In this document: one piece after another, positions 1 through 64,000 of the stretch | Layout: every line of letters begins with the position of its first letter | Position numbering within the stretch: position 1 is the first letter of the stretch | Source of the DNA: Thermoproteota archaeon | GTDB taxonomy: Archaea > Thermoproteota > Thermoprotei > Thermofilales > B9-G17 | Reading direction: 5' to 3' | DNA: 64,000 nucleotides | Assembly (NCBI GenBank): GCA_029258885.1 | Contig: JAPDJW010000003.1 | Location: forward strand, 64,001-128,000 | The notes under the pieces: generated by a model | The model's database searches: none | Seen by the model: only the letters and a program-made list of their open reading frames with translations | What the model was told of the DNA's origin: nothing | Position numbers and translations under genes: made by a program

Positions 1-186
1 AAGCTTAGTCCCACGGGATTTAAACTATTGCTTGAAATACTTGTTAAATGTAAGCCTAAGCTTATATGCGAGGTTCCATATACATTCAGATCCAGAAGCA
101 GGGGAAAAAGTAAGCTGGAATATATGGAGTATATCAATTACTTAAGGCATCTTCTAAGGCTCGCTATATGGAGGCTGTATTCTTAG
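1..186 (+). CDS. C-terminus of GT2 polyprenol-phosphate mannose synthase-like glycosyltransferase (runs off left edge)
   Basis: Frame 1 reads KLSPTGFKLLLEILVKCKPKLICEVPYTFRSRSRGKSKL...YLRHLLRL*, matching the DPM1-type C-terminal pattern (GFKILLE, EVPY.F..R..G.SKL). Not in the ORF track because the start is outside the window. Confidence 0.8.
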   Translation, partial: KLSPTGFKLLLEILVKCKPKLICEVPYTFRSRSRGKSKLEYMEYINYLRHLLRLAIWRLYS

Positions 187-650
187 CTTGAGGATAGGGC
201 TTTTTCAAGCTTGGGATAGTTAGGTAATATTCTACCTAGAAATTCTACTATTCCGCTCATCATTCCTGCCAGTTCACTTGCAAAATTTTCGTAGGATAAA
301 GCACTTAAGTATATCCATGCATAAAGTACTAGAGTGTTGTTCTGCTTATCCACTCCAAAATTTAGCTCAGGCGATGAAGTATTAGCTTTAAGTATGTCTA
401 GGTAGAATTTCTCTTTATCCATGTCCTCAGGTATACTGCTAAGAGACATTATTGGTGCAATAATCTTCAGCCAATCTCCTGTTGGAACGAAATATATTGG
501 CATATCTCCAGTAATAACTTTACCTGTCTTAACGTTAATTACTTGAGTCTTAAAATGGGTTTCAATATATCCATCCTTAATTTTTATTCTATCCTCCTCA
601 ACTCCATAAGTCTTTAAATAACTAATTATTAGGCCGATTACATCCTTCAT
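183..650 (-). CDS. YbjN-like / type III chaperone-fold protein
   Basis: 155 aa; LKIIAP...FYLDILKAN...LNFGVD....LVL pattern typical of the YbjN family. Confidence 0.6.
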   Translation of the reverse strand: MKDVIGLIISYLKTYGVEEDRIKIKDGYIETHFKTQVINVKTGKVITGDMPIYFVPTGDWLKIIAPIMSLSSIPEDMDKEKFYLDILKANTSSPELNFGVDKQNNTLVLYAWIYLSALSYENFASELAGMMSGIVEFLGRILPNYPKLEKALSSS

Positions 651-1469
651 GTAGAAGATATATCCTAAAAAATATTTAAGTATTATTCTTAAATATTAAT
701 CCTATATAATATTTCCCAGAACAGCATATTTATTTATAAATACAAGCTTTTCATATTAATCCATGTGAATAATTGTTAGCACATAATGCAGTTTATTAAT
801 TGTAGTGGGGGTTTGTGGAGTCTCTGAAGAAGTTACTCTATCCGTGGACGCAGATCTTCAGCATTCTCTTAAAGTAATTCCGATTTCGTTGAGAGGCCTA
901 TGAGGGATCATGTGTAGAGGATTAGCCGCTTTATAGAAGATAGTCTCAAAGGGGAGCCATATTTCTAGCTAAGACTAGGAGTCTGAGACTTCGGAAATGA
1001 AGTCTTTCCCACAGAACATAGCTTAGTTGAGGATAAAGAGTTTAATCCACTAGAATATAAGATGTTTGCTCTTTGAGACGTTAGTTAAATGTAAGCTTAA
1101 GAGAATATGTGAAGTTTCATCTAGTTTCGTTTAAGAAGTAGGGATAAAGAAGAGAGATGTATTTCCTGTAATAACTTTGCTTTTTTATCAATCATTTGTA
1201 TTTTAAATTCCGTTTTCAATGCTATCTTCCTTAGCTTAATTTATCCTGCTCAACTCAACGCAAGTTGTCCATAGCTAATACTATATTCCCTAAAATATTT
1301 AAATTTTTACATAAGCTTCAATATTCTACTAAAAGTGGCATGAAACTGAAAACTATATTCTCCCATGATCCACCTTCGGCTATGCTTACGCGACTGTCAT
1401 CTACATCTTCTATCGGTATTTAGAGTAGCCTATTTATGGAAAGGTTTTTATATGGAATTATCGAAGTAA

Positions 1470-1769
1470 ATGCTCACTGTGATATCCATGTCATATAGCA
1501 TGTTTTATCAGCTAACACTAAGCCTAGCAGTTTCACAGACTTCACTATACCTAGCTAGGAGAATAAATCTAAGAGTTAAGCTTCTAGGGATTAGAATTCA
1601 CCATTGGATGCTAGGACTTCTAACGTTGATTGTATCATTTATTGCTAAATCGATATTCCCCTTCGAGATGTTTGTCTCTGTATTCTTTACAGGATTTCAA
1701 ATATTTCTGGATGATTTAAGGGATTTTATAAGTTTCATTAAACAGATATTTAATATGCTTCATAGATAA
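1470..1769 (+). CDS. small multi-pass membrane protein
   Basis: 99 aa, about 3 hydrophobic segments, IRIHHWMLG motif. Confidence 0.55.
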   Translation: MLTVISMSYSMFYQLTLSLAVSQTSLYLARRINLRVKLLGIRIHHWMLGLLTLIVSFIAKSIFPFEMFVSVFFTGFQIFLDDLRDFISFIKQIFNMLHR

Positions 1770-1826
1770 AGTAAATATATTAATTTATTTAAAAAGTTAT
1801 ATAGCTCAGTATAGATATCTATCTGT

Positions 1827-3920
1827 GTGGTGAATGAAATGCAGCGTACCCCGCTTATTATTTTATTTTTCTTATCATATCTTCTTCTACCTTATGCTAA
1901 TTCGCTGGGACATACAACGGAAACTATCCTACGTTGTGATCTAGTACTATGTAGAATGGTCTATAGCGACTGGAGTTACGTACCGCTTGAGGATAACACC
2001 ATCGACTATGGTAATATCGTTTATATTTACAGTGAAGTAGAGGTTAGAGGTCTAGTTAGAGAAGGCGGCAAGTATCTGTACAATATTAGTTGGAGACTAA
2101 AAGTATACGATCCATACAACGTCTCTGTTCTCTCCGGTACATCCTCAACGGGGCTTAAAAGGGAGGAGGCCGACACTATTGTATGGAAAATATACTGGAA
2201 GTGGCGGCCGAAGCATGTAGCAAGCCTATGGATATTCAGCGGCGAATATCGAGTCGTCCTCGAGGTTTATGACTGGATCTCCGGGCATAGAGTTATTAAT
2301 ACTACGATTTTGATTATTAGGAATGGTCTTACTCCTAGGCTAGAATATAGGTTAAGGAACGAGTTGATCTTAGAGAATCCATCCGGTAAAGAGGTTAAGA
2401 TACCGCAGCTCTCGATGGCTGTTATAAGGACTATTAAGCCTTTTCAGATAGTTACTTCAGGTCCTAGCTTTAATGTTGAGCCTACATGCTATGTGACGGA
2501 TGAGTACGGTAACGTGTATGCTTTATTTAAGGACTTAGTACTGAAGCCCTATGGTAAACTCGTAATTTACTCAAACTATACAGTTAAGATAAACGTTATA
2601 AGATATGTTAACCCAAACACCGTGCTAAGTGACTTAATGGATTTACCTGAAAACATGACCTCTTTTATTGAGCCCGAGAAGTACATAGAATCTAATAGTA
2701 GCGAGATAATAAATGAGGCGCTGAGGCTAAAGGAAGGCGTCAATAATGTGTATGATATATGCTGTAATATAGCTGAATTCACATCAACCTACATAGAATA
2801 CATAGATAAGCCTGTCGACGCGGGTGCTTTATGGACCTACCTGAATAGGAAGGGGCAGTGTATACAGTTCTCAAGGTTATATGTAGCGCTTGCTAGAGCT
2901 CTAGGAATACCAGCACAAGTGGTGTCTGGGTATGGCTTCATAGATAGTGGTTTAAAGGCTGTTGAGGAGGGAGTGTGGTATAAGGTATCCAGCTTCCATG
3001 CCTGGGTTATGGTCTACATACCCGGATGCGGATGGATTCCCGTTGAACCTCAGCGTGGATCCGAGTTTTTCGGCCTTATACCCTATACGCATATTCTGCT
3101 CGTCAGGAATACTGGTAGACCTATTCAGCTATGCGGGAGAAAATGGTTGGTAACGGCGTTCCACTATGAGTATGTCGGCCCGGAGCCTAAGGCATACATG
3201 AACTTATACTGGATGGTTAGGAGTCTTCCCGAGGAGCTTAAGAATTTAAGCATTGATATCTCGTACTATAATGAGACCGTGTATGCTGGCGGCAAGCTCG
3301 TTATCGAAGGTCATCTTTCTGCTCCAATTAACGGTACCTTAAACATCGTACTGAGGTCGCCTGTAAACAACGTGTATTTCCACGAATGTACGTTTATAAA
3401 TGGATACTTCAGACTCGCCGTAAATATACCAGCTAAAACTACATCGCTTGGAACATGGCTAGTAAAGCTGATCTGGCCCGGTGGATTAGGCTACACCTAT
3501 ACCGAGAAATCGCTGAGCTTCGAGGCTCTAAGTAAGTCTTCAAGCATACATCTAACCGTTCCCAAGGAGGTTACGGCTGGTGATAAGCTGAGTATTTCTG
3601 GATACCTGATTCCAGGGCTCGCTAACGAAACCATAGTTATCAAGCTGCTGGGGCCGAAGGATATTATTATAGTACGTAATGCAACGACGGGAATTGGCGG
3701 AGAATTTACCCTAGAAATTTCAACTGAGGGTTTCATCCCGGGAGAATGGAGGATACATGTCGAATGGAGCGGAGGGGAAAGGGATTACGTATACGATGGC
3801 TGTAGCGTTGAATATATGCTAATTGTTAAGGAGAATCCACTCTATAAGCTTCTTCTACCCTTGGTAGCATTAATAGTAGTCATCATAGTTATAGTCGCAG
3901 TCTTAAAGAAGCTACGCTAA
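1827..3920 (+). CDS. surface-anchored transglutaminase-like domain protein
   Basis: Signal-like N-terminus; GQCIQFSRLYVALARALGIPAQVVSG, FHAWVMVY and WIPVEP give a Cys-His-acid triad; Ig-like C-terminal repeats; C-terminal TM followed by KKLR. Confidence 0.85.
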   Translation: MVNEMQRTPLIILFFLSYLLLPYANSLGHTTETILRCDLVLCRMVYSDWSYVPLEDNTIDYGNIVYIYSEVEVRGLVREGGKYLYNISWRLKVYDPYNVSVLSGTSSTGLKREEADTIVWKIYWKWRPKHVASLWIFSGEYRVVLEVYDWISGHRVINTTILIIRNGLTPRLEYRLRNELILENPSGKEVKIPQLSMAVIRTIKPFQIVTSGPSFNVEPTCYVTDEYGNVYALFKDLVLKPYGKLVIYSNYTVKINVIRYVNPNTVLSDLMDLPENMTSFIEPEKYIESNSSEIINEALRLKEGVNNVYDICCNIAEFTSTYIEYIDKPVDAGALWTYLNRKGQCIQFSRLYVALARALGIPAQVVSGYGFIDSGLKAVEEGVWYKVSSFHAWVMVYIPGCGWIPVEPQRGSEFFGLIPYTHILLVRNTGRPIQLCGRKWLVTAFHYEYVGPEPKAYMNLYWMVRSLPEELKNLSIDISYYNETVYAGGKLVIEGHLSAPINGTLNIVLRSPVNNVYFHECTFINGYFRLAVNIPAKTTSLGTWLVKLIWPGGLGYTYTEKSLSFEALSKSSSIHLTVPKEVTAGDKLSISGYLIPGLANETIVIKLLGPKDIIIVRNATTGIGGEFTLEISTEGFIPGEWRIHVEWSGGERDYVYDGCSVEYMLIVKENPLYKLLLPLVALIVVIIVIVAVLKKLR

Positions 3921-3999
3921 AAGATTAAATCATCCTTTTATCTAAATTTCAGCTATAGATACAGTAAGCTTATATAGCTTCTAACTCATATCTACCCCC

Positions 4000-5067
4000 A
4001 TGTATCCGCCGCCTCCTCCCGAGAGTAAAGGTAAAAGTGTTGTCTGGATTATACTAGGTATAGTTATAGGCTTTCTGCTCGGCTTTAGTCTGGAGTACTC
4101 CATAGCTACCTCCGAGATATTGTCGCTAAAAAATAGAATTTCAACGCTAGAAAACAGCCTTATTCAGTGCCAGAGCAGCCTTGAAAGCCTCAGCCAAGAG
4201 TATCAGCAGCTAAGCAGCGAGTATTCTATCCTGGTGCAAAACTATACTATACTAAGCCAGAAGTATAACCAACTGCTCGAGGAACATCTTGTGCTTATCA
4301 ATAACTATACTCAGCTTAAGCAGAAACTTACTGAGCTTGAGGAGCTTAACGAGAAGTTTCAGAACCAGACACGTGAAGTCCTGTATTACCGCATATTTAC
4401 GATCTACAACTATAAGACAGGGGAGTACTGGTATGCATGGTATAGAATTAGGGCTTCAGACTACTACCACTACAGGTTTGACGTCGAGACCCATACACCA
4501 GCTAAGCTAAACGACAGGTTTACTGAGGAGCTTCTCAGGAAGGCAGTACTATCGTGGAGAGACATGGAAAGCATGGTTATTAGGGAGATAGCTGACGACT
4601 TATGGTATATTAGCGGCGGAGACGAGGAATTGTTCGTAAACTTAGTCATCCAGTTTGTTCACCAGATATACTACAACGTAACCTCATATACCAAGTATCC
4701 TATAGAAACTCTAGTAGAGGGCTCTGGAGACTGCGATAATCTCGCTGTTTTCGCAGCATCGATTCTCAACGCTAAAGGGTTTGACGTCCTCTTGATGCTT
4801 GTTAAAGCAGATGGCGGAGCGCATGCCATGCTGGCGGTAAACATACCTTCTCCAGACGACTTATTCACCTACGGCAATAGAGACTATAGATACTACTATG
4901 AATATAATGGCGTGAAATACTGGCTAATAGAGGCCACATGGAGCAGAATAGACGAGGATTGGATTGACCCTGCTACACCTGAAGCATACGATTATTTAGG
5001 TTCGTTTGTCGGCGATAATCCCTGGGAGAGCATAGAAGTGGTAAGTGTAATTGAATTTAGGGGCTGA
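4000..5067 (+). CDS. membrane-anchored coiled-coil protein with transglutaminase-like cysteine protease domain
   Basis: N-terminal TM, heptad coiled coil, GSGDCDNLAV / AHAMLAV / YWLIEAT triad motifs. Confidence 0.8.
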   Translation: MYPPPPPESKGKSVVWIILGIVIGFLLGFSLEYSIATSEILSLKNRISTLENSLIQCQSSLESLSQEYQQLSSEYSILVQNYTILSQKYNQLLEEHLVLINNYTQLKQKLTELEELNEKFQNQTREVLYYRIFTIYNYKTGEYWYAWYRIRASDYYHYRFDVETHTPAKLNDRFTEELLRKAVLSWRDMESMVIREIADDLWYISGGDEELFVNLVIQFVHQIYYNVTSYTKYPIETLVEGSGDCDNLAVFAASILNAKGFDVLLMLVKADGGAHAMLAVNIPSPDDLFTYGNRDYRYYYEYNGVKYWLIEATWSRIDEDWIDPATPEAYDYLGSFVGDNPWESIEVVSVIEFRG

Positions 5068-5870
5068 GCTAGAATACCTTTTTTTCTCTTAATATATGCG
5101 TATATCGATACAGCTATGAATATCACGGTAGCTGTAACCACTATGCAAGCACCTACTGGTAAGTTAAGGATAAACGACAATATTACTCCCGCCGACCCCG
5201 ATGTTCCTCCAATAAGTGCCGATAGCAATATCATACGTTTAATGTTTTCAGCTGTGAAACCGCATGCAGCTGGTATATATAGTAGACTGAAGACAAGGAA
5301 TCCACCAACTATCTTAAGTGAAACCGAGATTGCAACGCCCGAGAGAATAGTTAGAAGGTAAACGTATAATCTAGTATTTACTCCCTCAGCTTCAGCAAGC
5401 CTTCTATCGAAGAGTATGCTTTGAAACCTGTTCCAGAGTAATGCGAGAACTAGTGCATATAGGTACGCTAATATTGCTAATACCGCCAAATACGTTCGAG
5501 TAACAGCCAATATACTACCCCAAAGTATTCCCCCGACCTTCTCGGCCGCTAGCGTTGGACCCGGAGATAGGAATATGAATATGAAGGTTAAGGCATTGTA
5601 CGTTGAAAACATAACCATAGCTAATGTATCGGAAGGCACTCCCGTCGCATCAGACAGCGGCCCAATTATAACAGAGGATAATATTGCAAGCATCATGGCT
5701 GTATACAGGGGATCGATGTTAAGAAATAGGCCTAATGCAGCTCCAAACAGTGCTGCATGAGCTATAGCGAAGACTAGTGTCGAGAGACGAAGCCTTGCGA
5801 TGAGAACCCCTGATATCCCGCAGAGGGATCCAGCTATAATTGAAGCCGATAAAACAGTTAGGAGGAACAT
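4992..5870 (-). CDS. metal (Zn/Mn-type) ABC transporter permease
   Basis: AIAHAALFGAALG, DRRLAEAEG and KIVGGFLV motifs of ABC-3 permeases. Start placed at ATG 5870 after GGAGAG. Confidence 0.9.
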   Translation of the reverse strand: MFLLTVLSASIIAGSLCGISGVLIARLRLSTLVFAIAHAALFGAALGLFLNIDPLYTAMMLAILSSVIIGPLSDATGVPSDTLAMVMFSTYNALTFIFIFLSPGPTLAAEKVGGILWGSILAVTRTYLAVLAILAYLYALVLALLWNRFQSILFDRRLAEAEGVNTRLYVYLLTILSGVAISVSLKIVGGFLVFSLLYIPAACGFTAENIKRMILLSALIGGTSGSAGVILSFILNLPVGACIVVTATVIFIAVSIYAYIKRKKGILAQPLNSITLTTSMLSQGLSPTNEPK

Positions 5871-6547
5871 CTCTCCACACCAGCTATGCATCCATCAACC
5901 AAGCGAACGCGCATAGTTAATCCAGCAATTTTAGGTGGAGCATGGGATACTAGGACGATAGTCATGCCCTTGCGATTAAGCTTATACAGTAGGTCGGCTA
6001 CAAACCTCCTCGAATCATCATCCAGTGAGCTAAACGGCTCATCTAGGAGAAGAAGCTTTGGGTCCCTAGAGAGAGCCCTAGCTAAAAACACTTTTTGCTG
6101 TTGTCCTCCACTCAACCTCCCGATAGGTCTGTCGCTGAGCTTATCTATGCCTAACAGCTTAAGCACCTCATCAACCCTCTTCCAATCGTCCCTGCTCAGC
6201 CTACCTAGGGCTCTCTTTGATGCAAGGCCCATAGCAACAATCTCCCTAACCTTAAACGGTTCGTCAGGTTTTTTCATGAAGTCCTGCGGAAGATAACTAC
6301 ACATCATCCTAGCCTTATACGGGCTTCTAACCATATCGTGGCCGAATACCTTAACTATTCCGCTGACCGGTTTAAGTATCCCAAGTATCGTTTCAAGAAG
6401 CGTTGTCTTGCCTGAACCATTTGGACCGGTAACTAGAACATAGTCCCCAGCATTAATTTCTAAGCTAATATTTCTTATTGCTGGCCTATTCTCTCCCGAA
6501 TAAATTGTTGTCACGTTTCGTAGCTCAACCGCTGGGTCTAGCACCAT
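5858..6547 (-). CDS. metal ABC transporter ATP-binding subunit
   Basis: GPNGSGKT, LSGGQQQ, LLLLDEP, SH motifs; next to the permease. Confidence 0.95.
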   Translation of the reverse strand: MVLDPAVELRNVTTIYSGENRPAIRNISLEINAGDYVLVTGPNGSGKTTLLETILGILKPVSGIVKVFGHDMVRSPYKARMMCSYLPQDFMKKPDEPFKVREIVAMGLASKRALGRLSRDDWKRVDEVLKLLGIDKLSDRPIGRLSGGQQQKVFLARALSRDPKLLLLDEPFSSLDDDSRRFVADLLYKLNRKGMTIVLVSHAPPKIAGLTMRVRLVDGCIAGVERCSS

Positions 6548-7715
6548 CCTTACTCCGCCTACCGATAATATATCCAGCTGCTAATCCAGCCGTAAACGAG
6601 ATAACCACAGCCAGAATAAGGAAAGTCTGCATCCTCCGGATTTCATTCGCTATCAACCTATATTTCTCTTTAAGATCGGCAAGCTGCATTTCAAGTTTAG
6701 ATATCTTAAATTTTAATTCATTTTCAACATCAGATATCTTCTGCTTAAGCTCCTCAACATCCTCCTTTTCAGCAGATACATTAAGTAGATACTTTATTAA
6801 ATCAATAATGTTCGTCAGGTTATACTCCTCTTCTCCTTTATTAACAGGTGGCTCTAAGGCTTTTTCAACTTCCACATTGAAATTCTGTATAATCAAGACG
6901 TAATCCACCCTACCCTTCCATATCTCCGTACCTACTTCGATCCCCATAAGGTATTTTCCATGTATAAGTTCGCCGTAGCTATTTTCAACAGCATCAATTA
7001 TATCTTCAAGATTAAATCTGACTAGCGTATTTGTTATGTTTCTTTTTCTAGGGAATAGCGCTATGTAATGCCATTTACCCGCGCTGTGGTATATGTAGAA
7101 TTCCTCTAGCGTATATAATCCATTGATAGATAGCGGTAGATAGACTACCTGAGCCCCCCTCATAATCATCCATTCAGCCGCCATCGGATCGTAGTAAAGC
7201 CATATCATCAGCTCAACCGTATTGCTATACTTGCTTGGATCAACATCCTTAGTACCAACAGGCAGAAACCAGAGGTCGAAGGCCACATTAATAACTCCCT
7301 TCTTCTTATTTAGTGTGCTTTTAATGCATACAGTAAAGTTGAAGTCGGTTGTGGGGAAGGATATATTCCAGTCGTTAGCACAAGGATTCCACCAAGGCTT
7401 ACATCCAATCCATACCTCAGGGTAGCCTATTACCGGAGTATTTTGATCCCTAACATGAACACTATTAATGTTAGCAGTAACGACTATGCTGCGATTTATC
7501 CGGAAGTATTTAACCTCAACCGTACCGTCTAAGCTCTCCGTATTCCAGAGGTTAACATCTATAACGTAAATGCGCCTACCATTCTCCCCAACAACAACTG
7601 GATTGTGTGTGCTTGGGGGATAGCTAGAATAGTATACGCCATTATCACATACAGTTATCACATCCAAAAATGGAGGGAACAAAATTGCCAGTACAATTAG
7701 AGACTTAAGCCGCAT
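6525..7715 (-). CDS. glycoside hydrolase family 12 endoglucanase with coiled-coil stalk and C-terminal membrane anchor
   Basis: GYPEVWIGCKPW, NVAFDLWF, VELMIW (nucleophile) and IEVGTE (acid/base) motifs of GH12; C-terminal coil plus TM. Confidence 0.85.
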   Translation of the reverse strand: MRLKSLIVLAILFPPFLDVITVCDNGVYYSSYPPSTHNPVVVGENGRRIYVIDVNLWNTESLDGTVEVKYFRINRSIVVTANINSVHVRDQNTPVIGYPEVWIGCKPWWNPCANDWNISFPTTDFNFTVCIKSTLNKKKGVINVAFDLWFLPVGTKDVDPSKYSNTVELMIWLYYDPMAAEWMIMRGAQVVYLPLSINGLYTLEEFYIYHSAGKWHYIALFPRKRNITNTLVRFNLEDIIDAVENSYGELIHGKYLMGIEVGTEIWKGRVDYVLIIQNFNVEVEKALEPPVNKGEEEYNLTNIIDLIKYLLNVSAEKEDVEELKQKISDVENELKFKISKLEMQLADLKEKYRLIANEIRRMQTFLILAVVISFTAGLAAGYIIGRRSKDGARPSG

Positions 7716-7756
7716 TTAAACACCAATAAATCATTATATGATAATTTATTAATTAT

Positions 7757-8158
7757 TTAGGCATGCTGTTCAACTATAAATAGCTCGTTAAACTTCCTGC
7801 TATTAACCCATTTAACGCCTTCACTCATATCCATACTCATTATTTTCTCTATAACGTGATCACGCACCTTTATAACCACGGATTTACCCTCAGCATCCCT
7901 AAGCTCAAGCGATAAACCTCTATCCTCAACCATCTTGATATTTCCCTTACCCATAGTACATGATGTTGCACACTGTACTCCATCAATAAAACAGGTATAG
8001 GGGCGCCTCGAGGGGCACCTAACTATAGCTTCTATCTTAAACGGGGAGTTGGCTTTAATTATACTTAAAGCCTCCAGTCCCGCAATATATCCTAGCGTTA
8101 GGAATGGACCTAAGTGGCCGTGAAATACCGCTGCCTCTTCAAGCGTAAGCCTCTTCAC
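7757..8158 (-). CDS. fmdE: FmdE family protein
   Basis: FHGHLGPFLTLG and CFIDGVQCATSCTMGKGN motifs. Confidence 0.9.
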   Translation of the reverse strand: MKRLTLEEAAVFHGHLGPFLTLGYIAGLEALSIIKANSPFKIEAIVRCPSRRPYTCFIDGVQCATSCTMGKGNIKMVEDRGLSLELRDAEGKSVVIKVRDHVIEKIMSMDMSEGVKWVNSRKFNELFIVEQHA

Positions 8159-9102
8159 CTAGACCTCCTCCATAAGTATATCAGTAACACAGCCTCTACA
8201 ATAGACACAATAGACAGTCCTATCCCTATTGTTCTCCAGAAATCAAGCCTAGCTTCAAGCACTGTTAGCTTCCGCCTATATTTATATACGGTTACCGCCT
8301 CAAACAATATTTTAGCGTTTCTCCTCATGACGAGGGTGAAGTTCGTTAGATTAGGTTCGGTATACGGGAAGTTGGTTAAAACCACGTGTATAAGCCCAAG
8401 TTCATCCGATAAATATTCGCCTATGGCTGTTCCAGACTGAAGGTTATCTATAACTAGAGCTACTTCCTCACTACGGCACGTATCAACTAGATTACTGACA
8501 TCGGACGTACTCAGCTTCTCAGGTGGACCATATGTTGAGACGATGTTGAATCCTATCCAGGACACGAAGTCTTTAAGCCACTGCATACACACAACCTTGA
8601 CTTCGCCTACCTTTAGTTCCTCAGCTCGAGCCTTAATTTCACTGGCGGCAGCGTCGATTGATCTAAGGCAGGCATTTAACCTAGCGCTTACATCAATATT
8701 TAAATACTCTTCGATACAGTTGGCGACGTCAATGTATCTTGACTTTAAGGCGTCAGGTGTATTCCATGGACCGCTTATCTTAACGAGTACGCCTTGGGTA
8801 TTTGAAGCCTCAATTAGGCTATTTATCCACGGCTCAAATCCATGGTATAATATCAGCTGAGCCTTAGAAATCATATCCACATCTCCAGGCCTTACGTCGT
8901 AGTGTGCAGGGCATATCGAGGGATTAGCTATCATATAAACCTCAATGAGATCTCCCGCTAGGTCATATACTATACTATATAGAATGCTTGTTGTACAGAC
9001 GACCACAGGCTTACCTTCCTGAGGCGAAGCGGCAACGTAGCTATGTGTCGCAACGATGCAGAGCATCACTAATGGTAACACATTTTTCGTAAAACGTAAC
9101 AT
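8155..9102 (-). CDS. metal ABC transporter substrate-binding protein (TroA/ZnuA fold) with C-terminal TM anchor
   Basis: VVVCTTSIL...CPAHYDVRPGD...LILYHGFEPW; C-terminal TM. Confidence 0.85.
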   Translation of the reverse strand: MLRFTKNVLPLVMLCIVATHSYVAASPQEGKPVVVCTTSILYSIVYDLAGDLIEVYMIANPSICPAHYDVRPGDVDMISKAQLILYHGFEPWINSLIEASNTQGVLVKISGPWNTPDALKSRYIDVANCIEEYLNIDVSARLNACLRSIDAAASEIKARAEELKVGEVKVVCMQWLKDFVSWIGFNIVSTYGPPEKLSTSDVSNLVDTCRSEEVALVIDNLQSGTAIGEYLSDELGLIHVVLTNFPYTEPNLTNFTLVMRRNAKILFEAVTVYKYRRKLTVLEARLDFWRTIGIGLSIVSIVEAVLLIYLWRRSR

Positions 9103-9205
9103 GATTTAGTAGTACTGCCTATGATATTTAAGCTTTATTTCACATAGCATGTGCCGAGGATTACTTTACCTCTGGAATGAAGGAGATTCTATCATAATAA
9201 ATTAA

Positions 9206-9267
9206 GTTTCAGTTAAGGCATTGAAACTGCTCTAATGGCAGAGACTTTAATGCTCAGGCATTGAAAC
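9206..9267. promoter_or_regulatory. putative operator: two AGGCATTGAAAC copies 40 bp apart, each the right arm of an imperfect palindrome
   Basis: GTTTCAGTTAAGGCATTGAAAC (9206-9227) and CTTTAATGCTCAGGCATTGAAAC (9245-9267) lie between divergent genes. Confidence 0.35.
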
Positions 9268-9321
9268 GTTTTCCTTGTACTTCAGCTAAAGTTAATATGA
9301 TTATTAGGGTAAATTAAGTAT

Positions 9322-10338
9322 ATGAGGCTTAAAGTAGGCGTTATAGGAGTGGGTATTCAGGGACAGCAACATATTCTTGCATATAAGTCACATCCTTTAG
9401 TTGAGCTTATTGCAGCCGCCGATGTAGATGAAGCTAAGCTTAAGAGGGTATGTGGCGAGTACAATGTTCCTAAAGGGTATACAGATTATAGGGATATGAT
9501 AGATAAAGAAGAGCTTGATCTCGTTTCGGTAGTTACACCTGATTTTCTTCACTATGAGCCTGTAACCTATGCCTTAAAGGGGGATGTTAACGTTATTGTC
9601 GAGAAGCCTCTTTCCGTGGATGTGAGAGAGGCTAGTGAAATGGTAAATTTAGCTAGATCTAGAGGCTTAATGTTATTTACTAACTTTTCAAATAGATGGA
9701 ATCCTCCATTCGCTATAGCACGTGAAAAGATAGTTAGTGGGAAAATGGGTAGGCCAGTCTATGCGTATTTTAGGCTAAGTGATACGGTGTATGTTCCGTT
9801 CAAGATGTTATCTTGGGCTTCAAAGACAAACGTAGTGTTTTTCCTTATGAGCCATACAGTGGATTTAGCTAGGTGGATATTTAACGATGAGGTAGAGTCA
9901 GTCTATGCTACCGCCTCTAGGAGAATATTGAGGTCCAAAGGTGTAGATACTTATGACTATGTCCTAGCCATCCTAAATTTCAAGAGAGGAAGTAAGGCTC
10001 TACTCGAGTCATCATGGATACTCCCTGAATCCCTACCCACGATAGTTGATTTTAGAGCTGAAATATTATGCGAAGGCGGCTGTGTTTTCATAGATGACTA
10101 TAGGCAAGGCATAGAAGCTTCAGCCGAGAAATACACTTTCCCCAAGTATGCTGGAGGCTATGTTATTAACGACAGATACACGGGATTCAATAGAGAGTCG
10201 ATACACCATGCGGTAGATTCATTATTAAATGGACGTGAACCATCCATAAAACCCGAGGATGGGTTAGCGAATACAATAATACTCTGTAGCATAATTAAAT
10301 CTATTGAAAGCGGGGAAAAGGTTTACATACATCAATAA
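9322..10338 (+). CDS. Gfo/Idh/MocA family oxidoreductase
   Basis: GVIGVGIQG Rossmann motif, VEKP, NRWNP. Confidence 0.92.
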   Translation: MRLKVGVIGVGIQGQQHILAYKSHPLVELIAAADVDEAKLKRVCGEYNVPKGYTDYRDMIDKEELDLVSVVTPDFLHYEPVTYALKGDVNVIVEKPLSVDVREASEMVNLARSRGLMLFTNFSNRWNPPFAIAREKIVSGKMGRPVYAYFRLSDTVYVPFKMLSWASKTNVVFFLMSHTVDLARWIFNDEVESVYATASRRILRSKGVDTYDYVLAILNFKRGSKALLESSWILPESLPTIVDFRAEILCEGGCVFIDDYRQGIEASAEKYTFPKYAGGYVINDRYTGFNRESIHHAVDSLLNGREPSIKPEDGLANTIILCSIIKSIESGEKVYIHQ

Positions 10339-10394
10339 TTTTACGTCTATCTTGGACCTCCGATTACAGCGGCTTAGAAATACACGTACTTTAA

Positions 10395-11156
10395 CTACTC
10401 CAGCCTATATACGGCCATTTTAACACTTGGATTATTGGCCCTATAGAACCCAACGGCTCGTCTATCGCCTGCTGTACCCTTTAGGCTTCTGAAGACTCTA
10501 ACTACGCTTAAGTATTTCGAGCCTTTCCCTCTAGCTATCCTCAATGCTTCAGAGAGAAGTCTTGTGCCAATTCTTTTTCTCCAGTATTGCCTGACGACAT
10601 GAATGCCATAGTCTATGTTAAAGTTGTTAACGTTAAGATATGCAAGTGCAACGGGTTCATCATTTAGATATCCTAACAGCACTACGTGATCGTCCGGTCT
10701 CGGTGGTATAAAGAAGCCCCAGCTTTTCCTATGGATGCCTTCAAAAACTTTTATGTACCTATTATTCCAGCTTTTGAGGATTTCAATTCTGACATCGATA
10801 TTCGGTTTCAGTATTTTACTGTTTACGTCCCAGAGGTATAGTATCCCCCTAGCGTCAACGGTATCTAGACCGAGGGGGTAATCCTCTGGAATTATTAGGA
10901 TCCGTGTTAAATCCTCGTATTCATGTATAATCGTGAGGGCTTTTTCAACCTTATCCGCTTCTTCGGCAATAGCTATAACGGCTTTCCTAATTCTCCTCCT
11001 GATAAGCCAGTCTACGCCGATAGTAAATACCCCGTCAATTTCATCAACTAGCCAAATGTCTTTCACCCTCTTAGCCCAGAAGATCATGAGCTTTCCCAGC
11101 TCAATATACCAGCTGACAAAATTCCCTATAGTCATATTCTTAAACATATGCATCAC
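10395..11156 (-). CDS. GNAT family N-acetyltransferase (C-terminal domain)
   Basis: IHVVRQYWRKRIGTRLL motif A; AVGFYR. Confidence 0.8.
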   Translation of the reverse strand: MMHMFKNMTIGNFVSWYIELGKLMIFWAKRVKDIWLVDEIDGVFTIGVDWLIRRRIRKAVIAIAEEADKVEKALTIIHEYEDLTRILIIPEDYPLGLDTVDARGILYLWDVNSKILKPNIDVRIEILKSWNNRYIKVFEGIHRKSWGFFIPPRPDDHVVLLGYLNDEPVALAYLNVNNFNIDYGIHVVRQYWRKRIGTRLLSEALRIARGKGSKYLSVVRVFRSLKGTAGDRRAVGFYRANNPSVKMAVYRLE

Positions 11157-11494
11157 GCCCAGGACATGAATGATTAGTACACGAGAAATTTAAATATAGG
11201 TGGACAATAGAGCATTAACGAAGGCAAATAGGCATCCAATCTTAGGACTTTATATAATACTTGTCGCACTAAACGTACCTATATTTTTCCGTATATTTAC
11301 TGGGATTTAAAACTCAGATATCGAATTTCAACCACAACTCATAAACAGGCAAAATAGTGTTCTAGATCTATAGCTAGGCACATACAGCGGTCTTTCATCG
11401 CTATAAGATTGAACATGTATAACTATTTTTCACCTTAAGTATATGTATGATAGGTACACAAGAGATTTAAATATGGCTGGATAGCAGGATATCG

Positions 11495-12238
11495 ATGAAG
11501 GTGAATAAGTATCTGGCTCTGGGAATTTGCCTAATAGCTGTTCTCAGCATAATAGGTATGTTTAATGTACTCAGGTTCGATACGAACTTAAATGTAGAAG
11601 CTAAGCCTTCAAGCAACATCAGTATTAAGATAGTAAACTGTACCATTACCTCGATATCAAATGGAACAATTACCGTAGAATCCGACGAGTTCAGCGGGGA
11701 GATCGCAGGAGGAGGCAAATGGTTTTTCCTATACAATGGAACCATAGGCCTAGGAAACTGGAGCAAAATTTGCAGCTATATTAAGGAGGGATCTGCTGAA
11801 ATAGTTTTCCTATTGAATGGTGGAAATGAAAGTATTCTCTTAGCGCTTAAACAGGGAGACTTAAAGTTATTTAAATACCTACTAGTTAAACATAATGTCG
11901 TAAAACACCTAGGCACAAGAAACTACTTCAGTGTCTACGGAAAGATACTGTATAAGGGCAAGAACTTCCTACTAGTTAGCATCAGAGGATACAGGGTAAT
12001 AGTATTTATTGGAGCCGAGAGCAAGTGGTATAAGGCAGGTGGAGGAATCGTAACGTGGAGCGAGGTAAGCAGCGAGTTTAACGTAGGCGATACAATTAGG
12101 ATATTCTATCACAGCATATTTATATTCAAAAACACCTTTGCAAAATACTCTGGATTTAGTGCCATAATAACTGGGTATAGCGGCGCAATAATAGATTTAA
12201 CATCTGGAGTATCAATCTCGAGATATATTGAAGGATAA
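11495..12238 (+). CDS. membrane-anchored hypothetical protein, possibly two OB-like repeats
   Basis: N-terminal TM; two similar beta-rich halves (GGGKW...W...GSAEI / ESKW...W...GDTIRI). Confidence 0.55.
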   Translation: MKVNKYLALGICLIAVLSIIGMFNVLRFDTNLNVEAKPSSNISIKIVNCTITSISNGTITVESDEFSGEIAGGGKWFFLYNGTIGLGNWSKICSYIKEGSAEIVFLLNGGNESILLALKQGDLKLFKYLLVKHNVVKHLGTRNYFSVYGKILYKGKNFLLVSIRGYRVIVFIGAESKWYKAGGGIVTWSEVSSEFNVGDTIRIFYHSIFIFKNTFAKYSGFSAIITGYSGAIIDLTSGVSISRYIEG

Positions 12239-12360
12239 TATAATCCTCCTATTTTTTTATCTAGAAAAATTTATTAAGACTATACGCTATTTTTGAATGG
12301 TGATGTGGTGGAGGTACGGGAAATGGAAATTTATCTAAGTGCTCCATAAGGCCCGAGTAC

Positions 12361-13506
12361 GTGTATTATTTAGTGTCGCTTCTATACGGCGCTTCAACAT
12401 CGTTTATAGCTCCCATATACGTCGTATTCCTGCTTAATAGGGGTCTAGATTATAAGGGAGTAGCACTCATAGACGGCTTCTTCTCCGTATCAATAGCACT
12501 GCTAGACTATCCTACGGGAGGAATTGCCGATAAATACGGCAGAGGACGTACGACGGCCCTAGCCTGCCTATTCCTAGGATTAGGCTTGCTCAGCTACAGC
12601 TTCTCGAGAAACCTGTATCAATTCCTATTCTCAGAGTTCCTAGCGGCAGTTGGAGCAGCGCTCTACAGTGGAGCCTTTACAGCATGGCTTGTCGACTCGC
12701 TAAAGGAGGAGAATAGGGACCGTGATCTATCAGTTGTCTTCGGCAACGCAGAGGTATTATCGTTAATAGTAAGCTCCACTGGATCGCTTATAGGGGGATT
12801 AGTAGCCGAATACTCTCTAGAGCTACCATTTGCATTAGGATCCCTATTATGTTTCACGGCCGTGCCGATAGCGTTAATCCTTACACGTGGAAGAGGAGAA
12901 GTATATTCAAAGGAGGAGAGGAGGTATACTGATTTCCTTAGAAGTGGCATACACGTATTTCTTAGGAATAAGCCGTTAATACTGTTAACACTAGCCACAT
13001 CATTAATGGCTTTAGCTAGACCTAGCTTCACCTTAACGTGGGCTCCATACATGGAGTGCCTTGGAGCCGAGAAATGGCTCCTAGGACTAACAGGTTCGCT
13101 ATTCATGGCTATAATGGGGCTGGGAAGCTATATGGGAGGCAGGCTCGCCGTAAAGCTCGGCTACAGGCTAACTTCATGCATATCAGTTGTCTTTATATCA
13201 TCATCTCTCCTTGCCATATTGGTAGCAAACAACCCCTACGTGTTCATTATTTCAAGCCTTCCCCTAGAGGCGGGGCTTGGACTAATGATACCAACTATGG
13301 ATGCGTGGATAAATAGGTACATTCCAAGCAGGGAGAGGGCAACCGTAATAAGCCTACGTAGAACACTAATTATTCCCTTTAGAGTGCTGGGTACGGCAGC
13401 AATGGGTATTCTAAGTGACCTGGAGTCGCCTAGACTCGCCTACATATTCGCTTTTGCCGTAAATCTGCTAGCTCTACCACTATACATTAAAGTTAAAGAC
13501 GAGTAG
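12361..13506 (+). CDS. MFS transporter
   Basis: PTGGIADKYGRGR motif A, about 12 TM, IPSRERATVIS. Confidence 0.92.
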   Translation: MYYLVSLLYGASTSFIAPIYVVFLLNRGLDYKGVALIDGFFSVSIALLDYPTGGIADKYGRGRTTALACLFLGLGLLSYSFSRNLYQFLFSEFLAAVGAALYSGAFTAWLVDSLKEENRDRDLSVVFGNAEVLSLIVSSTGSLIGGLVAEYSLELPFALGSLLCFTAVPIALILTRGRGEVYSKEERRYTDFLRSGIHVFLRNKPLILLTLATSLMALARPSFTLTWAPYMECLGAEKWLLGLTGSLFMAIMGLGSYMGGRLAVKLGYRLTSCISVVFISSSLLAILVANNPYVFIISSLPLEAGLGLMIPTMDAWINRYIPSRERATVISLRRTLIIPFRVLGTAAMGILSDLESPRLAYIFAFAVNLLALPLYIKVKDE

Positions 13507-13635
13507 TGCATCTCTTCCATTCAAATCATGGAGTTCCAAATAAGCATATACGATAATTTCGATGATTATTTCCTACATATTTATTAGCATCAACGATATG
13601 TAATATAGGAGTAGTAGCTATCTAGGTGTAAGCTG

Positions 13636-13995
13636 ATGGGCTACATTAAGGTTAAGGCTACGGTTGCTAACCCATTTAATAGGGACGTAAAGCTGGACGT
13701 GGAGTTCGTGGCTGATACGGGCGCAATCTATACGATGATACCTAAATCCATAGCTGAAGAGTTAAAGCTGGAGGAGACGGGCAGAAGAAGGTTTAAGATC
13801 GCAAGCGGCGAGACTGTGGAGTACCCTGTTTCAGAGGCATACATCACCGTGGAGGATAGGGGTGTAACAAGCCTCGTCGTAATAGGCCCAGAAAAATCCA
13901 TTCCATTGCTGGGAACTACCACCCTAGAGTTACTCGGCCTTCAGGTGGATCCAGCATCGGGGAAGCTTAAGCCCCTGGAGTTAATGATGCTTTAG
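13636..13995 (+). CDS. clan AA (retropepsin-like) aspartic protease
   Basis: FVADTGA catalytic motif and PLLGTTTLE. Confidence 0.85.
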   Translation: MGYIKVKATVANPFNRDVKLDVEFVADTGAIYTMIPKSIAEELKLEETGRRRFKIASGETVEYPVSEAYITVEDRGVTSLVVIGPEKSIPLLGTTTLELLGLQVDPASGKLKPLELMML

Positions 13996-14110
13996 CTAAA
14001 CTAGCTGTTTGATCGATATATAGTGGTTGAGGCTTAACATTCTTTTCACAACCATAAATTTATCACTTCAAAAAACTTGAATATATTAAGTACTCTCTGG
14101 GTGTTAGGCT

Positions 14111-14752
14111 ATGGGCAGCATCCTGAAGCCTATCCTCCTATCTCTCGTATATCTGGTAGCTGTAATTTTAGCTGGCTTTTTAGCTGGCAGCTTCACCTAT
14201 CTTTTAACGGGGAGTATCGTCACGGCTGGCATTGTCACTCAGGCGGTTTTTACGGCTATACCTATAGCTACAATCACCCTGCTTCACCAAAACCTAGCCG
14301 ACTACGGATTCAAATCAGCTAATCGAAAAATTCTTCTGTCGATACCCGTCTCCCTAATATTTTCATTTCCGCTGGCTATTGTAAGCATATATCTTAGCGA
14401 AAACTATACTCCACCAATAGCTTTAGAGGATATACGTATTATGTTACTGCTAGCCATAGTAGTCTCTCCAATTGGCGAGGAGGTTTTATTTAGGGGCTTT
14501 ATAGAGGGCTATCTACTAAAGCATACCGATAGGTGGATAGCTATAGCAATGCCGGCTCTACTGTTCTCTGCAATGCATATAGTGCCCTACATCTCAGCTC
14601 CACTACCAGCTCTATTGCTTATATTACTCGGAGCGTTCATCCTTGGGATGTTAGCCGGATACTACAGAGCTGTATACGGGTCACTAATCCCAGCCGTTAT
14701 CGTTCATTCAGTTTTCAATCTTTCAGGAATAGTTGTATGGCTTTGCCTCTAA
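14111..14752 (+). CDS. CPBP (CAAX/Abi) intramembrane glutamic endopeptidase
   Basis: EEVLFRG, FSAMH, HSVFN motifs. Confidence 0.92.
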   Translation: MGSILKPILLSLVYLVAVILAGFLAGSFTYLLTGSIVTAGIVTQAVFTAIPIATITLLHQNLADYGFKSANRKILLSIPVSLIFSFPLAIVSIYLSENYTPPIALEDIRIMLLLAIVVSPIGEEVLFRGFIEGYLLKHTDRWIAIAMPALLFSAMHIVPYISAPLPALLLILLGAFILGMLAGYYRAVYGSLIPAVIVHSVFNLSGIVVWLCL

Positions 14753-14820
14753 CTAGAAAAGTATATTAGCTATGAATAAGTATAATTGTTTGAAAGCCGT
14801 AGCATCTTGGGTGCTATACC

Positions 14821-16458
14821 ATGCAGTTTACTAGGAGGAAGGTGGTTGCTCTCCTAGTTGCTCTAGTAATAGTGGCCATAACAGCCTACATGCTCCTCCC
14901 CTCTCTCCTCCAGAGGCCATGCGTATCTATAGCAAGCTATGAGTTTAAGGTTAAATTAAGCGGCTGGAGGATAATGCGAGTAATAGAAGTCTATCTGGAG
15001 AACAGCGGCACCGATAACGTGACAATATCTCTAGTGAAAGTTAATGGAGAGGAGTGGAGTCTCTGGTCTCCCCAGGACCTAATGATAAAGCCTGGAGATA
15101 GGGGATGTATCGAGATACGGTATCCTTGGAATAACGATGAGCTTGAGGTATCAATAGAAACCAGCGGAGGAGAAGTGAAGTTCAAGGATAAGGCTCCAGC
15201 CTTCAACGGAGTTAAAATAGTGCTACTAAACGCCTACAACCAGACTATAAGTGAGCTAGTGCATCTAGAGATGTATTTTAAGGATGGAGAATGCAAGAGA
15301 GGATTCATAAGAATACTCGACGACGAGGGGCTTGAAGTAGAATCCCAAATGTGGGGAGTGGTGGAGTATGAGAGCGGCTATGTGAGAACAGCCATAATCA
15401 GCTTCCCCATATCCCTGAGGCCTGGAGAGCACGTGGAGTATAGGCTAGAGGTGGGCGAGAAATCGGCCTATGCAGGGACGGAATCCCCCTACATTTCCAT
15501 TAAGCAGACCGGAAACTATACGCTGATAGAAAACGGTGTACTAACTGTAAGATTCAAAGAATACGAAGTTATCTCAGGGAGGCTGTTTAAGTACGGCGGC
15601 GTAATAGACTACTTCGGAAACCAAAAGATAAACTTCGCAAAGCTATATGAGCCACCGAACTCCACAAGATCAGGCCTAAACTTCTTCCACGGCATGCTAG
15701 ACTCTTTCTTCGAGTTCGGATACGATAAAAGATACGCCCTGCTCGTAAAAACCGATACCTGGATAGATTCAAGAGGCCCACTGCTAGCAGTATATGCTAG
15801 GAAGTGGTCGCTGGGAGGGGATAGGGGATACGTCTACGAGTTCTTCGGCATACCCGTAGACAGCAAATACATACTCTATAGGTGCGTGGTTGAGGTAAAT
15901 AGGGAGTTTAGCGTAGGTCCAAACCCAGGTCCAGGAGCTGGGGGATACGAGTTCTATAATCCCGCGGGAATGGGGGAGATGGGCGTACCCCACCTAGCAG
16001 TAGTAGGCGCCACATACTACCTGATCGAAAGTGAAGACATATACTATCCACCTTGGCCCGGAGTAGATATTTGGATAAAGCATTCAATAGCCCTATGCGT
16101 AGACTTTAACCTGGGGGTAGGAATATCCTTAGTTGTAAACGATGAGGCTGCACCGTTAGGCTACTGGCACATATCCACTACGAAGTGGCCCTGGGAGGAC
16201 GAATATTCGTCGGACATGATATTCCTAGCAGGAATACACGAGAATATGCTGTGCTACGACGGCCAAAACATATCGAAGGAACCATACGCTAGTGAAAGGG
16301 AGGTAAAGCCTAGAGGTTCCGCGACCTACAGGAGGGGAGTATACAGTTACCTCTTCGCCGTCAGGGCGATAATTGGAGAAGACGCCTTAACAATTTTAAA
16401 ATACATGAACAATCTATACGAGGGCAGAATACTCAAGCTAAACGTAGAGAAGCTATAG
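14821..16458 (+). CDS. membrane-anchored extracellular protein, Ig-like plus beta-sandwich domains
   Basis: N-terminal TM; VYLENSG...ISLVKVNG Ig-like start; aromatic beta-rich C-terminal half. Confidence 0.65.
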   Translation: MQFTRRKVVALLVALVIVAITAYMLLPSLLQRPCVSIASYEFKVKLSGWRIMRVIEVYLENSGTDNVTISLVKVNGEEWSLWSPQDLMIKPGDRGCIEIRYPWNNDELEVSIETSGGEVKFKDKAPAFNGVKIVLLNAYNQTISELVHLEMYFKDGECKRGFIRILDDEGLEVESQMWGVVEYESGYVRTAIISFPISLRPGEHVEYRLEVGEKSAYAGTESPYISIKQTGNYTLIENGVLTVRFKEYEVISGRLFKYGGVIDYFGNQKINFAKLYEPPNSTRSGLNFFHGMLDSFFEFGYDKRYALLVKTDTWIDSRGPLLAVYARKWSLGGDRGYVYEFFGIPVDSKYILYRCVVEVNREFSVGPNPGPGAGGYEFYNPAGMGEMGVPHLAVVGATYYLIESEDIYYPPWPGVDIWIKHSIALCVDFNLGVGISLVVNDEAAPLGYWHISTTKWPWEDEYSSDMIFLAGIHENMLCYDGQNISKEPYASEREVKPRGSATYRRGVYSYLFAVRAIIGEDALTILKYMNNLYEGRILKLNVEKL

Positions 16459-16600
16459 CATAATGTATTTAAAGTAGCCGTAAGTTAGAGAGCAAATTTA
16501 TATTATATATGTTTATGTGGAATTAAATCGGTCGGATAATTGTTATATTAGGCGAATAAATTTTAATAATTGTATTAATGAAGTGCTGTAGGGTTAATGG

Positions 16601-16858
16601 ATGAATGAAGTTGTTACTGTTACTCGGAAATTTCAGATTACAATACCTAAGAGAGTTAGGGAGAAGCTAAGGATAAATGTGGGCGATAAACTTCTTGTAA
16701 AAGTAGTAGATGATAAGATAGTTATGGTGCCTATTAGAGGTGCTGTTGCACTAAAGAAGCTTTCTACAATCGCCGATAGGTTACTCGGAGGATCCAGAAA
16801 ATTGAATGCAGTAAAGCTGATTGAAGAGTCGCTTAAAGAGGAGACAGGGATTACTTAA
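16601..16858 (+). CDS. AbrB/MazE/SpoVT family DNA-binding protein (orphan VapB-type antitoxin)
   Basis: VTRKFQITIPKRVREKLRINVGDKL motif. Confidence 0.9.
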   Translation: MNEVVTVTRKFQITIPKRVREKLRINVGDKLLVKVVDDKIVMVPIRGAVALKKLSTIADRLLGGSRKLNAVKLIEESLKEETGIT

Positions 16859-16945
16859 AGGGAGATGATCCAATCTGTAAGCTAGATTATAGCTATAAAA
16901 ATACGGCTATATTTTATGTATTAAATATTCGTCTATATGCTTATG

Positions 16946-17803
16946 TTAAATTAAGGTTCCTCTCTTAAAGTGTTTTTTGAGGCCGAGTTTGAATAATAGA
17001 TAGCCTATGAGGGGAAATGCTATGGCTTGGATAATTAGGATCTCGAGTGATAATGTATCGATGCCCTTACCGATTAGTAGTATGTTTCTCAAGCATGTTA
17101 GCGTATGGGTATGTGGGAGAATTAGTGCAATATATTGGAGAGCTATGGGTAGTGTTTCTACGGGAAAGTATGTGCCGGAGATTATTTTCGAGAGTAGCCT
17201 TATAGTCCATTGAACAGGTTCAGCGCCTCTATAGACTCCTATATAAAGATAGACGCCAGCTGAAACCATGCCTATTCCTAAGGTAGCTATAATTCCAAGT
17301 ATAAAGGTTAATAAGGCCAGTAGTAGTCCATCCGGCGATATATTCAGCCTCAGTCCGAATCCCAGGTAGCCGACAAGCAGGTATATTACAGCTATAATAC
17401 ACGTCCTAAAATACTCCCAGAACATTACCCCAATTAGCCAGTAGCGGTGTTCAATATTATACATGCTTAAGTACTCCTGATAGCTCAACCTTTGAAGGGC
17501 CGTTGAATAACTGCTTTGAAAGAGGTTTCTAACGATCGAAAATATGCCGGAGACGTTATAGTTCAGGAATCTACTTGCAATTATCCCAATTAAAAGGAAG
17601 TGTATTGGGTTAACGCTGTACTTTTCCTCGAAAGCGTACGATCCCCCCAGCGCATTAACAAAGAAAAACCACAGTAAAATATCTATCACTAACTGCACAA
17701 CCTCGAACGGAAACACCCATACAAAGTACGCGTATTTAGTTGCAAAATGCATTTTACCCATAGCCTTTATCACTCTAACTAAAAGCTTAAACCTAACTAT
17801 CAT
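16946..17803 (-). CDS. ABC-2 type exporter permease
   Basis: 6 TM; SGTYFPVETLP...LPHTH. Confidence 0.88.
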   Translation of the reverse strand: MIVRFKLLVRVIKAMGKMHFATKYAYFVWVFPFEVVQLVIDILLWFFFVNALGGSYAFEEKYSVNPIHFLLIGIIASRFLNYNVSGIFSIVRNLFQSSYSTALQRLSYQEYLSMYNIEHRYWLIGVMFWEYFRTCIIAVIYLLVGYLGFGLRLNISPDGLLLALLTFILGIIATLGIGMVSAGVYLYIGVYRGAEPVQWTIRLLSKIISGTYFPVETLPIALQYIALILPHTHTLTCLRNILLIGKGIDTLSLEILIIQAIAFPLIGYLLFKLGLKKHFKRGTLI

Positions 17804-18834
17804 TTCTCAACACCCAGATACATTATATAGGCCTCCTCAAAGCTCCTCGGAATAACCTTTATCCTCCTAACATACCCCTCCCGTAGGCTAGAAACAATCT
17901 CCTTTAAAAGTTCATAGGCTTCGGAGGAGGAACAGTATATTCTAGCCCTATTCCCTGACACTTCAACTTCACCGCCTAACGTAAATACATCCCTATACCC
18001 GTTGTAAAGCTCGATCTCGATGCATGTATCTTTACCCTTAAAAACGGTATTTGTAAAGTCTAATGTCGTTCCATAGAATAACTTCCTACCCCTACATAAA
18101 ATCAGTACCTTATCAAATACATCGACAAGCTCCGAGGGGTAATGGGTCGCATATATCACAGTCCTCCCCTCCCTCTTCAGCTCCTCAAGAAGCCTCTTAA
18201 AAAGCATCCTACCCTCAGGGGATAAAGCCACCGCAGGCTCATCAAACAAGTAGAGATCCGCCTCCTTAGCTAAGTGCAACGCAAGGACGGCTCTAGCCAC
18301 TAACCCAGTCGATAATGCGCCAAGCCTGGTATCCAGATAGTCTTTAAGGTCAAATAAATCAGCCATCTTTAAAGCCCTCGCAGGATTTAATCCGAGAAGC
18401 TCACAGGTTATCATAAGGTTCCTTTCAACACTTAACGCCGCATCAAAAAACGCTGTACCCAGCATTACGTTTGGAATAAGCGATACCCTCCTCCTCACTT
18501 CACGTAAATGCTCCCTACTACTATATGGATCTTCCCCGAAGATCTTCAGACTACCTTTAGAGTACGGAAGTATTCCAGCTAATATCTTAAGCAGAGTAGT
18601 CTTGCCAGCGCCATTCGGCCCCAGCATTAGAACGAACTCCGATTCCCTAACAGTAAAAGATACGTCGCGGAGAGCATAGCTAACACTCTCATATTGCCCC
18701 TTAAGCCTCCTATAAACGTAGTTCACAATAGCAGTAGGCATATTAATTGGACCACCTACAGTCTTAGCCTTCCTAAATGATCTCCACAAATTCCTGGCCT
18801 CCACCACTATGTTACCACAAGATTGCTCTATCAC
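17800..18834 (-). CDS. ABC exporter ATP-binding subunit
   Basis: GPNGAGKT, degenerate signature LSTG, LFDEP, ATH. Confidence 0.92.
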   Translation of the reverse strand: MIEQSCGNIVVEARNLWRSFRKAKTVGGPINMPTAIVNYVYRRLKGQYESVSYALRDVSFTVRESEFVLMLGPNGAGKTTLLKILAGILPYSKGSLKIFGEDPYSSREHLREVRRRVSLIPNVMLGTAFFDAALSVERNLMITCELLGLNPARALKMADLFDLKDYLDTRLGALSTGLVARAVLALHLAKEADLYLFDEPAVALSPEGRMLFKRLLEELKREGRTVIYATHYPSELVDVFDKVLILCRGRKLFYGTTLDFTNTVFKGKDTCIEIELYNGYRDVFTLGGEVEVSGNRARIYCSSSEAYELLKEIVSSLREGYVRRIKVIPRSFEEAYIMYLGVEK

Positions 18835-19209
18835 GGATATCCCCCAATACCGATACCACCAGTCCCGGCTCTAGGTAACTGGAAATATTACTTTTAACTT
18901 CATTGGGCGATATACAATATTTCAAACTAAGCCCACTAATTATCTCTCTAATTCTACACCCATATACCGGATACAGTTTTATTTAACCCCCTCCCAAAAA
19001 TATCTCCTATATTTCATCCTTCTCAGATAAGAAATCTGGTTTTTCAACATAGCCCACCAATATATAATGAAACTACCTAATATTTTTTCCTTTGTAAGGA
19101 GGAATAAAATAATAATCACCTAAACTCATACCCATTCCTGCCAATATCCTAGTTAATAATAGTATTTACTTACGTAAATATTGTAGGGAGAAGATTGTAG
19201 GGGTGAAGA

Positions 19210-21102
19210 TTAATTTTCCTGTAGGTTCCTCAGCTTATACGTTTTCCTCAATTTAAATTCGGCTCTCCTACCTATGTTCCAGTTTCCAACTGGCCTATAG
19301 TAGCCTACGATTCTGCTCCAAACACTTGTATCTGAGCTGCAGCGGGGACATTTCCATACCACGCCCACGGTATTCCAGCCGCACCTCCTACATACGCTTA
19401 TAGACGGCGTTATGCTGAAGTAAACCACCTTGGTGTTCTCACATATTCTACGTATAAGGTTTCTAAGAGCCCTTGTATCCGGTGCTTCACTTAGAAATAT
19501 GTGCATCATAACTCCTCCAGTAAACTCCTGCTGGACTAAACCCTCCCATTCAGCCCTCAAATATACTGGAACATCAGCATAGTATGGGACAACGCTATTG
19601 CTGTAAAATGGTGCAACTCCATCAGTAGGTATAGCTACTCGATCCATCTCATCCCTGCGTTTAAACAGCTTCGTATCAAGTAGCGCCAGCCTATAGCTCG
19701 TATACTCCCCGGGCACTTCCTCGACATTATATAGACAGCCGTCCTCCTCCTCACATTCGATACAATACCTCCTTACTGCTTCAACCATTCTGCGTTCAAT
19801 ATCCACTGCCTCCCTCATTTCCCTCCTGGAGCCATTAAGCCAAAGCCTAGGGTTCCCCATGAAGTTTGCAGCGGCCTCAGGCAGGCCTATTAAACCGAAT
19901 GTATTGTAGTGGTTCCAGAAGTGGCTTAAATAAATTCTAGTTATAGGCATTAATCCACTATTTAGTGATTTCATGTACCTCTTCCTCAATGTTAATAGAA
20001 CTCGTCGAGCAAGCTCAAGCCGCTCCCTTAACATATCCTCGAATACATCCCACTCCCCTCTACTGAGGGCGGCGATTCTAGGCAGGTTAACTGTAACTAC
20101 CCCTATACTGCCCGTAGCATCTGGAAGAGCCCAAATACCCCTAGTACCTCCAACCTTTCCAAGCTCATCCTTAAGCCTAAGTTTAACCCTCGAGATATCC
20201 ACTGTTAATCTACAGCACATAGCATACAATGCCTCCACATCCGTCGCATAGCCGTTTAATAGGTAGGCTACACCCCTCCTTGCAAGCCCCTCAAATATTA
20301 TATCAGTAAGCTCCCCCCACCTCCTGCCGTTCCAGTCGAAGTCTCTAGTAACCATTAACGTCGGTATAGGGAATGTGAAGGGCTGACCAAGGCTATCGCC
20401 CTCGAGATACAGTTCAAAAAGTGCCTTAGAGAAGAGCAGGGCTTCATCTATATAGTCGCCTATTAATCCAGCGGATTTACCTGCAACCCTAACCTTAACG
20501 TCGAGCAGTCTCCTAGAAACATCAAGGAACAATGTTATGTTGGTAAATGGAGTCTGCATCCCAAGCCTAGCTGGTACGTTAAGCTGATAGAGCATGCTTT
20601 GAAGCCTCTGCTTAACCCTCCTATAGCTTAGATTATCAAATCTAATGAATGGAGCTAGAAATAAATCGACTGCCGAGAACGCCTGAGCCCCAGTCCACTC
20701 CTGCTGAGCCACATACAGGAAATCAACTATCTGTGAGAGAGCTGACTCAAAGTGCTTAGGCGGTCCAGCAATTACAGCCGGAGTCTTTAATCCCACTGAA
20801 ATTATTCTACTAATAGACCATCCGGTGCAGTACGGTATCCAAAGGGAGTAGGGCAGCTTATGGATGTGTATATCCCCGTTAACGTGAGCCCTAACGGCTT
20901 CGGAAGGAAGATATTTAGACAGTACATCCTCTGTTTTAAGCAGTTTATCCAGCATGAAGTCTATAAAGGAGCCCATCGATACGGTCATGTTAGCATTCTC
21001 ATATACCTCCTGATCCCTACCGCTTAGATAGCTTTCCTCAATCTCCAGTATCTTGTCTCCAATTTCCACATTAAAATAGTACACATAGAAGCGTATAAAC
21101 AT
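19210..21102 (-). CDS. nrdD: class III anaerobic ribonucleoside-triphosphate reductase, no ATP-cone
   Basis: HVNGDIHIH, PYC, QTPFTN, YAMCCRL finger loop, CRRC/CPRC Zn site, RIVGYY glycyl-radical motif. Confidence 0.95.
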   Translation of the reverse strand: MFIRFYVYYFNVEIGDKILEIEESYLSGRDQEVYENANMTVSMGSFIDFMLDKLLKTEDVLSKYLPSEAVRAHVNGDIHIHKLPYSLWIPYCTGWSISRIISVGLKTPAVIAGPPKHFESALSQIVDFLYVAQQEWTGAQAFSAVDLFLAPFIRFDNLSYRRVKQRLQSMLYQLNVPARLGMQTPFTNITLFLDVSRRLLDVKVRVAGKSAGLIGDYIDEALLFSKALFELYLEGDSLGQPFTFPIPTLMVTRDFDWNGRRWGELTDIIFEGLARRGVAYLLNGYATDVEALYAMCCRLTVDISRVKLRLKDELGKVGGTRGIWALPDATGSIGVVTVNLPRIAALSRGEWDVFEDMLRERLELARRVLLTLRKRYMKSLNSGLMPITRIYLSHFWNHYNTFGLIGLPEAAANFMGNPRLWLNGSRREMREAVDIERRMVEAVRRYCIECEEEDGCLYNVEEVPGEYTSYRLALLDTKLFKRRDEMDRVAIPTDGVAPFYSNSVVPYYADVPVYLRAEWEGLVQQEFTGGVMMHIFLSEAPDTRALRNLIRRICENTKVVYFSITPSISVCRRCGWNTVGVVWKCPRCSSDTSVWSRIVGYYRPVGNWNIGRRAEFKLRKTYKLRNLQEN

Positions 21103-21168
21103 ATAGCTATATGGGCTAAATTTAATTTAACAAGTAAACGAATGTAGGTTTCCAAGCTTTAGATTCCG

Positions 21169-21795
21169 TTACTGCTTAACTCCTCTTATACATACGAATC
21201 CACGCCTGCTCGGTATGGGAGAGGGTTCCTCGCGTATGGGCTCAAGCGATGATAGCGTTGCTGAATACTCCTCTATCTTAAAGCCTGCTCTCTCCATAAG
21301 CTCCTCAACTTCCCTTAGGCTGTATAATCTAGCATATTTAAAAAACACGCTCTTACCCTCTCTCCTAAGCTCTTCATAGTATCTTCCCCATACGGAATCC
21401 CTTGGCACAGTACACACTATAATTGATCCACCCTTCCTCAGAACCCTCCAAGCCTCCTCCAAAACCATTAAGGGCTTCTCGAGGAATGAGAGAGTCAATA
21501 TTAAAAGCACGTTATCGAACACCCCAGATCCAAACGGCAACTTCTCACCGAAGGCCTGAACCACATCAACTCCACGAGACCTCGCCTTAAACAGTGGCTT
21601 ACGGGCTGGATCAACGCCCAAGTCAACGCCTAGTCTCCAGGCGAAGTATCCCGTCCCGACACCTATCTCAAGACTTAACCCAGGCCTTAAAAGCCGCCCT
21701 ACAGCCCTAACCTCATTCTCGGCAATAACCCTATTCTCCAAATACCATTTATCGTATAGGTCACAATATTCATCAAAGATCCTATAGCTAACCAC
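21169..21795 (-). CDS. class I SAM-dependent methyltransferase
   Basis: LEIGVGTG, GVDP, GEKLPF. Confidence 0.92.
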   Translation of the reverse strand: MVSYRIFDEYCDLYDKWYLENRVIAENEVRAVGRLLRPGLSLEIGVGTGYFAWRLGVDLGVDPARKPLFKARSRGVDVVQAFGEKLPFGSGVFDNVLLILTLSFLEKPLMVLEEAWRVLRKGGSIIVCTVPRDSVWGRYYEELRREGKSVFFKYARLYSLREVEELMERAGFKIEEYSATLSSLEPIREEPSPIPSRRGFVCIRGVKQ

Positions 21796-22069
21796 GATAA
21801 ACCACTCCCACTACATCTTCAGTCAAACGACTCCTAACATTTATCCTTTACGTGCCCAGATATGCTTATTCATCCTTTTTGTAATCAGCTTAGTTTGGGG
21901 AGATATGCCTCCTACGTATAGGGGCTGTTAAGCCTCAAGATAACCTGCCATGGCATAGTATCGGAGTATGGTGTAGGGACTAGAAGGCTATAGCCTATCA
22001 TATAAGGTGGCTTAAGTTGTCTGAGTTTTTATAAATAGAAATTTATATAACTTCCGCTCCTATTTATTC

Positions 22070-23461
22070 ATGAACAGATATGTTGTACTAATTGTAATTA
22101 TCCTGATAGTCTCCATAGTTGCTGCCACATTTATTTTCTGGAATCCCTTCCAGCAGGAAAGAAGCCCTGAGGATATTCTAAATCAGCTGTATTCAATTCA
22201 TCCCTCCCCGAGCGCAGCTGAGAAGGGCGAGCCACCTATAAACGTTATCTTCGTACTACACATCGAGCCATGCTTAGATAAAAGCGGATACATGTATATG
22301 AGTAGCAGTAGGATTTATCAGGAGTATAACGAGGTTAAGCAGGAGCTGCAGTGGCTCCTAAACTTCTGCTCCCAAACGGGAGTAAAGATGACCGCCCTAT
22401 TCAACGGCTGGTATATGCAGGTGGCACTGCGGAAAAACGACCTAAATCATCTAAAGTATCTCCTAAGCGCTGGACACGAGATAGGCACCCACGCCCACAG
22501 TATATGCTACGATAAGGCGAAGGATGCATGGCATAGATGCAGCCAACCTGACAGGTGGTTTGCGGATGCGAAGAAGGCAATCGATGAAGTCCTCTCTAAA
22601 ATCGGGATGGGGAAGAACCGTGTAATGTGCGCCATGTTCGAGAGGGGGAAATACGCTCAAGAGTGTGCTTTAATGCAGAAATACGGCTTCGATATAGGGC
22701 TTGGAAACAGGCCGGAGATAGCGTTAAACTACTTTGGACACATCGCCTGGAACCCCTGGAGGGCGAGCTGCGTCGACGACTACTCCTCCTGCCTAGCTGA
22801 GAATTTCTCAACACCCTTCGTAAGCATAGACCATAGAGCACAGATAGGATCCACAACCGCTCATGGAGGCGTAGATTCACGCTCCAACACGCTTAAGAGG
22901 CAGTTCCTCATGATCTTCCTAGAATGGAAGGTTAGGGAAGCCTACGACATCGAGGATAAGGTGTGGAGCTGGGGAGTCGTCCACCACCCCAACTATGGAT
23001 CAAGATACCACGACCACATAGAGGACTTCTTCACATGGCTAAACAAATACTTCATAAACAAGAAGACCGTTAAAGGATATACCATAGCCGTCTACGCAAC
23101 AGCATCCCAGGTAGCCGACGAATACTATAGCTGGGAGAAGAACCACCCCGGCAGGTCATCGTTCAGCTACACGGAGGGAGGAAAGTACCCATACTATACA
23201 GAGTTTGCGAAAAACATACTTCTCAACTCAGAGTACCAGGGAGAGGAACAGCTATCCAACGACGTCATCGCATTCATACTGAAGAACAGTAAAGGCTACG
23301 TAATAGTCCTATGGAATAAAGGCGGAGGAATAAAAACAGTAGACCTCACAAAATACTTCAGCGGCGAAGTAAAGCTCTGCACACCATGGGGAACATACGT
23401 CACACTAAAACCAAACAACATCCCAATAGGCGACATACCACTAATTGTAGTAAAAAGCTAA
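22070..23461 (+). CDS. membrane-anchored polysaccharide-deacetylase / GH57-like barrel protein
   Basis: N-terminal TM; FVLHIEP, KMTALF, GHEIGTHAH motifs; C-terminal beta domain. Confidence 0.6.
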   Translation: MNRYVVLIVIILIVSIVAATFIFWNPFQQERSPEDILNQLYSIHPSPSAAEKGEPPINVIFVLHIEPCLDKSGYMYMSSSRIYQEYNEVKQELQWLLNFCSQTGVKMTALFNGWYMQVALRKNDLNHLKYLLSAGHEIGTHAHSICYDKAKDAWHRCSQPDRWFADAKKAIDEVLSKIGMGKNRVMCAMFERGKYAQECALMQKYGFDIGLGNRPEIALNYFGHIAWNPWRASCVDDYSSCLAENFSTPFVSIDHRAQIGSTTAHGGVDSRSNTLKRQFLMIFLEWKVREAYDIEDKVWSWGVVHHPNYGSRYHDHIEDFFTWLNKYFINKKTVKGYTIAVYATASQVADEYYSWEKNHPGRSSFSYTEGGKYPYYTEFAKNILLNSEYQGEEQLSNDVIAFILKNSKGYVIVLWNKGGGIKTVDLTKYFSGEVKLCTPWGTYVTLKPNNIPIGDIPLIVVKS

Positions 23462-23537
23462 CCTAACTTAATCCCTAAAACGGCAATATCTTAAGGATTC
23501 TAAATAAACTATATATTGTCTACTGAGAATAGTATGA

Positions 23538-24557
23538 TTGTCGGTGCATGAAATGAGCAACATTTTAATTGAAAGCATAGAAATCTCTGAGTTTCGAGGC
23601 ATTAGAAAGCTGAAGAGCCCCCTAAACCTAACATCCTTCAACGTATTAATTGGAAGAAATAACGTAGGGAAATCCGCAGTTCTAGAGGCCCTATACTTCC
23701 TAACAAGACCTCACCTTGAAACAGTATATCCTTACTGGAAGAACATATTCAGTTTTATAGCGGGACTACACGGCGGCTCATCATCCTTAATATACGGCTA
23801 TGCTGGAGAGGCAGTGCTAAAATACAGCCTTAGACATAAATCATCGGTAAGAAGGGTACGTATCGTAATTAACCGCAATGGATTAAAGAGCTTAACCATC
23901 GACGAAGTAGAAGCTGACCCCAGTAAATATGTTAAATTCCTGAATTCGCTTGGCTTAAGTGTAGATACTAATATTCTGGCACTATATATTCCAAACAACA
24001 GTTCAGCTTACAGTGTAATCTCAAGGTTTATGCTGAAAGACGAGGTCTGGTCTTATATTGAGAAAAGAGGATTACATAGCAAGGTTGTAAAGGAGCTCCT
24101 AGCTCCAGCACTATACGACAGGTTTACAGAGGTCACAATTAAGAAAAATAAACTATGCATAAGAAAAGAGGTAAGCGAGACCATAGGGCCCCTCTATATA
24201 GACGTGAATTCGCTTGGCGAGGGAGTTAAAAGATGTATCCTAGCATACTTAGCCATAGAGTACCTAAATCCGAGAGTAGTATTGTGGGATGATATAGAGG
24301 TTGCAGTACATCCAAGCCTACTAGAGACAATGCTAAAGTGGCTCGCAAATTCGGGAAGACAAGTCGTTTTAACGACACACAGTATAGACGTCCTACATAC
24401 CCTCACGAGAATACAGCCTAAGGATCTAAAAGTTATAGTACTCAAGAAGAGTAGAGAGGATGTTGTTCAGCATCAATCACTAACCTTAGATGAAGTCGAG
24501 GATCTCTTCGAATCAGGAATCGATTTAAGGAAGATTATTGAGGAGCTTAAACTATGA
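23538..24557 (+). CDS. AAA_15/AAA_21 (ABC/OLD-like) ATPase
   Basis: EFRGI, GRNNVGKS, LGEG, WDDIEVAVHP, TTHS; ATG 23553 is a probable start. Confidence 0.88.
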   Translation: MSVHEMSNILIESIEISEFRGIRKLKSPLNLTSFNVLIGRNNVGKSAVLEALYFLTRPHLETVYPYWKNIFSFIAGLHGGSSSLIYGYAGEAVLKYSLRHKSSVRRVRIVINRNGLKSLTIDEVEADPSKYVKFLNSLGLSVDTNILALYIPNNSSAYSVISRFMLKDEVWSYIEKRGLHSKVVKELLAPALYDRFTEVTIKKNKLCIRKEVSETIGPLYIDVNSLGEGVKRCILAYLAIEYLNPRVVLWDDIEVAVHPSLLETMLKWLANSGRQVVLTTHSIDVLHTLTRIQPKDLKVIVLKKSREDVVQHQSLTLDEVEDLFESGIDLRKIIEELKL

Positions 24558-24714
24558 GAATCGTGGAGGCTGGTTTAAAGGGTAAGGTTCATGCCTTTAT
24601 TCTAACAGGAAAAGGCCTAGAGACATAAGAATAATGAGCGAGTTAGCCAGTAAATATAATCATAGCAAGATACTTAAGTATCCAGTACTACCTATTGGAA
24701 GAGCCACAGTTTAA
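24554..24714 (+). pseudogene. frameshifted, truncated partner gene of the ATPase
   Basis: ATG overlaps the ATPase stop (ATGA). Reads MRIVEAGLKGKVHAFILTG, then in another frame KRPRDIRIMSELASKYNHSKILKYP...*. Confidence 0.5.
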
Positions 24715-24789
24715 TAAAAATAAACCTTAAGATGATAGTGAGTGAAGAAGTACTATTGGTATTGATACTTATGCACATGCTATGAGAGG

Positions 24790-25278
24790 ATGATGTTCAT
24801 GGAGATAGTTTATAGGCCTATTGGTGTTATAAGGACTCCATTTAAGAGTCCGGTTGGTGTTCCGATACAGCCGCCAGCTGGAAGGGGAGTTAGGGGTGTT
24901 GTTGAGGTTTTCCCAGAGTACGTGGAGGGGTTAAAGGATCTGGAGGGCTTCTCATACATCATATTGATTTACCACTTCCATCTGGTTAAGAGGTACTCGT
25001 TAAGGGTTACTCCGTACATGGATAGTGAGGCTAGAGGCGTGTTTGCAACGCGTGCACCAGCTAGACCTAATCCTATTGGGATATCGATCGTTAAGCTGGT
25101 GAAGATTGAGGGGAATAAGCTCTACATAGAGGACGTCGATATAGTCGACGGTACACCGCTCCTCGATATAAAACCCTACGTCCCTGAATTCGACTATAGG
25201 CCGAATGCTAGGATTGGATGGCTTGAAAAGAGAGTTAAAAAGCTTAAGAATACGAGAGACGATGGAAGATTCATGTAA
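24790..25278 (+). CDS. trmO: tRNA t6A37 N6-methyltransferase TrmO (TsaA)
   Basis: PIGVIRTPF, GLKDLEGFSY, GVFATRAPARPNPIG, DGTPLLDIKPY. Confidence 0.93.
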   Translation: MMFMEIVYRPIGVIRTPFKSPVGVPIQPPAGRGVRGVVEVFPEYVEGLKDLEGFSYIILIYHFHLVKRYSLRVTPYMDSEARGVFATRAPARPNPIGISIVKLVKIEGNKLYIEDVDIVDGTPLLDIKPYVPEFDYRPNARIGWLEKRVKKLKNTRDDGRFM

Positions 25279-25587
25279 ACAGCCATCATCACCTGTTTAT
25301 CTATATTAAAGATTATTCGGGCTAATAGTTTTCCATACATCAACCTATAGCTATGCTTTTGACAAGTTAATTAAAGTTAACCTTCATAAATGTTTAGGTG
25401 ATTGTTCCTGAGAGAATAGCCTCCCTATTCAAGTATTTAAAGGCTATATTGGAGGAGGAATAAAGAATTATTAAGTTGCTTGAAGTGGGATAAGTGTATT
25501 ATCTGGCTGAAGGAATATCGTATATCACTTTTCATTGATATTTTCCATATGGGTAGAGTTTTATATTGCGATGAAGTTAAATAGGGT

Positions 25588-26622
25588 ATGTGTGAGTTGC
25601 TTGCGTTATCTTTTAATATGTCGGTTAACTTCAAGCTTTCAATTAAAGTATTTAGGCGGAGGGGAGAAGTTAATCCTGATGGCTGGGGGATAGCGTTCTA
25701 TCCCGATGAAGCTGCTGTGGTGATAAAGGAGCCAGCGTCCTCCATCGGCAGTAGGCTATTTAATTTCCTTATGAGTTATAGTGAAGTATCATCTAGGATT
25801 TTTATAGCTCATGTTAGGCTTGCTAGTAGGGGAGAAATAGCCTATAAAAATACTCACCCATTTATCAGGGAGCTAAATGGAAGAGACTATGTATTTGCGC
25901 ATAATGGAACTATTCGTGACTATAAGAGGTTTAGGCTGGGCAGATTTAAGCCTATTGGGGAAACAGATTCTGAATACATCTTCTGTCATCTTCTCTCGGA
26001 AATTGAAAGGAGAGGTGTAGTATCGTGGAGCAGAGAAGATTTTAGCTGGCTTCACGGTAAATTTAGGGCATTAAATAAATATGGTAGTTTAAACTGCCTG
26101 CTTTCAGATGGAGAATACCTCTTTGCATACCATGATATAGAAGGCTATAATGGCTTACACTATGTTTGGAGAGGATCACCTTTCCCTAAGGTTAAGCTTC
26201 TCGATGAGGACTTCGAAATAGATCTACAAGAAATTAAAGATCCTAGAGAGAGGGGCTACGTAGTTGCCACGAAGCCTTTAACAAGCGAGGAATGGCTAAG
26301 CTTTACGCCCGGTGAACTCATAGTTTTTAGGGACGGTGAAATCGTATATAGGAGTTCGATGCCAAAGCTATCTAGTGAGGAAGTTAACGTATTAAAGTTC
26401 ATTAGAGAAAGTCCTCATAGAGTTAGCCTAAAGATGATCTCTAGTGAATACTCATTACCCATAGACCATGCCAGGGACATCATTAGAAGGCTATTGTGCA
26501 AGGGATTAATTAAACAGGATAGCAGGGATAGAGTAGGATGGAGCAGTCAAGATGCAACATTCTACACTAATCCTCCCTTGAGGGATGAAATAGATCATTT
26601 ACTGTACCTTCAAGTCGAATAG
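25588..26622 (+). CDS. class II glutamine amidotransferase (YafJ-like) fused to C-terminal winged HTH
   Basis: MCELL N-terminal Cys, NPDGWG, AHVR, NTHPF, FAHNGT, GETDSE; last ~85 aa wHTH-like. Confidence 0.85.
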   Translation: MCELLALSFNMSVNFKLSIKVFRRRGEVNPDGWGIAFYPDEAAVVIKEPASSIGSRLFNFLMSYSEVSSRIFIAHVRLASRGEIAYKNTHPFIRELNGRDYVFAHNGTIRDYKRFRLGRFKPIGETDSEYIFCHLLSEIERRGVVSWSREDFSWLHGKFRALNKYGSLNCLLSDGEYLFAYHDIEGYNGLHYVWRGSPFPKVKLLDEDFEIDLQEIKDPRERGYVVATKPLTSEEWLSFTPGELIVFRDGEIVYRSSMPKLSSEEVNVLKFIRESPHRVSLKMISSEYSLPIDHARDIIRRLLCKGLIKQDSRDRVGWSSQDATFYTNPPLRDEIDHLLYLQVE

Positions 26623-26663
26623 GAGGAGAATTAAATAAATAATATTGAATTTTTCCTCCTATG

Positions 26664-27788
26664 CTAGGTTTTAAGTACCACTATAGTTCCTTCCACATCG
26701 ATTGTGATTGGCTCGGATGGCTCGCATCCGTAGAACTGGCCTAGCATTTCGGGATACTCGACCGTAGAGGTTTCGGTTGTTCCCATAACTGTATCATCTA
26801 TTTTTGGTTTGAGAGCTTTAATTAAGGCTTCTAATGGGGCTGTGGATAGCCAGAAGCCTTTTGTTACCTTAGTAGTGCTTGTAGTTACTTTATCTCCGGA
26901 TTTTATGGTTGTAATTCGTGTGCCCGTTAATTCTCCTAGATACCATTCCCCATATCCCACATTAATATCGATTATGTGGCCTTGAGCATCAATTGTTATC
27001 TCAACGGTTGTTCCGAGGCTTTGCCCCTCGGGCATCCTATTTATATAGCCCTCTATAGTTATGTTTACTTCAGCGACGGTGCCCTTCTGCTGTGATACCT
27101 GATAGTAGAATTTGCGTGTATATGCCTTAGATACCTCTATTAGCTCGAGGATGCCTGAGTAGACGTCGCCGATTTCCGTTGATGATTTCTTTGTGAGGCA
27201 TAAACGGAAGGAGTAAATATAGTGTGTTGTAAAGCTGGAGGTATACGGTGCAATGTTCTGAAGTGTTCCGCTGGTCTCTCCGCTGAAGACTACATCTGCA
27301 TATATTGTAATATTCAGCCATGCTTTTGTTCCTGTACCTCCGCTGCCTCCCTGCCGTCCCTGATTATCCTGCCTCTGGGTTTCATTTAAGGTGCTGGGAG
27401 GTAAGCCTATAACCTTAATCTTAACCTTCTCCTCCTCATTCCCGTAAGCTACGGTTAGCTCCCCTTCCTCCTTCCCCAGTTTAGATATCTTCACTGTAAG
27501 CGTAGCGTTAGCATAGTCCCCCTTGTTTAAAGTCAAGTATTGGGGAGATACTGTGGCATTCGTAAGATTACTTACGGTTAAGCTCGCCACAACACCTCTG
27601 CCGCTTATACACTCCACCTTAACTTCCCTTGTAACAACGCTACCCACTGGACCCTTAATAACTATCTCTTGTGGGGATACCGTAAGGCTCCATTTTTCAG
27701 GAGGATTAAAAACCGTATAAATTAGCAGAATGGAGGCTACAGCACCTAAAACCACTAACCCTAACAATATTAGGATTAGCGGTTTCAT
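26664..27788 (-). CDS. membrane-anchored extracellular protein with Ig-like domain
   Basis: N-terminal TM, Ig-like segment, Gly/Gln linker, Thr-rich beta domain. Confidence 0.6.
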   Translation of the reverse strand: MKPLILILLGLVVLGAVASILLIYTVFNPPEKWSLTVSPQEIVIKGPVGSVVTREVKVECISGRGVVASLTVSNLTNATVSPQYLTLNKGDYANATLTVKISKLGKEEGELTVAYGNEEEKVKIKVIGLPPSTLNETQRQDNQGRQGGSGGTGTKAWLNITIYADVVFSGETSGTLQNIAPYTSSFTTHYIYSFRLCLTKKSSTEIGDVYSGILELIEVSKAYTRKFYYQVSQQKGTVAEVNITIEGYINRMPEGQSLGTTVEITIDAQGHIIDINVGYGEWYLGELTGTRITTIKSGDKVTTSTTKVTKGFWLSTAPLEALIKALKPKIDDTVMGTTETSTVEYPEMLGQFYGCEPSEPITIDVEGTIVVLKT

Positions 27789-28140
27789 TCCACCTTAATA
27801 AACTAAGCATCGATATATAAATTTTCATAACGCATTACCATTTTCTATACTACATTCCTATATTGGGTAAATCTAAAGAAAAGAATACCGAATGTTCTGC
27901 CAGTATTTAAGGAGTTTCTTGCTAATCTCGATGTGGACACATTAGTGACAAGGCATAAACATAATATAGTAAAAGTACAGTATGTTTATCTGTGTGCTTT
28001 CCTCTTCAACACATAGCCTAACCAAATTAAGCAATAGATGATGACATTGTACTTAAAGATCGTAATATCCCTTATATCAGCAAGCCTTAGATTCATTCGA
28101 TAGATGTAAACTTTTTAATCATAATTCCACTATTTTATTC

Positions 28141-29178
28141 ATGCGTTTCATAAGGATCTCCCAAAATTCGGGTTTGAAGGTTTCTATTATAAGCTTAGGG
28201 ACATGGCATTTACCGAGACTTCCTGAAAGAGATGAAGCTGGAGCATATAGAATAGATTTAGAAGAGTTTAGGAAGGTTCTGAAGTACGCCTATGATAATG
28301 GTGTAGTATTCATAGATACTGCTAACAGGTATCATGGAGGCATTTCACCAGTCCCCTTAACGCATGTTGGAAATGCTGAAAGAGTCCTGGGGAAAACAAT
28401 TAAGGATCTCGGGATAGATAGAGAGGAGCTCGTAATAGCTACTAAGGTTGCTGGAGAAATGTCTCCTGGACCTAACGGTAGAGGACTTAGTAGGAAGCAT
28501 ATCATGTGGCAAATTAGGGAAAGCCTGAGGAGGCTTCAAACGGATTACGTCGACATATACTATGCGCACATATACGACCCAGATGTGCCTAAAAGGGAGA
28601 CTATGTCAACATTTAACGATTTGGTGCATCAAGGCTTAGTCAGATATATTGGAATGAGCAATATTCCAGCTTATCACCTCGTTGAATACATCATGATCTC
28701 TGAGAAAGTAGGCTTCGAACCAATAACAGTACTGCAGTATAGATATAATATTTTATCGAGGGAGATAGAGAAGGAAATTATACCGATAGCTAAGCAGTTC
28801 GGCATAGGTATTGCAGCATATTCTCCCCTCTCTCAGGGAATTCTAGCTGGAAAATATATCGACTTCGAAAGCAAGAAGTGGATAATACCTCCACTTTCTA
28901 GGGGAACATACCAGAAATTCGATAGATTCTTTACAAAGGAGAACTTGGAGAAGATTCTAAGGTTAGCTGAGCTGGCCAAAGAGGAGGGACTAACACTACC
29001 ACAGCTAGCAATTGCATGGGTTATAAATATGGGGGAAAGGGTGTGGCATGTTCCCATAGTACCAATAGTAGGAGTTTCTAAACTAAAGCATATGGTAGAA
29101 GCAGTTGAGGCATCAGAAGTAAACTTAACATACGATGTACTCAAAGTAATAGATGAAATATCTCCTCCGCCAAGTTAA
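28141..29178 (+). CDS. aldo/keto reductase
   Basis: SLGTW, IDTANRY, IATK, DYVDIYYAH, IGMSN, YSPLSQG. Confidence 0.95.
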   Translation: MRFIRISQNSGLKVSIISLGTWHLPRLPERDEAGAYRIDLEEFRKVLKYAYDNGVVFIDTANRYHGGISPVPLTHVGNAERVLGKTIKDLGIDREELVIATKVAGEMSPGPNGRGLSRKHIMWQIRESLRRLQTDYVDIYYAHIYDPDVPKRETMSTFNDLVHQGLVRYIGMSNIPAYHLVEYIMISEKVGFEPITVLQYRYNILSREIEKEIIPIAKQFGIGIAAYSPLSQGILAGKYIDFESKKWIIPPLSRGTYQKFDRFFTKENLEKILRLAELAKEEGLTLPQLAIAWVINMGERVWHVPIVPIVGVSKLKHMVEAVEASEVNLTYDVLKVIDEISPPPS

Positions 29179-29336
29179 TTTTCTTAGGATTATATACCGT
29201 CCCTAATCTAATACTAAGCTTACTGTAATAGTATGATGAAGACCTAATAGTGCCGTTACGTAGGTGCATCTTTTCACTGTAGTTTCATGAATGATCCAGC
29301 TAGCTTTCATCGAACGGTAGGAAAGCTTGTGAAGCC

Positions 29337-30188
29337 TTAGCCTAGAATCCTGCCTGCAATATCCTTGATTGTTTCGGGGAATATTCTCCTAGAATACTTT
29401 CTCTCCCACTCTACAACTTCTCTAGAGTTAATATCCATGGTTTCCCTTAGGCGTTTCCCTCTACCGCTACCGTATTCCTCTAAGACTTCCGAAACCCTAT
29501 TAGCTTCATCCCTTAAGCCAAGGTAGGCGAGGAGGTAACGTATCCTCCATAGGAGCGGTCTAAATACGAAGGCTGCATACTTCTCCTCTAACCTATAAAC
29601 CTCAAGCGAATTCTCGCCGTATTCTCCGGTAAATTTCTCCAGCAACCTATTGAACTCCTTAACTTTCAGTAAAGCCTCCTCAAGAACAGCCCTCAAGGTT
29701 TCATCCTTAATACCCCTAACACCGTAGCGTTCAAAATGCATAACTTCAACTGGACGCCTTTTCCCCGGATTCCTCTCCTCTATCCTCGGATAGCCAACAG
29801 GCACGATACAGTTCACCTTAACTTCATCCGGTATGCTCAGTATCTCCCTAACTGCATCCCTTTGGAAGGAGCCGACGATACATCCCTCTAAACCCATCAT
29901 ATGAGCCGCCAGCAGGAGGTTTTCCACTGCACAGGCAACGTTAAACTCCCTACCACCTATAAAAACAAAGATCACACCAGCCTCGCTAATAAATTCTTGA
30001 TTTAAAGAAATCTTCGCCAGCTTTCTCTTAACCTCGGGATCGGTAACTACGATAACCTCCCAGCATGCCATGTTACCGCCAGCAGGAGCCTGACAGGCAG
30101 CCCAAACAAGTTTCTCTATAATCTCCACAGGCAATCTTTCACGTTTAAACTTCCTACAACTTCTTCTCCCTTCCAATACCTCGAACAT
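29337..30188 (-). CDS. nitroreductase family protein with helical C-terminal extension
   Basis: RRSCRKF, QAPAGGN, ENLLLAAH, VPVGYP. Confidence 0.88.
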   Translation of the reverse strand: MFEVLEGRRSCRKFKRERLPVEIIEKLVWAACQAPAGGNMACWEVIVVTDPEVKRKLAKISLNQEFISEAGVIFVFIGGREFNVACAVENLLLAAHMMGLEGCIVGSFQRDAVREILSIPDEVKVNCIVPVGYPRIEERNPGKRRPVEVMHFERYGVRGIKDETLRAVLEEALLKVKEFNRLLEKFTGEYGENSLEVYRLEEKYAAFVFRPLLWRIRYLLAYLGLRDEANRVSEVLEEYGSGRGKRLRETMDINSREVVEWERKYSRRIFPETIKDIAGRILG

Positions 30189-30421
30189 ACAATAATATAG
30201 GCTTAAGCTCTATTTATCTTCAAGCTTAAACCAAGACGCCTACTACATCGCCTTAAATCATCTAAGCTTTAAATCTAAGTTTTAGCTTCAATGCTTAGAC
30301 TAGTTTTCAATGCTAATATTTTTCAATTTCACTCTACAGTTCTTTCTCTCGGAAAGCTCTGCCTAGAGAGAATCTCTATACTTAACGTGTCCTCCCGCCA
30401 TTGGAGATATTGACGTTTAAA

Positions 30422-30769
30422 TCATCCTTCAAGGATCCACTTTGCAATGTCTTCCAAGACCTTCCAGCAACATTCATCCATCCCAGCTAGCTCCTCCGAG
30501 ATATTAAAGGTAGAATACAAGCCGTGGTTTGCATATTCATATATAAGGATAGCCTTCCTTGTCTTAAGTCTTTTGTACAATTCCTTTGCTCCTTTATAGT
30601 CAACGACTACGTCTCTCCTCCCTTGAACTATGAGTGTTAGAACCTTTACCTTAGGTGCTATCTTTAACAGAAATTTTCCTGAAATCTCCCTAAGACCCAA
30701 AGCATTCCTTTTCACTTGATTTATCTCCTTTATTCTCGGATAGCCTATTAATATTAACCGTCCGTCCCC
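30422..30769 (-). pseudogene. C-terminal fragment of an alpha/beta hydrolase
   Basis: TLIVQGRRDVVV...YANHGL (Asp and His of the triad); no GxSxG N-terminal half; in-frame stop at 30770-30772. Confidence 0.6.
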
Positions 30770-30912
30770 CTATGACCTACTATTTTAGACGAAGAGTATT
30801 CTTTAAACAAATCTTTCCTTGTTCCGAATTAGACACAGATATAATTATTTATGGTATCCTAAGGCTGCTATAGGCTTATAAGCGACTATATTTTATACTT
30901 AATGGTGCCTGA

Positions 30913-33876
30913 ATGTTCAATAAAACTCTGCTCACAGTAATAATTATAGTTCTTATATTACATATTCAACTGCTTCACGCCAAACCTAAGAGCTACAGTG
31001 TTATTATATTTAGAGTGTATGGTGCGCCAGGAAAAATTAAAGCTTCAATAAATATAGAGGGAATAGGGACCTATACGAATATTTCAACAAGCAAAGGAGT
31101 TTTATGCTTCTATATACCGGGAGGCTTTAAAGATAGAATATTATATGCTGAGCTAACTATTGAAGGTAAATGGTATATATCACTACATGGAGAGCCCACC
31201 TATACTAAAGTTTACATAGACGGTAGGCGTAGATGGATTAAAGAGTACCCTGAGGTTCTATATTTAATAAATATTAGCGATTATCCAAGGAATATTTCAA
31301 GGTACTATGTTAAGATCACCCTCATAAAGGATCAGGAATATTCGCTTAATGGAACCACATATACTTTTTATAGGGAAATAGAGTTACATCTTAGGAAGCC
31401 TAGGTTGTTTATAACTAAATCTGTACGCATTACTTTAGATAATCCATTTAGGATAAGGATATTCTTCAGGAATTTAATATTTAATTTAGATAATTCCGTA
31501 TTTGTATGTCCACCTGAAGCCCCTGAGGCTCAAGTCTTATTATCTATGAATGTTCCAGCCAGTTCGGGAACATATTCTGATGAGTACACTTTCAATGTAT
31601 CCTTAATCGACCTACCAACTTATGGAGGATTTTTCGATCTAAGAACATACCTAATTCGTAAGATAGGTAATATTATAGTTGAGAGATATGGGGAGATGGT
31701 CGGCTTAAGTAGGTTCTTAGGCGTAAGCGCAAAGGTATATGAGTATAAGTTACATGCTATTAAGGGTTTACTTAATGCATCATGTTATATGTCAAAGAGC
31801 GGTAGTCAAGGATTTAATACAGCTTTAACAAAGGCTGTTGCCATATACTTCGAGCTAAGAAGTAGCTTAAGACATGCTATGCTTCAATCTTTCCTTTATA
31901 TGCCTATGGTTATTGCCTGCATTTTTATTTTCTCTTCTATAATTTCAAAGATATTTATAGAGAAAAGAAGGTATATTGTTACTGCATTAGTTTTTATTGC
32001 TATATTAATGATAATGTTCACATATTCCTACGAATTTAGGCTCTTCATATATACTTGGAGAGAACTGTCAGAACCTTACTCAAGCCTACAGCTTATACCG
32101 GGAGCAATAAGATATAACTATATTCTTGCTGGAGCTTTTACATTACTTCTCGGACTTTTCGCTTCAGTTTTCTTCTCCTATATAATACTATCTTCGGATA
32201 GACTAAACTATACATATCTCATTTTTAAGCGGAGGAAACTTAGACTAGCGCTTATAATAGTGACTGTTTCCATAGTTTCCTCAGCCATCATAGTTCATGG
32301 AGCTTTCATAAGCGGTCCAGTTGAAAAGGTGAGTTACAGGAGCCAATATTCTGAATACTACTTCATCACGTTTTATGGTTACCTCATTAATAGGAAATAT
32401 ATTCAAACAGTTGATGGAATAGTTCTAAAAGACTTAAGCAAATATACCTATCTTAGCCTGGGAGAATATCTCTGGATCTCTAATTTCTCCAGCGACTCTA
32501 ATGTAGTGGCTAAGAAGATAGTTAAGGTAAGCTATGGCGATAAAACAACTTATTTAAATGCCTATGCACTAAATCTAAGCTTTACAGCTAAATATCTAGA
32601 ATTTTATAGGTATGTTAACGGGTCTATAAACGGTGCGCTGCTTAGTAGCAGGGCATTTAATGAGCTGAACATATCTATTGGTAATTCTATTTCAGTTGAC
32701 GGCATTAGCTACGTAGTTTCAGGTTATTTCAACTATAGCATAATTAACTTGAAGGATTTGGACGGGGACCCGCTTTTCCGTGATCCAGTTAAAGGCGTAT
32801 TTGAAGCTCCTGATCTAATAGTTCCATTAAATGCTATAGACTCTACGTGGGCGATTATAAAAATTAGTATAATACTTAATTCGCTCAACGACATATCTAA
32901 AGCCCTTACGTATATAAGGGAAGGAGGCACAGTCATCAGGGGAATTGCTGAGCCTGATGGTTTTAATATAGTAGGCTATACTTATAGCTGCCTAATAGGC
33001 GGGGAGGGCGGGATAGTGGAAAGGGTATATGTGGATCTTCAGGGCGCGATAGTTGGCGATTGGATCGTACAAGCGGTTATAGTAGCCATATCCGTTCTTA
33101 TGATATCAATTAATGCTTTAGCCAGCTCAATTGAGAGGAGAAGAGAGTTTAAAACAATTTCATGTCTTGGAGCAAATCCAAGCTATATAATCGTTGAAGT
33201 TATATCGGAGGGTGCATCCATAGGTATCATTAGTGGTCTATTAGGATACTTTGTAGGAGAGATACTAGTATTTGCATACTGGAATATTTTAGGGACGGCT
33301 ACAATGTTTCCTCGAGTCCATATGGGTAGCTTAGTGTTAGCTCTACTAGTATCTATGATTTCAACTATTATGGGTTATCTATTGCCAGCTAGGAATGCTA
33401 TAAAAAATATTATTCCAAGCCAGCTAATAGAGAGGAGAAAGGGTAAATTCATCAGGACTTCGAGTAGTGAAATAAAGCTTACGCCTATTATTAAGTTAAA
33501 GTCTGATGAACTAAACATGTTTAAGGATTTCATGTTAACACGTTTTGTTAGATCATTGAATGAAGAGGGATTATACGGAATACGCATATATGACGTTAGG
33601 CTAATAGAGGATGAGAAAGTGCTGAGAATTGTTATGAATGGATATTTCAAGAGCCCATTTACATCCAAGAACATTGAGTTAAATATAATTACGATCCTAA
33701 AGCTTGATGAGGAGATGCTTCAGCCAGTTTTTGTAATAAAGTCAAAATACTTAAACCTAATGTTCTCGAGCGATTTAATAAATTTAATTAATAGAATAAG
33801 GGAGGCTTTAATGGAGTATATAAGTTTCAAGAAGGAAAAGCTTTTCATAAAGAGGATTCCTGTCGGGAATGCCTAA
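30913..33876 (+). CDS. large MacB/FtsX-type permease (987 aa)
   Basis: Signal peptide, ~330-aa ectodomain, TM bundle, MacB-like external domain, SIERRREFKTISCLGANP FtsX motif, cytoplasmic C-tail. Confidence 0.8.
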   Translation: MFNKTLLTVIIIVLILHIQLLHAKPKSYSVIIFRVYGAPGKIKASINIEGIGTYTNISTSKGVLCFYIPGGFKDRILYAELTIEGKWYISLHGEPTYTKVYIDGRRRWIKEYPEVLYLINISDYPRNISRYYVKITLIKDQEYSLNGTTYTFYREIELHLRKPRLFITKSVRITLDNPFRIRIFFRNLIFNLDNSVFVCPPEAPEAQVLLSMNVPASSGTYSDEYTFNVSLIDLPTYGGFFDLRTYLIRKIGNIIVERYGEMVGLSRFLGVSAKVYEYKLHAIKGLLNASCYMSKSGSQGFNTALTKAVAIYFELRSSLRHAMLQSFLYMPMVIACIFIFSSIISKIFIEKRRYIVTALVFIAILMIMFTYSYEFRLFIYTWRELSEPYSSLQLIPGAIRYNYILAGAFTLLLGLFASVFFSYIILSSDRLNYTYLIFKRRKLRLALIIVTVSIVSSAIIVHGAFISGPVEKVSYRSQYSEYYFITFYGYLINRKYIQTVDGIVLKDLSKYTYLSLGEYLWISNFSSDSNVVAKKIVKVSYGDKTTYLNAYALNLSFTAKYLEFYRYVNGSINGALLSSRAFNELNISIGNSISVDGISYVVSGYFNYSIINLKDLDGDPLFRDPVKGVFEAPDLIVPLNAIDSTWAIIKISIILNSLNDISKALTYIREGGTVIRGIAEPDGFNIVGYTYSCLIGGEGGIVERVYVDLQGAIVGDWIVQAVIVAISVLMISINALASSIERRREFKTISCLGANPSYIIVEVISEGASIGIISGLLGYFVGEILVFAYWNILGTATMFPRVHMGSLVLALLVSMISTIMGYLLPARNAIKNIIPSQLIERRKGKFIRTSSSEIKLTPIIKLKSDELNMFKDFMLTRFVRSLNEEGLYGIRIYDVRLIEDEKVLRIVMNGYFKSPFTSKNIELNIITILKLDEEMLQPVFVIKSKYLNLMFSSDLINLINRIREALMEYISFKKEKLFIKRIPVGNA

Positions 33877-35945
33877 CTTTTTAAATACAGGATAATACTC
33901 CTTGGAGGTATTTTCAGTTTTTCACCATTTAACTTAAAGCTGGAATCTTTGTCTGTGTAGTTTATAATCAATATCACCCTATTATCGCCTAACCGCCATG
34001 CGGAGATTAGAACAGGTTTTGTCTTTAATTTAACTACCTCTACTTCGTGGGGCAGCGTGTAGATTGATCTCCTAAGCAACCTTATATCGAGTTCATCTTC
34101 GATTTCAGCGCATAATTTATCAATATATCCTCCGAAGATGTATGGCCTTAAAGCCCCATACATGAGGGCTAAATTAATGAAAAACTTGATTTCTTTAACA
34201 TGTTTCTTAAGTACTTCAAGCGTTAGGTTGTGTATTGTTGGGATACAGCCCCACGAGAGAGCCCTCGAAGTCTCTAATGAAAATTGAAGTTCCTTATCAT
34301 ATAGTGGCTTATAGGAAAGCTCTGGCTTTTTATCTTCAGGCCATAGTTCATCGTAAGGAGGTTTATCCGTAAGCATTGCATAGCTTCCATAGAATAGTAT
34401 GTAGCCATTATATACGTAGTTAAAGAGTGGGATGGGACGCCATTTACCATGTATGGCTCTATACCTGCCGTACCTTTCTGAACTATTATCCAGCACGAGG
34501 AATAAGTGGAATAGATCCAAGTATGCCTCAGAGCACTCCTCGGTTGCTAAAATAACATCTCCTTTAACCTCCCTATATATTTCCTCTATTATGCGTCGAT
34601 ACCCCTCAACCCAGTAATTTCCACCGCCCAAACTGTGACCATGCTCTTTATCATAGCAGAGGGGAGGGGCTGCTGCTGCAATTTGATCCAGATATACTCC
34701 ATCAACTCCGTATTCAAGTACAAGCTTCTTAACCATGCTAACGATCTTGTTCCTCCAAAAGCCTGTATAAGGACACATCACAGCCATTGGGTGATCCATG
34801 AATCTATTATAGTGCTCCTCATACAGTTCACCAGCAGAATTCTTAGTAGCATATTTATATGCCTTTTCATCTGTCCAGCTTTTACACGTTGTATCCCATA
34901 GTCTAGCATTAACGTAGATTATAGTTACGAAGCCCCTTTCACGTAGTTCCTTAACAGTTTCAATAAACTTATCCTCTCCATCTCTGGGAGGAAAGTATTC
35001 GGGGACGTTAACATCGTAGGGATTTGAATGCCACCAGTGCCACATTAGACCTATTCTTCCGTAAGGGGCAAGGTGTCTAAATCTTATCGCTGGATCAGCG
35101 ACTTTATCACATCTGCCCCTATTCCAGATCCAACAAACAACTTCCTTAAGCCTCTCAGGAAAATCGTCTCTATTTATTATCTTGCCCCGCCTACACCACC
35201 ACTGCTTTAAGCCCCATCTCCTATACTTATCCGCAGCATCCATCCAGTTGCCGTCAAAGGGCAGTATATGCATGCTATATGGAATCGTTAATAAGCTACT
35301 ACCAATGCCTTCATCTGGAGGAAAGTATGTAAAACACACACTCTTCCCTGAGGATATTCTTAGCTCCTTAACGTAGCCCTTGCTATCGTCAAGGAACGCT
35401 ACTAATCCGCTTCTCCCAATACTATAGCCGAAGAACTGCATTGATAGGGGAGACGGATACCTGTATTTTAAGTAGTGTTTCTTTAAGGTCTCCTGAGGCT
35501 TAAAGACTTCTATGCCTTGATGATCAGGTATTATCAATGAGGCACTTAAACTATCGCTGTTTCCAAGATGGATAAAAGGATAAGATATTTCGCGTATCTC
35601 GAGACTGGGGGCTTTAGTTACCATTAGCTTAAGCTTTACTCCTCCGTATTGGCTAGGGCTAAGGGAAGCTACTACCTCCTTGATTTCTTTAAATGGAAAC
35701 TCTCTCCATTTTAAATATACTATATCTCTCTCGTGTTCGCATGTAAAATATTCGGCGGATTTCGAATCTACGTCTTTTAGAGATTTTATCAGCCACAGCT
35801 CTTTTTCTTCGTCAATTCTAGATATAGTTACTTTCTTCTCTAGATCCTCTATAGCTCTAATGCATCCCCTATTACCTAGCTCAATACCTATTTTTCCGAA
35901 CCTAAAAAATATATTATTTGAATCTCTTTGAGCTGAATTTATCAA
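33873..35945 (-). CDS. putative glycoside hydrolase (DUF6259-like, TIM barrel)
   Basis: N-terminal beta-sandwich, WHWW...PEYFP, YVNARLWD, GVDGVYLDQ, TEECSE; no signal peptide. Confidence 0.7.
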   Translation of the reverse strand: MINSAQRDSNNIFFRFGKIGIELGNRGCIRAIEDLEKKVTISRIDEEKELWLIKSLKDVDSKSAEYFTCEHERDIVYLKWREFPFKEIKEVVASLSPSQYGGVKLKLMVTKAPSLEIREISYPFIHLGNSDSLSASLIIPDHQGIEVFKPQETLKKHYLKYRYPSPLSMQFFGYSIGRSGLVAFLDDSKGYVKELRISSGKSVCFTYFPPDEGIGSSLLTIPYSMHILPFDGNWMDAADKYRRWGLKQWWCRRGKIINRDDFPERLKEVVCWIWNRGRCDKVADPAIRFRHLAPYGRIGLMWHWWHSNPYDVNVPEYFPPRDGEDKFIETVKELRERGFVTIIYVNARLWDTTCKSWTDEKAYKYATKNSAGELYEEHYNRFMDHPMAVMCPYTGFWRNKIVSMVKKLVLEYGVDGVYLDQIAAAAPPLCYDKEHGHSLGGGNYWVEGYRRIIEEIYREVKGDVILATEECSEAYLDLFHLFLVLDNSSERYGRYRAIHGKWRPIPLFNYVYNGYILFYGSYAMLTDKPPYDELWPEDKKPELSYKPLYDKELQFSLETSRALSWGCIPTIHNLTLEVLKKHVKEIKFFINLALMYGALRPYIFGGYIDKLCAEIEDELDIRLLRRSIYTLPHEVEVVKLKTKPVLISAWRLGDNRVILIINYTDKDSSFKLNGEKLKIPPRSIILYLKS

Positions 35946-38900
35946 TATATTCCCTCCTCATTTCAGGCTTTAGCGATCTCCAAACTAGAAGCTGCTTCCT
36001 AATGGCGTCTATAAAGTTCCTGCTTGATAACACCCACGTATCATATACTCCGCTAAGCCTTCTAAGCATAATATCTAGGAAGTGTCTATCCCCTCTCCTT
36101 ATCACGGTTATAGTGGCCTTAGTTATTATCTTAGCCTCATAGGGGGCAAGCGATAAAACTATGTCAACTGAAGGAACCTCGGGATCGAACTTAACTTCCC
36201 TTATAATAAACTTCTCAACGGTTTCCCTCTTATGAAGCTCGGCATATTCGTACAGGAATAGCAGTGCGCCGCCCGCCTCTAGGATGTTCGTGAATACGAA
36301 TGGAAGAGGTATTTCCCATTCATCGCCTCTTGGCTTTGTGGGGAGCTCCCACTTTCTAGCTAGGGATGGCGTTACAAGCCTAGCGGCCTTGTAAATCGGG
36401 TATATGGAGGGGATTAGGGTTGCTGCCATGGCGAAAATCATCGAGAAGAGCACGGCCATTGAGGTATAGTTTACTATGAATGTCTCTGGAAGTACGTTGA
36501 ATGCCTTAAGTATGTGATTGAAGAGTAGGCCTAGCGTGTATCCCACTAGCGTCGATATGAAGGCGAAAACTAATAACTCGCCTAAGAATAGGAAAATGAC
36601 GCCGGACGGCGGAAGACCTAAGGCTGAATAAATACTCATTTCCCTCTCCCTCATCTTGAGGACATTCAACATGCTGTTTAATATAGTGCCTGATCCGATC
36701 AGCAGAGGTATTAGTATGAATGCAAGCCCCCTAAACTCGTAGGCCGGAAGCCTAGAGAACAGCGAGACCTTGCCATTATAGCTATAGTATACTTCAAGAT
36801 CTAGGCTCATTGCGATAGTTCTGGCGATATCCTCTCCCTCCTCCTTCAGGTATATAGATATGCTCGATACATGTCCACCAAGTCTTTTAACTAAATTATG
36901 AGGAAGTATTAGTACTTCGCTAGCTGATAGGGGTACATAGCTATCGGATCCTCCGGGAACCGATTTCTTGAGGGTTGCAACCATGAGATTTGGATTAAAT
37001 GGCATAATGCTCTCCTGATCGAGATCCAGGTAGCTGTTAATTACATCTGATGCAACTATGCCTACAACCTTAAGCTTCATACCCTGCCACCACACCCAGT
37101 CTCCAACGCTCACGTTAAGTTTCTCGGATACCTTATCCGCCAGGATACATGCATAGTAGTCGTACTCATCGAAGCCCCTGCCCTCTACGATGCTTGACCT
37201 GAACAATTCATTATATTTAAATTCACCCGGTGAGAGGCCTAGGGCAGCATATATCACAGTTTTCTTATCTTTTGCTTCCAAATATGCAAACACCTGGTCT
37301 CCAAATACGGATTGAGGATAGTACCACAGTCTTGGAGCTACCGCGCCTCTATCGCCTACCATCGACCTAAGGTATTCTATTATTGAGTAGCTTAGAAAGT
37401 CCTTAGTAGTCTTCATCCCCTTTCTCATGTATATTCCGTTATACCTGGCTTCTACTGGGAGTTCGGTGCGCTTTAGCGTTACGAAGCTTTCAATTGAGGT
37501 TAGTGAAACCATGCTTAAAACGATGATTATTATTGTTAAGAATAATAATATGCTCAGGAACTTTCTCCTCCTAATATTTCCCATTGCAACGTGTACCGAG
37601 TGGATTATTATTGACGTTCTCTCCCTCTCAACTACGTGATGTTTAAGTATCTTCCTTCTGATCATTGATCCCATTTCTATTGCAGACTTCGTTAACACGA
37701 TACCGACTATTCCGAAGAAGAGAAGGGTCGATAGGCCAAGGTAGGCGATCGGTATATTTGCTACAAGCCTAAGGCTTGGATGAAGGAAATAAAATATCAC
37801 CAGGATGAGTGATGCGATAATTAGTATTGTAAAAAGCCTTTTAAGTCCTTCAAACTGGAGGGTTATTCTCTCTATAAAGAATACGGATGGTATTAGTAGG
37901 AAGAAGAAGAATACGCTTATAATTGCGGGTTCATTAACTAGCCTCATGACCTCACTATAGTATACCATCCCAAGGCTCCACGAGGCTAGGGCATAAGCAT
38001 ATGCTTTACTATATTTCCTTTCCTTCAGACTGGCTAGGCATAGGCTATGATACTCTTCCATGGCCTTTATGTTCTCCTCTAAAGCTATGTTCTCGATCAT
38101 ATTCTTCTTTAGGTTAGAGTATCTGGTTGAGATTATTGTGGCTATGTCGTTGGAGGCATTAATTGCTGAGAGTATTATCTCAGCGCCTCTCTGAACCTTA
38201 TAGCCGTAGCCGTCTGGATGAAGCTGTGACGAATTAATAAGAACTACTGAAGTTCTCTTTTCAGGTCCTACCTTCAATATAAGTGCAAACCTTGAACCCG
38301 GAGGCGTGAATATAGTCGCTATTCCCTCGCTGGGTACATAGACGAAGCCATACCTTATGAACTCGCTTAGGGTGGAGACATCGTATATCATAATCGTTGG
38401 AACCATATTTACCCATGGAGTATTAAGGAATCTAGAATCTAAAAGCACGGGCTCGGATATTCTGGATATATCGTAAAGATCAATGATTGTTGCCGAAGCG
38501 CAGGAGAAGACTACCGTTGTAAGCTGGTATGGATGTGAATCCACTAGACTCCAGAATAGTATTGATTTCGAGCCATACTGACCTAGATCGGGGGCCTTAA
38601 CTATGAGGCCTGTATTCCCATCTAGAAGGTATGCTTCGGTATAATATCCTATACCTTCCTTCTGCAGTATTTGTACTCCGCCAGCTCCCCAAAGCACGGT
38701 CCCGCCTATGGCTGAGCCTACTCCTAGACCATGCACGACAAACCCGCCGGTTTCATTACATTTAACTATGATGTGCATGAAGGGGTATGTTGAGCTTGGA
38801 CTCCTTGTAACCACTGCAAGGGCATATGGAACTCTGTCGTACCAGTTCTTAGTGTAATTAAATTCTAGTACCTTACCGTAGGCTGTTATAAACCCTGCTA

Positions 38901-40365
38901 GCTCGCCAGCCGGGCTATAGAATATTCTACTGGGCTTAACCATGCTCCAGTCAACGGAGAATTCGGGATCGTTCACAAAGCCATAAATTATTGCCGATGA
39001 AGCTAATGCTTGAATCCTAATATTCTCAAGATTGACGTATTTGATATCGCTCTTAGGAGTACCCCATCTATGTCTCAGTGAACCGCAGGTTCTAAGTGCA
39101 AGCCCCATTCCATGGGCCATGGTAACGGGCTCTATATCCAGCATAAATGGCCCAGAGATATCATCCCACCATCCCTCAACCACTAAGCCGTTCTCCACTA
39201 TACTCCCTAAATCTACGCCCAGCTGAGCCGATGCATCCTTAAGGTATTTATCGAAAACGTTTGGTATAACGTATTTCTGATACTTACTTAGAACTTGAAC
39301 GCTACCATAATCGTAGAAGTATCCTCTATAAGTTAATAATAGCCTATTATTATCCGACGATAGATCCAAGCCTACTACTACAAGTAGCTTCCTCTCACCA
39401 CTAATTATATCTTCAGAACCAAAGATAGCTTTCTCCATAAACTCCCTTGCGCCAGCAAGTGCCTGCCAGTGTCCCGAAACGAATACTAACCATAAGGTTC
39501 TCAGTGGTCTATTTTTAGAGAAGTATTCAGCTAAAAGGAGGAGTAGTGAGGGCGAAGTAGCTTCGTCCGCCCCAGGAGCTATAGCTGGGACAACAGACCA
39601 AGTATCGTAGTGTGCAATAACTGCTACTATCTCATCCTTCCTCTCACCCTCTATCTCCGCAACTATAATACTTGACTTTACAATTTCATAGTCCATGTTC
39701 ACGTGTATCCTAATTACCGAGTGATTTTCAGCTAACTGCTTAAGTAAAGCTCCTGTTTCACGATCAACATATAATCTGGGGAAGTACACGGGGGCTGAGG
39801 ATATCTTAGCTATAGCCTCCGGATAGCTGGTTTCATCAGGCTCTATAAATATAACCCCCCTGGCGCCAAACCTTAGCAGGTTTATCCAATTCTTTCCAGA
39901 GTTGAATTCAATCAGGGCTATGGAACCATATATATCCTTGTCGTCCAAATCCTCTAAATCCCCATCCCCAACATAGACAAGCCGTCCCTCAATTCCGGTT
40001 GGAGGAGTTTTACATGTCTGAACGTAGTTAGGCCAAAGAGCATAGGCGTTAAGCCTTAGACTTACGGGTTCAATAACTTCTATGTAAGAGCTCCTGTCAA
40101 GCGGCACCGTAACCTCGTATTCAATGATCCTATAACTCACGTTTATTTCCTTAAGTCGACTTACTATGAAGTTAGCTGCATCATTGCATCCACTGTACCC
40201 CGTAACCCTTGAGCCAAAGCTGGATAGCTTCTCAATATATTCTTTTAGCTTATTTACGTCGATACTATTGGCTAAACCTTCATAATCCATGGGTGGTGTT
40301 GCCTTAACATATGCTTGTAGGGCAAGTAAAAGTATTAGTAGCATTAGAGCTATTCTTGCCTTCAT
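35914..40365 (-). CDS. giant MacB/FtsX-type permease with N-terminal PA + M28-fold ectodomain
   Basis: Signal peptide MKARIAL (ATG 40365 preferred to 40425); SSFGSRVTGY, PA domain, AHYDT, APGADE, SGHW, LDLSSD; REREMSIYSALGL FtsX motif. Confidence 0.85.
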   Translation of the reverse strand: MKARIALMLLILLLALQAYVKATPPMDYEGLANSIDVNKLKEYIEKLSSFGSRVTGYSGCNDAANFIVSRLKEINVSYRIIEYEVTVPLDRSSYIEVIEPVSLRLNAYALWPNYVQTCKTPPTGIEGRLVYVGDGDLEDLDDKDIYGSIALIEFNSGKNWINLLRFGARGVIFIEPDETSYPEAIAKISSAPVYFPRLYVDRETGALLKQLAENHSVIRIHVNMDYEIVKSSIIVAEIEGERKDEIVAVIAHYDTWSVVPAIAPGADEATSPSLLLLLAEYFSKNRPLRTLWLVFVSGHWQALAGAREFMEKAIFGSEDIISGERKLLVVVGLDLSSDNNRLLLTYRGYFYDYGSVQVLSKYQKYVIPNVFDKYLKDASAQLGVDLGSIVENGLVVEGWWDDISGPFMLDIEPVTMAHGMGLALRTCGSLRHRWGTPKSDIKYVNLENIRIQALASSAIIYGFVNDPEFSVDWSMVKPSRIFYSPAGELAGFITAYGKVLEFNYTKNWYDRVPYALAVVTRSPSSTYPFMHIIVKCNETGGFVVHGLGVGSAIGGTVLWGAGGVQILQKEGIGYYTEAYLLDGNTGLIVKAPDLGQYGSKSILFWSLVDSHPYQLTTVVFSCASATIIDLYDISRISEPVLLDSRFLNTPWVNMVPTIMIYDVSTLSEFIRYGFVYVPSEGIATIFTPPGSRFALILKVGPEKRTSVVLINSSQLHPDGYGYKVQRGAEIILSAINASNDIATIISTRYSNLKKNMIENIALEENIKAMEEYHSLCLASLKERKYSKAYAYALASWSLGMVYYSEVMRLVNEPAIISVFFFFLLIPSVFFIERITLQFEGLKRLFTILIIASLILVIFYFLHPSLRLVANIPIAYLGLSTLLFFGIVGIVLTKSAIEMGSMIRRKILKHHVVERERTSIIIHSVHVAMGNIRRRKFLSILLFLTIIIIVLSMVSLTSIESFVTLKRTELPVEARYNGIYMRKGMKTTKDFLSYSIIEYLRSMVGDRGAVAPRLWYYPQSVFGDQVFAYLEAKDKKTVIYAALGLSPGEFKYNELFRSSIVEGRGFDEYDYYACILADKVSEKLNVSVGDWVWWQGMKLKVVGIVASDVINSYLDLDQESIMPFNPNLMVATLKKSVPGGSDSYVPLSASEVLILPHNLVKRLGGHVSSISIYLKEEGEDIARTIAMSLDLEVYYSYNGKVSLFSRLPAYEFRGLAFILIPLLIGSGTILNSMLNVLKMREREMSIYSALGLPPSGVIFLFLGELLVFAFISTLVGYTLGLLFNHILKAFNVLPETFIVNYTSMAVLFSMIFAMAATLIPSIYPIYKAARLVTPSLARKWELPTKPRGDEWEIPLPFVFTNILEAGGALLFLYEYAELHKRETVEKFIIREVKFDPEVPSVDIVLSLAPYEAKIITKATITVIRRGDRHFLDIMLRRLSGVYDTWVLSSRNFIDAIRKQLLVWRSLKPEMRREYIDKFSSKRFK

Positions 40366-40421
40366 TGATCGACACCTGATATATTTATCTGAGAACATAT
40401 TAATTTGTATGTTCATAATCG

Positions 40422-42389
40422 TCACCAGGGAAGTATCCAGGTAGCCTTAGACAACATAACGATCGACGTGGCTATGCCCACTACGACTGCTTCGCCTGTA
40501 GCTACTCCAGCTACTATAACGCCTCTATTCTTCCTCCACCAGTTCTCCCCGTACATTCTGGCCAGAAATCTGGCGATAATAGCGCCTATAATAAGACTTA
40601 TCGAGTTTGCGGGCAGTATATATGTCCCGGCGACGAGGCCGACTATGGAGAAGGGGAAGTTAAGGATTCTACTTAAAGTATCCCCGATAAACGCTACAGC
40701 TAACACCAGTATGAAGGAGTACAATATGGTGTCAACCTTCACTCCTATCTGTCTGCTAATCCACAACGCGCTTGTAGCTACGCTTACAGGCCACTGTATG
40801 TTCGTGAATGGGTATAGCGACGAGGGTATTGGAGCTATGCTCCAGAAGAAGGATACGTATATGAAGCTAAATACCGTATAGAGTACGACGGCCGTAAAAT
40901 ATGCCTTAAAGAAGTCCTCGGGCCTTGTCTCTGTTAGGAAGGCTGCCTTTATGGTGTTTCCCCATTGGGGCGAAGCTGTGAAAGGTAGGCCAAGCTGGGA
41001 TACTGTCGGAGTTAAACCGCTGAACATGGGGGAGAAGAGCCATGCATCCACCTTAGGATATCCTGAGCCAATTACGGCAAGCTGCCATATATAGGGTATC
41101 GATATCGGATAGCCTGATTCAGCTATGCTTCTTGAAGCAACCAGCGAGTAGGTGAATCCTCCCCCTATAGCGATTAAGATCGCCAGCCATAGGGGGAAGT
41201 CGGGTACTATTAGATGAAACAGCAGTATTGATCCCAGAGATCCTGCTAAATAGAGCGTAGCTAGCGTTTTCAGACTTATATATCCCTTCCTTAAGACGTC
41301 AGTCCTAAGTCTGGATAGGCTCTTAAATGCCGATACAATGCTTCTTCTACTCTTAAATATTGAGAACACGGCTACCGCTAGTGCAAAGCCTATAAATGGA
41401 GTTATCCATACCCTGAGGAAGGATCTTTGGTAAACGGTTGATATGGTCATGCCTCTTGCCCATTCAATAGCCCATTCCTTAAAGTAATTAGCTAAGTAAG
41501 TTCTAGTTAGATAATTGCCGAAAACCCATACAGCTATTGATCCTATAAACATATAGACCACGGTGTGGAATGGAATTAAGAATGCTCCAGTAAATGTTAG
41601 AGGATCTGTTGCGAGGCCTAAGATAGCGCCCGGAAGGATATTTTCGATCCCAAAGGGGCCAGTAGTCAAATCGAGCCATGGAATTGGTATTACAACAATT
41701 CGGGTATTAAATAGACCTAACGAAATCGTCGGAACCCCATAGAGTATTATCGAATATATGGCGCCTAAAATAGCACTTGTTGTGAATATTCTCATCCTAT
41801 CCTCCTCTCTCTCAGCTAATGTAATGCACATCTGGGCTGGAAACTCGGCAAAGGGATAGGGTAGCTTCTCTTCCTCTATGAAGATGTAGGCCATTATGTA
41901 TGCTAACGCAACTTCCTGAATAAGCCATAAAAATATCTGAACCAAATATAGTGAGACTGGTATTATCCACTTTGAATTAAGAAAGCTTCTAACGGCTGTA
42001 GCTGGTAGTCTGGGAACCCACCATTCAGGAATTACTTCACTTAGAGGTTTTCCAGAATAAGGATCGTAGAAGGACTTCGATATGGGCGAAGTGAAGAAGT
42101 AAAATCTATAGACGAACTCTAAAAATGGAGCTCCTAAGAGAACTGGCGCTGCGGCCTGATATATTATGAATATCTCCTGCTTAGTTAGGGGCTTATCCAT
42201 AAGCCTCGAAATTTCTGTAAAAAGTATTGCGGTTATGTATGTTATAGCGCTTGCTAGGATAGCACCTGAAGTAAGCTGAATATATATCGATACCGGGAGT
42301 AGGAGTGAAGCTGCAACAAATATCGCAAGAAAAGATCTAAATGTATATCCTTTTTTTAAAACATATTCTTCACTCACATAATCACCCAT
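40422..42389 (-). CDS. OPT-superfamily-like multipass membrane transporter
   Basis: Over 12 TM; GYTFRS, KQEIF, EEEKLPYP motifs. Confidence 0.75.
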   Translation of the reverse strand: MGDYVSEEYVLKKGYTFRSFLAIFVAASLLLPVSIYIQLTSGAILASAITYITAILFTEISRLMDKPLTKQEIFIIYQAAAPVLLGAPFLEFVYRFYFFTSPISKSFYDPYSGKPLSEVIPEWWVPRLPATAVRSFLNSKWIIPVSLYLVQIFLWLIQEVALAYIMAYIFIEEEKLPYPFAEFPAQMCITLAEREEDRMRIFTTSAILGAIYSIILYGVPTISLGLFNTRIVVIPIPWLDLTTGPFGIENILPGAILGLATDPLTFTGAFLIPFHTVVYMFIGSIAVWVFGNYLTRTYLANYFKEWAIEWARGMTISTVYQRSFLRVWITPFIGFALAVAVFSIFKSRRSIVSAFKSLSRLRTDVLRKGYISLKTLATLYLAGSLGSILLFHLIVPDFPLWLAILIAIGGGFTYSLVASRSIAESGYPISIPYIWQLAVIGSGYPKVDAWLFSPMFSGLTPTVSQLGLPFTASPQWGNTIKAAFLTETRPEDFFKAYFTAVVLYTVFSFIYVSFFWSIAPIPSSLYPFTNIQWPVSVATSALWISRQIGVKVDTILYSFILVLAVAFIGDTLSRILNFPFSIVGLVAGTYILPANSISLIIGAIIARFLARMYGENWWRKNRGVIVAGVATGEAVVVGIATSIVMLSKATWILPW

Positions 42390-42436
42390 TTACTACATAA
42401 AAATAAAAAGAAGGAGGGTTTGATATCTTTAGCTAT

Positions 42437-44449
42437 CTACATGAGCTTAGGCAGACCTATCATGAATGTTGCTAGGAACGCTACTAGGGAGGCGTTTACT
42501 CCGTAGCCTACTAGGTATCCGATTATAAACGGTGTAGCCTTCTCTTCAAACAGTTTTGATCCTCCAATTCTAAGTATTATATATTTGATTATTAGTGAGA
42601 ATATTGGCGGTATCCAAACCCATGTTGTAGTTGGTAATATTAGGAATGCCAATGGATCTATGAAGAACCACGCAAACTTTGTCCTAAGGAAGTAGAGTAT
42701 GAAGGTAATTATTATTCCGCCTATCATTAGACCATATCTCTCAGCCGGATCGAATGCTAATATTGTTGGAGTCCCCTTAACCCATGAATATACTTCAGGC
42801 GATACCCACATATAGAAGGGTGGGCCTGGGGGTCCATTGTTAGCTAAACCTCCGATTGCGTGGTACCACCATATAACTAGCGGTGTAGTTATGATTGCAG
42901 CGGATATAATGGTTATCACTGCGGTGAAGAATAAGTCTCTTCCAAGAGTGTTTGTTGTGGGGCCGAGCCTATATATCTTAAACTGGTGGTGCATTGTAAG
43001 GTTGCTTATTCTCTGCCCGGTGTTAGCTGCACCAGTTACTAAGGTGAATGTAACTAATGCCGTCTGGTTTTCAGCTGGTGGAACTGGAGGCCATGCACCC
43101 ATTATTGCGCCAGCATCATATCTAAACCAGTTAAAGGCATGCCCATAGGGCATGAACTCGAAAGATACTCCCATAAGCCTTGTCCATCCATATAGCATTA
43201 GTATGTGGAGTATCATGAATACAAGTACTACTAGGAATGGAACACCGCTACCTAGTAAGAATATTAGGAACAATATTGATATAGCTACTGTGCCGACTGA
43301 TAGCAGCCTATATGATAAGCCGCTGTCCTCCATTTTAGCATACTCCTTATCCCATAAGGCCCTAAGTATATTCAGGAAGTGTTCCCTGTGGTTATAGACG
43401 ACCCACAGACCTACGCCGAGACCTATACCCCAGATACAGAATAGGTGCCACTTAAATGGACCATATCTTAAACCATAGTACGCGGCATTTGTCTCTACGC
43501 CCGGGCTATAGGGTAGTATTCCCGTGGTAACTCCTACTACTGGATATAGCACTGCGAATATAAACCAGCCTATAATAATTGTTATCAAGAAGTCAGTTGG
43601 CGTAAACATCCATATTAGAATGTCAGTAACTCTAACGTTTCCATAGAAGAAGGCTCCCGGAAGTATACCCTTAGTATAGGGAGTTAAGTCGATTGTGTAA
43701 ACGCCCAGATAGGCGGAAGAAGGTACGGTAGGTATGAAGTATCTTAGGGTATCTAAGAAGGTCATTAGGAATCCGAGCACGAAAGCAACCCAGAATATCT
43801 TAGTAGCCGTATTCTTAAAGTTAAATAGCCAAACCTTACCGTCAACCTCCTTAGTAGCATATTCTATTAGGTAGACGCCTGGAAGTATGCCGGGGAACGG
43901 AAGCTGCTCAACCTCTATCAGCGGTTTTCTAAGCCAGTATCCCCAGAATGTCTCGAACAACATGTAGAGTATAAGGAATAGAGTCCAGTAGATTATATGT
44001 GGCATCCATGCGCCCCAGTCCAGGTATCCGCCATTCCAGAAGTTTTCTAATGCAGTGCCGCTTGGAGAGAAGTATGGTGGTATCATATCCCATACATCCT
44101 TAAATGCCTCAGTATGCCTCATATAAACTGGAATAAGCTGAGCCCAACTGGGTATCTGGCAGGTGCTATAGGCGCCTGACATATATACTCCATATGTGAA
44201 TGTGTTAGCTACCAGGAAGAAGAGGGCGAAGAGTATAGCGTACTCTTGAGGAGCTAGTTTAATCTTATTCCTCAGTAGGTAGAGTATCACTATTACGACT
44301 ATGAAGGGTGGAGGGAACCATACCCTATAAGCCCACCATAGTGTAAGCGATGAGTTAATAATTGACTGGAAGAAGTTTAGTAGTACGACAATGGGTATCA
44401 GTACAATTATCCATGGTTTAAGATAACTCCTTCTAACTTCCTCTCCCAT
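42437..44449 (-). CDS. DUF6785-like multipass membrane protein (OPT-related)
   Basis: Over 12 TM; IEVEQLPFP, FFIDP, IGGSKLFEE; ATG 44449 after GGTG. Confidence 0.7.
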   Translation of the reverse strand: MGEEVRRSYLKPWIIVLIPIVVLLNFFQSIINSSLTLWWAYRVWFPPPFIVVIVILYLLRNKIKLAPQEYAILFALFFLVANTFTYGVYMSGAYSTCQIPSWAQLIPVYMRHTEAFKDVWDMIPPYFSPSGTALENFWNGGYLDWGAWMPHIIYWTLFLILYMLFETFWGYWLRKPLIEVEQLPFPGILPGVYLIEYATKEVDGKVWLFNFKNTATKIFWVAFVLGFLMTFLDTLRYFIPTVPSSAYLGVYTIDLTPYTKGILPGAFFYGNVRVTDILIWMFTPTDFLITIIIGWFIFAVLYPVVGVTTGILPYSPGVETNAAYYGLRYGPFKWHLFCIWGIGLGVGLWVVYNHREHFLNILRALWDKEYAKMEDSGLSYRLLSVGTVAISILFLIFLLGSGVPFLVVLVFMILHILMLYGWTRLMGVSFEFMPYGHAFNWFRYDAGAIMGAWPPVPPAENQTALVTFTLVTGAANTGQRISNLTMHHQFKIYRLGPTTNTLGRDLFFTAVITIISAAIITTPLVIWWYHAIGGLANNGPPGPPFYMWVSPEVYSWVKGTPTILAFDPAERYGLMIGGIIITFILYFLRTKFAWFFIDPLAFLILPTTTWVWIPPIFSLIIKYIILRIGGSKLFEEKATPFIIGYLVGYGVNASLVAFLATFMIGLPKLM

Positions 44450-44622
44450 AAGAAACACCAATGTAAAATAAAATTTTAAGTATTTAAGTTTGGATATTTT
44501 TATTAATCAAAAAATTTTTTTAAAATTTAAAAATATTTATATTCAAGAAAATAATATAAAATATGGTTTTAAATTTGCTTTAGAATAAAGATTTAGCATT
44601 AACTTGGAATTCTATTATTGAG

Positions 44623-44735
44623 AAGCACTACGGGATAGATAAGGGGAAGGATTTCAGGCTTCAGGAAGGAAGATCGCCTTGAGGACAGAGGATGACGTTG
44701 TAGTGGATACATATGCATGGATAGAGTTTTCAGTA
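44623..44735 (+). pseudogene. relic of a VapB-VapC toxin-antitoxin junction
   Basis: KHYGIDKGK, shifted frame ISGFRKEDRLEDRG* (antitoxin-like tail); stop overlaps ATG 44692, then shifted frame VVVDTYAWIEF (PIN beta1 Asp motif). Confidence 0.6.
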
Positions 44736-44861
44736 TGTAGTATATCGATATTGTTACTCTATAATTATGAATGCTAGGATTCGCTAACATTTGGTCCAGA
44801 GTCCTTGACTATTATATCAATGACCTTAGAGTTATATTCAGCTTTACGTCTATAGCTATCG

Positions 44862-45305
44862 GTGGAGTGTATGGAGTCTGATAAAACCTTTGAAGCTATT
44901 GCTCATCCATTAAGGATAAAGATATTGAAGTTGCTGGCAGAGAGACCTATGAGTTTCTCCGAGTTAAAGAGGAGGCTTGGAATAAAGAGTAGCGGTAAGC
45001 TGGATTTCCACTTGAAGAAACTAGACAACTTAATAGTTTTAGATGAAGATGGAAAATACACGTTGACTAGAGAGGGCTATGCGGCACTACAGGCTATTAT
45101 CACAATTAAAAGGTATGGATGGCAGAAGAGAGCCTTCATATTAAATACAGCAGTCTACATTGCGGTTATGATCTATACAGAGTGTGTTATAGTGTGGAGA
45201 GGATTTAGCCCGCTATACGTTGCTGTAATGGTGCTTACATCACTCTGGTACGTATACTACTTCTATGTATCTATTGTGAAGAGGAAGGTCTTTAAAGTAT
45301 GTTAG
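44862..45305 (+). CDS. ArsR-type HTH regulator with two C-terminal TM helices
   Basis: AIAHPLRIKILKLL...SFSELKRRLG...LDFHLKKL, then hydrophobic tail. Confidence 0.85.
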   Translation: MECMESDKTFEAIAHPLRIKILKLLAERPMSFSELKRRLGIKSSGKLDFHLKKLDNLIVLDEDGKYTLTREGYAALQAIITIKRYGWQKRAFILNTAVYIAVMIYTECVIVWRGFSPLYVAVMVLTSLWYVYYFYVSIVKRKVFKVC

Positions 45306-45346
45306 GGGGCGAGTTTTCGTAGGCTGATGAAGGGGGTGCTGGAGGC

Positions 45347-46273
45347 ATGGGGATGAGGGTTATTGAGGTTGAAAATTTAGCTAAAGAGTTCAATGGGAGA
45401 ACAGTGCTACGTGGGATAACTTTCCACGTTAGGAGGGGTGAGGTCTTTGGTCTACTTGGACCTAATGGTTCGGGTAAAACAACGACGATGAGGATAATTC
45501 TTGGATTGCTTAAGCCGACTTCGGGGAAGGTACGTGTTCTCGGCGGTTCGCTGGCGGACGACGCCAAGCTTAGGAGTAGAGTCGGCGTAGTGTTGGAGGG
45601 TGATGGCTTGTTTACTAGACTTTCAGCCTATGAAAATCTCGACTTTTACGCTAGAATCTACGGGTTAAGGGACGGTGTGGAGAGAAGAGAGAGGATTAGG
45701 GAGCTACTGGAGCTCGTAGGCTTATATGATGTGAGAAATATGAAGGTGGGTTATTTTTCCAAGGGTATGAGGAGGAGGCTTGCGCTAGCTAGAGCACTAA
45801 TTCACTATCCTGAAGTATTGCTTCTCGATGAGCCGACTTCTGGTTTAGACCCTGAGGCGAAGGCTATGGTAAGGGATCTGGTGATCAAGCTCTCTAGGGG
45901 TGATGGAGTAACAGTTCTCTATACATCCCATGACCTGAATGAGGTTGAAAAAGTATGCTCTAGGATAGCAGTGCTAGTGAAAGGTAGGATAATAGTTCAA
46001 GGTGTGCTTAACGACCTACTTGAGGAATGTAGCGGACAGGTAATGGAGGTATGTTTCACTAGTAGTGATGATGCGTCTAAAGCTTTCGAGTACTTGAGGA
46101 TGTTGGACTATGTACCAGAATGCAGGATGTATGGGAAAACTGTGCATCTGGTAACACTTGGCAATACACGCAGGCTTCTAAGAGACCTTGTGGAAATGAA
46201 CCTTGGAGTTGAGGAGGTAAGGAGGGTAAGGAGGACTCTCGAGGAGATATATCTAGAGCTTGTTAGGAGGTGA
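45347..46273 (+). CDS. ABC exporter ATP-binding subunit
   Basis: GPNGSGKT, FSKGMRRR, LLDEP, TSH. Confidence 0.95.
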   Translation: MGMRVIEVENLAKEFNGRTVLRGITFHVRRGEVFGLLGPNGSGKTTTMRIILGLLKPTSGKVRVLGGSLADDAKLRSRVGVVLEGDGLFTRLSAYENLDFYARIYGLRDGVERRERIRELLELVGLYDVRNMKVGYFSKGMRRRLALARALIHYPEVLLLDEPTSGLDPEAKAMVRDLVIKLSRGDGVTVLYTSHDLNEVEKVCSRIAVLVKGRIIVQGVLNDLLEECSGQVMEVCFTSSDDASKAFEYLRMLDYVPECRMYGKTVHLVTLGNTRRLLRDLVEMNLGVEEVRRVRRTLEEIYLELVRR

Positions 46274-46944
46274 ACTCAAATATGATAGGAGTTATTGTAT
46301 GGAAAGAGCTTAAGGAGAGTACGAGGGACAGAAACCTACTATCCAGTATAGTGGGCGTAGCAATACTATTAATGCTTTTAAATTTATCGTCGAGATTCCC
46401 AACCGTCAGTGTGGAGTTTCTTGTACTCTATATGGCGCCGTGTATAGGCGTTTTCATAGGATTTAGTATGAGCAGTAGATTTGTAAGGGAGAAGCGGGAG
46501 GGAACTATAGAGACTATGCTCTGTACTCCGCTGACGCTGAAAGAACTATGGCTTGGTAAAGTAATTGGACTAGCATTACCATCATATGCCGTTACCTTAA
46601 CCTCAATGCTTATTCTAGCATATTTTAAAGGCTATATCATGAAGGAGGCTATAACGATATATTTAACGCTGGCAGTGCCCATCCTCATAGCATCGGTTAT
46701 TGGTTTACTCGGATTCCTCTATTACGTCCTAGGTATGAGGCAAATACAAGCACTTAACTACCTAGTATTCCTTACATTATTCACATTATTCTTCGCATTA
46801 ACTAGGAGCTTAACGAGAGGGGTCATCACTATAACGTGGGAGATTATAGGAGCTGTGCTGGCCTTCTCAGCAATGATTCTGTACATAGTAGCCTATCTGA
46901 TAACTCGCCTAGACAAGGAGAGGATAGTAACCACACTAGACTAA
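46270..46944 (+). CDS. ABC-2 type exporter permease
   Basis: EKREGTIETMLCTP...GK motif; 6 TM. Confidence 0.9.
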   Translation: MNSNMIGVIVWKELKESTRDRNLLSSIVGVAILLMLLNLSSRFPTVSVEFLVLYMAPCIGVFIGFSMSSRFVREKREGTIETMLCTPLTLKELWLGKVIGLALPSYAVTLTSMLILAYFKGYIMKEAITIYLTLAVPILIASVIGLLGFLYYVLGMRQIQALNYLVFLTLFTLFFALTRSLTRGVITITWEIIGAVLAFSAMILYIVAYLITRLDKERIVTTLD

Positions 46945-47548
46945 AATTTATATTTAAGTTTTCAATAAACTGAATCCGAATGATGAAGTATCAAAATATT
47001 AGGTTTATTATAAATTTTTGTTCTTGACTTTAGGCTGAATAATTTTTAGGCAATTTTATTGTTCTATGCCTAAGCCTAACGTAAAGCCCAAATAACCGTC
47101 ACAGCCTTAGTGAGCAAGACTCACCTAAAGTAGCTACAAGAGCGTAAATTTTAGCTTTAAATAATCAATATAGTATATCTCACTATGCGAGTGAGGACAT
47201 AGTAGATATTTAAAATAAGTTTTAGCTTGAGGCTAAAAGATACGTTGATTTGACAGATTAGCATATAGCCTTATTCAGTAAGAAAGGAGGTTTTTCATAG
47301 AAAACCTAGACAAAATACTGTTAAGCATGTTAAACTTTCTCTGGATCCAGTAAAGGCACGTTAATTCTAACAATATCCGTTTCAGTGGTTTTACCTGAGC
47401 ATACTAATTAAGCTTAGGTCTATATATCTCCGTAAAACCTTAACATTTCTGATTCTGCTTTTTATGGGAGAGTTAGGGTGATATAAATTATATTGAGTGG
47501 TTATATATAATACATGTATCTATTATTTGACACTAGTGGTGTATCTCT

Positions 47549-48706
47549 GTGGAGGCCGGAAGAAGGTATCACTTTTATATATGCGGTAGCCCAGGTGCAT
47601 GGGATGAGTATAATCCCTTCTATGTAATAAGTCAAAAGAACGTTTCTAAAGTTCTTAACCTCATTATCGAAGCGCCCCTTAAATTTAATCAAATAGTTGA
47701 GAAAACAGGTCTGAGCGAAAGCAATGTCTTTGATGCTATCGAAAAACTTAGGAAAATAGATGCTGTCAAAATATTGGGTAATGTCGTAATGCCTAATTTC
47801 GTAGTTCTCTTTAAGAAAGATATTTTCATGATTAAAGAGGCTACTAAGAGCCATGCACTAAAGCTTGCAGAAAGGATCATAGAGATTTGGGATACTATTA
47901 AAGATAAGTTGCTGAAAGTTAAGTGCACTGAAATTGTTGGATTAAGAAAAGTTGCCTTCGCAGTTATAGGAGCTTATGCTTTAGATTTAACTGGGGTCCA
48001 AATTCTTCTAGAGGAAGACTTGGCGGTGTGTGGTGAGAAAAAGCCTGGTGATAGATATTATACTCTCTATGCGAGGGAGAGCTTTAGAAATTACAAGAAA
48101 CTCATAGATAGCATATTCTGGGGGTGTCATAGAGCAGTGGATAATGAATTAGGTTTTTACAGTTTTGGGGACCATTCGGGAACAAGATTTGCAATTCCTG
48201 ATAGAAGCTTAAAGGACGAGCTTAAGGTGGATGTCGAGGAGAAGATACTCAGGTTAATTGCTTACAATTTAATGCTTAAGTCGATTAAGGGTGAACTAAG
48301 CATAGACGCTGATGATGGATTCGGAGGCAGGTTAATTGAAATCCTAGTAGATATGAGCTACTTGAAGGTTGAAGGTGAAAAGTTAAGACTAAATTATCCT
48401 CTCTTTCTTGAAGAAGATGGGGATCTCATTGAATCAGTAGTAGATACACTTAAGCCAGCTATAAGAAAAACAGCCATTGAAGGCTACAGGTTAATGGAAA
48501 AAGAGCTGGCCGATATAACGCCGTTAAAGAGAGGATATAGTCTGAAAACGATATACAATGAGGTTTGGCACTGGATATTCGGCCGTGCGAATAAGATTCT
48601 AGCTAAAAAGGGGTACTTATACTATCCGCCTAAAAAACGACCTCAGGAGGGTAGATATATGCCATGGATTCAAAAATTTAAAGGATCGGATAGGCATAAA
48701 TTGTAA
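47549..48706 (+). CDS. hypothetical protein with N-terminal HTH
   Basis: 385-aa ORF; LKFNQIVEKTGLSESNVFDAIEKL HTH-like segment. Confidence 0.65.
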   Translation: MEAGRRYHFYICGSPGAWDEYNPFYVISQKNVSKVLNLIIEAPLKFNQIVEKTGLSESNVFDAIEKLRKIDAVKILGNVVMPNFVVLFKKDIFMIKEATKSHALKLAERIIEIWDTIKDKLLKVKCTEIVGLRKVAFAVIGAYALDLTGVQILLEEDLAVCGEKKPGDRYYTLYARESFRNYKKLIDSIFWGCHRAVDNELGFYSFGDHSGTRFAIPDRSLKDELKVDVEEKILRLIAYNLMLKSIKGELSIDADDGFGGRLIEILVDMSYLKVEGEKLRLNYPLFLEEDGDLIESVVDTLKPAIRKTAIEGYRLMEKELADITPLKRGYSLKTIYNEVWHWIFGRANKILAKKGYLYYPPKKRPQEGRYMPWIQKFKGSDRHKL

Positions 48707-48848
48707 CAATTTTATGTGGATAACAATTTATCTTTCTATATCGATATAATAATACGGTGGTTGAACTTGGTTAGATATCCTAGGAGAGTAGGACATATTT
48801 TTATTAGAAGACGTAGAGTAGGCCACATATGGCTTCGTGGTGTACCAT

Positions 48849-49274
48849 ATGGCCGTAAGGGTGAGGCTAAAGATAAATGCAGGAGATAAGGTATTGTTAA
48901 CTTCGGCACTTGTAAACAGTGGCTTTGAGACGGAGAAGCCTCAGTTAATGGTTCCAGTTAAACTCGCTAAAGAGCTCGGACTATGGCCACCTCCACCAGA
49001 TGCTACTTTAGTTGAATTGGGTACGGCCGGTGGACCTGTCAGAAAGTACCTGGTTAGGGATATTCTTAAAGTCTATGCTGTTGAAGATGATAGAACAGTT
49101 GGACCCGTTGAGTGTGACGCTATAATTTCTCCAATAGAGGAGGAGGTTCTTATAAATGATAAATTAGGAGGGGCATTAGGCATCGTTATACTAGATTTAG
49201 CGGAAGGATTATGGAGATTTAAGGACGAGAAAGATATTGAAAGGAGAAGCTATCCTCCACGCTACTGGAGTTAA
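48849..49274 (+). CDS. retropepsin-like fold protein with Asn at the catalytic position
   Basis: ALVNSGFE in place of DTG; EEVLINDKLGGALGI; ATG 48849 preferred. Confidence 0.6.
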   Translation: MAVRVRLKINAGDKVLLTSALVNSGFETEKPQLMVPVKLAKELGLWPPPPDATLVELGTAGGPVRKYLVRDILKVYAVEDDRTVGPVECDAIISPIEEEVLINDKLGGALGIVILDLAEGLWRFKDEKDIERRSYPPRYWS

Positions 49275-49516
49275 ATTAGTTTCGAATATAAATATTATCA
49301 AATACTACTATAATGAAATATAGTTGTTTGGTGGCTTCTTAGGTATGTGGATAAGTGTTCCTTTTATTCCTCCATAGGTCTTTTATTATCAAAGGCTTCC
49401 CAAAATATAGGGTCTAATGCCTTGGAAACATTTCATAAATAATATGATAGCTAAAGCTGTTGTGATGGACGAATAGTACATAAGGCTTATAAAAAATGGA
49501 AGCTTACACTTAAGCG

Positions 49517-50779
49517 ATGCATAGAACTGTTTTAATAACTCTAGGAATAATAGCTATTATAGCCGGAGGAGTATTAATATACGTATTTTGGACATGGACG
49601 AGAAGCAGTCCCTTATGGCAGATAACCGAGGAACCAAACACCTATATTATTAAGATACCCTCGATAAGCGATTTTGTGCCTATAGGTGTAACGTATGAGC
49701 TTCACGACGATGGTCTATTAACATATACTGATGATCCATGCTGGAAGCAAAGTTGTTTCATATTAGTTGCCATTGGGTGGACGGAAGATGGAAAGCACAC
49801 ATTAATGTATCAGGGCAGGCTCCCCTTCACGAGCGAAGGATCATTCAGACCCAGAATATGCATCGATGGAAAATACTTAACAAATGTCCCCGTTTTCGGC
49901 GGAGGAATGTACTACAGCCCAAACGGCATACTTGGATGCCCGTATCCTACGGTATACGTTAGGGGATCAGGAGGTTACATTGAAACATTATCCTATGACG
50001 TTGAGAACCAGAGGTGGATTCACATTATTAAACATGAGGTAGATGAGAGGAAGCCTAAATTAGAGTTCGTTGGAAAAGCGCTGGGTCTGCCTTTCTGGAT
50101 GGGGCCTATGGAAGGGCCATACATAGTCCACGGAGCATATTCAAAGGTTAAGGATATAGATATATGGGGAGGCTTCTGGGTCTCCGGAACATTTAAAGCC
50201 AATATAACTCTATCCGGAGGACAGCGGCTGTCATTTCAGGGATTCTTTCTGTTCGATAGGGCTATCCATAGGATATACTATGGTGCCTCTGCATCTGAGG
50301 CGGGAACTATACGGGGTCCTACGGGTGGGGTGTTAGCTTTCTCATGCATGGTAATATTCCATAATGACTTCATCATTATGATATCACATAGTGATAATCC
50401 CACACCAGCCGACTTTCCGAAGTTTCAACATCAAGGCAGGATAAACTTCATATCAGTAGGTGAGTCATACATTTTCAACAATTTCACGCTAATAGATCTA
50501 GGACCTAACCCGCTACAGCCATCAGGCTTCCACCTGCAAGGGACGTTTGAAGGAGGATACGTTGACTTAATGGGTAAGGTATATGCATACTGGCCTCCGA
50601 AGGGGTGGGGCGTGATTAAGGGTACATGGTGGGATTTAGAGGGAAGACACTGCTGGGGCAGAGCATTTGTCAAGTGGAATGGCACTATAAAGCTAGGAGA
50701 TAAGGTAATTAACGTTACTAATGCCGTAGGGATTGGAGAGTTTACAAGATATACATCAGGTTCCTCTCAGCAGGGATAA
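49517..50779 (+). CDS. membrane-anchored all-beta extracellular protein (possibly AttH/lipocalin-like)
   Basis: N-terminal TM; Trp/Gly-rich beta strands; FDRAIH, GIGEF. Confidence 0.6.
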   Translation: MHRTVLITLGIIAIIAGGVLIYVFWTWTRSSPLWQITEEPNTYIIKIPSISDFVPIGVTYELHDDGLLTYTDDPCWKQSCFILVAIGWTEDGKHTLMYQGRLPFTSEGSFRPRICIDGKYLTNVPVFGGGMYYSPNGILGCPYPTVYVRGSGGYIETLSYDVENQRWIHIIKHEVDERKPKLEFVGKALGLPFWMGPMEGPYIVHGAYSKVKDIDIWGGFWVSGTFKANITLSGGQRLSFQGFFLFDRAIHRIYYGASASEAGTIRGPTGGVLAFSCMVIFHNDFIIMISHSDNPTPADFPKFQHQGRINFISVGESYIFNNFTLIDLGPNPLQPSGFHLQGTFEGGYVDLMGKVYAYWPPKGWGVIKGTWWDLEGRHCWGRAFVKWNGTIKLGDKVINVTNAVGIGEFTRYTSGSSQQG

Positions 50780-50877
50780 TCTTCAACAGAATTTAATTTG
50801 TTATTATTTTTTTAAATTTTTATATTGTAATAGTTAGCTTTATATATTGCTAGCTCCTTATACCCTTTGCGATCCGT

Positions 50878-51066
50878 ATGAGGAAGGGAAAGTTTGAGGT
50901 ATATAAGGATAAGAGCGGGCAGTTCCGCTTTAGACTTGTTGCACCTAATGGAGAAATAATAGCTGTAAGCGAGGCATACACGACTAAACAAAAGTGTCTA
51001 CAGGGAATAGAGGCAGTTAAAAAGTACGCGCCTGAAGCAGAGATAGTAGAGCTTTTCGAGGAGTAA
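50878..51066 (+). CDS. YegP / DUF1508 family protein
   Basis: KFEVYKDKSGQFRFRLVAPNGEIIAVSEAY. Confidence 0.92.
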   Translation: MRKGKFEVYKDKSGQFRFRLVAPNGEIIAVSEAYTTKQKCLQGIEAVKKYAPEAEIVELFEE

Positions 51067-51353
51067 ATGTATTCCTTTCTATATTTTTATGCTCTTGTTT
51101 TTCAGGTTAAGTGGTTCATTGCGTATTGATGTAGGACGTGATTGATTTAGAACTTGCATATTGGATTGTTTATATATTTACCTGGTGGTTGCCCCCTCCT
51201 AAATCATGCAAAAGGTTCAAGAGCGTTTTAAATAATTTCATTAGGCTGAACCATACTATTCGTCAAGATTTCCGTCGATGCTATTAAAACTTCCAGTATC
51301 TTCTGTGGTCCATTTAAAGTAATTTAAGCTTATTAAGTAATTCACGTCTTAAG

Positions 51354-51461
51354 TTAGGGTGAGGAGTATGCATAAACAAAGAATGTGGTTTTCCAAGCCC
51401 TACCCCTACATATGCTCTGTTCTTCATCGACGTTCTTAATAGCAACGTTTTTCTTACTCAT
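51354..51461 (-). pseudogene. possible relic of a ribbon-helix-helix antitoxin
   Basis: MSKKNVAIKNVDEE resembles an RHH beta-strand/helix start, then the sequence degenerates. Confidence 0.3.
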
Positions 51462-51565
51462 GGTAAATAAATTTAGCTTAAGGTAATAAGTTTACTGAAG
51501 TATAGTTATTGAAAATAAAGCATCAAGTTTCTCGACCTTTAATTTTATAATAGTAATTTTACATA

Positions 51566-52543
51566 TTGTTATTGATGGAAATTGACATATCGTTATATCC
51601 AGATAAAGACGTATACTATCCTGGAGAAGATATAGAAGCAGTTTTCAGCGTTCGAGGATTATCTGGGGAAAATGTGGAGGCTATTGAAGTGGGTTTTATT
51701 GGAAGGGAGATTATAAAGATCGGTGAAACTATTGGAAGAAGTAGACTAACCGACGAGAGGAGGAATACCATAGCAAACTATAGATACGCTCACAGACCAC
51801 AGCACATCGATGAGCTGGAGCGTAGATACAGGTTTACGATACCTGAGAACTCCCCGCCATCAATCCACCTAGCCAGCTCCGCCTTTCTAAGCTCCAGCTC
51901 CATTAAGGTAGATTATGAGCTCTACGTGGATATTAGGAGGCGTCTAAGGCCAGATTACCGTAAATCTAAGAATATAATAGTCGGTCTTAAGCCTCAATTT
52001 AAGGATTATGGAGGCCAGCCGCCATCTTTAAAGTTTAATGGCGAGAACATAGACTTCTATATGGAGCTTAGCAGAGAAACCGTATATCCGGGGGATAACG
52101 TAAGGCTATTTCTGAAATCCAGAAGACTCCTTAAAGTTAGGAAGATTAGGGTTGGAATAAGGAGCTATGCATGGGGGCTATGCGAGAAATACGGGGTAAA
52201 AATGCCGGTTTTCTCCTATCCCCTCCTGGAGTTGAGGCCAAGCGATATACCTCAATATGGAAGAGATCTCGATATAACGATACCCGATGGGGTCCCGCCC
52301 ACCTATAAAAGTAGATACTGGTGGACTTGGACGGAAATAGTCTTTGAGTTCCGAGGCATCGTAAGGGAAATTCTGAAGTTGAGTAGGGAGATTCCGGTGA
52401 ACTATAAGTATTTGAGGCCTAGGAAAATAATGCGCTATATCACGTGCCCATGGTGTAGTAGAAGTGTTCCTGAAGATAGCCTAAGGTGTCCATTCTGTAA
52501 CTATAATTTAGCGGGAATCCGTAGGCGTAAGGTCCAGAGCTAG
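51566..52543 (+). CDS. tandem arrestin-fold (SpoOM/Vps26/alpha-arrestin-like) protein with C-terminal zinc ribbon
   Basis: Two repeats YYPGE...RYRFTIP..SPPS...YELYV and VYPGD...LDITIP..VPPT; CPWC...CPFC. Confidence 0.7.
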   Translation: MLLMEIDISLYPDKDVYYPGEDIEAVFSVRGLSGENVEAIEVGFIGREIIKIGETIGRSRLTDERRNTIANYRYAHRPQHIDELERRYRFTIPENSPPSIHLASSAFLSSSSIKVDYELYVDIRRRLRPDYRKSKNIIVGLKPQFKDYGGQPPSLKFNGENIDFYMELSRETVYPGDNVRLFLKSRRLLKVRKIRVGIRSYAWGLCEKYGVKMPVFSYPLLELRPSDIPQYGRDLDITIPDGVPPTYKSRYWWTWTEIVFEFRGIVREILKLSREIPVNYKYLRPRKIMRYITCPWCSRSVPEDSLRCPFCNYNLAGIRRRKVQS

Positions 52544-52609
52544 TTGCTTGATAGGAGGTTGTTATGGAAACCTATATTTATTGTAGCGGCGAATGTAACT
52601 TGAGGTGGA

Positions 52610-53376
52610 ATGAGTAGGGTTAAAAAAATAGATTGATACTGCAGCTAAAACTGATTTCAGGTTATATGAGTGAACTAGAGCGTAAGGAAAGCTATAGGGG
52701 AATTGAGAGGCTTGTACAGCTTATAATACAATCTATACTTGACTTAGGTCTAATGATTCTTTCCATAGTTGGATGTGAAACGGATATAGTCTATAAGGAT
52801 ATAGGGAGGAAGCTTAGGGAGAGAGGTTTTATTGACAAGGAGGATGAATCCTTTCTCATCGATGCGGCCGGGATGAGAAATGTACTGGTTCATGGATACT
52901 TTAGGATAGATAGGGACATTATTTTAAATACCGCCAGAAGGGAGCTTCCAAAGTTCGTTCCTAGGTTCATAGAGAAGATTAAGCCTAAAATAGATAGCTT
53001 AAGTGTAGAATCTAGGGAATATGCCGTCCTCGGGAGTATCTTTAGAAGGAATGGGGTTAAGCTAGCATTCCTATTCGGCGGGAGAGCATTGGGATATAAA
53101 ATTAGGGGAGGTTATGATTTCGCAATATACTATGAAAGGAAATATAGCTTTAGGGATGTAGGTAGAATAGCCGTAGAAATATCCGATAAAATGAATGTTC
53201 CACTTGAGAAAATCGATATACTTGTCCTTGATAACGCGGATCCCGAGACGGCATTAAAGGCAGCCATGGGTATTCCAATATATTGGGATGACGAATACGA
53301 GCTATTCGAATACAGGTATAGATGCCTGAGAGAGGCGCTGGATCTAAGAGTAAGCAGGAGCTTAATTAACACCTAG
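52610..53376 (+). pseudogene. HepT (DUF86) ribonuclease - MNT nucleotidyltransferase fusion, frameshifted near the 5' end
   Basis: GAGGTGG, then ATG 52610 out of frame by one base at A7 (52622-52628); RNVLVHGY HEPN motif; degenerate FGGRALG...GGYD. Confidence 0.8.
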
Positions 53377-53412
53377 TTTCCTTCTATACTTACTTCAACG
53401 GTTTTCGCTAAC

Positions 53413-53883
53413 CTACCGTATCGTTGACGATACTATTTCCATAACGAATTTCCTAGCTTTCTCCAAGTCTTCCTCGCTAGGTCTACCCTTACATATTCCA
53501 CCCACTAGCTTGAGAGGCCCAGGATTCGAGAAGCCTCTACACCCGAACACTCCAACTATTTTAGCATTCTTTTTCCTAAGCTTTCTCTTAAGAGCTTCAT
53601 CACACCCGTTTAGAATGGGGATTTTTGGTGCTCCACTGGTATAGAATATGAAGACGGGCTTACCCTTCAGCTCAATTTTATCTAGGAGACTGAATATGGA
53701 CCTATGGTGTCTCCCATAGTAGATTCCGGAGCCAAAGCCGATTATATCGTATCTTCTAATCAGATCCTGATCGACGTCAAACGGTTTAAGTATCTCTGCG
53801 TCAACAGCCTCGGTCGTGCCTTCGGCAACTTTAAGGGTATTACCGTGGTGAATGGATATACAGACTAGAAGCACCTTAGCCAT
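53413..53883 (-). CDS. flavodoxin family protein
   Basis: SIHHGNTLKVA, GFGSGIY, FYTSG, FGCRG, GRP; ATG 53883 preferred. Confidence 0.92.
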   Translation of the reverse strand: MAKVLLVCISIHHGNTLKVAEGTTEAVDAEILKPFDVDQDLIRRYDIIGFGSGIYYGRHHRSIFSLLDKIELKGKPVFIFYTSGAPKIPILNGCDEALKRKLRKKNAKIVGVFGCRGFSNPGPLKLVGGICKGRPSEEDLEKARKFVMEIVSSTIR

Positions 53884-53918
53884 GATTAAGAGTTCACATA
53901 CTACGGATAAAAGCATTG

Positions 53919-54146
53919 CTACTTTTCAACTACAATAGACCTCTGCTTTATGTTTATAAATGCCCCCTTCTCGAGGCCGACAATAGCACCACACTTAGGA
54001 CACTTAACGTCATCGCCCGTCCTCACGGTGTAATCCTCTATTATCCTCTTCCTCCAGCAGTGCCACAGCCTCCCTTCCCCGACCTTAAGATAAACGAAAA
54101 GAAGTGTTCCACACCTAGCACACCTAATCTTCAATATTTTCGGCAT
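53919..54146 (-). CDS. small zinc-finger protein
   Basis: CARC...HC...CPKC. Confidence 0.75.
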   Translation of the reverse strand: MPKILKIRCARCGTLLFVYLKVGEGRLWHCWRKRIIEDYTVRTGDDVKCPKCGAIVGLEKGAFINIKQRSIVVEK

Positions 54147-54361
54147 CTCTTATTCTCCCTACTGAATTTTAGATTCATGCTATTTAAACCTAACAGGCAA
54201 TTCGCACCTAACTACTCCATTCGATTTCTCCAAAGGAACATACAATAGAGATTTAAGCTAGTCCTCTGAAGATAAGGAGAGGTTACTAAGCTGAGTGGGT
54301 CAGCCACTTATATTAATGGCTTAATATTAATTATTTCCTAGCGGGGGAGTAGTGGGAAAAT

Positions 54362-55195
54362 ATGGAAGAAAAAGTCGCCTACCTTATGAAGGTAAGGAAG
54401 TATTATGCTGAAGAGGGGATGAGGGAGTGGAGACGATTAGTAAAAGATCCCTATCATAGGCTAGAGTACGATACTACAATGCATTTTCTGGAAAGGTATC
54501 TTCCAAGTAAGGGACTTATTCTAGATGCTGGCGGTGGGCCAGGCAGATATACGATAGAACTAGCGAGGAGGGGCTATAGGATAGTGCTTCTTGACTTAAC
54601 TCCTGAGCTACTTAAAATAGCTAAGAGACGTATTAGACGAGCAGGAATACAGGCGATGGTAGAGGGGATAGTAGAGGGCACCATAACCAATCTTTCAATC
54701 TTTAATGATGAATGTTTTGATGCCGTATTATGTCTTGGCGGAGTGCTATCTCACCTAGTGAGAAAGAGTGATAGGGTGAAGGCTATAGCTGAGCTATCCA
54801 GGGTCGTAAAGAGAGGCGCTCCCCTATTTATATCGGTAATAGGCAGGCTAGCGGTCCTGATGCGCGGACTAGCAGATTTCCCCGACTTAATATGTGAGGA
54901 TGTGTTTATCAAAATAAGGGACAGCGGCGACTACTACGGAAAGAGAGGTTTTGCTCCCTGCCACTTCTATCTGCCGGAGGAACTCATAAAGGAGCTTAAG
55001 GATCAAGGGTTAGAATTACTTAAAATAGTTGGTCTCGAAGGCATAGCCTCTACGCGTCGAAGGGAGATAAACAGGCTTTATAGAAAAATACCTAAAGCCT
55101 ATAAAATCTGGTGGAAAACCCACCTTAAAACATGTACTCATCCAGGGGCTATTGCAATAAGCGAACATATACTCGCTGTTTGTACTAAACCCTAA
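54362..55195 (+). CDS. class I SAM-dependent methyltransferase
   Basis: LDAGGGPGRY, LLDL, FDAVLCLGG. Confidence 0.92.
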   Translation: MEEKVAYLMKVRKYYAEEGMREWRRLVKDPYHRLEYDTTMHFLERYLPSKGLILDAGGGPGRYTIELARRGYRIVLLDLTPELLKIAKRRIRRAGIQAMVEGIVEGTITNLSIFNDECFDAVLCLGGVLSHLVRKSDRVKAIAELSRVVKRGAPLFISVIGRLAVLMRGLADFPDLICEDVFIKIRDSGDYYGKRGFAPCHFYLPEELIKELKDQGLELLKIVGLEGIASTRRREINRLYRKIPKAYKIWWKTHLKTCTHPGAIAISEHILAVCTKP

Positions 55196-55372
55196 AGATA
55201 TGTTAAATCCTAAAGCTATAGCTGATTCTATTCGATAAAGTGAAGATATTAAGGATACATCTGTCCTAGCATTAGAATAAGTGCATGAACTTGTAGGGAG
55301 TCTATATTAAAGCTACACATAAGTAATGTCTAGATATACAGAGGAAAATCAATGATGTGAATAATTCCAATG

Positions 55373-55416
55373 TCTAACAAAAATGTTAGATTATGGAAAC
55401 ATTTTTTAGTTCCATA
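55373..55416. promoter_or_regulatory. two adjacent inverted repeats upstream of the AbiE-type operon
   Basis: TCTAACA-AAAA-TGTTAGA (55373-55390) and TATGGAA-N11-TTCCATA (55392-55416). Confidence 0.5.
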
Positions 55417-55431
55417 GAAGATTAATTCTCT

Positions 55432-56259
55432 ATGGAGAGGCTTATTAAGGAGGCATTAAGCTTAGGCATTGATCCTGAAACTTACCTCAGGGAGGTAATT
55501 CAAAAGCTAATCCTGTACAGTTACGTAATTAATAATTTAGGTAGCTACTACGTCTTCCAGGGAGGAACAGCCTTAAGGCTATTCTACAATTCTCCTCGAT
55601 TCTCATTAGATATGGATTTTAGCCTCATTAATCGTAGCCTAACAAAAGCCATGGAGGATTCTACGAAAGTTCTAAATACTCTCTCCCACATCCTCGCCCC
55701 ATACAAGGTAGAAGTTTCTAAATCTAGGGAAAAAGCCTTATTCGAGGAAAATTTCTATAGATTTTTCTACACGTTTAACACGCTTGGAATTATTAGGAGA
55801 AAAATAAGAATTAAGCTCGAAATCGCTGAAAGGAACTACATGAACGTTTCATTTAGTAGAAAAATTCTAACATTAGAGTTCCCTATTCATACCTCCATAG
55901 GATTAATTGTTAAAAGTCCAGCACAGCTCTTATGCGATAAAGTTACTTCCCTCGCTGGCGGCTTCCATAGGGGATACATTAGATGGAGGGATATCTTCGA
56001 CATATATTGGCTTAAAACCAAGATCAATGCTAGGATAGATTCCAACTATTTAAAGCAGGAATTCGGATCATATATTGAAACGAAGGAAGACTTAGAAAAA
56101 CTAGTATCTAAGCTTAAGGCTCTTTCCGGCAAGGAATTAGGCGAGGCAAGTAGAGATCTAGGTAGAGTACTGCCCTCTTCTCTTCTCGACGAAAAACTAC
56201 TAGCGGAGTATATAGGCGATGCCATTAAAGTTCTAGAGGAGGCGATTAGGGAGCTATGA
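55432..56259 (+). CDS. abiEii: AbiEii family nucleotidyltransferase (type IV TA toxin)
   Basis: FQGGTALRLFY..PRFSLDMDF, IKLEI, DK, RDIFD. Confidence 0.92.
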   Translation: MERLIKEALSLGIDPETYLREVIQKLILYSYVINNLGSYYVFQGGTALRLFYNSPRFSLDMDFSLINRSLTKAMEDSTKVLNTLSHILAPYKVEVSKSREKALFEENFYRFFYTFNTLGIIRRKIRIKLEIAERNYMNVSFSRKILTLEFPIHTSIGLIVKSPAQLLCDKVTSLAGGFHRGYIRWRDIFDIYWLKTKINARIDSNYLKQEFGSYIETKEDLEKLVSKLKALSGKELGEASRDLGRVLPSSLLDEKLLAEYIGDAIKVLEEAIREL

Positions 56260-56810
56260 GCATCCTAAGTTGGATAAAAATCTTCAACGATCTAAGAAGG
56301 AAGGGTATAAAAATTGTTCACGTAAGCTTCTTAAAAGCGGTAAGCGGCTTATCACCGAAAAGTCTATCAGTTGCCCTATGGAGGCTAGAGAGGAGGGGGC
56401 TAGTAGAGCGGGTTGGAAGGGGATGGTACTGCATAGATTGCTGTGAAACATGGGAAATAATTAGAGTAGTTTTCCCATCAGCCTACCTTACCCTAGAATG
56501 GGCTCTACACTACCACGATATACTCGACCAGAGAGTTACCATTATAACTCTAGCATGGCTTGGAAAAACTAAAACCGTTAAAGTAGGCGAAAGAACCTAC
56601 GAGCTACATAGGATTAGCAGGAAACTATACTTTGGATTTAACGATAAAATGATAGCAGAACCCGAGAAAGCTTTACTCGACACACTCTACTACAGGGGGA
56701 AACTCCCGCCAGAGCTAAACCTAGATCTACTGGACAAAAATAGGCTAGCCAAATACTCCGAAAAATACCCTCCGAGAGTCAGAAGAAAACTTAAAACCCT
56801 AATACCGTAA
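56256..56810 (+). CDS. abiEi: AbiEi family antitoxin
   Basis: N-terminal wHTH; SAYLTLEWALHYH, YFG, AEPEKALLDTLY. Confidence 0.88.
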   Translation: MSILSWIKIFNDLRRKGIKIVHVSFLKAVSGLSPKSLSVALWRLERRGLVERVGRGWYCIDCCETWEIIRVVFPSAYLTLEWALHYHDILDQRVTIITLAWLGKTKTVKVGERTYELHRISRKLYFGFNDKMIAEPEKALLDTLYYRGKLPPELNLDLLDKNRLAKYSEKYPPRVRRKLKTLIP

Positions 56811-56832
56811 CTCTTCTACTCTCACCGTAAGA

Positions 56833-57150
56833 TTAGCTGCTGCTTTCATCCGATGATGCTCTCAAATCCTCCTCTAACTCCCTATAACCGTACTGAAGCT
56901 CAACCCCTCTCTTCCTCAGCTCTTCAATAATCTCCCAGAGGCTTAAACCCGCTAACTCGGCTGTCTTCCAGAGCGTAGCCCTACCTTCCCTATAGAGCTT
57001 TAATGCCGCTTCAATTCTCATCTCTCTAATCCCCTTAATCAGAATCTCCCTTACAATCTCGGCTTTATTTCTATTCTCAAGCTTAGCCAGTTCCTCAAGC
57101 TCCTTCTTAACCTCCCTTGGAATTCTAACTGAGAGAACCTCCAACCCCAT
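56833..57150 (-). CDS. UPF0175 family antitoxin-like protein with N-terminal RHH
   Basis: SVRIP...LEELAK; ALKLYREGRATLWKTAELAGLS. Confidence 0.88.
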   Translation of the reverse strand: MGLEVLSVRIPREVKKELEELAKLENRNKAEIVREILIKGIREMRIEAALKLYREGRATLWKTAELAGLSLWEIIEELRKRGVELQYGYRELEEDLRASSDESSS

Positions 57151-57510
57151 TCACTTGATATATATCCGTATACAAGGATATAAACCTTTTACATAATCAG
57201 TTATTCTTACATCCAAATCTGCCAGAAAACAAGGGAAAACATAGTTACCATAAATTTATACCTAATTTATTAATAGAGTAAGTATCAGTCTTCGACATAT
57301 TTTGCATCCTTGTAAGGTCATGTTGATTTTGTTTTCTTATATTAAAGCTATCCCTCAATACGCACATATCCTTGCTGAAGGGTAAACGTTTCCCATTATC
57401 CAACAAAATGTTACTATCCTCCATGTGAAATGAAATCAAGAAGGGGATATAGGAACTTTAAATACTTATGTAAGGTGTAGTATTAAAAATTGTAATCCTA
57501 ATTTTAAGAT

Positions 57511-58341
57511 ATGAAGGGGGTAAATATGGATGTAGAGAGTCTCTCACGGGTTATGGATCGCCTCACGAGCAATAGGAGGTTCTACGTACTTCTCTACGTG
57601 CTAGGCTTCCTAATCCTACAGCCCTACGCCTCGAAGGGCTATTCCTGGCAGGAGATGTGGAGCGTAATCAAGGAGGTGGTGGTATACAATGCAATCATAT
57701 ACAGGCTAGTAGACCTAGCTTGGCCCTCCGCCCTACTGCATGTGTTCGCACTAGCCCTAATAACTGCTGTCGTAATCTGGGGGGATAAGGCGGCCAAAAT
57801 CTTCAACATCTACACGTTCGTAGTCTACCTCATGATAGCTGTGGGTCAGGGAGTCGGCATCTCAGAGCGCTACGGCCTAATAATACTCACGGGCAACGTA
57901 ATTCTGACACTTCTAGTCGCCTTCTCATGGGGCTGGGAGTGCCTAGTCGGCAGAAACAAGTTCAGGAGAAAGTTCTTCACCCCTAAGCATCTATGGCTAG
58001 TTCCTCTAGCAGCATGGGCGTATTGGTCGCCGCCGGAACCCTTCAAGCTGGATCCATCATACCTCTTAATTGGATACTTTGGAGTCTCCTACTGCTTCAC
58101 CACACCAGTGATACTGACCCTAATGATCCTCTACTACCCGGACGTGAACAAGCCCGTAATGAGGCTAACAGCTTTCCTAGGCCTAATCTTCAGCCTATAC
58201 AACGTGGTGCCACCACTCATATACCTCGCACTCGGCACATACGTCATGGAAGCCATCTGGAGAGGTACAATCCTCCACCTTCCACTTCTCACCACAAGTG
58301 CCTACGCTCTTGTTATCACAATCAAATCATTTAAGGATTAG
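57511..58341 (+). CDS. multi-pass membrane protein
   Basis: About 8 TM; SYCFTTP; ATG 57526 is an alternative start. Confidence 0.75.
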   Translation: MKGVNMDVESLSRVMDRLTSNRRFYVLLYVLGFLILQPYASKGYSWQEMWSVIKEVVVYNAIIYRLVDLAWPSALLHVFALALITAVVIWGDKAAKIFNIYTFVVYLMIAVGQGVGISERYGLIILTGNVILTLLVAFSWGWECLVGRNKFRRKFFTPKHLWLVPLAAWAYWSPPEPFKLDPSYLLIGYFGVSYCFTTPVILTLMILYYPDVNKPVMRLTAFLGLIFSLYNVVPPLIYLALGTYVMEAIWRGTILHLPLLTTSAYALVITIKSFKD

Positions 58342-58646
58342 AAAACATAATTGGATTTTAAGCTTTAAGTGGAGTTCTCTGCCTAAAATATTCGATTCAG
58401 CCGTATCATCGCTTTGGACCTCAATATTTTTCACTTCATAACCCGAGATGGACGTAAATAAGCCGAACAAATTAGCTAGCATACATGCTTAGTAGGGATA
58501 GTTGCTATAATTTCAATTGTAGCGGCTAGGAGAAGATTAAAAGGATCATATTGCGAATACAAGAAAATTTCGTATAGCTAAAATCTGAAATAGCGTCAAA
58601 ATTTTAAATCCATAAAATGATTAAAAACTAGCTTAAAAGAGGAGAG

Positions 58647-61607
58647 GTGAGTAGCGTGAATAGGAAGATCTTACTTACTGTAACAATTTTGGCAATTATA
58701 GGGGTTAGTGTTCTCAGCTGGAAATCCGTTCTCATCAATCTGCTTCCCTCCTTCACCGCAAAGAATAGGCTAAGCAGTGGAAACACTTTACGAGCTGCTC
58801 CGCCGAAGCTATCCGAGATTAAAGTTGCTATTCTCTACGAGCCTATAACCTGCTACAAGCCCTTTAATAGGACGTTAGAAGACATAATAAAAGTCTTAAA
58901 CGAAACTGGAGCAGATTTTGTATTTAGGTGCTTCTGGAGGTGGAGCCCTTGTCCGGAAACACCAGAACAACTACCCCCTGGCAAGCTCAGGGAAAGGTGC
59001 GAGTACGCAGGCTATTATTATCAGCATTTAAAGCAGGTCATATCGGTAATAAAAGCTTCCGCACCTAATATCATTCTCTGCGGCGCCATACCAGCCCAGA
59101 AGATAGATAGTCGTATCGTCTGGAACCCTATTACGGGCGAGGTCATAAGTTATCCCGAAACCTGGGAGATGGCTCTAGATCCGGGTAAGTGGGGGATTCC
59201 TGTCGAAAAGGAGAAGTTCCAGTGCTGGTTCGCTAAGACGCATCTCTGGGTTCCTAAAGACCTTAACTGGTGCGACTACGATCCAGCCGAAGCCCCAGCA
59301 TATTTCCCCGACATAACCAATCCTAAATTTCAGGAGCTACTGTTAAGCTGGGCTTATAAACAGATAGACTGTGGCGTAGACGCGATATGGATAGATATGC
59401 TTTTCTCCCAGGCAAGGTTCCTAGCTAAGATAGCTGGAGATGTACATCACAAGGCTGTTAGAGAATCTCTTGAAGCCGCCTGCTGGATAGTCGACATGAT
59501 ACATAATTATGGTCTTTCAAAGGGTCGATACATATACGTGGGCAGCTGGCCCGGAGCTATTAATTTCCCGTATACACCTCCCAAGTTGGATTTCGTCACG
59601 ATATCCCCTTCCTCGAGAGAAATATTTTACATGGAACTTAACGAAACGAAGTATGACGAAATGCTTACGTCAATAAGAAATACGTGGAGAGATATACCCG
59701 TATTTGCGTTTTTAGACTGGGCGGCTACTACAAAAACTCCTCTCGGAGTATTCAGCCAGAATTTAACTAGAGAGCAGCAAAGGGCTTTTCTCAAAATAGC
59801 GGATAAGTTCTTCCAGACTAAAGGCATAAACTTCATCTATCCGGTACACGGAGGTTCTCTGGGCGTTGATGCTACGATTAAGGCTTTCGGAAAATTCGGA
59901 GTATACGACAGCCAAGCCCCCGAATTTGACACCTACGAGATTATCGTAGAGCTGGCTCGAAGCAAGGCATCGTTAAAAAGTGGGGAGGTAGATGTAATAG
60001 ATCTTAGAGGGGAAGATCTAAAGACTAGATTGCTCGTACTCAGCTTGCAGGGAATAGTGAATAGGGAGAAGCCACAACTCTACGTATTGTGGGAGAGTAA
60101 GCGTGTAGAACCTACAGCATCTGAAAGATGGCTAGAATACTATAGAGGGAAAGGGTGGATTAAAGGATATAAAATCATCAGTATTGAAGAGGCTCTTGAA
60201 AAATATAGGGAGTATTTGAAAGGTGTGGTAGTTTACGACCCAGAGCTTCCTGCAACTATTAACCTGGCTATATCCCTAGCCGGAGTATATGATTTAGTAG
60301 TGGCTCATCCAGATTTTATGCCAATGCTTGCTAAACATGGTCTGGAAGTTAAGTATGATTTAAGAGGCAGGTTTAAAGATAGAATAGAAGCTCACAAATG
60401 GCAGTTAGAGAATGTTTTTCCATACTGTAATAGGAGCTTGATAAATCTCTTCCCAACAATAGAGGGGGTAATGATATATAGGGTTTCTATAATCGACTAC
60501 GTAATAGCGAACAGAGCTTGTTCGATAGGGTTAAATGTAAAGGAAGATGAAGCACTGATCGGCGAGTACTACGAGAAGATGAATAAATTCGCTATAGCGC
60601 TAGGATATCCTGAGGATGGAGCACTAGAAAGGCCGTGGGTCGAGCTGACGTCGAAGTACGGTCTTCTCAATGTGCTGGCTACAGTCTTCTCTCCCAATTT
60701 TTCATTCCATTCGAAAATGCCGGCGAAGAGAAAATATGAGCAAGACCATAGGTTCGAGGTAACGCTAGACCCAGATAAAATCTACGTAGCATTCGCGGTC
60801 TCAGATTTAGGATTAAACAACATGCAGGATTTCTACTATGAGATGTGGCTTAGCGAAGCTAGAGGAGACGTGCCTATAAGCTGGTGGCTTGACCCAATAG
60901 TCGTCGAGTTCTGCCCGGGAATAGTACAGTACTACTATGAAACTAAAACCCCAAACGACTACTTCTACTCAGCCCACGTCGGCGGGAGAATAAGAGCTTC
61001 CGACTTCCCTTACCTGGATGATTACTTGAGGAGAGGGCAGAAATATCTAAACATGTGTTCGCTTAAAATAGTAGCTTTCAGCAACCACCATAAGAAAGAC
61101 GATAGAGTGTTTAAGCTTTACTCGGAGACTCTAGATGTAGAAGGCTTCGTTTTCGGATTTGGACCAGAGTTCAAGGAAGATTACTGGCTGGTCGACGACA
61201 AAGTGTGGATAGTGCCTAGATATATGGGAAGCCCTGAAGCCGCATTTAATGCAGTAAAAAACTACATAGATTCTAAACAGGAGAGACCTCTCTTCATAGT
61301 GATTGGAATAGGATTATGGTACTACCCTGAAGTCGAAGATATATTAGAGATCAGGGATATGTTGAAGGAAGAATATGGTGATCAAATACTGTTCTGTAGA
61401 CTCGACGAGCTTATCGCTGCTGCCAAACAATACAGCCTAACATATAAGCCGGTTGAGAGCAAACTTAAACTACTGATAATTATTCTAGCACTAGTGATCA
61501 TAGTTTTAGTAGCATCTCTAATACTTCTTCATCTCAAATATAGGAAACCTACCCTCAACTCTCGGACCCAAGCTAATCCAAGATCCCACGTTAAATGCAC
61601 CACCTAG
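58647..61607 (+). CDS. doubly anchored surface protein: TIM-barrel GH-like domain + GxGYxYP-type putative glycoside hydrolase
   Basis: N- and C-terminal TM; GVDAIWIDM barrel; LSLQGIVNREKPQLY, VVYDP, YVAFAVSD, NDYF motifs. Confidence 0.7.
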   Translation: MSSVNRKILLTVTILAIIGVSVLSWKSVLINLLPSFTAKNRLSSGNTLRAAPPKLSEIKVAILYEPITCYKPFNRTLEDIIKVLNETGADFVFRCFWRWSPCPETPEQLPPGKLRERCEYAGYYYQHLKQVISVIKASAPNIILCGAIPAQKIDSRIVWNPITGEVISYPETWEMALDPGKWGIPVEKEKFQCWFAKTHLWVPKDLNWCDYDPAEAPAYFPDITNPKFQELLLSWAYKQIDCGVDAIWIDMLFSQARFLAKIAGDVHHKAVRESLEAACWIVDMIHNYGLSKGRYIYVGSWPGAINFPYTPPKLDFVTISPSSREIFYMELNETKYDEMLTSIRNTWRDIPVFAFLDWAATTKTPLGVFSQNLTREQQRAFLKIADKFFQTKGINFIYPVHGGSLGVDATIKAFGKFGVYDSQAPEFDTYEIIVELARSKASLKSGEVDVIDLRGEDLKTRLLVLSLQGIVNREKPQLYVLWESKRVEPTASERWLEYYRGKGWIKGYKIISIEEALEKYREYLKGVVVYDPELPATINLAISLAGVYDLVVAHPDFMPMLAKHGLEVKYDLRGRFKDRIEAHKWQLENVFPYCNRSLINLFPTIEGVMIYRVSIIDYVIANRACSIGLNVKEDEALIGEYYEKMNKFAIALGYPEDGALERPWVELTSKYGLLNVLATVFSPNFSFHSKMPAKRKYEQDHRFEVTLDPDKIYVAFAVSDLGLNNMQDFYYEMWLSEARGDVPISWWLDPIVVEFCPGIVQYYYETKTPNDYFYSAHVGGRIRASDFPYLDDYLRRGQKYLNMCSLKIVAFSNHHKKDDRVFKLYSETLDVEGFVFGFGPEFKEDYWLVDDKVWIVPRYMGSPEAAFNAVKNYIDSKQERPLFIVIGIGLWYYPEVEDILEIRDMLKEEYGDQILFCRLDELIAAAKQYSLTYKPVESKLKLLIIILALVIIVLVASLILLHLKYRKPTLNSRTQANPRSHVKCTT

Positions 61608-61903
61608 AAGCATTAACGTATCTTCCAATTCCCGGAATGTATTTATTCGATGTGATAAGATATTCCACGATAATGGGCTAAATAATGCTCATGATTAAAC
61701 TCTTCTGTTAATTTTTATTATGTTAGCTGTTTTTCTAAAACATTTTGTCTCTATATATGCTAGGCTATTGATTTTCTTAAGTATTTCTAACGCTTTCTTG
61801 ATGTAATGCTTCTTAAAGGGATAAGAGGACAAAAATTATCGTTACGGTAATTATAGCTAAAATAGATAGAAGGTAGTGTTTCCTCTCGCAATCCCCTGTT
61901 AGC

Positions 61904-62716
61904 TTACACTTCCTCCACGTAGAATTCACAATAGGGATCACCTTTTGCAATGCACTTGGATTCTATAACTCTTACGTCTGCCTTTAGCAAGCCTGAAAGT
62001 AGTCCGCTTAGATGACCCCTGATGAACTGGCTTACGGGTTTATCGGAGCCCTTGAAGATCTTACACTCGATCGAGTCGTAAAGTCTTAAGACAATATTCG
62101 TAGCTTGAGGATCGTACTCTACAAGCTCTACTCTCCCCAAGCCGCCAGCCTGGTAAGTCTTTAAAACTTCAACCAATAGCTCCCTACCCTTCAAGCCAAA
62201 CTTCTCCGAGAGATATTCTGCTAGAAACCTACCGCCTGAATAGGCTAAATGATAGAGGAAAACAGCAGCTACTTCACCCAGTTTTCCGTATAGACCTTTA
62301 ATCATCTCTTGGAAGTCATGCTCAATGAGTATGAGAGAGCGAACTCCCGGGAAAACGTATAGTGGGAATGCGAATTCATCCATCATAAATCCTCTCACTG
62401 GAGGTTTCTTGACGTATACTTTTTCGCCTGTTGCGAGCTCAAGCTCCCTCCTAACGAGCTCGACATCAATATCTAAATCTGTGAAATCAGCGAAAATGAA
62501 GACAGGAGCCCTATCCCAACTTGGTAAGGAGTAAGCACTAACGTTTAATATGTTAACACTGTGTCTGGCAAACACCTCGAGTGCTTTCATAAGCCTACCG
62601 GGCTTATTAACCACGGTAAAATAAAACTCGACTATATCTCTATCCTCGGCGTACACCATCCAAGGAACATACCTCTCAAACACAACCATAACACCACATG
62701 CGGCATTGAGCCGCAT
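61904..62716 (-). CDS. ACT-domain + V4R-domain protein
   Basis: NKPGRL...NIL ACT motif; YQAGGLG, SIEC, FIRGHLSG, ESKCIAKGDPYCEF V4R; start ATG 62716 or 62689. Confidence 0.9.
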   Translation of the reverse strand: MRLNAACGVMVVFERYVPWMVYAEDRDIVEFYFTVVNKPGRLMKALEVFARHSVNILNVSAYSLPSWDRAPVFIFADFTDLDIDVELVRRELELATGEKVYVKKPPVRGFMMDEFAFPLYVFPGVRSLILIEHDFQEMIKGLYGKLGEVAAVFLYHLAYSGGRFLAEYLSEKFGLKGRELLVEVLKTYQAGGLGRVELVEYDPQATNIVLRLYDSIECKIFKGSDKPVSQFIRGHLSGLLSGLLKADVRVIESKCIAKGDPYCEFYVEEV

Positions 62717-62717
62717 G

Positions 62718-62731
62718 AAAAAAAAAAAAAA
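62718..62731. repeat. A14/T14 homopolymer
   Basis: 14 consecutive A on the plus strand, ending 1 base before ATG 62716 on the minus strand. Confidence 0.9.
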
Positions 62732-62957
62732 GAATTTAAATGTAACGTTTAAAGTGTTGAAAATAATTAAAAGTATGAATAAGTTTCTCGGAATTTTATT
62801 CAGAAATAGCTTCACGGAGGCCTGCCCTCAGTGCTGTGCGTGTTCGGGAACGCTCGGAGGACCGGAGTCGTCCAAGGCTATACGACTAGCTTTTTAATTC
62901 TCGAGGATTATGGGCTCACATATCATCGTCCTTCCGTCAATGGGATATATTTTGTGG

Positions 62958-63005
62958 TCAGCACTCAAGATCTTCTTCATTTCTCTGCAGGGCCAGAGTC
63001 ATCAT
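62958..63005 (-). ncRNA. box C/D guide sRNA, predicted targets tRNA-Leu(CAA) C34 and G26
   Basis: Minus strand reads ATGATGA-CTCTGGCCCTG-CAGA-GAA-ATGAAGA-AGATCTTGAGTG-CTGA, i.e. C, guide, D', C', guide, D with canonical spacing. Confidence 0.85.
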
Positions 63006-63124
63006 CTAATTTAATCTAGGAATTAGTAGTATTAATTTTTAACCTAGCATTATTCTATGATATGTTTTTCGCGGATTAGGCGATGGCCTGTAGTTTTATA
63101 ATGGTTTACCACCTTAAACTAGTG

Positions 63125-64000
63125 ATGTCTATAGCTTCGGTATGCCCTAGGGATTGCTACGATACCTGTTTTCTAAAGGTTGTTGTTAGAGGCGGTAGGG
63201 TAGTATCCGTTGTAGGCGATGATGCGAATCCTATTACGGGAGGTTTTACGTGTCCGCGAGGTGCTCGTGACAACGTTAGAGTATACGTCAATAGAGTCCT
63301 CTATCCATACGTTAGGGCTTCGCCTAAGCCAGGCAGGGGATTTAAGCGTGTTAAGTGGAGCGAGGCATTGGACTACGTGGTTGATAGGCTTAAACATGTT
63401 CTAAAAAACTATGGTCCTAAAGCCGTGCTTCACCTCGAGTATGCCGGTAACATGGGTCTATTAACGTGGTATTTTCCTCAGAGGCTTTGGAATGCATTAG
63501 GGGCCGTGGGTACCGACTACAGCATCTGTAGCAAGTCTGGTCATGAAGCCATATCCCTACACTATGGCCTAAGCTATGGTGTTCAGCCAGATGAACTCCC
63601 TAACATGAGGCTGATAGTATATTGGGGATTTAACGCCGTAGTTAGCTCACCTCACTTATGGAGGCTATCTCTAGAGGCTAGGAAAAACGGAGCTGTTATA
63701 TCTGCTGTAGACCCTAGGAGTAGTAAGACCGCTAAGCTTGCTGATATATGGGTTAATCCTAGGCCTGGAACCGACGTTGCCATAGCATATGGTATCTCCC
63801 GATATATCATAGAGCACGGCTATATTGATGAAGATTTCATTGAGAGATGGACGTATGGATATGAACAGTTTAGGGAGGAAGCTATGAGGTGGACGCCCGA
63901 TAGAGTTGAAGCCGTAACTGGCGTTAGATGGAGGCTTATTGAGGAGCTCGCTGACGTATATTGTAGGCTGAGGCCCAGCGTGACGATGATTGGAATAGGA
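63125..64000 (+). CDS. molybdopterin-dependent oxidoreductase (DMSO reductase/FDH family), runs off right edge
   Basis: MSIASVCPRDCYDTC...CPRG Fe-S motif, YWGFN, VDPR, PRPGTD; open to the end of the window. Confidence 0.92.
   Translation, partial: MSIASVCPRDCYDTCFLKVVVRGGRVVSVVGDDANPITGGFTCPRGARDNVRVYVNRVLYPYVRASPKPGRGFKRVKWSEALDYVVDRLKHVLKNYGPKAVLHLEYAGNMGLLTWYFPQRLWNALGAVGTDYSICSKSGHEAISLHYGLSYGVQPDELPNMRLIVYWGFNAVVSSPHLWRLSLEARKNGAVISAVDPRSSKTAKLADIWVNPRPGTDVAIAYGISRYIIEHGYIDEDFIERWTYGYEQFREEAMRWTPDRVEAVTGVRWRLIEELADVYCRLRPSVTMIGIG

Follow-up and report, generated by a model that had tools for sequence, protein, structure and literature searches.

The locus described here lies at 30913-44449 of the window, the 64,000-nucleotide stretch of Thermoproteota DNA that was analysed, and consists of an operon of four minus-strand genes that converges on a fifth gene. 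Together with two neighbours beyond its upper edge, its features are as follows:

42437-44449, minus strand: DUF6785/DUF6784 polytopic permease P0005, 670-674 aa (Pfam), first gene of the operon
40422-42389, minus strand: OPT-family permease P0004, 655 aa (Pfam OPT)
35914-40365, minus strand: giant membrane protein P0003, 1483-1503 aa (Pfam M28, MacB_PCD and FtsX; TM map)
33873-35945, minus strand: cytoplasmic DUF6259 protein P0002, 690 aa (Pfam and AF2 fold), last gene of the operon
30913-33876, plus strand: second, smaller, duplicated FtsX-type protein P0001, 987 aa, 8 TM (Pfam FtsX)
45347-46273, plus strand: ABC ATPase, 0.9 kb past the upper edge of the locus and after an ArsR-type HTH gene
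46270-46944: ABC-2 permease gene, overlapped by this ABC ATPase

An earlier note had read the five genes as a candidate uptake machine, and the ORF listing and Pfam matches above cut-off confirmed all of them with their domains. The full ORFs span 30913-33876 (+), 33873-35945 (-), 35914-40425 (-), 40422-42389 (-) and 42437-44461 (-); in their database forms, P0003 starts at the ATG at 40365 and P0005 at the ATG at 44449. The giant overlaps the glycosidase-type gene P0002 by 32 bp, and the convergent stop codons of P0001 and P0002 share the 4 bp at 33873-33876, as had been described. Neither an ATPase nor a solute-binding protein was found inside 30913-44449 by Pfam or in the ORF listing, again in agreement with the first reading.

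From its TM map and Pfam matches, P0003 consists of an N-terminal TM helix, a PA/M28-like pseudo-peptidase ectodomain, three TM helices, FtsX TM1, a MacB periplasmic core domain, FtsX TM2-4 and a conserved cytoplasmic C-terminal domain of ~150 aa. FtsX (PF02687) scored 47.7 bits (cut-off 25.5) and MacB_PCD, in the large extracytoplasmic domain between TM1 and TM2, 30.6 bits (cut-off 27); a sequence search of the PDB gave weak FtsX/M28 matches only. The Glu-Glu pair and co-catalytic zinc ligands of an M28 metallopeptidase site were not found together in any of 54 giants: at what we take to be the M28 motif positions, Glu-Glu was retained in none and reads S/G-G-H-aromatic-Q instead, and the first His ligand was Tyr or Phe in 30. 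Homologues of the giant are present in archaea and bacteria, and giants from both carry F(I/V)DAxRKQLLxWR as a C-terminal motif with hardly any change. Such conservation of a predicted cytoplasmic domain implies a cytoplasmic partner; a search of the ESM Atlas with this domain returned no usable match. Some giants reach 1,750-2,400 aa; fusion to an OPT protein was considered as the reason and rejected, since an inserted ectodomain makes up the difference.

Both polytopic permeases had been called OPT-like, which was borne out. P0004 matched Pfam OPT (PF03169) directly, with 45 bits (cut-off 25.8) over residues 160-636, and a sequence search of the PDB matched it to no solved structure. P0005 matched DUF6785 (55 bits) and DUF6784 (40 bits), and its kinship with OPT is visible solely by profile-profile comparison to the OPT-like group, where hhalign gave a probability of 99.9% (E 1.7e-34) over 598 columns, as for full-length homologues. 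To judge from this alignment, P0005 is a diverged OPT-superfamily paralogue. Members of the OPT family import peptides or metal chelates by proton coupling and are thought to be driven by proton-motive force alone. The present proteins resemble OPT and Yellow-Stripe-like transporters (PF03169, TC 2.A.67) in the Pfam score of P0004 and the full-length homology of P0005, but differ in always coming as two diverged paralogues next to an FtsX giant, and in a context of carbohydrate rather than of peptide or metal chelate.

The predicted hydrolase, P0002, belongs to Pfam DUF6259 (E 8e-98) and has a real glycosidase-type fold. Its AF2 model (pLDDT 93.9) was matched best by Foldseek to the GH129 structures 5opq and 5wzn (TM 0.64-0.72, E 3e-27) and next to GH36, GH31 and GH101; phmmer found no match in the PDB. 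In the model it shares with GH129 (NagBb alpha-N-acetylgalactosaminidase; ZgGH129 3,6-anhydro-D-galactosidase) a three-domain layout of beta-sandwich, central (beta/alpha)8 barrel and second beta-sandwich. Unlike GH129, it falls in DUF6259, at only 12-14% identity to the GH129 matches, and is best called a putative glycosidase by fold. All of 36 DUF6259 proteins compared share D420, E469 and E473, which may be catalytic. Neither a signal peptide nor a TM helix was found in P0002.

That the second FtsX gene is a conserved part of the same machine did not hold up. P0001 is missing from the orthologous locus L048, which has the triad and a P0002-type gene in the same position, and of 41 related genomes only 11 gave a match to it at E <= 1e-20; from this distribution it is apparently an optional or independent member. 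FtsX (PF02687) scored 39 bits (cut-off 25.5) in P0001, and its C-terminal domain is related to that of the giant. Its AF2 model (pLDDT 69) matches HrtB, MacB, LolC/E and YbbP, permeases that all work with ATPases, as well as MacB/YknZ periplasmic domains, and aligns to the duplicated permease YbbP over 792 columns. The family of ADOP duplicated orphan permeases (TIGR03434) gave 22-25 bits against a cut-off of 622. An in-operon equivalent of P0001, of 957 aa, is found in locus G of the same genome.

Four of the five genes represent one copy of a unit whose core triad, the DUF6785/6784 permease, the OPT-like permease and the 1,483-aa dead-M28/MacB-PCD/FtsX giant, is present eight times in this 2.1-Mb genome. 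The P0004-type permease has eight paralogues here (25-50% identity), each within a triad; those of P0005, seven by Pfam and one by BLAST, are each adjoined by a giant, and DUF6785-like and OPT-like proteins are always encoded alongside an M28-FtsX giant. The co-localisation check proposed in the earlier note showed conservation of the triad across further archaeal contigs and in Staphylothermus marinus, Desulfovibrio mangrovi and one MAG each of Armatimonadota and Planctomycetaceae. Chance falls far short of explaining the arrangement, which occurs eight times in one genome and again in other archaea and in bacteria. An 896-aa gene of Planctomycetaceae, considered as a fusion of the small FtsX (below) and DUF6785, encodes an FtsX with a large ectodomain. 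No paper describing the triad system was found in the literature on DUF6785/DUF6784/DUF6259, on FtsX with OPT and M28, on ADOP, on S. marinus with FtsX or on archaeal PULs with OPT; its sugar context and the proposed shared trans motor are new here.

Carbohydrate genes (GH130, GH57, GH36 with Leloir genes, GHL10, GH3, NamZ, TrmB) and genes for surface-anchored proteins lie beside six of the eight triad copies. Loci with such genes include:

Locus B: GHL10 and AnmK
Locus C: GH3 and NamZ
Locus E: GH130 phosphorylase and TrmB
Locus F: surface GH57 and cytoplasmic GH57
Locus G: GH36 with galK, galT, galE, PfkB and SIS

Across loci B and C there are also a C39-like peptidase and a DAP/ornithine decarboxylase-type gene; loci D and H have no recognised CAZyme, H having a C25-like peptidase, and coiled-coil stalked surface proteins occur in loci D, E and F. 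The exo-acting enzymes of the loci are without signal peptides, and other locus proteins carry a signal peptide and a C-terminal anchor. In other genomes the triad is accompanied by GH66, by GH15 with Glucodextran_C and, in S. marinus, by GH57, and NamZ flanks orthologues of the 30913-44449 locus. Loci E, F and G, that of S. marinus and further loci elsewhere are plainly sugar loci (mannoside, alpha-glucan, alpha-galactoside, dextran). The D. mangrovi triad lies among glycosyltransferases, a setting as compatible with export as with import. The eight triad loci showed no further transporter.

The loose likeness to a polysaccharide utilisation locus (PUL) seen at the outset was strengthened by the surface-anchored proteins and cytoplasmic catabolic enzymes at triad loci, and by DUF6259 itself, which stands at the end of SusC/SusD loci in two Bacteroidota; MurQ-like SIS genes flank it in Parapedobacter. 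Like the SusC/SusD PULs of Bacteroidota, the triad loci are substrate-specific cassettes of surface enzymes or binders, transporter, intracellular glycosidases and regulator, multiplied within a genome. The order SusC-SusD-X-DUF6259 there compares with DUF6785-OPT-giant-DUF6259 here, and because DUF6259 comes after SusC/SusD in Bacteroidota, the triad would occupy the transporter slot and appears to sit where a sugar importer belongs. In contrast to these PULs, there is no outer membrane or TonB here, neither a SusC-like TonB-dependent transporter nor a SusD-like lipoprotein was found in the window or the other seven loci, and the transporter is made from entirely different parts.

The claim that the machine has no ATPase is true inside the locus, and indeed none of the eight triad loci of this genome has one in cis, but it fails for the system as a whole. 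In S. marinus, D. mangrovi, the Armatimonadota MAG and the Planctomycetaceae MAG, LolD-type ATPases and an FtsX matching a small FtsX of the present genome adjoin the triad, and orthologues of these cis-linked ATPases exist here in trans. A genome-wide search for such ATPases, as the earlier note had advised, led to these genes on contig C2 (genome G000):

342683-343423: orphan LolD/MacB-class ATPase
376287-377009: orphan LolD/MacB-class ATPase
377013-677: small FtsX, 220 aa, 4 TM

All three sit among housekeeping genes, and both ATPases retain Walker A, Q-loop, signature, Walker B and H-loop. The cis ATPases of the four distant genomes are 66-76% identical to this orphan pair vs. 46-50% to the conventional MacB-type ATPases of the same genome, and all eight clade ATPases form one clade (support 87/99). 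In D. mangrovi a single giant and a single clade ATPase were found, encoded side by side. Among 41 genomes of the order, which are kin and not independent samples, at least one clade ATPase occurred in 20 of 21 DUF6785-positive genomes vs. 5 of 20 negatives, and the four cells for the small FtsX against DUF6785 presence were 18/3/5/15. No small FtsX was detected in three DUF6785-positive genomes (83-93% complete), and where the motor is missing, the FtsX complement is just 1-4 genes of the conventional kind. In genome G002 (95% complete) the small FtsX and an ATPase are present but no large FtsX was detected; therefore, the motor may have another job. The triad system is probably powered by the products of the two orphan ATPase genes, which lie outside its loci. 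The ABC ATPase at 45347-46273 was also considered as the motor and set aside, since it overlaps an ABC-2 permease gene and is just 37% identical to the clade ATPases.

The nearest known relatives are the type VII (MacB-fold) ABC systems (E. coli YbbAP, LolCDE, MacAB-TolC, FtsEX, HrtBA), with which the giant has in common the FtsX 4-TM unit and MacB periplasmic core domain, and to which the candidate ATPases, of the LolD/MacB class, also point. The giant differs in its added ~800-aa dead-peptidase head, four extra TMs and conserved cytoplasmic C-terminal domain, and in always being encoded with two OPT-fold permeases; the ATPases of this genome are unlinked and apparently common to many permeases; and the context points to import, for which we know of no type VII precedent. 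A shared motor is familiar from the MsiK/MalK-type 'multitask' ATPases of Actinobacteria and Firmicutes, where one unlinked ATPase gene serves many substrate-specific sugar permease cassettes. The proposed logic is the same, but those are type I importers with solute-binding proteins, whereas here LolD-class ATPases would serve MacB-fold and OPT-fold permeases.

On balance, we favour by a little the reading of the minus-strand operon as a cassette for one substrate within a modular system of glycan import whose motor is shared and encoded elsewhere. Each of the eight cassettes would supply its own giant and OPT-fold permease pair, in most cases alongside cytoplasmic enzymes of sugar processing and enzymes or binders anchored to the surface, and the two LolD/MacB-class ATPases and the 220-aa, 4-TM FtsX would form the motor. 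We infer a physical complex working inward, in which ATP hydrolysis would drive MacB-style mechanotransmission in the giant's ectodomains; these would capture an oligosaccharide or glycopeptide and pass it on to the OPT-fold pair as the path across the membrane, and P0002 would cleave the imported cargo in the cytoplasm. The docking site of each ATPase and the substrate of the P0002 cassette, possibly an amino-sugar glycan, are likewise conjectural. Given that proton-motive force is believed to suffice for OPT proteins, the two energy sources, proton-motive force and ATP, may be redundant or serve different steps.

It is conceivable, though unlikely, that the system is free of ATPases, the giant being a passive receptor or scaffold, the OPT-fold pair importing by proton-motive force alone, and the trans ATPases and small FtsX forming a separate housekeeping system. 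The absence of an ATPase from all eight loci and from several other archaeal loci would agree with this, as would the housekeeping neighbours of the trans genes and the case of G002. Against it stand the clade ATPases in cis in four distant lineages, the tracking of triad by motor across genomes, the partner implied by the giant's C-terminal domain, and the FtsX fold itself, known to us from ATP-driven systems only (MacB, LolCDE, FtsEX, HrtBA, YbbAP). Less likely still is scavenging of peptides or glycopeptides, e.g., muropeptides, in which the M28-like head and OPT heritage would reflect peptide cargo and the glycosidase would trim the glycan after import. OPT membership, the C25-like peptidase of locus H, the AnmK, NamZ, GH3, C39-like and decarboxylase-type genes of loci B and C, NamZ beside orthologues of the present locus and the MurQ-like genes of Parapedobacter are all in keeping with such cargo, yet the catalytic Glu-Glu is lost family-wide and the sugar loci E, F, G, of S. 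marinus and elsewhere argue otherwise. We give least credence to envelope biogenesis or remodelling in the manner of FtsEX or LolCDE. Here the giant would activate or position stalked proteins or enzymes anchored at the surface, and a glycan or lipid-linked intermediate would be exported or flipped by the OPT-fold proteins. Every characterised type VII ABC system known to us acts outward or on extracytoplasmic partners, and the stalked proteins of loci D, E and F and the D. mangrovi setting are compatible with this reading, but enzymes of cytoplasmic catabolism (GH130 phosphorylase, GH36, Leloir genes, sugar kinases) and TrmB regulators are encoded in the same operons, with no other importer.

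The modular glycan importer may, more tentatively, represent a new class shared by archaea and bacteria, built of an ATP-driven MacB-fold mechanotransmission unit, a shared unlinked heterodimeric ATPase and an OPT-fold heterodimer, with the archaeal cassettes as the equivalent of PULs. A direct test is within reach in S. marinus F1, a cultured strain in which one locus encodes the entire system. If the reading is correct, a MacB-fold ABC system would for the first time be linked to import, and OPT-fold proteins to an ABC motor, and a shared trans motor would resolve the puzzle of 'orphan' FtsX permeases annotated as ATPase-less. Little is known of complex carbohydrate uptake by uncultured Thermoproteota and Bathyarchaeia, for which the cassettes would then be a major carbohydrate route and a genome marker for predicting substrates.

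An ORF check recovered the five genes at the positions that the earlier note had assigned to them, and both the 4-bp stop overlap of the convergent genes and the tight minus-strand spacing are real. Each product matched Pfam over the cut-off, as follows.

30913-33876, plus strand: P0001, FtsX
33873-35945, minus strand: P0002, DUF6259 (E 8e-98)
35914-40365, minus strand: P0003, Peptidase_M28, MacB_PCD and FtsX
40422-42389, minus strand: P0004, OPT
42437-44449, minus strand: P0005, DUF6785 and DUF6784

A DUF6785-type permease, an OPT-like permease and a giant of the P0003 type make up what we call the triad. The source genome, G000 (2.10 Mb, 26 contigs, 99.9% complete), holds seven DUF6785 genes by whole-genome search, and BLAST of all five proteins against its ORFs found eight triad loci (A-H, with A in the window, which spans C4:64001-128000). 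In each, a single giant of 1,471-1,520 aa is accompanied by a single OPT-like protein of 623-655 aa and a single DUF6785-like protein of 659-692 aa. The two permease groups are homologous over their full length (hhalign probability 99.9%, E 1.7e-34, 598 columns), so every locus holds a pair of diverged OPT-fold permeases. From N to C terminus, the giant comprises a TM helix, an ectodomain of ~800 aa, three TM helices, an FtsX unit with a MacB periplasmic core domain, and a cytoplasmic tail of ~150 aa. At what we take to be the M28 motif positions, the Glu-Glu site reads S-G-H-aromatic-Q (Glu-Glu is kept in 0 of 54 family members examined). Because this site is replaced and the first zinc-ligand His position is variable, the M28-like head is, judged by its motifs, a pseudo-peptidase. 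The C-terminal domain carries a motif, F(I/V)DAxRKQLLxWR, that is near-invariant across archaea and bacteria, Desulfovibrio included, and it matches no family or structure. A cytoplasmic C-terminal domain is kept both in the giant (35914-36370, ~150 aa) and in the P0001 tail (33400-33876).

Genes flanking the triads bear out the likeness to a polysaccharide utilisation locus that had been proposed, since enzymes or binders at the cell surface occur together with a membrane system and with catabolic enzymes of the cytoplasm. Locus A has DUF6259; locus B, GHL10 and AnmK; locus C, a PQQ-propeller/Ig surface protein, GH3, a C39-like peptidase and NamZ; locus E, GH130 and TrmB; locus F, two GH57 proteins, one anchored at the surface and the other cytoplasmic and PSMA-like; and locus G, a GH36 melibiase, galK, galT, galE, a PfkB kinase and a SIS protein. 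No recognised CAZyme was found among the flanking genes of loci D and H, the latter having a C25-like peptidase. A rival reading takes the cargo to be a glycopeptide and not a glycan. Many neighbours have a signal peptide and a C-terminal TM anchor, and the exo-acting GH130, GH36, PSMA-GH57, NamZ and DUF6259 have neither; no second transporter besides the triad was found in the eight loci. A role in envelope remodelling or export is a rival to import here. Loci B and C are adjacent (C1:188000-222300) and together contain AnmK, surface GHL10, GH3, NamZ, the C39-like peptidase and an Orn/DAP decarboxylase-type gene, which looks as if an archaeon took up and degraded pieces of bacterial peptidoglycan.

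Co-localisation extends to other genomes, where the triad recurs in archaea and bacteria with varying gene order. It accompanies NamZ, polysaccharide deacetylase, GFO/IDH/MocA and UxuA on metagenomic archaeal contigs, GH66, GH15 and two Glucodextran_C genes in an archaeal MAG, and two GH57 genes, GH1 and GT5 in S. marinus F1; it is also present in a Brockarchaeota MAG, D. mangrovi, an Armatimonadota MAG and a Planctomycetaceae MAG. The closest orthologous locus shares the window's order (DUF6785-OPT-giant-DUF6259), with NamZ divergent, and lacks an orthologue of P0001. Giants range over archaea and several bacterial phyla; DUF6785 is for the most part archaeal and in some cases bacterial, and 413 representatives were counted at E <= 0.001. 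The nearest protein relatives carry the labels Bathyarchaeia or Thermoprotei, and hydrothermal-vent and sediment metagenomes contain the same DNA as the window.

The lack of an ATPase was confirmed for the locus but not supported as a property of the system. None lies within 30913-44449 or in any of the eight G000 loci, as an ATP-free version of the importer would have it, but an ABC ATPase occurs just outside, at 45347-46273, and ATPases adjoin the triad in four other genomes: two with a 183-aa FtsX in S. marinus, one with a 243-aa FtsX in D. mangrovi, one with a 234-aa FtsX and PqqD in the Armatimonadota MAG, and two with PqqD and an FtsX in the Planctomycetaceae MAG. The C-terminal part of that last FtsX has the small FtsX of G000 as its best match. 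A genome-wide search for an ATPase that could act in trans found two in G000 (C2:342683-343423 and C2:376287-377009) that are 66-76% identical to the cis ATPases of these four genomes; the five conventional MacB-type ATPases, each adjoining an FtsX of ~390 aa, are 46-50% identical. Maximum-likelihood phylogeny places the two with all six cis ATPases in a single clade (support 87/99) that excludes the conventional ATPases. Both G000 clade ATPases are LolD/MacB-class, keep every catalytic motif and lie among housekeeping genes (dph5, RPA, NMD3, THUMP). The small FtsX proteins find their best G000 match in a 220-aa FtsX (C2:377013-377675), which together with the two clade ATPases makes up a putative motor (below, the motor). 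In D. mangrovi the single giant adjoins the single clade ATPase, the remaining ATPases being <=45% identical.

The ATPase at 45347-46273 was rejected as the motor: it is only 37% identical to the clade ATPases, and it belongs to a separate small exporter module (44862-46944, plus strand; ArsR/DUF7347 HTH gene, ABC ATPase, ABC-2 permease), divergent from the triad operon, and the 400-bp intergenic promoter region may be common to both. Elsewhere in G000, a stop-interrupted MacB-type ATPase frame adjoining a 264-283-aa FtsX gene (C1:604430-605887) is possibly a decayed conventional pair. Three more triad-neighbour genes of other organisms have scattered homologues: a PqqD/RRE-like protein (146 aa, C2:253424-253864), a 311-aa protein of no family (C8:14961-15896) and a 124-aa protein (C2:306215-306589). 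RREs are peptide-binding, which is odd for a transport system.

Of the 41 genomes of the order that were compared, 21 are DUF6785-positive and 20 negative; one or more clade ATPases occur in 20 of the former and in 5 of the latter. Triad and small FtsX occur together in 18, the triad only in 3, the small FtsX only in 5 and neither in 15. These counts support but do not prove a link between motor and triad, because the genomes are related and not independent samples. In every multi-triad genome checked, motor and DUF6785 genes lie on different contigs, and motor-less genomes have one to four FtsX genes, conventional only. Five genomes have the motor and no triad, and four of them hold other large FtsX proteins; in the exception, G002 (95% complete), a small FtsX and clade ATPase pair is present, yet neither a large FtsX nor a DUF6785 gene was detected. 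Either the motor does something else as well or its partners escaped detection.

The AF2 model of P0001 (pLDDT 69) combines eight TM helices with an ectodomain of the MacB type and an alpha/beta domain at the C terminus. It matches HrtB, MacB, LolC/E, YtrF and BceB, and aligns with the duplicated permease YbbP over 792 columns; all of these permeases are partnered with ATPases. Four further large FtsX proteins of G000 (974-1,351 aa; C2:159914-163969, C3:29551-32688, C14:9067-11991, C1:266426-269827) share its 8-TM layout, have neither OPT partner nor adjoining ATPase, and may also draw on the shared motor.

The AF2 model of P0002 (pLDDT 93.9) shows a (beta/alpha)8 barrel between two beta-sandwiches, closest to GH129 enzymes (TM 0.64-0.72) and then to GH36, GH31 and GH101; D420, E469 and E473 are invariant in 36 DUF6259 members. 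SusC-SusD-X-DUF6259 loci of Chitinophaga and Parapedobacter end with the DUF6259 gene, and the archaeal triad thus fills the SusC/D slot of those bacteria. X is an unannotated protein of 631-664 aa. NamZ adjoins archaeal P0002 orthologues, and two MurQ-like SIS genes and an SSF symporter flank the Parapedobacter gene; the NamZ and SIS neighbours hint that the substrate is perhaps an amino-sugar or lactyl-ether sugar, and the Parapedobacter surroundings offer a lead to it.

The triad system is best read as a modular importer. Surface proteins would release or hold oligosaccharides, the giant, driven by shared ATPases, would capture cargo and relay it through mechanotransmission, the two OPT-fold permeases would move it through the membrane, and a cytoplasmic enzyme would cleave it. 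Our literature search turned up no publication that describes these families or this architecture. What is new is the eight-fold expansion of the triad among carbohydrate loci of an archaeon, the argument from DUF6259 that the triad takes the SusC/D slot, and the recognition of an unlinked motor that is probably shared.

Follow-up and report, generated by a model that had tools for sequence, protein, structure and literature searches.

Gene F, on the minus strand of the 64,000-nucleotide stretch of Thermoproteota DNA analysed here (the window), encodes a membrane protein in which an ectodomain of predicted M28 aminopeptidase fold, lacking the catalytic and metal-ligand glutamates, is joined to a permease of the MacB/FtsX type. 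With a probability that we put at about 0.55, this ectodomain has no catalytic role and captures carbohydrates for an OPT-like importer. Gene F is part of a three-gene module, new here, in which it travels with two genes for transporter-like membrane proteins, denoted O and D. This linkage, within clusters of sugar-breakdown genes, makes its product look like a capture arm rather than a secreted peptidase.

Architecture of the gene F protein

The protein comprises 1483 amino acids when read from the ATG at 40365 (M21 in the numbering used here), as does its database copy (P0002). The ORF is open upstream from a GTG at 40425, and 40365 is likely the true start. A signal peptide is followed by the PA+M28 head, two beta-sandwiches, a helical stalk and three extra TM helices; after these come the MacB/FtsX permease module and, at the C-terminus, a conserved domain.

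35914..40365, minus strand: gene F, PA-M28/FtsX fusion protein (ORF list, translation, Pfam)
40297..40365, minus strand: N-terminal signal peptide or anchor, residues 21-43 (hydropathy peak 2.08)
38890..40296, minus strand: PA+M28 head, pseudo-peptidase domain, residues 44-512 (AF2, Foldseek, VIA)
39691..40023, minus strand: PA (protease-associated) insert, approximately residues 135-245 (aligned to the PA domain of 2ek8)
37927..38889, minus strand: stalk, residues 513-833 (AF2 pLDDT 91.7; Foldseek and VIA, Z 8-9)
37687..37926, minus strand: three extra TM helices before the FtsX module, residues 834-913 (hydropathy, conservation)
36391..37686, minus strand: MacB/FtsX permease module (Pfam MacB_PCD, PF12704, 30.6 bits; FtsX, PF02687, 47.7 bits)
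35917..36390, minus strand: conserved C-terminal cytoplasmic domain, residues 1346-1503 (conservation)

Pfam detected three domains on gene F, namely, Peptidase_M28, MacB_PCD and FtsX. Given the significant M28 match (38.2 bits against a cut-off of 21.3), the length of the ORF and the more than 1000 cluster-level relatives, the M28 motifs of the head are not chance occurrences. The head was modelled with high confidence (AF2, pLDDT 96.8), and the model has the M28 alpha/beta fold. In Foldseek its best match was 2ek8 (E 6e-27), followed by PaAP, BSAP, GCPII and TfR, and VIA aligned it with Bacillus BSAP at Z 31.1 and with AAP (1amp) at Z 29.3 (rmsd 2.4 A over 266 residues); alignment with aminopeptidase and GCPII structures thus recovers the PA+M28 fold. 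A PA insertion had been proposed from the letters of the sequence, and three observations agree with it: the head model can be superposed on PA-bearing aminopeptidases over 377-400 residues, vs 266 on the PA-less AAP, the insert aligns to the PA domains of 2ek8 and BSAP, and relatives have a recorded Pfam PA domain (PF02225), with no PA call at E<=0.01 on gene F itself. In the conservation profile, the PA insert is the most conserved stretch of the entire protein. An ESM Atlas structure search with the head returned only ordinary M28/PA clusters.

In the stalk, a pair of beta-sandwich domains (transthyretin/CnaB/pilin-like) is followed by a three-helix bundle; an ESM Atlas feature search with this region was uninformative (best score 0.82). 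The membrane part has seven TM helices and contains a single MacB/FtsX module, in which both Pfam scores are above the cut-offs, as expected of the FtsX permease architecture, and for which MacB, LolC and LolF are the phmmer matches in the PDB. Within this module, residues 914-978 form a basic cytoplasmic loop and TM1, residues 979-1232 the periplasmic core domain, and residues 1233-1345 TM2-4 with the coupling-helix motif, which is conserved. P883, in the three extra TM helices, is invariant. The C-terminal domain, in which R1357, W1359, W1370, W1464, Q1478 and W1482 are each at least 98% conserved, has no Pfam match and no usable ESM Atlas match, and belongs to no known family.

The gene F protein shares with MacB, LolCDE and FtsEX the four-TM FtsX domain, the periplasmic core domain between TM1 and TM2, and the coupling-helix motif. 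It differs from them in having no fused or adjacent ATPase, in the three extra TM helices, in the N-terminal ectodomain of about 800 residues, in the conserved C-terminal domain of unknown fold, and in the OPT-like partner pair. The FtsX permeases known as ADOP, the Acidobacterial duplicated orphan permeases (TIGR03434), likewise form large families of paralogues with no ATPase gene alongside; however, these contain two FtsX domains and no M28 head and come from another lineage, whereas gene F has one FtsX domain and scores 22.1 bits against TIGR03434, with a cut-off of 622.3, which places it outside ADOP.

The former peptidase site

Five segments of the head correspond to the metal-binding and catalytic positions of M28 peptidases.

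39604..39615, minus strand: AHYD, residues 271-274; H272 is a Zn2-type ligand
39562..39573, minus strand: GADE, residues 285-288; D287 is the bridging-Asp equivalent
39466..39477, minus strand: SGHW, residues 317-320; H319 is at the position of the catalytic Glu and W320 at that of the Zn1 ligand Glu
39361..39372, minus strand: GLDL; D354 is the equivalent of the Zn2 ligand Asp (alignments)
39055..39075, minus strand: RHRWGTP, residues 451-457; W454-G455 are at the canonical M28 Y-H (Zn1 ligand His)

The sequence-only reading described an M28-fold ectodomain without the catalytic glutamates on a permease-type protein, a picture that the alignments and the FtsX/MacB match confirm. As it held, AHYD and GADE are kept, in frame on the minus strand, and the M28 '(S/G/A)-x-E-E' motif is replaced by S-G-H-W, on which four independent alignments agree (phmmer to 2ek8; MAFFT with the two canonical M28 peptidases of the genome; the family profile against the PDB; hhalign). 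The altered distal motif to which it pointed, HRWGTP, is present and the ligand His is gone from it, but the motif lies outside the range 39360-40365 (residues 21-355) covered by that reading. When the family profile is aligned with 2ek8 and 6hc6, the distal ligand His of 'W-Y-H-T-P' corresponds to G455 of 'R-W-G-T-P'; H452 is off the ligand position and is not conserved. R445, the distal-His counterpart in the hhalign alignment, was rejected because that alignment ends there, and G455 fits better with both the distance to the next helix and the matching T-P; under either alignment, the distal ligand position holds no His. The sequence-only reading mentioned neither the kept D354 nor the three-gene module, the eight paralogues and the missing ATPase described below.

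Among the five M28 metal ligands, H272, D287 and D354 are kept, whereas the Glu is replaced by W320 and the His by G455. In 230 aligned relatives, Glu never occurs at position 319 and position 320 holds a single Asp; the catalytic loss is therefore family-wide. The canonical two-zinc peptidase mechanism is, to judge from these sequences, gone in the gene F family, because the general-base Glu is His319 and the first-zinc ligands are Trp320 and Gly455, fixed across the family. One of the acidic residues E288, D430 and E432 may conceivably reach the former catalytic position. Conservation of the SGH motif in homologues had been singled out for checking; within it, H319 is kept in 190/230. This conservation, together with a mostly aromatic position 320, G455 in 142/230 and D274 in all 230, supports loss under selection rather than decay. 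S277 (225/230) and E432 (209/230) are also highly conserved. The picture at the kept ligands is different: H272 is found in 166 relatives and Tyr in 49 at the same position, position 287 is Asp in 108 (with an acidic residue at 288 in 226), position 354 is D or G by subgroup, with Gly in whole subgroups, and the complete H-D-H-D quartet is present in only 72/230. The ex-ligand positions differ among subgroups while the core stays constant. Since positions 287 and 354 vary, the alternative raised at the outset, a rewired His-rich metal site, is unsupported as a family trait; in this particular protein, H272, D287 and D354, with H319 close by, may still form a site for a single metal.

M28-related ectodomains are known from other membrane proteins. 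TfR1, GCPII and NAALADL resemble gene F in having a PA domain inserted in M28, a membrane-anchored ectodomain and an 'H-x-D-S/T-W' motif, and TfR is a catalytically dead binding module with the PA+M28 fold (family profile E 1.3e-11; VIA Z ~26-27). However, TfR and GCPII cross the membrane only once, as type II proteins, and have a helical dimerisation domain at the C-terminus, features that gene F does not share: its head is N-terminal, with two beta-sandwiches and then a three-helix bundle behind it, and is anchored by the C-terminal 7-TM FtsX part; unlike TfR, gene F also keeps half of the metal ligands and is archaeal and multi-copy. Nicastrin and nicalin, the M28-like pseudo-peptidases of gamma-secretase and the BOS complex, likewise are inactive ectodomains in the service of a multi-pass membrane complex, and nicalin shares a local 'AHYD...VAP...GAD' motif with gene F (profile E 3e-08, over only ~83 residues), but their partners and functions are unrelated, and nothing points to a kinship closer than a common M28 fold. 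In both structure and sequence, the head is matched best by Bacillus BSAP/YwaD, Aneurinibacillus 2ek8 and Pseudomonas PaAP, PA+M28 proteins that, unlike gene F, are soluble secreted enzymes with the full H-D-EE-D-H site.

Partner genes and sugar-catabolic operons

Genes O and D lie upstream of gene F in the window, and a gene for a DUF6259 protein overlaps its 3' end.

42437..44461, minus strand: gene D, DUF6785/DUF6784 membrane protein, 674 aa (Pfam)
40422..42389, minus strand: gene O, OPT-like membrane protein, 655 aa (Pfam OPT, 45 bits)
33873..35945, minus strand: DUF6259 protein, 690 aa (Pfam DUF6259, 327.6 bits; weak GHL6 match)

The match of gene O to Pfam OPT (PF03169; cut-off 25.8 bits) spans profile positions 120-615 of 623 and places it in this family; the gene O profile has no sequence match in the PDB. 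Gene D itself matches only DUF6785/6784 in Pfam and is connected to OPT through its homology to O (hhalign probability 100%, E 9e-42), which identifies the two as paralogues. At 93 gene F loci, in several gene orders, O was found in 76 and D in 71, and the next commonest neighbour in 14. The genome under study contains eight F-O-D triads, with O and D beside all eight copies of F. Among 301 sampled Thermoproteota genomes, 54 encode both F and D, four F alone, four D alone, and 239 neither, so that D is present in 54 of the 58 F-bearing genomes. This genome has no ABC ATPase gene fused to F or next to any of its eight F genes, and ABC_tran occurs in only 11/93 gene F loci; an orphan MacB-type ATPase (NBD) is encoded elsewhere in the genome (G000:C2:342683-343423). 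A literature search on DUF6785, on DUF6259, and on FtsX-like permeases with M28 peptidases or in archaea retrieved no relevant paper. A search of sequencing runs listed no RNA run containing gene F.

The triads lie in carbohydrate-catabolic operons of differing specificity. In the window, the neighbour of gene F is the DUF6259 protein, which is glycoside hydrolase-like, has no signal peptide on inspection of the N-terminus, and has relatives in Bacteroidota, Bacillota and Planctomycetota in the ESM Atlas; a PDB sequence search with it gave nothing meaningful. Another locus in this genome (L099) encodes, on one strand with tight spacing, an alpha-galactosidase-like protein, a GalE-like protein, GalT (TIGR00209, 194.8 bits vs a cut-off of 102), D, F and O, followed by a short FtsX protein, a GalK-like protein, SIS and PfkB. 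Further triads of this genome adjoin a secreted GH57 and a cytoplasmic maltose-forming amylase-like protein (L098), a GH130 phosphorylase (L097), and GHL10, an anhydro-sugar kinase and URO-D (L095). The sugars to which the operons point are alpha-galactosides such as raffinose and melibiose for the copy at G000:C2:104619-109058, maltodextrins for that at C5:90597-95051 and beta-manno-oligosaccharides for that at C1:82832-87247. In other genomes, the 127 ORFs within ~700 bp of triads include GFO_IDH_MocA (11), URO-D (11), AP_endonuc_2 (4) and CBM_4_9 (3), along with GH127, GH78/106, GH2, GH42 and sulfatase, whereas among 119 ORFs more than 4 kb from triads GFO and URO-D are outside the top families. 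Because the DUF6259, alpha-galactosidase-like and GH130 proteins have no signal peptides, they need an imported substrate.

The suggestion that the ectodomain is the receptor of its locus gains strong, if indirect, support from these data in that gene F is locked to O and D and sits within sugar-catabolic operons; binding itself is predicted. The whole functional assignment draws on gene neighbourhood in host archaea that are saccharolytic and rich in glycosidases anyway, and the neighbour counts are raised by related MAGs.

Proposed function and its alternatives

Under the reading that we favour, a carbohydrate-capture head, the F-O-D triad would be a carbohydrate (oligosaccharide) uptake system, in which O and D provide an ion-coupled translocation path, like characterised OPT transporters, and F is the substrate-capture or receptor subunit, with the head facing outward. 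The sugar would be bound by the remodelled M28 pocket and the PA domain, with conserved Trp, His, Asp and Glu lining the pocket and subgroup-specific residues at 287, 354 and 452-456. The FtsX module might anchor the head beside O/D or relay its movements across the membrane. The cargo of the triad in this window would be whatever the cytoplasmic DUF6259 enzyme, whose gene lies immediately downstream, acts on. More tentatively, and with the odds somewhat against it, the triads could constitute an unrecognised archaeal class of oligosaccharide importers, in which an ATPase-less MacB/FtsX mechanotransducer with a dead-aminopeptidase 'lectin' head feeds or gates a heteromeric OPT-like ion-coupled pair, the copies being substrate-specific in the manner of polysaccharide-utilisation loci. 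The functional analogues would be the binding-protein-dependent sugar ABC importers of archaea and SusC/D of Bacteroidota, which likewise combine a surface capture protein with a membrane translocator and occur in many substrate-specific copies beside secreted and cytoplasmic glycosidases, but belong to unrelated families; unlike these systems, the triad has no evident ATPase or TonB-type energy source. Against a sugar cargo, peptides and metal chelates are what the characterised OPT proteins transport, and a head derived from an aminopeptidase would bind peptide N-termini more naturally; MacB/FtsX modules are, to our knowledge, only ATP-driven exporters or mechanotransducers. The conserved coupling-helix motif and the orphan MacB-type ATPase leave room for an ATP-driven role here, with that ATPase as a partner in trans. 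Within the OPT family (TC 2.A.67), however, subcluster 4C has been predicted from genome context to import xylo-oligosaccharides, and characterised members are cation symporters (PMC3061005); unlike in that family at large, the diverged paralogues O and D are paired here and tied to an FtsX protein.

It is unlikely, in our estimate, that the head is still an enzyme, that is, a single-metal (H272/D287/D354) hydrolase with His319 as the general base, which trims peptides, glycopeptides or another polymer at the cell surface before uptake through O/D. Three of the five metal ligands are kept, the pocket is strongly conserved in the manner of an active site (D274, S277, acidic 288, H319, E432), and the M28-fold glutaminyl cyclases, which are among the structural matches of the head, use one zinc. 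His319 alone is no proof of inactivity, since the AAP mutant E151H, with His at the catalytic Glu position, is called 'functional' in the title of PDB entry 2anp and reportedly retains some activity; the family profile matches this mutant at 4.4e-10, vs 3.3e-08 for wild-type AAP. However, the mutant keeps both zinc sites, whereas in gene F the former first-zinc position is occupied by Trp320 and Trp454/Gly455; single-zinc M28-fold enzymes retain the half-site (Asp, Glu, His) that is destroyed in gene F, and the half-site kept in gene F is not conserved among its relatives, given the variation at D287, D354 and H272. A distinctly unlikely alternative is oligopeptide uptake, with the head holding peptide N-termini uncleaved and passing the peptides to the OPT-like proteins. 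A free N-terminus is what the M28 pocket evolved to hold, gene O matches Pfam OPT, M20 peptidases flank one locus (L013) on both sides, and paralogues in this genome adjoin a C39-like peptidase in one case and a C25-like protein in another; moreover, prokaryotic OPT homologues are mostly predicted peptide transporters (PMC3061005). Nevertheless, peptidases are few among the 127 nearest neighbours, where sugar oxidoreductases, isomerase-like TIM barrels, CBMs and glycosidases dominate, and the triads here lie within a Leloir/alpha-galactoside operon or beside GH57, GH130, GHL10 and DUF6259.

The remaining possibilities dispense with nutrient uptake or with a ligand altogether. A role in envelope maintenance, with a trans-encoded ATPase driving the FtsX module while the head acts on S-layer or surface glycans or expels material, would accord with the characterised FtsX/MacB modules, which are mechanotransducers or exporters (as in bacterial FtsEX with EnvC/PcsB), with the conserved coupling-helix motif, with the orphan MacB-type NBD, and with a weak resemblance of the stalk to SlaB (E 1.2e-4, low TM-score). 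We consider it very unlikely, given that eight diverged copies with their own O/D pairs in different catabolic operons fit substrate-specific uptake better, and that the system is absent from whole S-layer-bearing families of Thermoproteota. Purely structural pseudoenzyme domains do exist; yet it is scarcely probable that the head is only a spacer or oligomerisation module in which conservation reflects folding constraint, because the replaced active-site positions (H319, W320, G455, W454) are among the best conserved instead of drifting, conservation peaks in the PA domain, and subgroup-specific residues cluster at ex-ligand positions.

If the head does capture sugars, OPT-like proteins and an orphan FtsX module would cooperate in sugar uptake, which would provide a function for DUF6785/DUF6784 and offer a way into the old puzzle of ATPase-less FtsX permeases. 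The transferrin receptor and nicastrin would then have a prokaryotic counterpart, in which the M28 fold was reused for binding, with the metal site turned into an aromatic pocket. Relatives of gene F are currently named 'M28 family peptidase' or 'antimicrobial peptide ABC permease' by NCBI and JGI. Counts of extracellular peptidases have been cited as evidence that archaea of sediments (Bathyarchaeia, Thermoproteota) feed on detrital protein. Proteins of this family, which have a signal peptide and reach eight copies in a genome, inflate such counts, and their gene context points to carbohydrates rather than protein. Peptidase counts have been described as poor proxies (PMC9123169).

The family comprises at least 1054 cluster representatives (clusters at 50% identity, E<=1e-30) and was found in 58 of the 301 sampled Thermoproteota genomes. 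One relative is on record in Tardisphaera saccharovorans, a cultured archaeon. Nearly all of the top 150 representatives are about 1450-1580 aa long, with a few shorter records; a database search for stand-alone shorter heads yielded mostly records named partial or located on short contigs, the exception being a 29%-identical partial protein labelled Deltaproteobacteria.

A PA-M28 head without the canonical catalytic apparatus

The fusion protein gene F lies within a single long ORF. Its likely start is an ATG at 40365 (M21, MKARIAL...), the upper coordinate of the region singled out by the sequence-only reading; the database copy has 1483 residues. The ORF and the three Pfam domains, all over cut-off, are:

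35914-40425, minus strand: ORF of F
residues 254-405: Peptidase_M28 (38.2 bits)
residues 962-1149: MacB_PCD
residues 1235-1349: FtsX

Hydropathy analysis identified an N-terminal signal-like segment, seven transmembrane helices (834-852, 863-881, 892-913, 956-978, 1233-1253, 1272-1300 and 1320-1343) and a basic loop (residues 914-955), a topology by which residues 44-833 and the MacB core domain face outwards, while the C-terminal 158 residues are cytoplasmic.

The N-terminal ectodomain (the head) has the M28 fold. In Foldseek, the AF2 model of residues 40-515, built from 120 relatives (mean pLDDT 96.8), matched both aminopeptidases and GCPII, in the order 2ek8 (E 6e-27), then PaAP, BSAP and 3iib, then GCPII and the transferrin receptor. 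VIA-align superimposed the model on BSAP (Z 31.1, 377 residues) and on the PA-less AAP (Z 29.3, rmsd 2.4 A, 266 residues); ~110-180 head residues unaligned to AAP correspond to the PA insert, as proposed from sequence. Residues 505-870 (AF2, pLDDT 91.7) form two beta-sandwiches followed by a three-helix bundle, with generic matches (transthyretin-like, CnaB, pilin and, weakly, SlaB; Z 8-9), and are read from the model as a putative stalk.

The AHYD, GADE and SGHW motifs were found in the translation where the sequence-only reading had put them; HRWGTP is also present (RHRWGTP, 39055-39075), although below the range assigned to it. The central claim, SGHW at the M28 'EE' position without catalytic glutamates, holds in four alignments: phmmer against the PDB pairs 'VSGHWQALAGA' with 'FGAEENGLIGS' of the PA-bearing aminopeptidase 2ek8, MAFFT yields identical 'EE' columns with the two canonical M28 peptidases of this genome (SGEELG and SDSEETG), and the family profile and hhalign agree. 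Thus, His319 replaces the catalytic Glu, and Trp320 the zinc-ligand Glu. The profile further pairs 'lrlkWgtPlsdlekvn' with 'vepWYHTPnDtldkis' of 2ek8 and BSAP, where Gly455 is the counterpart of the distal ligand His and Trp454 that of the preceding Tyr. H452 is variable and off the ligand position. The three other ligands, H272 (HxD), D287 (GAD) and D354 (GLD), are kept according to MAFFT and hhalign; we take these to be the second-zinc half-site (H97, D117 and D179 in AAP numbering).

Conservation of head positions among 230 aligned F-family members
Position: residues
274: D 230
277: S 225
288: acidic 226
319: H 190, Y 25, F 12; never E
320: W 151, Y 41, H 20; one D
432: E 209
455: G 142
457: P 215

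By contrast, the surviving ligand positions are loose: 272 is Tyr in 49 members, 287 is Asp in only 108, 354 is Gly across whole subgroups, and the full H-D-H-D set occurs in 72 of the 230. Selection therefore acts on the pocket, but what it preserves is not a conserved metal site, which argues against the rewired His-rich site suggested earlier as a trait of the family. Judging from these alignments, the loss of catalytic residues is a family character, not decay, and the ex-ligand positions together with 452-456 behave like subgroup-specific determinants.

The protein database holds more than 220 F relatives of ~1450-1560 aa, from Thermoprotei, Bathyarchaeia, Thermofilaceae, Ignisphaera, Tardisphaera and other lineages. 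An exhaustive profile search with the F family yielded 1054 cluster representatives at E<=1e-30; the best 150 are nearly all full-length fusions, apart from a few shorter records. Shorter database forms are mostly labelled partial or come from short contigs. P0129, a 490-aa partial protein labelled Deltaproteobacteria, shares 29% identity with the head; it either comes from a mis-binned contig or is a relative from bacteria. Literature searches found no published work on the F family, DUF6785 or DUF6259. The window DNA turns up again in metagenomes from hydrothermal vents and marine sediments, with no RNA run among those listed.

Linkage of F to two partner membrane proteins

Upstream of F are two mutually homologous genes (hhalign probability 100%, E 9e-42, 594 columns):

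40422-42389, minus strand: O, OPT-like protein
42437-44461, minus strand: D, DUF6785/DUF6784 protein

Of 93 F loci (eight in this genome, 85 in public genomes and metagenomes), 76 have O and 71 have D, and the next commonest neighbour family occurs in 14. Gene orders of this triad include D-O-F, D-F-O, F-O-D, F-D-O and divergent forms. Many of the loci without O or D lie on contigs that end near F, and one Caldarchaeales-type group has different neighbours around F. In this 2.1-Mb genome (99.9% complete, 26 contigs), each of eight full-length F paralogues, 27-33% identical, has its own O and D. Of 301 sampled Thermoproteota genomes, among which related ones are not independent, 54 have both F and DUF6785, 4 have only F, 4 have only D and 239 have neither; the patchy family-by-family distributions of F and D are nearly identical. 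Some Thermoproteota genomes (G041, G121, G150, G185 and others) carry 20-39 DUF6785 candidates versus only 1-2 F genes, so D-like proteins also expand without an M28-FtsX partner.

Carbohydrate context of the triads

The triads of this genome sit in catabolic operons. Locus L099 (G000:C2:96001-116000) is a complete-looking alpha-galactoside/Leloir operon, tightly spaced on a single strand: Melibiase/GH31-like protein, GalE-like epimerase, GalT (over the TIGR00209 cut-off), D, F and O, and then a 957-aa FtsX protein, a GalK-like kinase overlapping the FtsX gene by 4 nt, SIS and PfkB. The triad genes are its sole transporter candidates. At other loci, the triad is followed by a secreted GH57 and a cytoplasmic maltose-forming-amylase-like protein (L098), preceded by a GH130 mannoside phosphorylase (L097), or accompanied by GHL10, anhydro-sugar kinase and URO-D (L095). 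Downstream of F in the window is:

33873-35945, minus strand: DUF6259 glycosidase-like protein (Pfam 327 bits), overlapping F

This protein lacks a signal peptide, and sequence searches find no relative of it in the PDB; its Atlas relatives are in Bacteroidota, Bacillota, Planctomycetota and Kiritimatiellota. It is probably a carbohydrate-active enzyme of the cytoplasm, as yet uncharacterised. Because it, the alpha-galactosidase-like protein and GH130 lack signal peptides, an importer is needed.

In other genomes, the 127 ORFs within ~700 bp of triads are most commonly GFO/IDH/MocA oxidoreductases (11) and URO-D-like proteins (11), and include xylose-isomerase-like barrels, CBM_4_9 and several glycosidase families, whereas among 119 control ORFs more than 4 kb away, ABC transporters lead, along with housekeeping genes (primase, aminotransferases). 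Loci L027 and L029-L032 share an order in which D occurs twice: D, GFO/IDH/MocA oxidoreductase, URO-D-like, D, F, O.

Proposed mechanism and alternatives

Characterised OPT proteins are cation symporters, and one prokaryotic OPT subcluster has been assigned to xylo-oligosaccharides by genome context (PMC3061005). We propose that O and D would move an oligosaccharide across the membrane, driven by an ion gradient, that the head would bind the transported sugar in its remodelled pocket, and that the FtsX module may place the head or relay its state. We rate the head as a putative pseudo-peptidase receptor domain, by analogy with the ectodomains of the transferrin receptor and nicastrin/nicalin, in which an inactive M28 serves as a binding module; F may work likewise, but falls outside both groups, as its stalk, anchoring and partners are all unlike theirs. 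The chance that the triad as a whole represents a novel type of transporter is substantial.

The head could instead still be a hydrolase, working with a single metal: in the title of PDB 2anp, the Glu151-to-His mutant of AAP is termed 'functional', and a half-site is kept in F, set against the variability of these ligand positions across the family. A peptide receptor is another reading, to be weighed against the sugar-catabolic surroundings, as is a purely structural domain, against the selection apparent on the pocket. Finally, F could be an ATP-driven envelope machine.

The permease half of F belongs to MacB/FtsX by sequence but lacks the defining ATPase partner of that family in cis. ADOP orphan permeases likewise lack such a partner, but F fails the ADOP model (22 bits versus 622). 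None of the 46 ABC_tran matches in the genome adjoins any copy of F, whereas five small FtsX proteins have adjoining ATPases; ABC_tran genes occur in only 11 of the 93 loci, and the window's own ABC ATPase, 5 kb upstream, is paired with an ABC-2 permease. A candidate trans partner is an orphan MacB/LolD-type ABC ATPase of 246 aa (G000:C2:342683-343423). No multi-TM protein is encoded within 4 kb of it, and it shares 72.6% identity with an ATPase whose partner is the small FtsX permease at C2:376287-377675. FtsX proteins that lack an ATPase could share it as their engine.

The genome also encodes about six short orphan FtsX proteins (950-1355 aa), and such a protein (L099:3812-6685) adjoins the triad in the galactose operon. 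At G000:C1:604586-605476, an FtsX permease adjoins an ABC ATPase gene broken by TAA stops, probably a decaying MacB-type pair. Two further features of the window are:

30913-33876, plus strand: 987-aa protein of this short orphan type with signal peptide, transthyretin-like N-terminal sequence and single FtsX, no M28 head; convergent with the DUF6259 gene (4-nt overlap)
44862-46944, plus strand: divergent operon adjoining D (ArsR/DUF7347 HTH regulator, ABC ATPase, ABC-2-type permease)

The latter operon appears unrelated to the triad, and its regulator might control either side.

Follow-up and report, generated by a model that had tools for sequence, protein, structure and literature searches.

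A catalytically degenerate M28 ectodomain on the MacB/FtsX-type subunit of a putative OPT-linked importer in Thermoproteota

We found that BIG, the large subunit of a putative multi-part membrane system whose genes lie partly in the window (the whole 64,000-nt stretch of DNA analysed), carries a PA+M28 ectodomain which, judging from its sequence, very probably lacks ordinary peptidase activity. This dead domain probably serves as a scaffold and not as a specific receptor, and it sits on a chain that also contains a type VII ABC protomer. From the N-terminus, BIG consists of a signal or anchor, the PA+M28 pseudo-peptidase, a beta-sandwich region, a helical stalk, three extra TMs, the MacB/FtsX protomer and a cytosolic C-terminal domain (Table 1).

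Table 1. Features of the BIG locus in window coordinates.
Feature	Position	Strand	Basis
BIG large subunit, 1483 aa from MKARIA	35914..40365	-	ORF 40365->35914
Hydrophobic N-terminal segment, residues 1-22, candidate signal peptide or anchor	40300..40365	-	sequence, hydropathy
M28-fold ectodomain including PA insert, residues 23-470	38956..40299	-	Pfam PF04389, profile, model
PA domain insert, ~residues 88-222, approximate boundaries	39700..40104	-	alignment, profile, model
H252-Y-D254: first Zn2 ligand position (family-variable) and invariant structural Asp	39604..39612	-	
E268, bridging-Asp position	39562..39564	-	alignment
H299-W300, in place of general-base Glu and Zn1-ligand Glu	39466..39471	-	alignment
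D334, Zn2-ligand position kept, GLD motif	39364..39366	-	alignment
G435, in place of distal Zn1 His ligand	39061..39063	-	alignment
Two beta-rich extracellular domains, residues 485-730	38176..38913	-	model
Helical stalk plus 3 additional TM helices, residues 731-900; putative docking site of OPT-like subunit	37666..38175	-	hydropathy, model
MacB/FtsX (type VII ABC) protomer: connecting helix, TM1, periplasmic core domain, TM2-4, coupling helix	36361..37623	-	
Cytosolic alpha/beta C-terminal domain, conserved, residues 1336-1483	35917..36360	-	fold matches near background only
OPT-like membrane protein, 655 aa, ~1:1 with BIG	40422..42389	-	PF03169 E 8e-12
DUF6785/DUF6784 membrane protein, 674 aa, candidate exchangeable specificity subunit	42437..44461	-	Pfam, homology to OPT-like subunit
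DUF6259 glycoside-hydrolase-like protein, no signal peptide, overlaps BIG stop	33873..35945	-	PF19773 E 8e-98, weak GHL6
M28-less BIG paralogue, 987 aa, convergent with operon	30913..33876	+	hhalign vs BIG C-terminal profile

Catalytic positions of the M28 ectodomain

Pfam, profile, model and structure searches all placed the ectodomain in the M28 alpha/beta fold. Pfam matched Peptidase_M28 (E 1.5e-9), together with MacB_PCD and FtsX on the same chain, the ectodomain profile matched the aminopeptidase 2EK8 (E 1.3e-33), and a predicted PA+M28 model of the N-terminal 470 residues (pLDDT 97) superposed on the Aeromonas aminopeptidase AAP (1RTQ) with Z 29.0 and rmsd 2.5 over 267 residues; canonical aminopeptidases came first in the structure searches. 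The inserted PA domain reported in the initial annotation was recovered in the model and by profile matches to PA-containing M28s and to the PA-only ZNRF3. In fold and in the position of this insert, BIG resembled the PA+M28 aminopeptidases (Aneurinibacillus AM-1 2EK8, B. subtilis YwaD 6HC6, P. aeruginosa PaAP), but PA was placed differently in its model (rmsd 8.5 for the whole chain, 2.5 for the core). BIG further differs from M28 aminopeptidases in being fused to an 8-TM transporter subunit and in having lost its general base along with the two Zn1 ligands.

The motifs AHYD (H252, D254), GADE (D267/E268), SGHW (297-300) and HRWGTP (432-437) were all located in BIG. AHYD and GADE were present, and SGHW occupied the EE position, as first described; alignment set H299/W300 on the EE pair of 2EK8 and G435 at the distal His. 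H299 thus stands where the general-base Glu (the first E) was, and both Zn1 ligands are gone, the second Glu having become W300 and the distal His G435. HRWGTP had been named as the distal ligand region. The motif does mark that region, but it lies at 39055-39072, outside the range assigned to it, which ended at residue 335, and with WGTP aligned to YHTP it is G435, not H432, that falls on the distal His. Zn2-side residues are partly kept: the positions read H252, E268 and D334 in this copy, with the bridging Asp changed to Glu at E268 and followed by a one-residue deletion, and the third ligand position retained as D334.

EE was absent from 329/329 homologous ectodomains and from all 8 paralogues of this genome; we therefore rejected chance loss, a frameshift or a sequencing artefact as its cause. 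Across the whole family, three of six canonical positions for catalysis or metal binding were lost, which supports the original description of a pseudo-peptidase on a permease. Stand-alone or EE-bearing family members were not seen among the homologues, where shorter matches were mostly partial genes, and archaeal matches of 588-604 aa, considered as members, turned out to be other M28-like proteins outside such loci. For SGH, whose conservation had been suggested as a check, H299 was present in 279/329 homologues and replaced by Y/F/W in 29/197 non-bacterial sequences.

These alignments also bear on a metal site. The proposal of a rewired, His-rich site was not borne out, as H432 occurred in 6/197 and a His at position 435 in 5/197 non-bacterial sequences and the remaining ligands had been lost repeatedly; a site built on the unconserved H432 was rejected. 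Of the non-bacterial sequences, 118/197 had the complete Zn2 trio and 190/197 an acidic residue at position 268; both counts were 0/18 in bacteria. The present copy may still hold a residual single metal. A single-metal site of H252, E268, D334 and perhaps H299, performing slow or altered chemistry (such as amidase, deacetylase or cyclase activity towards the substrate being transported), is very unlikely. All four residues are kept in this copy and in 94/197 non-bacterial sequences, H299 aligns in the profile alignment to the His that the Aeromonas aminopeptidase chain 2ANP carries at the first E, and the title of one report calls an E151H Aeromonas aminopeptidase 'functional' (PMID 16142900, cited in PMC3426542 and PMC4320195); set against this are the loss of both Zn1 ligands, the lack of the trio in bacterial sequences, the frequent Tyr/Phe at 299, and the behaviour of H252, for which a tree of 91 leaves shows no fewer than 16 changes and no correlation with D334 (Fisher p 0.66).

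Genomic association of BIG with OPT-like and ABC components

Among 301 genomes of the phylum, 57 were BIG-positive. In these 57, which are mutually related and not phylogenetically independent, we found the OPT-like protein in 52, DUF6785 in 54, a small FtsX in 55, the ATPase clade in 56 and a PqqD-like protein in 55. BIG accompanied 52/53 OPT-positive genomes, the remaining one having a contig-cut BIG copy, so that no OPT-like subunit without BIG was found in the 301 genomes searched, and the OPT-like gene adjoined BIG in 40/46 loci. The small FtsX, two LolD-type ATPases and the PqqD-like protein, which the initial annotation did not mention, are encoded here apart from the BIG operon; in other loci (L045/L152 and L120), small FtsX and ATPases adjoin the BIG/OPT locus, and one complete genome has all parts together at a single locus. 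The ATPase shows 65-79% identity across archaea and bacteria. The ATPases rank LolD/MacB first (237 bits), with ECF far lower (~156 bits), and are putative binding partners of BIG. BIG, the OPT-like protein, DUF6785/6784, small FtsX, the two ATPases and the PqqD-like protein thus likely form one system.

Some genomes have the motor but no OPT. In four of the motor-bearing genomes, where all BIG paralogues are M28-less, no OPT, DUF6785 or PqqD match was found, and it is the M28-bearing form of BIG that goes with the OPT module; the M28-less paralogue in the window matched the BIG C-terminal profile by hhalign at 99.3% (E 1e-20, 635 columns). A secondary transporter without ATPase, as gene neighbourhoods had suggested, was rejected once the in-trans ATPases were found. 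Lacking linkage in other loci, the ATPase and permease of ABC type at window positions 45347-46944 were not counted among the parts of the system. A search for plasmid matches found none.

The BIG protomer matched MacB (E 1.6e-17) and has the TM1, periplasmic core, TM2-4 and coupling helix of a type VII ABC protein. A tandem MacB pseudo-dimer was rejected, since the three extra TMs have no coupling-helix motif and Pfam detects one FtsX stretch. The first beta-rich domain bears a weak likeness to carboxypeptidase-regulatory/transthyretin-type sandwiches (Z 8-9, near background). Complex prediction for the BIG stalk and TMs with OPT, leaving out the M28 domain, gave 0.32 against 0.00 for the best control, which lends weak support to contact: 58/80 solved complexes and 2/110 mismatches scored that high or higher, but of these, just 7 of the solved complexes and both of the mismatches stayed at or below 0.60. 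Agreement between runs was at least 59% and partner pLDDT at least 63, with one of three runs at 0.07.

Considering that YS1 is proton-coupled (PMC9691689), that a Staphylothermus OPT gene was interpreted as a secondary transporter (PMC2678158) and that the motor stands alone in some genomes, the parts might be co-regulated yet work separately in mechanical terms: OPT/DUF6785 would be a carrier driven by protons, and the BIG/FtsX/ATPase module would sense it or help to assemble it. The genomic dependence of the OPT-like protein on BIG and their adjacency argue against such stand-alone function, and we regard this arrangement as extremely unlikely.

Expansion of DUF6785 and the likely seat of specificity

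The OPT-like subunit scored 45 bits against PF03169 (cut-off 25.8) and aligned with DUF6785 over its full length (E 2.9e-39), linking DUF6785 (~670 aa, 10-13 predicted TMs) to the family through this homology. Neither profile had a PDB sequence match; an elevator fold is therefore suggested by the Pfam match and the OPT/DUF6785 alignment.

DUF6785 matches numbered 16-39 per genome against 1-4 M28-bearing BIG copies. Matches/copies were 36/4, 23/4, 16/2, 26/3 and 21/1 in Latescibacterota genomes, each holding 1-3 OPT loci and a single small FtsX, and 39/1, 21/2, 19/2 and 34/1 in archaea. Orphan DUF6785 genes adjoin GH38, GH29, GH4, GH3, esterase and DegT enzymes, and many others adjoin housekeeping genes. 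Glycan catabolism dominates the neighbours of the system, the paralogous loci of this genome differ in their glycan gene sets, and the DUF6259 protein is a candidate cytosolic catabolic enzyme of the locus. Between paralogues, identity was 0.37 for the M28 core, 0.33 for PA, 0.28 for whole BIG and 0.23 for DUF6785, so the M28 core is among the best-conserved parts while the catabolic neighbour genes differ.

The locus receptor proposed initially could be read in two ways. One is a substrate-specific receptor, similar to a fused solute-binding protein, whose aromatic, PA-lidded pocket would pass an oligosaccharide or peptide to OPT/DUF6785. In its favour, W256, E412, T426 and R431 around the old pocket are conserved and position 300 is mostly aromatic; H299 and the aromatics at 256/299/300/434, which are well conserved, may outline a true ligand-binding site; the OPT module goes with the form of BIG that bears M28; transferrin receptor shares the His-to-Gly change (YLGT vs YWGT); and the 8:8:8 ratio of BIG:OPT:DUF6785 in this genome, where each of 8 loci owns its BIG and catabolic genes, would fit locus-specific M28 receptors too. 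However, 1-2 BIG copies stand beside 19-39 DUF6785 matches, and the pocket residues are common to paralogues with very different presumed substrates in a domain better conserved than DUF6785. These results disfavour the M28 domain as specificity determinant and make the substrate receptor rather unlikely. Specificity is unlikely to come from the M28 domain, for which a shared cap or scaffold is the likelier role; the second reading, a putative partner receptor or scaffold, fits best.

A candidate importer and its relation to known systems

Taken by itself, the dead M28 domain joins a known kind, that of transferrin receptor, nicastrin and nicalin. Transferrin receptor 1 likewise has an inactive PA+M28 ectodomain with EE lost and Gly at the distal His position, but it is a type II single-pass endocytic receptor with a helical dimerisation domain and no transporter fusion, and the catalytic residues were probably lost convergently. 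In nicalin and nicastrin, too, an M28-like ectodomain without activity forms part of a membrane complex. Nicalin aligned over profile positions 20-233 of 246, with the same insert after the HYD motif, at 50 bits, merely equal to active aminopeptidases (AAP 47-54; nicastrin 27). Both are single-pass proteins of complexes for protein biogenesis or proteolysis, unlike BIG, a polytopic MacB-type chain without the single C-terminal TM of that family. BIG itself had no match to the family model PF05450, 16/49 members had weak ones (best E 8e-5), and both proteins were absent from the best 50 structure-search rows for the ectodomain, an absence compatible with kinship. That the pseudo-peptidase is a prokaryotic sister of nicalin/nicastrin is doubtful.

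An envelope or protein-biogenesis machine for secretion, extraction or surface-protein anchoring, in which the M28 domain would act on protein substrates in the manner of nicalin, nicastrin or GPAA1, would suit the extracytoplasmic work done by type VII motors (PMC5985334), the nicalin alignment across the whole M28 core with its shared xVxP insert, the weak PF05450 matches, the secreted, C-terminally anchored proteins at several loci, the co-occurring PqqD-like peptide-binding fold and the motors found without OPT. Yet substrate-coherent clusters, and the way DUF6785 has expanded next to cytosolic glycosidases, indicate uptake, OPT-family proteins are importers, and canonical aminopeptidases top the structure searches, leaving this machine improbable.

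We instead lean slightly towards an importer of ECF-like logic: a type VII ABC motor would power exchangeable carriers of the OPT fold, whose substrates would mostly be glycans. BIG and small FtsX would dimerise in the membrane, with the two ATPases supplying the energy; the OPT-like subunit would dock on BIG and pair with a swappable DUF6785 subunit; and ATP-driven mechanotransmission would move the OPT-type elevator, importing oligosaccharides and other solutes. That import is ATP-driven with specificity residing in DUF6785 is marginally favoured. The dead PA+M28 fold would serve the motor subunit as a common cap or scaffold outside the cell, binding its own stalk, the OPT/DUF6785 outer face or secreted hydrolases, or holding substrate non-specifically.

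Group II ECF systems combine one low-copy energising module, two different ATPases and many scattered membrane-embedded subunits. The present system follows a similar logic, with many scattered membrane subunits, presumably exchanged, per energising module, but it has an FtsX-type membrane partner in place of a T component, an expanded OPT-like subunit of ~670 aa in place of a small 6-TM S component, LolD-type ATPases, and neighbours that suggest glycans, not vitamins. With type VII ABC proteins (MacB, LolCDE, FtsEX, HrtBA, BceAB, YtrEF), BIG shares the MacB periplasmic core, TM1-4 and coupling helix, along with LolD/MacB-type ATPases and a likely heterodimeric TMD, as in LolCE. It differs from them in a partner protomer without periplasmic domain, two distinct ATPases, the added stalk, 3 TMs, cytosolic domain and M28, and the link to OPT-fold proteins and catabolic genes; known type VII members are not importers. 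OPT/YSL proteins (HvYS1; Smar_1400) share the PF03169 match, and two homologous subunits could form the dimer of this family, but known members are stand-alone proton-coupled homodimers, whereas two unlike subunits are linked here to an ABC motor.

Type VII ABC proteins are mechanotransducers without substrate passage across their membrane (PMC5985334), and YS1, a solved OPT-family member, is proton-driven and self-sufficient (PMC9691689). Coupling of an ABC motor to OPT would therefore be unprecedented. We know of no type VII ABC protein that acts as an importer and of no OPT protein that needs an ATPase. The surrounding system matches no described transporter, and a search of the open literature (subscription journals and TCDB lay outside it) for DUF6785/6784/6259, M28+FtsX+OPT, Latescibacteria+OPT+PqqD and prokaryotic nicalin returned no description. 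Tentatively, at somewhat short of even odds, we propose an undescribed ABC importer class in Thermoproteota/Bathyarchaeia, Latescibacterota and other bacteria, in which an M28-capped type VII motor of BIG, small FtsX and two ATPases would power a heterodimer of OPT-fold subunits, one of them, DUF6785, being exchangeable and setting the substrate. If correct, this would add an importer architecture, give a function to DUF6785/DUF6784, with up to 39 matches per genome, and explain glycan uptake by abundant uncultured degraders. A single motor would then serve dozens of glycan uptake specificities, and DUF6785 neighbourhoods would amount to a diet map of these organisms.

The M28 ectodomain and its former active site

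The range that the initial annotation gave for an M28-fold domain on a permease (39360-40365) spans residues 1-335 of an open reading frame of 1483 aa, in which Pfam matched Peptidase_M28, MacB_PCD and FtsX. Modeling of residues 22-500 from 114 homologues gave a confident structure (pLDDT 97, pTM 0.94), and structure searches aligned it with the PA+M28 aminopeptidase 2EK8 (Z 29.3, rmsd 8.5, 386 aligned) and the Aeromonas enzyme 1RTQ (Z 29.0, rmsd 2.5, 267 aligned). In the Aeromonas aminopeptidase, the ligands are H97, D117, E152, D179 and H256, and the general base is E151. Their counterparts in the alignments were H252, E268, W300, D334 and G435, with H299 at the base, so that the large protein retains neither the general base nor either of the two Zn1 ligands. 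The catalytic glutamates are thus absent as annotated, H299 and W300 standing in their place in the aminopeptidase alignment. The distal region HRWGTP lies outside the annotated range; the distal position is G435, and the motif's own His, H432, is not at a ligand position. His at 299 is by itself no proof of inactivity, because the title of a paper on the Aeromonas enzyme calls its E151H mutant functional (PMID 16142900). That neither Zn1 ligand is kept argues more strongly for inactivity, and the copy of the window may hold a residual single metal.

The Glu pair occurred in none of 329 distinct homologous ectodomains (Asp at 300 in one), which, together with the lost base and Zn1 ligands, supported the reading as a pseudo-peptidase. 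Residue counts were made on a dereplicated set of 197 mostly archaeal (non-bacterial) and 18 bacterial sequences. The His of the SGH motif was conserved in 162 of the 197, with another aromatic residue at 299 in 29 more, and the Zn2 trio (H252, E268, D334) was retained in 118/197 non-bacterial versus 0/18 bacterial ectodomains. A 91-leaf tree showed at least 16 changes of H252, and sequences losing H252 were not preferentially those losing D334 (Fisher p 0.66, uncorrected for kinship); His was found at 435 in five and H432 in six of the 197. The alternative of a rewired His-rich metal site was not supported, given the rarity of H432, the repeated changes of H252 and the frequent substitution of H299 by other aromatics. 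The pattern reads as that of a pseudo-enzyme whose former pocket is aromatic-lined rather than that of a new His-rich site. In bacterial variants of 1750-1970 aa the PA region is enlarged by a long insertion, and H299 is also gone at loci L113-L115. A pattern search did not find the canonical HxD motif in soluble archaeal PA+M28-like proteins of 588-604 aa, which stand outside the transporter triads.

The transferrin receptor is likewise a pseudo-peptidase with Gly at the distal His position. Among solved chains, only nicalin gave an unbroken profile alignment over the entire M28 core. Like the large protein, it has an insert after HYD (xVxP; window 39580-39620) and has lost the Glu pair; bacterial members of the family read GAE(S/N/M)A. 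Nicalin scored no higher than active aminopeptidases, and the Nicastrin profile gave weak matches in only 16/49 members; a prokaryotic link to nicalin/nicastrin is a possible lead.

The large protein and the genes that accompany it

Residues 485-1483 were modeled (pLDDT 90) as two beta domains, a helical stalk, three extra transmembrane segments, one MacB/FtsX protomer and a conserved cytosolic alpha/beta domain. The protomer matched MacB by profile (E 1.6e-17) and the MacB periplasmic domain by structure (Z 14); by fold, the system is a type VII ABC member. One M28-less paralogue lies in the window, which shows the ectodomain at the N terminus to be a module that can be swapped; another paralogue (1351 aa) has a long N-terminal region of a different kind.

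In the window, OPT-like and DUF6785/6784 genes lie upstream of the large gene and a DUF6259 glycosidase-like gene downstream. The OPT-like and DUF6785/6784 proteins are full-length homologues (profile alignment 100%, E 2.9e-39), and eight such triads occur in the source genome, which named homologues and locus L001 place in Thermoproteota. Among 46 archaeal and Latescibacterota loci, the large gene was accompanied by an OPT-like gene in 40 and DUF6785 in 25, and an ATPase gene was usually absent. LolD-type ATPases (65-79% identical across domains), a small FtsX (190-230 aa, without periplasmic domain) and c9, a conserved soluble protein without Pfam or NCBIfam match, adjoin the core genes in two complete genomes (L045/L046/L152) and at bacterial L120, as does a PqqD-like protein at L045/L046 and L118; c9 adjoins the OPT-like or large gene in several loci. 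In these two genomes (G046 and G198, 1.57-1.58 Mb, probably Staphylothermus), a single locus brings all parts together, along with a secreted GH57. The source genome encodes orthologues of the ATPases, small FtsX, c9 and PqqD-like protein at other sites, with no RiPP genes near the PqqD-like gene. One archaeal family has genes for a membrane protein of 339 aa and for c9 after the large gene, and OPT and DUF6785 lie elsewhere, beside PqqD and small FtsX (L148).

Coordinates of features (unprefixed, window; G000, source genome; C, its contigs; L, loci compared)
Feature	Position	Remark
Large M28-bearing protein	40365-35914 (-)	1483 aa
M28-less paralogues, five in source genome	30913-33876; C2:99812-102685; C3:29551-32688; C14:9067-11991; C2:159914-163969	first convergent with the large gene's operon (profile comparison)
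PqqD-like protein	G000:C2:253424-253864 (L161:424-864)	
c9	G000:C8:14961-15896 (L162:461-1396); L045:16085-16936; L120:4861-5832	300 aa
339-aa membrane protein	L044:7861-8880; L058:12297-13316	
Bacterial variants with PA insertion	L112:6251-11491; L117:8712-13973; L113-L115	
Soluble PA+M28-like proteins	L135:8047-9861; L136:8495-10309; L137:8037-9845; L138:7909-9675	
Peptidoglycan-scavenging set	G000:C1:190331-225044 (L007-L009)	secreted Amidase_2, AnmK, GH3, MurQ-like SIS protein, NamZ
Secreted peptidase C25-like protein	G000:C3:265511-267376 (L012:5512-7377)	adjoins one triad
Small HTH regulator, ABC ATPase, 6-TM permease	44862-46944	opposite strand; not conserved with the M28/OPT system
Aldo/keto reductase and nitroreductase	28141-30188	like oxidoreductases near L044, L058

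The M28-bearing protein was found in 57 of 301 genomes of the phylum, of which 52 had OPT-like, 54 DUF6785, 55 small FtsX, 56 the ATPase clade (mostly two genes per genome) and 55 PqqD-like genes. Totals over all 301 were 53, 58, 67, 69 and 59, respectively, so that the parts are rare without the large protein; this co-occurrence is strong, in genomes that are related, often incomplete and statistically non-independent. Four genomes had the motor genes with only M28-less paralogues and no OPT, DUF6785 or PqqD match; loci of this kind are L140-L143 and L173-L179 (G080, G206, G266, G272, G278). The M28 domain thus accompanies the OPT module, and a motor with M28-less large subunits is a simpler version. 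The large protein also occurred in 48/61 Latescibacterota genomes and in partial records labeled Poribacteria, Brocadiia, Bacteroidota and Hodarchaeota.

Proposed assembly and substrate specificity

In type VII proteins, ATP binding drives movement outside the membrane, and the proteins themselves carry no substrate across (PMC5985334). YS1, an OPT-family member of solved structure, forms a dimer and has an elevator core (PMC9691689). The simplest model we infer joins the two. The large protein and small FtsX would form a type VII dimer powered by the two ATPases, the OPT-like subunit would be held by the stalk and extra transmembrane segments, and an exchangeable DUF6785 subunit would complete an OPT-type dimer whose elevator the motor would drive, with the dead peptidase capping the assembly from outside. 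When residues 730-969 were predicted in complex with the OPT-like protein, their contact received weak support, with a score of 0.32 against 0.00 for the best control (runs agreed to at least 59%, the partner pLDDT was 63 or more, and one run scored 0.07). Of the reference pairs, 58/80 solved complexes and 2/110 mismatches attained that mark, of which only seven solved complexes and both mismatches scored 0.60 or under. In its way of working the system would resemble group II ECF transporters; it falls outside that family in having no T component, LolD-type ATPases and a 670-aa OPT-like subunit.

The annotated role of the M28 domain as substrate receptor of the locus was disfavored, as a determinant of specificity, by copy number. 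For matches to DUF6785 (some fragments, the majority full length) versus the large protein, five Latescibacterota genomes gave 36/4, 23/4, 16/2, 26/3 and 21/1, and four archaea gave 39/1, 21/2, 19/2 and 34/1; each of the five bacterial genomes had a single small FtsX and between 1 and 3 OPT loci. Because a domain present once cannot serve 20-40 carriers as their specific receptor, DUF6785 is the better specificity candidate and M28 the shared part. Between source-genome paralogues, conservation was 0.37 for the M28 core, 0.33 for PA, 0.28 for the whole large protein and 0.23 for DUF6785. In the near-complete G057, orphan DUF6785 copies are scattered singly beside alpha-mannosidase (GH38), alpha-fucosidase (GH29), GH4, GH3, esterase and DegT aminotransferase genes, and also beside housekeeping genes. 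Triads in the source genome adjoin differing catabolic sets: GH94 with a glucoamylase/DUF3131 protein; GH130; GH57 with a maltose-forming amylase; melibiase with GalT; and AnmK, GH3, MurQ-like SIS protein, NamZ and amidase.

The peptidoglycan-scavenging set around two triads suggests an archaeon feeding on bacterial cell walls, and some copies of the system may import peptides, because a C25-like protein lies beside one triad. In the open literature searched, the surrounding system is not described and the sole mention is Smar_1400 of S. marinus, which was interpreted as an OPT carrier of peptides acting by itself (PMC2678158); from the matching gene position in G198 it is probably the OPT-like subunit. 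The main value of the finding lies in the system around the dead peptidase, for which the single-locus version in G046 and G198 is the best experimental model.

What the first reader, a model, noticed from the sequence alone, without database searches (positions are those of the whole stretch)
39360..40365. M28-fold ectodomain lacks the catalytic glutamates: a receptor-like pseudo-peptidase on a permease
Seen: AHYD and GADE ligands are kept, but the M28 (S/G)EE motif reads SGHW, and the distal YH-type ligand region reads HRWGTP. A PA domain is inserted. Established: the transferrin receptor uses an inactive PA+M28 fold, and nicastrin an inactive M28-like fold, as binding modules. Inference: this ectodomain is the substrate or partner receptor of the locus, or has a rewired His-rich metal site.
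Basis: partly seen in the sequence, partly recalled or inferred. Interest (0 to 1): 0.7.

Follow-up and report, generated by a model that had tools for sequence, protein, structure and literature searches.

The report
Dead peptidase head on archaeal importer
The flagged stretch is the outer "head" of a 1,483-residue archaeal membrane protein: it keeps the shape of a zinc aminopeptidase but has lost the chemistry, and its gene always sits beside two transporter genes and often beside sugar-degrading enzymes, so it most likely helps capture or hand over food molecules rather than cut peptides.

Summary
Window 35914-40425 (-) encodes a signal peptide, a PA+M28 head, two beta-sandwiches, a helical stalk, and a 7-TM MacB/FtsX-type membrane part with a novel cytoplasmic tail.

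AHYD and GADE are kept. The M28 "EE" reads H319-W320, and the distal His ligand is G455. H452 of "HRWGTP" is not at the ligand position, is not conserved, and lies outside the stated coordinates.

An AlphaFold model (pLDDT 95) matches PA-M28 aminopeptidases at Z 29-31. In 239 homologues neither EE position is ever Glu, no member can form the Zn1 site, and only 33% keep the Zn2 triad. The head is nevertheless the best-conserved extracellular domain, which fits a selected pseudo-peptidase.

Context:
- The gene is next to an OPT transporter in 34 of 39 related loci and near a DUF6785/6784 (OPT-like) gene in 31 of 39.
- No conserved ABC ATPase is present.
- This 2.1-Mb genome carries eight such cassettes. 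Six sit beside distinct sugar-catabolic genes (GH130, GH3, GH57, GHL10/AnmK, melibiase plus Leloir genes, DUF6259).

Best reading: the non-catalytic head of an uncharacterised archaeal oligomer-uptake module. The receptor role is inferred, not shown. A residual metal site in this copy is not excluded.

The parts
35914..40425 (-). Whole gene. 1503 codons from GTG; probable start is M21 at 40365, giving 1483 aa. PA-M28 head + stalk + MacB/FtsX-type membrane part.
   Evidence: record P0002 starts at residue 21
40300..40365 (-). Signal peptide or N-terminal anchor, residues 21-42 (MKARIALMLLILLLALQAYVKA)
   Evidence: hydropathy scan; sequence
40039..40299 (-). M28 fold, N-terminal part (residues ~43-129), including the conserved GSRVTGY motif
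   Evidence: model and fold matches; alignment
39691..40038 (-). PA (protease-associated) domain inserted in the M28 fold (residues ~130-245, borders approximate). Holds the family-specific conserved residues W180, K207 and FPRLY 215-219.
   Evidence: PF02225 on homologues
38926..39690 (-). M28 fold, C-terminal part (residues ~246-500) with the degenerate active site
   Evidence: Pfam M28 on residues 254-405
39604..39615 (-). AHYD. H272 corresponds to Zn2 ligand H97 (His in 157 of 239); D274 corresponds to D99 (239 of 239).
39562..39573 (-). GADE. D287 corresponds to bridging ligand D117 (Asp in 108 of 239); E288 corresponds to D118 (Glu or Asp in 234 of 239).
39466..39477 (-). SGHW in place of xAEE. 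H319 stands at the general-base Glu, W320 at the Zn1-ligand Glu. Both positions are aromatic or His in about 85% of the family.
39364..39366 (-). D354, corresponding to Zn2 ligand D179 (Asp in 194 of 239)
39055..39072 (-). HRWGTP in place of M28 xxYHTP. G455 stands at the Zn1-ligand His (His in 5 of 239). H452 is not conserved.
38176..38925 (-). Two beta-sandwich domains (residues ~501-750), transthyretin/CnaB-like. Among the most variable parts of the protein.
   Evidence: model pLDDT 86.8; Z 8-9 matches; variability
37930..38175 (-). Helical stalk (residues ~751-832). The third helix runs into the first membrane helix.
37558..37929 (-). Three extra membrane helices (833-851, 864-882, 893-911) and a Lys/Arg-rich cytoplasmic linker
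36736..37557 (-). TM1 (957-975) and the extracellular MacB-type core domain (MacB_PCD, Pfam on 962-1149)
36391..36735 (-). FtsX TM2-TM4 (Pfam FtsX on 1235-1349)
35917..36390 (-). Conserved cytoplasmic C-terminal domain (residues ~1346-1503) with no known relative
40422..42389 (-). OPT-family transporter gene directly upstream in the same operon. It is the conserved partner gene.
42437..44461 (-). DUF6785+DUF6784 membrane protein gene (distant OPT relative), first gene of the operon and second conserved partner
   Evidence: OPT hit on a paralogue
33873..35945 (-). DUF6259 (glycosyl-hydrolase-like) gene. It overlaps the 3' end by 32 nt and has no signal sequence. This is the variable cargo-enzyme slot of the locus.

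Best explanation
The flagged region is the extracellular head of a large archaeal membrane protein. The head has the PA+M28 aminopeptidase fold but is catalytically dead as a co-catalytic zinc peptidase. His and Trp replace the two glutamates, and Gly replaces the distal His ligand. It is held away from the membrane on two beta-sandwich domains and a helical stalk, and is anchored by a MacB/FtsX-type seven-helix module.

The protein is made from one operon together with two OPT-superfamily carriers (OPT and DUF6785/6784). I propose that the three form an uptake module for oligomers produced outside the cell. These are mostly oligosaccharides or amino-sugar fragments, to judge by the adjacent enzymes. 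In this model the dead peptidase head is a non-catalytic binding or docking element. It either captures cargo through the aromatic pair that now occupies the old active centre, or docks a common partner and passes cargo to the carriers.

Shown:
- the fold
- loss of the catalytic residues across the family
- purifying selection on the head
- the membrane topology (hydropathy and positive-inside rule only)
- the fixed gene trio
- eightfold duplication beside different sugar-catabolic genes

Inferred:
- physical association of the three proteins
- the direction of transport
- the nature of what the head binds
- how, or whether, the FtsX part is energised
For: Fold and register:
- Pfam M28 E 1.6e-9.
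- AF2 pLDDT 95.4.
- Z 31 / 29 / 28.5 to BSAP, 2ek8 and AAP.
- Residue alignments.

Loss of chemistry in 239 homologues:
- Position 319 is His 206, Tyr 20, Phe 9.
- Position 320 is Trp 145, Tyr 39, Asn 25, His 19.
- No Glu at either position.
- His at position 455 in 5 of 239.
- A Zn1-type triad in 0 of 239; a Zn2-type triad in 79 of 239.
- H319 is kept in 67 of 79 with the triad and 139 of 160 without it.
- Eight paralogues in one genome differ in their ligands, and only two keep H-D-D plus H319.

Selection:
- The head is the most conserved domain family-wide (median 39% identity, against 28-36% for the others).
- It is the most conserved extracellular part among the paralogues (30%, against 20-26%).

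Topology: signal peptide and alternating helices with a Lys/Arg-rich inner linker.

Gene linkage:
- OPT is adjacent in 34 of 39 loci and DUF6785 is present in 31 of 39.
- In the window's own genome OPT is adjacent in 8 of 8 cassettes and DUF6785 in 7 of 8.

Cargo context:
- Neighbours include GH130, GHL10+AnmK, GH3, melibiase+GalK+GalT+epimerase, GH57 and DUF6259.
- In metagenomic loci, neighbours include NamZ, GFO/IDH/MocA, GHL10 and DUF6259.
- These are the only copies, or nearly the only copies, of those families in the genome, and all lie within 3.3 kb of a cassette.
- The phosphorylase, kinases, GH3, melibiase and DUF6259 lack signal sequences, whereas GH57 and GHL10 are membrane-anchored. 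This is the logic of an import locus.
Against: - No binding, transport or complex formation has been tested.
- OPT carriers are known for peptides and metal chelates, not sugars (established knowledge of TC 2.A.67).
- Some loci carry peptidases instead: M20, M1, C39-like.
- Two of the eight cassettes have no recognisable sugar enzyme nearby.
- The choice of neighbour families for one search was made after seeing them.
- The head is too conserved across cassettes to be the obvious specificity determinant.
- MacB/FtsX-type modules normally need an ATPase, and none is linked.
- This copy keeps H272/D287/D354 and has His at the acid/base position. A Glu-to-His mutant of the Aeromonas enzyme is described as functional (PDB 2anp title; reference).
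- I could not inspect model coordinates to see what lines the old active site.
Confidence: 0.6

Rival explanations
1. The head is still an enzyme. A mononuclear metal site (H272, D287, D354) with H319 as acid/base trims peptides or glycopeptides, or carries out another hydrolysis, before uptake.
For: - This copy and 79 of 239 homologues keep the Zn2-type triad, and 67 of those also have H319.
- 30 of 239 also have a His at 455 or 456.
- A Glu151-to-His Aeromonas aminopeptidase is titled 'functional' (PDB 2anp; Bzymek et al. 2005, cited).
- Mono-zinc M28-fold proteins exist: glutaminyl cyclases (Z ~25-26) and CA_C2195 (PMC4000134).
Against: - Two of the three Zn1 ligands are lost in every homologue.
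- Two thirds of the family, and six of eight paralogues in this genome, lack even the Zn2 triad.
- H319 is conserved regardless of the triad and is replaced by Tyr or Phe, not by acids.
- The 2anp mutant had both zinc sites intact.
Confidence: 0.15
2. The protein is a regulator rather than an importer. As in FtsEX-EnvC, where a dead M23 peptidase controlled by an FtsX-type module switches on extracellular hydrolases, the FtsX part moves the dead M28 head to activate or tether surface enzymes or to remodel the envelope.
For: - MacB_PCD+FtsX architecture.
- The FtsX helices and cytoplasmic tail are strongly conserved.
- Membrane-anchored GH57 and GHL10 enzymes lie next to two cassettes.
- A candidate orphan MacB-type ATPase lies at C2:342683-343423.
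- The FtsEX-EnvC precedent is from my own knowledge.
Against: - The invariant partners are two carrier-type membrane proteins, not hydrolases.
- Most adjacent enzymes are cytoplasmic.
- No ATPase is linked in 8 of 8 paralogues or in 37 of 39 loci.
Confidence: 0.12
3. The module imports peptides. The head is a peptide-end receptor, a fossil of aminopeptidase substrate binding, that feeds OPT oligopeptide carriers. The sugar genes nearby are coincidental.
For: - OPT family hit and M28 ancestry.
- Peptidase neighbours in some loci: M20, M1 in two loci, C39-like, weak C25.
- NamZ, AnmK and GH3 loci could point to peptide-bearing muropeptides.
Against: - Six of eight cassettes in this genome sit next to sugar-specific genes, including a full Leloir set with melibiase.
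- Those genes are the genome's only copies.
- Aromatic residues replace the acidic centre that would bind a peptide N-terminus through the metals.
Confidence: 0.1
4. The head is only a structural spacer or an envelope (S-layer) anchor, without a ligand of its own.
For: - Head-on-stalk design, with beta-sandwiches and a coiled stalk that resemble the S-layer anchor SlaB only at Z 8.4.
- No ligand has been identified.
Against: - The head has the highest conservation of all extracellular parts.
- Family-specific polar and aromatic residues are conserved (W180, K207, R217, Y219, H319, W320).
- A spacer would tolerate more change.
Confidence: 0.08

Closest known systems
Bacterial PA-domain M28 aminopeptidases (Bacillus subtilis BSAP/YwaD, PDB 6hc6; Aneurinibacillus AM-1, PDB 2ek8)
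   Same: Closest by sequence profile (7e-30 and 1e-22) and by fold (Z 31.0 and 29.0 over 375-387 residues). The PA domain is inserted at the same place.
   Different: Those are secreted, active di-zinc enzymes with the full H, D, E, D, H ligand set and the general-base Glu. Here the Glu-Glu pair is His-Trp and the distal His is Gly. The domain is fused to a stalk and a polytopic membrane part.
Transferrin receptor / GCPII group (M28B); TfR1 is the inactive member
   Same: PA+M28 ectodomain on a membrane protein. TfR also lacks the EE pair (reads SAGD in the alignment) and serves as a receptor. Z ~26; profile E 1e-12.
   Different: - TfR has a C-terminal helical dimerisation domain and a single N-terminal anchor. 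Here beta-sandwiches follow and the anchor is a C-terminal 7-TM module.
- The sequence is nearer to bacterial aminopeptidases, so the loss of activity is probably independent.
Nicalin (BOS complex) and nicastrin (gamma-secretase)
   Same: Inactive M28-like ectodomains built into membrane-protein complexes. The nicalin motif AHYDAFGVAPWLSLGAD resembles AHYDTWSVVPAIAPGAD (E 4e-10). The nicalin partner NOMO has beta-sandwich repeats like the stalk here (Z 7.8; a generic fold).
   Different: Both are eukaryotic with a single C-terminal helix and different partners. The similarity is weaker than to active aminopeptidases. No ancestry is claimed.
MacB/FtsX/LolCE (type VII ABC) membrane modules, especially FtsEX with the dead M23 peptidase EnvC
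   Same: MacB_PCD between TM1 and TM2 plus the FtsX helices. The idea of a catalytically dead peptidase fold working with an FtsX-type module has a precedent in FtsEX-EnvC (own knowledge).
   Different: - Three extra helices, an ~800-residue N-terminal ectodomain and a novel cytoplasmic tail.
- No linked ATPase, whereas four small FtsX genes of the same genome (224-397 aa) have one alongside.
- The partners are carriers, not hydrolases.
OPT transporters (TC 2.A.67) and, by function only, bacterial polysaccharide utilisation loci (SusC/SusD)
   Same: Carrier genes of the OPT superfamily are the fixed neighbours. A repeated surface-binder + transporter + variable enzymes layout is the logic of utilisation loci.
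   Different: OPT carriers are not known to use an accessory surface protein or to carry sugars. There is no sequence relation to SusC/SusD. The organism is an archaeon without an outer membrane.
CA_C2195 / DUF4910 (PDB 3k9t), an M28-like non-peptidase linked to polysaccharide metabolism (PMC4000134)
   Same: M28-like fold with a PA-derived insert. The catalytic Glu is replaced (by Pro there). It sits in a sugar-related gene context.
   Different: That protein is soluble and cytoplasmic, with a wHTH domain and one retained zinc site (Asp195, His189, His324). It also lost the active-site Asp (Ser191 there), which is kept here as D274.

Membership tests
MEROPS M28 active metallopeptidase | M28 (MH clan) alpha/beta fold | tested here: met
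   Pfam PF04389 E 1.6e-9. Z 28.5 at rmsd 2.5 over 266 residues to 1amp. Z 31.0 to 6hc6.
MEROPS M28 active metallopeptidase | General-base Glu (E151 of Aeromonas aminopeptidase) | tested here: not met
   H319 here. In 239 homologues: His 206, Tyr 20, Phe 9, never Glu or Asp.
MEROPS M28 active metallopeptidase | Five ligands of the co-catalytic site (H97, D117, E152, D179, H256) | tested here: not met
   H272, D287 and D354 are kept. E152 is W320 and H256 is G455. No homologue can form the Zn1 triad.
MEROPS M28 active metallopeptidase | Active-site Asp (D99) | tested here: met
   D274, invariant in 239 of 239.
MEROPS M28 active metallopeptidase | Peptidase activity and metal content | not testable with these tools
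   Needs purified protein.
PA-domain-containing M28 proteins | PA domain inserted into the M28 fold | tested here: met
   375-414 residues align to PA-M28 structures. ZNRF3 PA hits the profile. PF02225 is called on 11 listed homologues. PF02225 was not called on this protein itself at E <= 0.01.
Transferrin receptor / GCPII (M28B) architecture | C-terminal helical dimerisation domain after the M28 domain | tested here: not met
   Residues 495-750 fold as two beta-sandwiches.
Transferrin receptor / GCPII (M28B) architecture | Type II single-pass N-terminal anchor | tested here: not met
   N-terminal signal-type sequence and a C-terminal 7-helix part.
MacB/FtsX type VII ABC membrane component | Extracytoplasmic core domain between TM1 and TM2, followed by the FtsX helices | tested here: met
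   MacB_PCD on 962-1149 (30.6 bits, cut-off 27). FtsX on 1235-1349 (47.7 bits, cut-off 25.5). Helices.
MacB/FtsX type VII ABC membrane component | Cognate ABC ATPase, fused or encoded alongside | tested here: not met
   None lies next to any of the 8 paralogues. An ATPase lies within the fetched flanks in only 2 of 39 loci, 6-9 kb away. An ATPase acting in trans is not excluded.
Nicalin / nicastrin | Closest sequence relation and a single C-terminal helix | tested here: not met
   Profile E 4e-10 to nicalin, against 7e-30 to 2ek8. The membrane part is polytopic.
Conserved archaeal trio (this family + OPT + DUF6785/6784) | Adjacent OPT gene and nearby DUF6785/6784 gene | tested here: met
   Window operon 44461 to 33873. 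OPT in 34 of 39 loci and DUF6785 in 31 of 39. In the window's own genome, 8 of 8 and 7 of 8.

The most novel reading that the evidence does not exclude
The PA-M28 pseudo-peptidase/FtsX protein and its two OPT-superfamily partners form a previously unrecognised archaeal import machine for oligosaccharides and amino-sugar fragments. It would be the archaeal counterpart of bacterial polysaccharide-utilisation transporters. It is duplicated per substrate and works without a dedicated ATPase. In it, a dead aminopeptidase head whose two catalytic glutamates became an aromatic pair acts as the surface receptor or gate. The family occurs in Thermoproteota, Bathyarchaeia, Brockarchaeota and Asgard archaea.
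Probability: 0.35. Interest if true: 0.85.

Novelty: new variant of a known kind. Interest (0 to 1): 0.65.

Why it matters
Sediment and hot-spring archaea such as Bathyarchaeia, Brockarchaeota, Thermoproteota and Asgard groups are thought to live on plant, algal and microbial debris. How they take up the breakdown products is poorly known.

This family is large. There are 1,126 clusters at 50% identity with E <= 1e-30 to the head profile, a count that also takes in ordinary PA-M28 peptidases. The best 150 are all below 1e-142, and nearly all of those are about 1,500 aa. It takes up to eight loci in a 2.1-Mb genome and carries only generic database names.

If the trio is an uptake machine, three things follow:
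- It would give a testable handle on carbon flow in these archaea.
- It would add a new job for the OPT superfamily and for the MacB/FtsX fold.
- It would add a prokaryotic case to the short list of M28 folds recycled as binding modules (transferrin receptor, nicastrin, nicalin).

If instead the head is just a decayed enzyme, the finding is an ordinary non-peptidase homologue. MEROPS already lists hundreds of those (PMC4000134).

Tried and rejected
- My first reading of the EE register was one residue off (G318/H319). It was corrected by counting from the invariant G325. The statistics were redone. The 'no Glu at 318/319' lines are superseded.
- The search for related loci with the 60-sequence alignment failed because no stretch was conserved enough. 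A 16-sequence alignment worked.
- Literature searches found nothing on this family or trio. No paper holds DUF6785, DUF6784 or DUF6259. Four further searches and a check of PMC8630151 found nothing. This covers only the held library.
- The Bzymek 2005 E151H paper could not be read, so I give no figure for its activity.
- No RNA holder is listed for the gene.
- The C-terminal cytoplasmic domain had no PDB sequence hit at E <= 10 and no Atlas hit.
- DUF6259 had no PDB sequence relative. The Atlas only returned its own family.
- The middle domain gave only generic beta-sandwich and helical matches at Z <= 9.2, so no carbohydrate-binding family could be named.
- I could not obtain model coordinates. 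So I could not test whether another acidic residue reaches the old catalytic position, or whether the conserved PA residues face the cleft.
- A direct origin of nicalin or nicastrin from this family was considered and dropped, because active bacterial aminopeptidases are much closer.
Full report
WHAT IS THERE

The finding lies in one long gene, window 35914..40425 on the minus strand. It has 1503 codons from a GTG.

Pfam finds Peptidase_M28 (residues 254-405, E 1.6e-9), MacB_PCD (962-1149) and FtsX (1235-1349), all above their curated cut-offs.

A hydropathy scan gives:
- a signal-type N-terminus (residues 21-42)
- three membrane helices (833-911)
- a Lys/Arg-rich linker
- TM1 (957-975)
- the MacB core domain
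- three FtsX helices (1231-1341)
- a 150-residue tail

With the positive-inside rule, residues 43-832 and the MacB core domain lie outside the cell, and the tail lies inside. This topology is inferred, not measured.

THE OBSERVATION

All four strings are present. HRWGTP (39055-39072) lies outside the coordinates given.

The single-sequence and profile alignments to solved M28 enzymes fix the register by the invariant Gly of EExGLxG, which is G325 here. In Aeromonas aminopeptidase numbering:
- H97 -> H272
- D99 -> D274
- D117 -> D287
- D118 -> E288
- E151 -> H319
- E152 -> W320
- D179 -> D354
- H256 -> G455

I first misread it by one residue and corrected this. The His of HRWGTP (H452) sits three residues before the ligand position and is not conserved.

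STRUCTURE

An AlphaFold2 model of residues 40-520, built on 60 homologues, has mean pLDDT 95.4 and pTM 0.94. Its best matches are:
- PA-containing bacterial aminopeptidases: 6hc6 at Z 31.0 and 2ek8 at Z 29.0
- the PA-less Aeromonas enzyme: Z 28.5, rmsd 2.5 over 266 residues
- GCPII, transferrin receptor and glutaminyl cyclases: Z about 25-27

The ESM Atlas gives the same picture. The PA insert is therefore real, even though Pfam does not call PF02225 on this copy.

Residues 495-840 (pLDDT 86.8) form two beta-sandwiches and a three-helix stalk that runs into the first membrane helix. Only generic matches were found: the transthyretin-like domain of carboxypeptidase D, S-layer SlaB and NOMO, all at Z 8-9.

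THE FAMILY

A word-indexed search gave 158 relatives of about 1,500 residues. They come from Thermoprotei, Ignisphaera, Bathyarchaeia, Brockarchaeota, Nitrososphaerota and Asgard groups, and are named only 'M28 family peptidase', 'FtsX-like permease' or 'hypothetical'. An exhaustive profile search found 1,126 clusters at 50% identity with E <= 1e-30. The best 150 are all below 1e-142 and nearly all are about 1,500 residues.

In 239 aligned members:
- Position 319 is His 206, Tyr 20, Phe 9.
- Position 320 is Trp 145, Tyr 39, Asn 25, His 19, Asp 1. Neither position is ever Glu.
- Position 455 is His in only 5.
- The Zn1 site (D117/E152/H256 equivalents) is complete in none.
- The Zn2 triad (H272/D287/D354) is complete in 79 (33%), this copy included.
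- H319 is kept in 85% of members with the triad and 87% without it, so its conservation is not tied to a metal.
- D274 and G325 are invariant.

About 85% of members have an aromatic or His residue at both former Glu positions. I read this as a binding platform, which is an inference.

The head is not decaying. It is the most conserved domain across the family (median 39% identity to this protein, against 28-36% for the other parts). It is also the most conserved extracellular part among paralogues. Family-specific conserved residues sit in the PA domain: W180, K207 and FPRLY 215-219. These are conserved at 93% or more and differ in 2ek8.

GENE CONTEXT

In the window, four genes run head to tail on the minus strand:
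- DUF6785+DUF6784 (42437..44461)
- OPT (40422..42389)
- this gene
- DUF6259 (33873..35945, overlapping this gene by 32 nt)

DUF6785 proteins are distant OPT relatives. One paralogue hits OPT at 3e-6 over nearly its whole length.

In 39 related loci from metagenomes and genomes, OPT is next to the gene in 34 and DUF6785 is present in 31. Three of the five loci without OPT are cut contigs. An ABC ATPase appears within the flanks in only two loci, 6-9 kb away.

The window's own genome is 2.10 Mb and 99.9% complete. It has eight paralogues of the whole protein, each next to an OPT paralogue. Seven also have a recognisable DUF6785 gene, and none is near an ATPase. By contrast, four small FtsX genes of the same genome (224-397 aa) do have an ATPase gene alongside.

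The eight paralogues differ at the old ligands. Only this copy and C1:197037 keep H272, D287, D354 and H319.

WHAT THE CASSETTES SIT NEXT TO

Neighbours in the window's own genome:
- GH130 mannoside phosphorylase
- GHL10, an AnmK-type anhydro-sugar kinase and a URO-D-like protein
- GH3
- galactokinase, Gal-1-P uridylyltransferase, an NAD-dependent epimerase/dehydratase-family protein (the Leloir epimerase by context) and a melibiase
- GH57
- DUF6259 in the window

Two cassettes have no recognisable sugar enzyme nearby.

In 21 further loci the commonest neighbour families are URO-D (5), GFO/IDH/MocA (5), NamZ exo-muramidase (3), DUF6259 (2) and GHL10 (2). Peptidase_M1 is also seen twice.

In this genome the listed sugar genes are single-copy or nearly so, and all lie within 3.3 kb of a cassette. 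Cassettes plus 10 kb on each side cover about 11% of the genome. The families were chosen after I had seen them, so this is not an unbiased test.

The phosphorylase, kinases, GH3, melibiase and DUF6259 have no signal sequence. GH57 and GHL10 have N-terminal and C-terminal hydrophobic anchors. Outside cutters, an import step and inside finishers are the layout of a utilisation locus. The window also carries GH12 and GxGYxYP genes. The gene's DNA occurs in hydrothermal-vent and marine-sediment metagenomes from several studies.

HOW IT MOST LIKELY WORKS

The head cannot be a co-catalytic zinc aminopeptidase. It is nonetheless under selection and is fixed to two carrier genes.

I therefore take it to be the non-catalytic surface element of an uptake module. 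It is held out on a stalk and either binds the oligomer or docks a shared partner. Cargo would then pass to the OPT-type carriers, which are proton-driven in the members studied so far (own knowledge).

Because the head varies less than the beta-sandwiches, stalk and MacB core domain, specificity may lie in those parts or in the carriers.

The role of the FtsX part is open. It may be a passive scaffold, or a mechanotransmitter driven in trans. A candidate is the orphan MacB-type ATPase at C2:342683-343423, which is 73% identical to one encoded beside a small FtsX gene. The conserved cytoplasmic tail has no known relative and remains unexplained.

RIVALS

- Residual or new enzyme activity in copies that keep the triad. 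A Glu151-to-His Aeromonas enzyme is described as functional (PDB 2anp title; reference seen). That mutant had both zinc sites intact, however.
- An FtsEX-EnvC-like regulator of surface hydrolases.
- A peptide receptor for OPT carriers.
- A mere spacer.

Their weights are given in the Rival explanations section.

COMPARISON AND NOVELTY

Inactive M28 folds used as binding modules are known: transferrin receptor, nicastrin and nicalin. MEROPS lists hundreds of uncharacterised non-peptidase homologues (PMC4000134). The kind is therefore known.

What is new here:
- fusion of the fold to a MacB/FtsX-type module
- fixed pairing with two OPT-superfamily genes
- absence of a linked ATPase
- multiplication per genome beside different sugar pathways
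- the spread across TACK and Asgard archaea

I found no description of this in the held literature. I rate it a new variant of a known kind. There is a substantial chance (about 0.35) that the trio is a new type of archaeal import system.

Noticed in passing
window 30913-33876 (+): A second FtsX-type protein of 987 aa, convergent on the operon, with no ATPase alongside. The genome has several more of 957-1141 aa. One of these (L044:3813-6683, with a CarboxypepD_reg domain) sits directly after the OPT gene of another cassette.
   Followed up: partly
window 35917-36390 (-), residues ~1346-1503: The cytoplasmic tail has 12 invariant residues across 44 homologues (several Trp and Arg among them). 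It has no Pfam, PDB or Atlas relative. It is the best conserved part among the eight paralogues.
   Followed up: partly
G000:C2:342683-343423 (outside the window): An orphan MacB-type ABC ATPase, 73% identical to the one beside the small FtsX gene at C2:377040, with no FtsX gene next to it. It is a candidate shared energiser for the large FtsX proteins.
   Followed up: no
L042:5830-6921, L001:2956-3972 and five further loci: URO-D-like (uroporphyrinogen-decarboxylase-fold) genes recur next to the cassette. Their role in a sugar context is unexplained.
   Followed up: no
L042:4586-5788; three loci in alignment A4: AnmK-type kinase, NamZ exo-muramidase, GH3 and BadF-type kinase genes lie beside some cassettes. 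This hints that these archaea salvage bacterial cell-wall fragments.
   Followed up: no
window 44862-45305 (+): An ArsR/DUF7347-type HTH regulator gene diverges from the operon about 400 nt upstream. It is a possible local regulator. It is followed by an unrelated ABC-2 transporter pair at 45347-46944.
   Followed up: no
window 6525-7715 (-), 58647-61607 (+), 1827-3920 (+): GH12 endoglucanase-like, GxGYxYP putative glycoside hydrolase (986 aa) and transglutaminase-like genes. The organism looks like a polysaccharide degrader.
   Followed up: no
window 51566-52543 (+): A 325-aa protein with an Arrestin_C hit (E 3e-7, above cut-off). This is unusual for an archaeon.
   Followed up: no
window 40405-40881 (+): A 158-aa ORF antisense to the 3' part of the OPT gene, also overlapping the first 21 nt of the gene from its GTG. 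It is most likely a chance frame.
   Followed up: no
G000:C1:194926-215419 (L042, L043): Two cassettes lie almost back to back. Between them are two DUF6785 genes, a GHL10 gene and a secreted PQQ-propeller/Ig-domain protein.
   Followed up: partly
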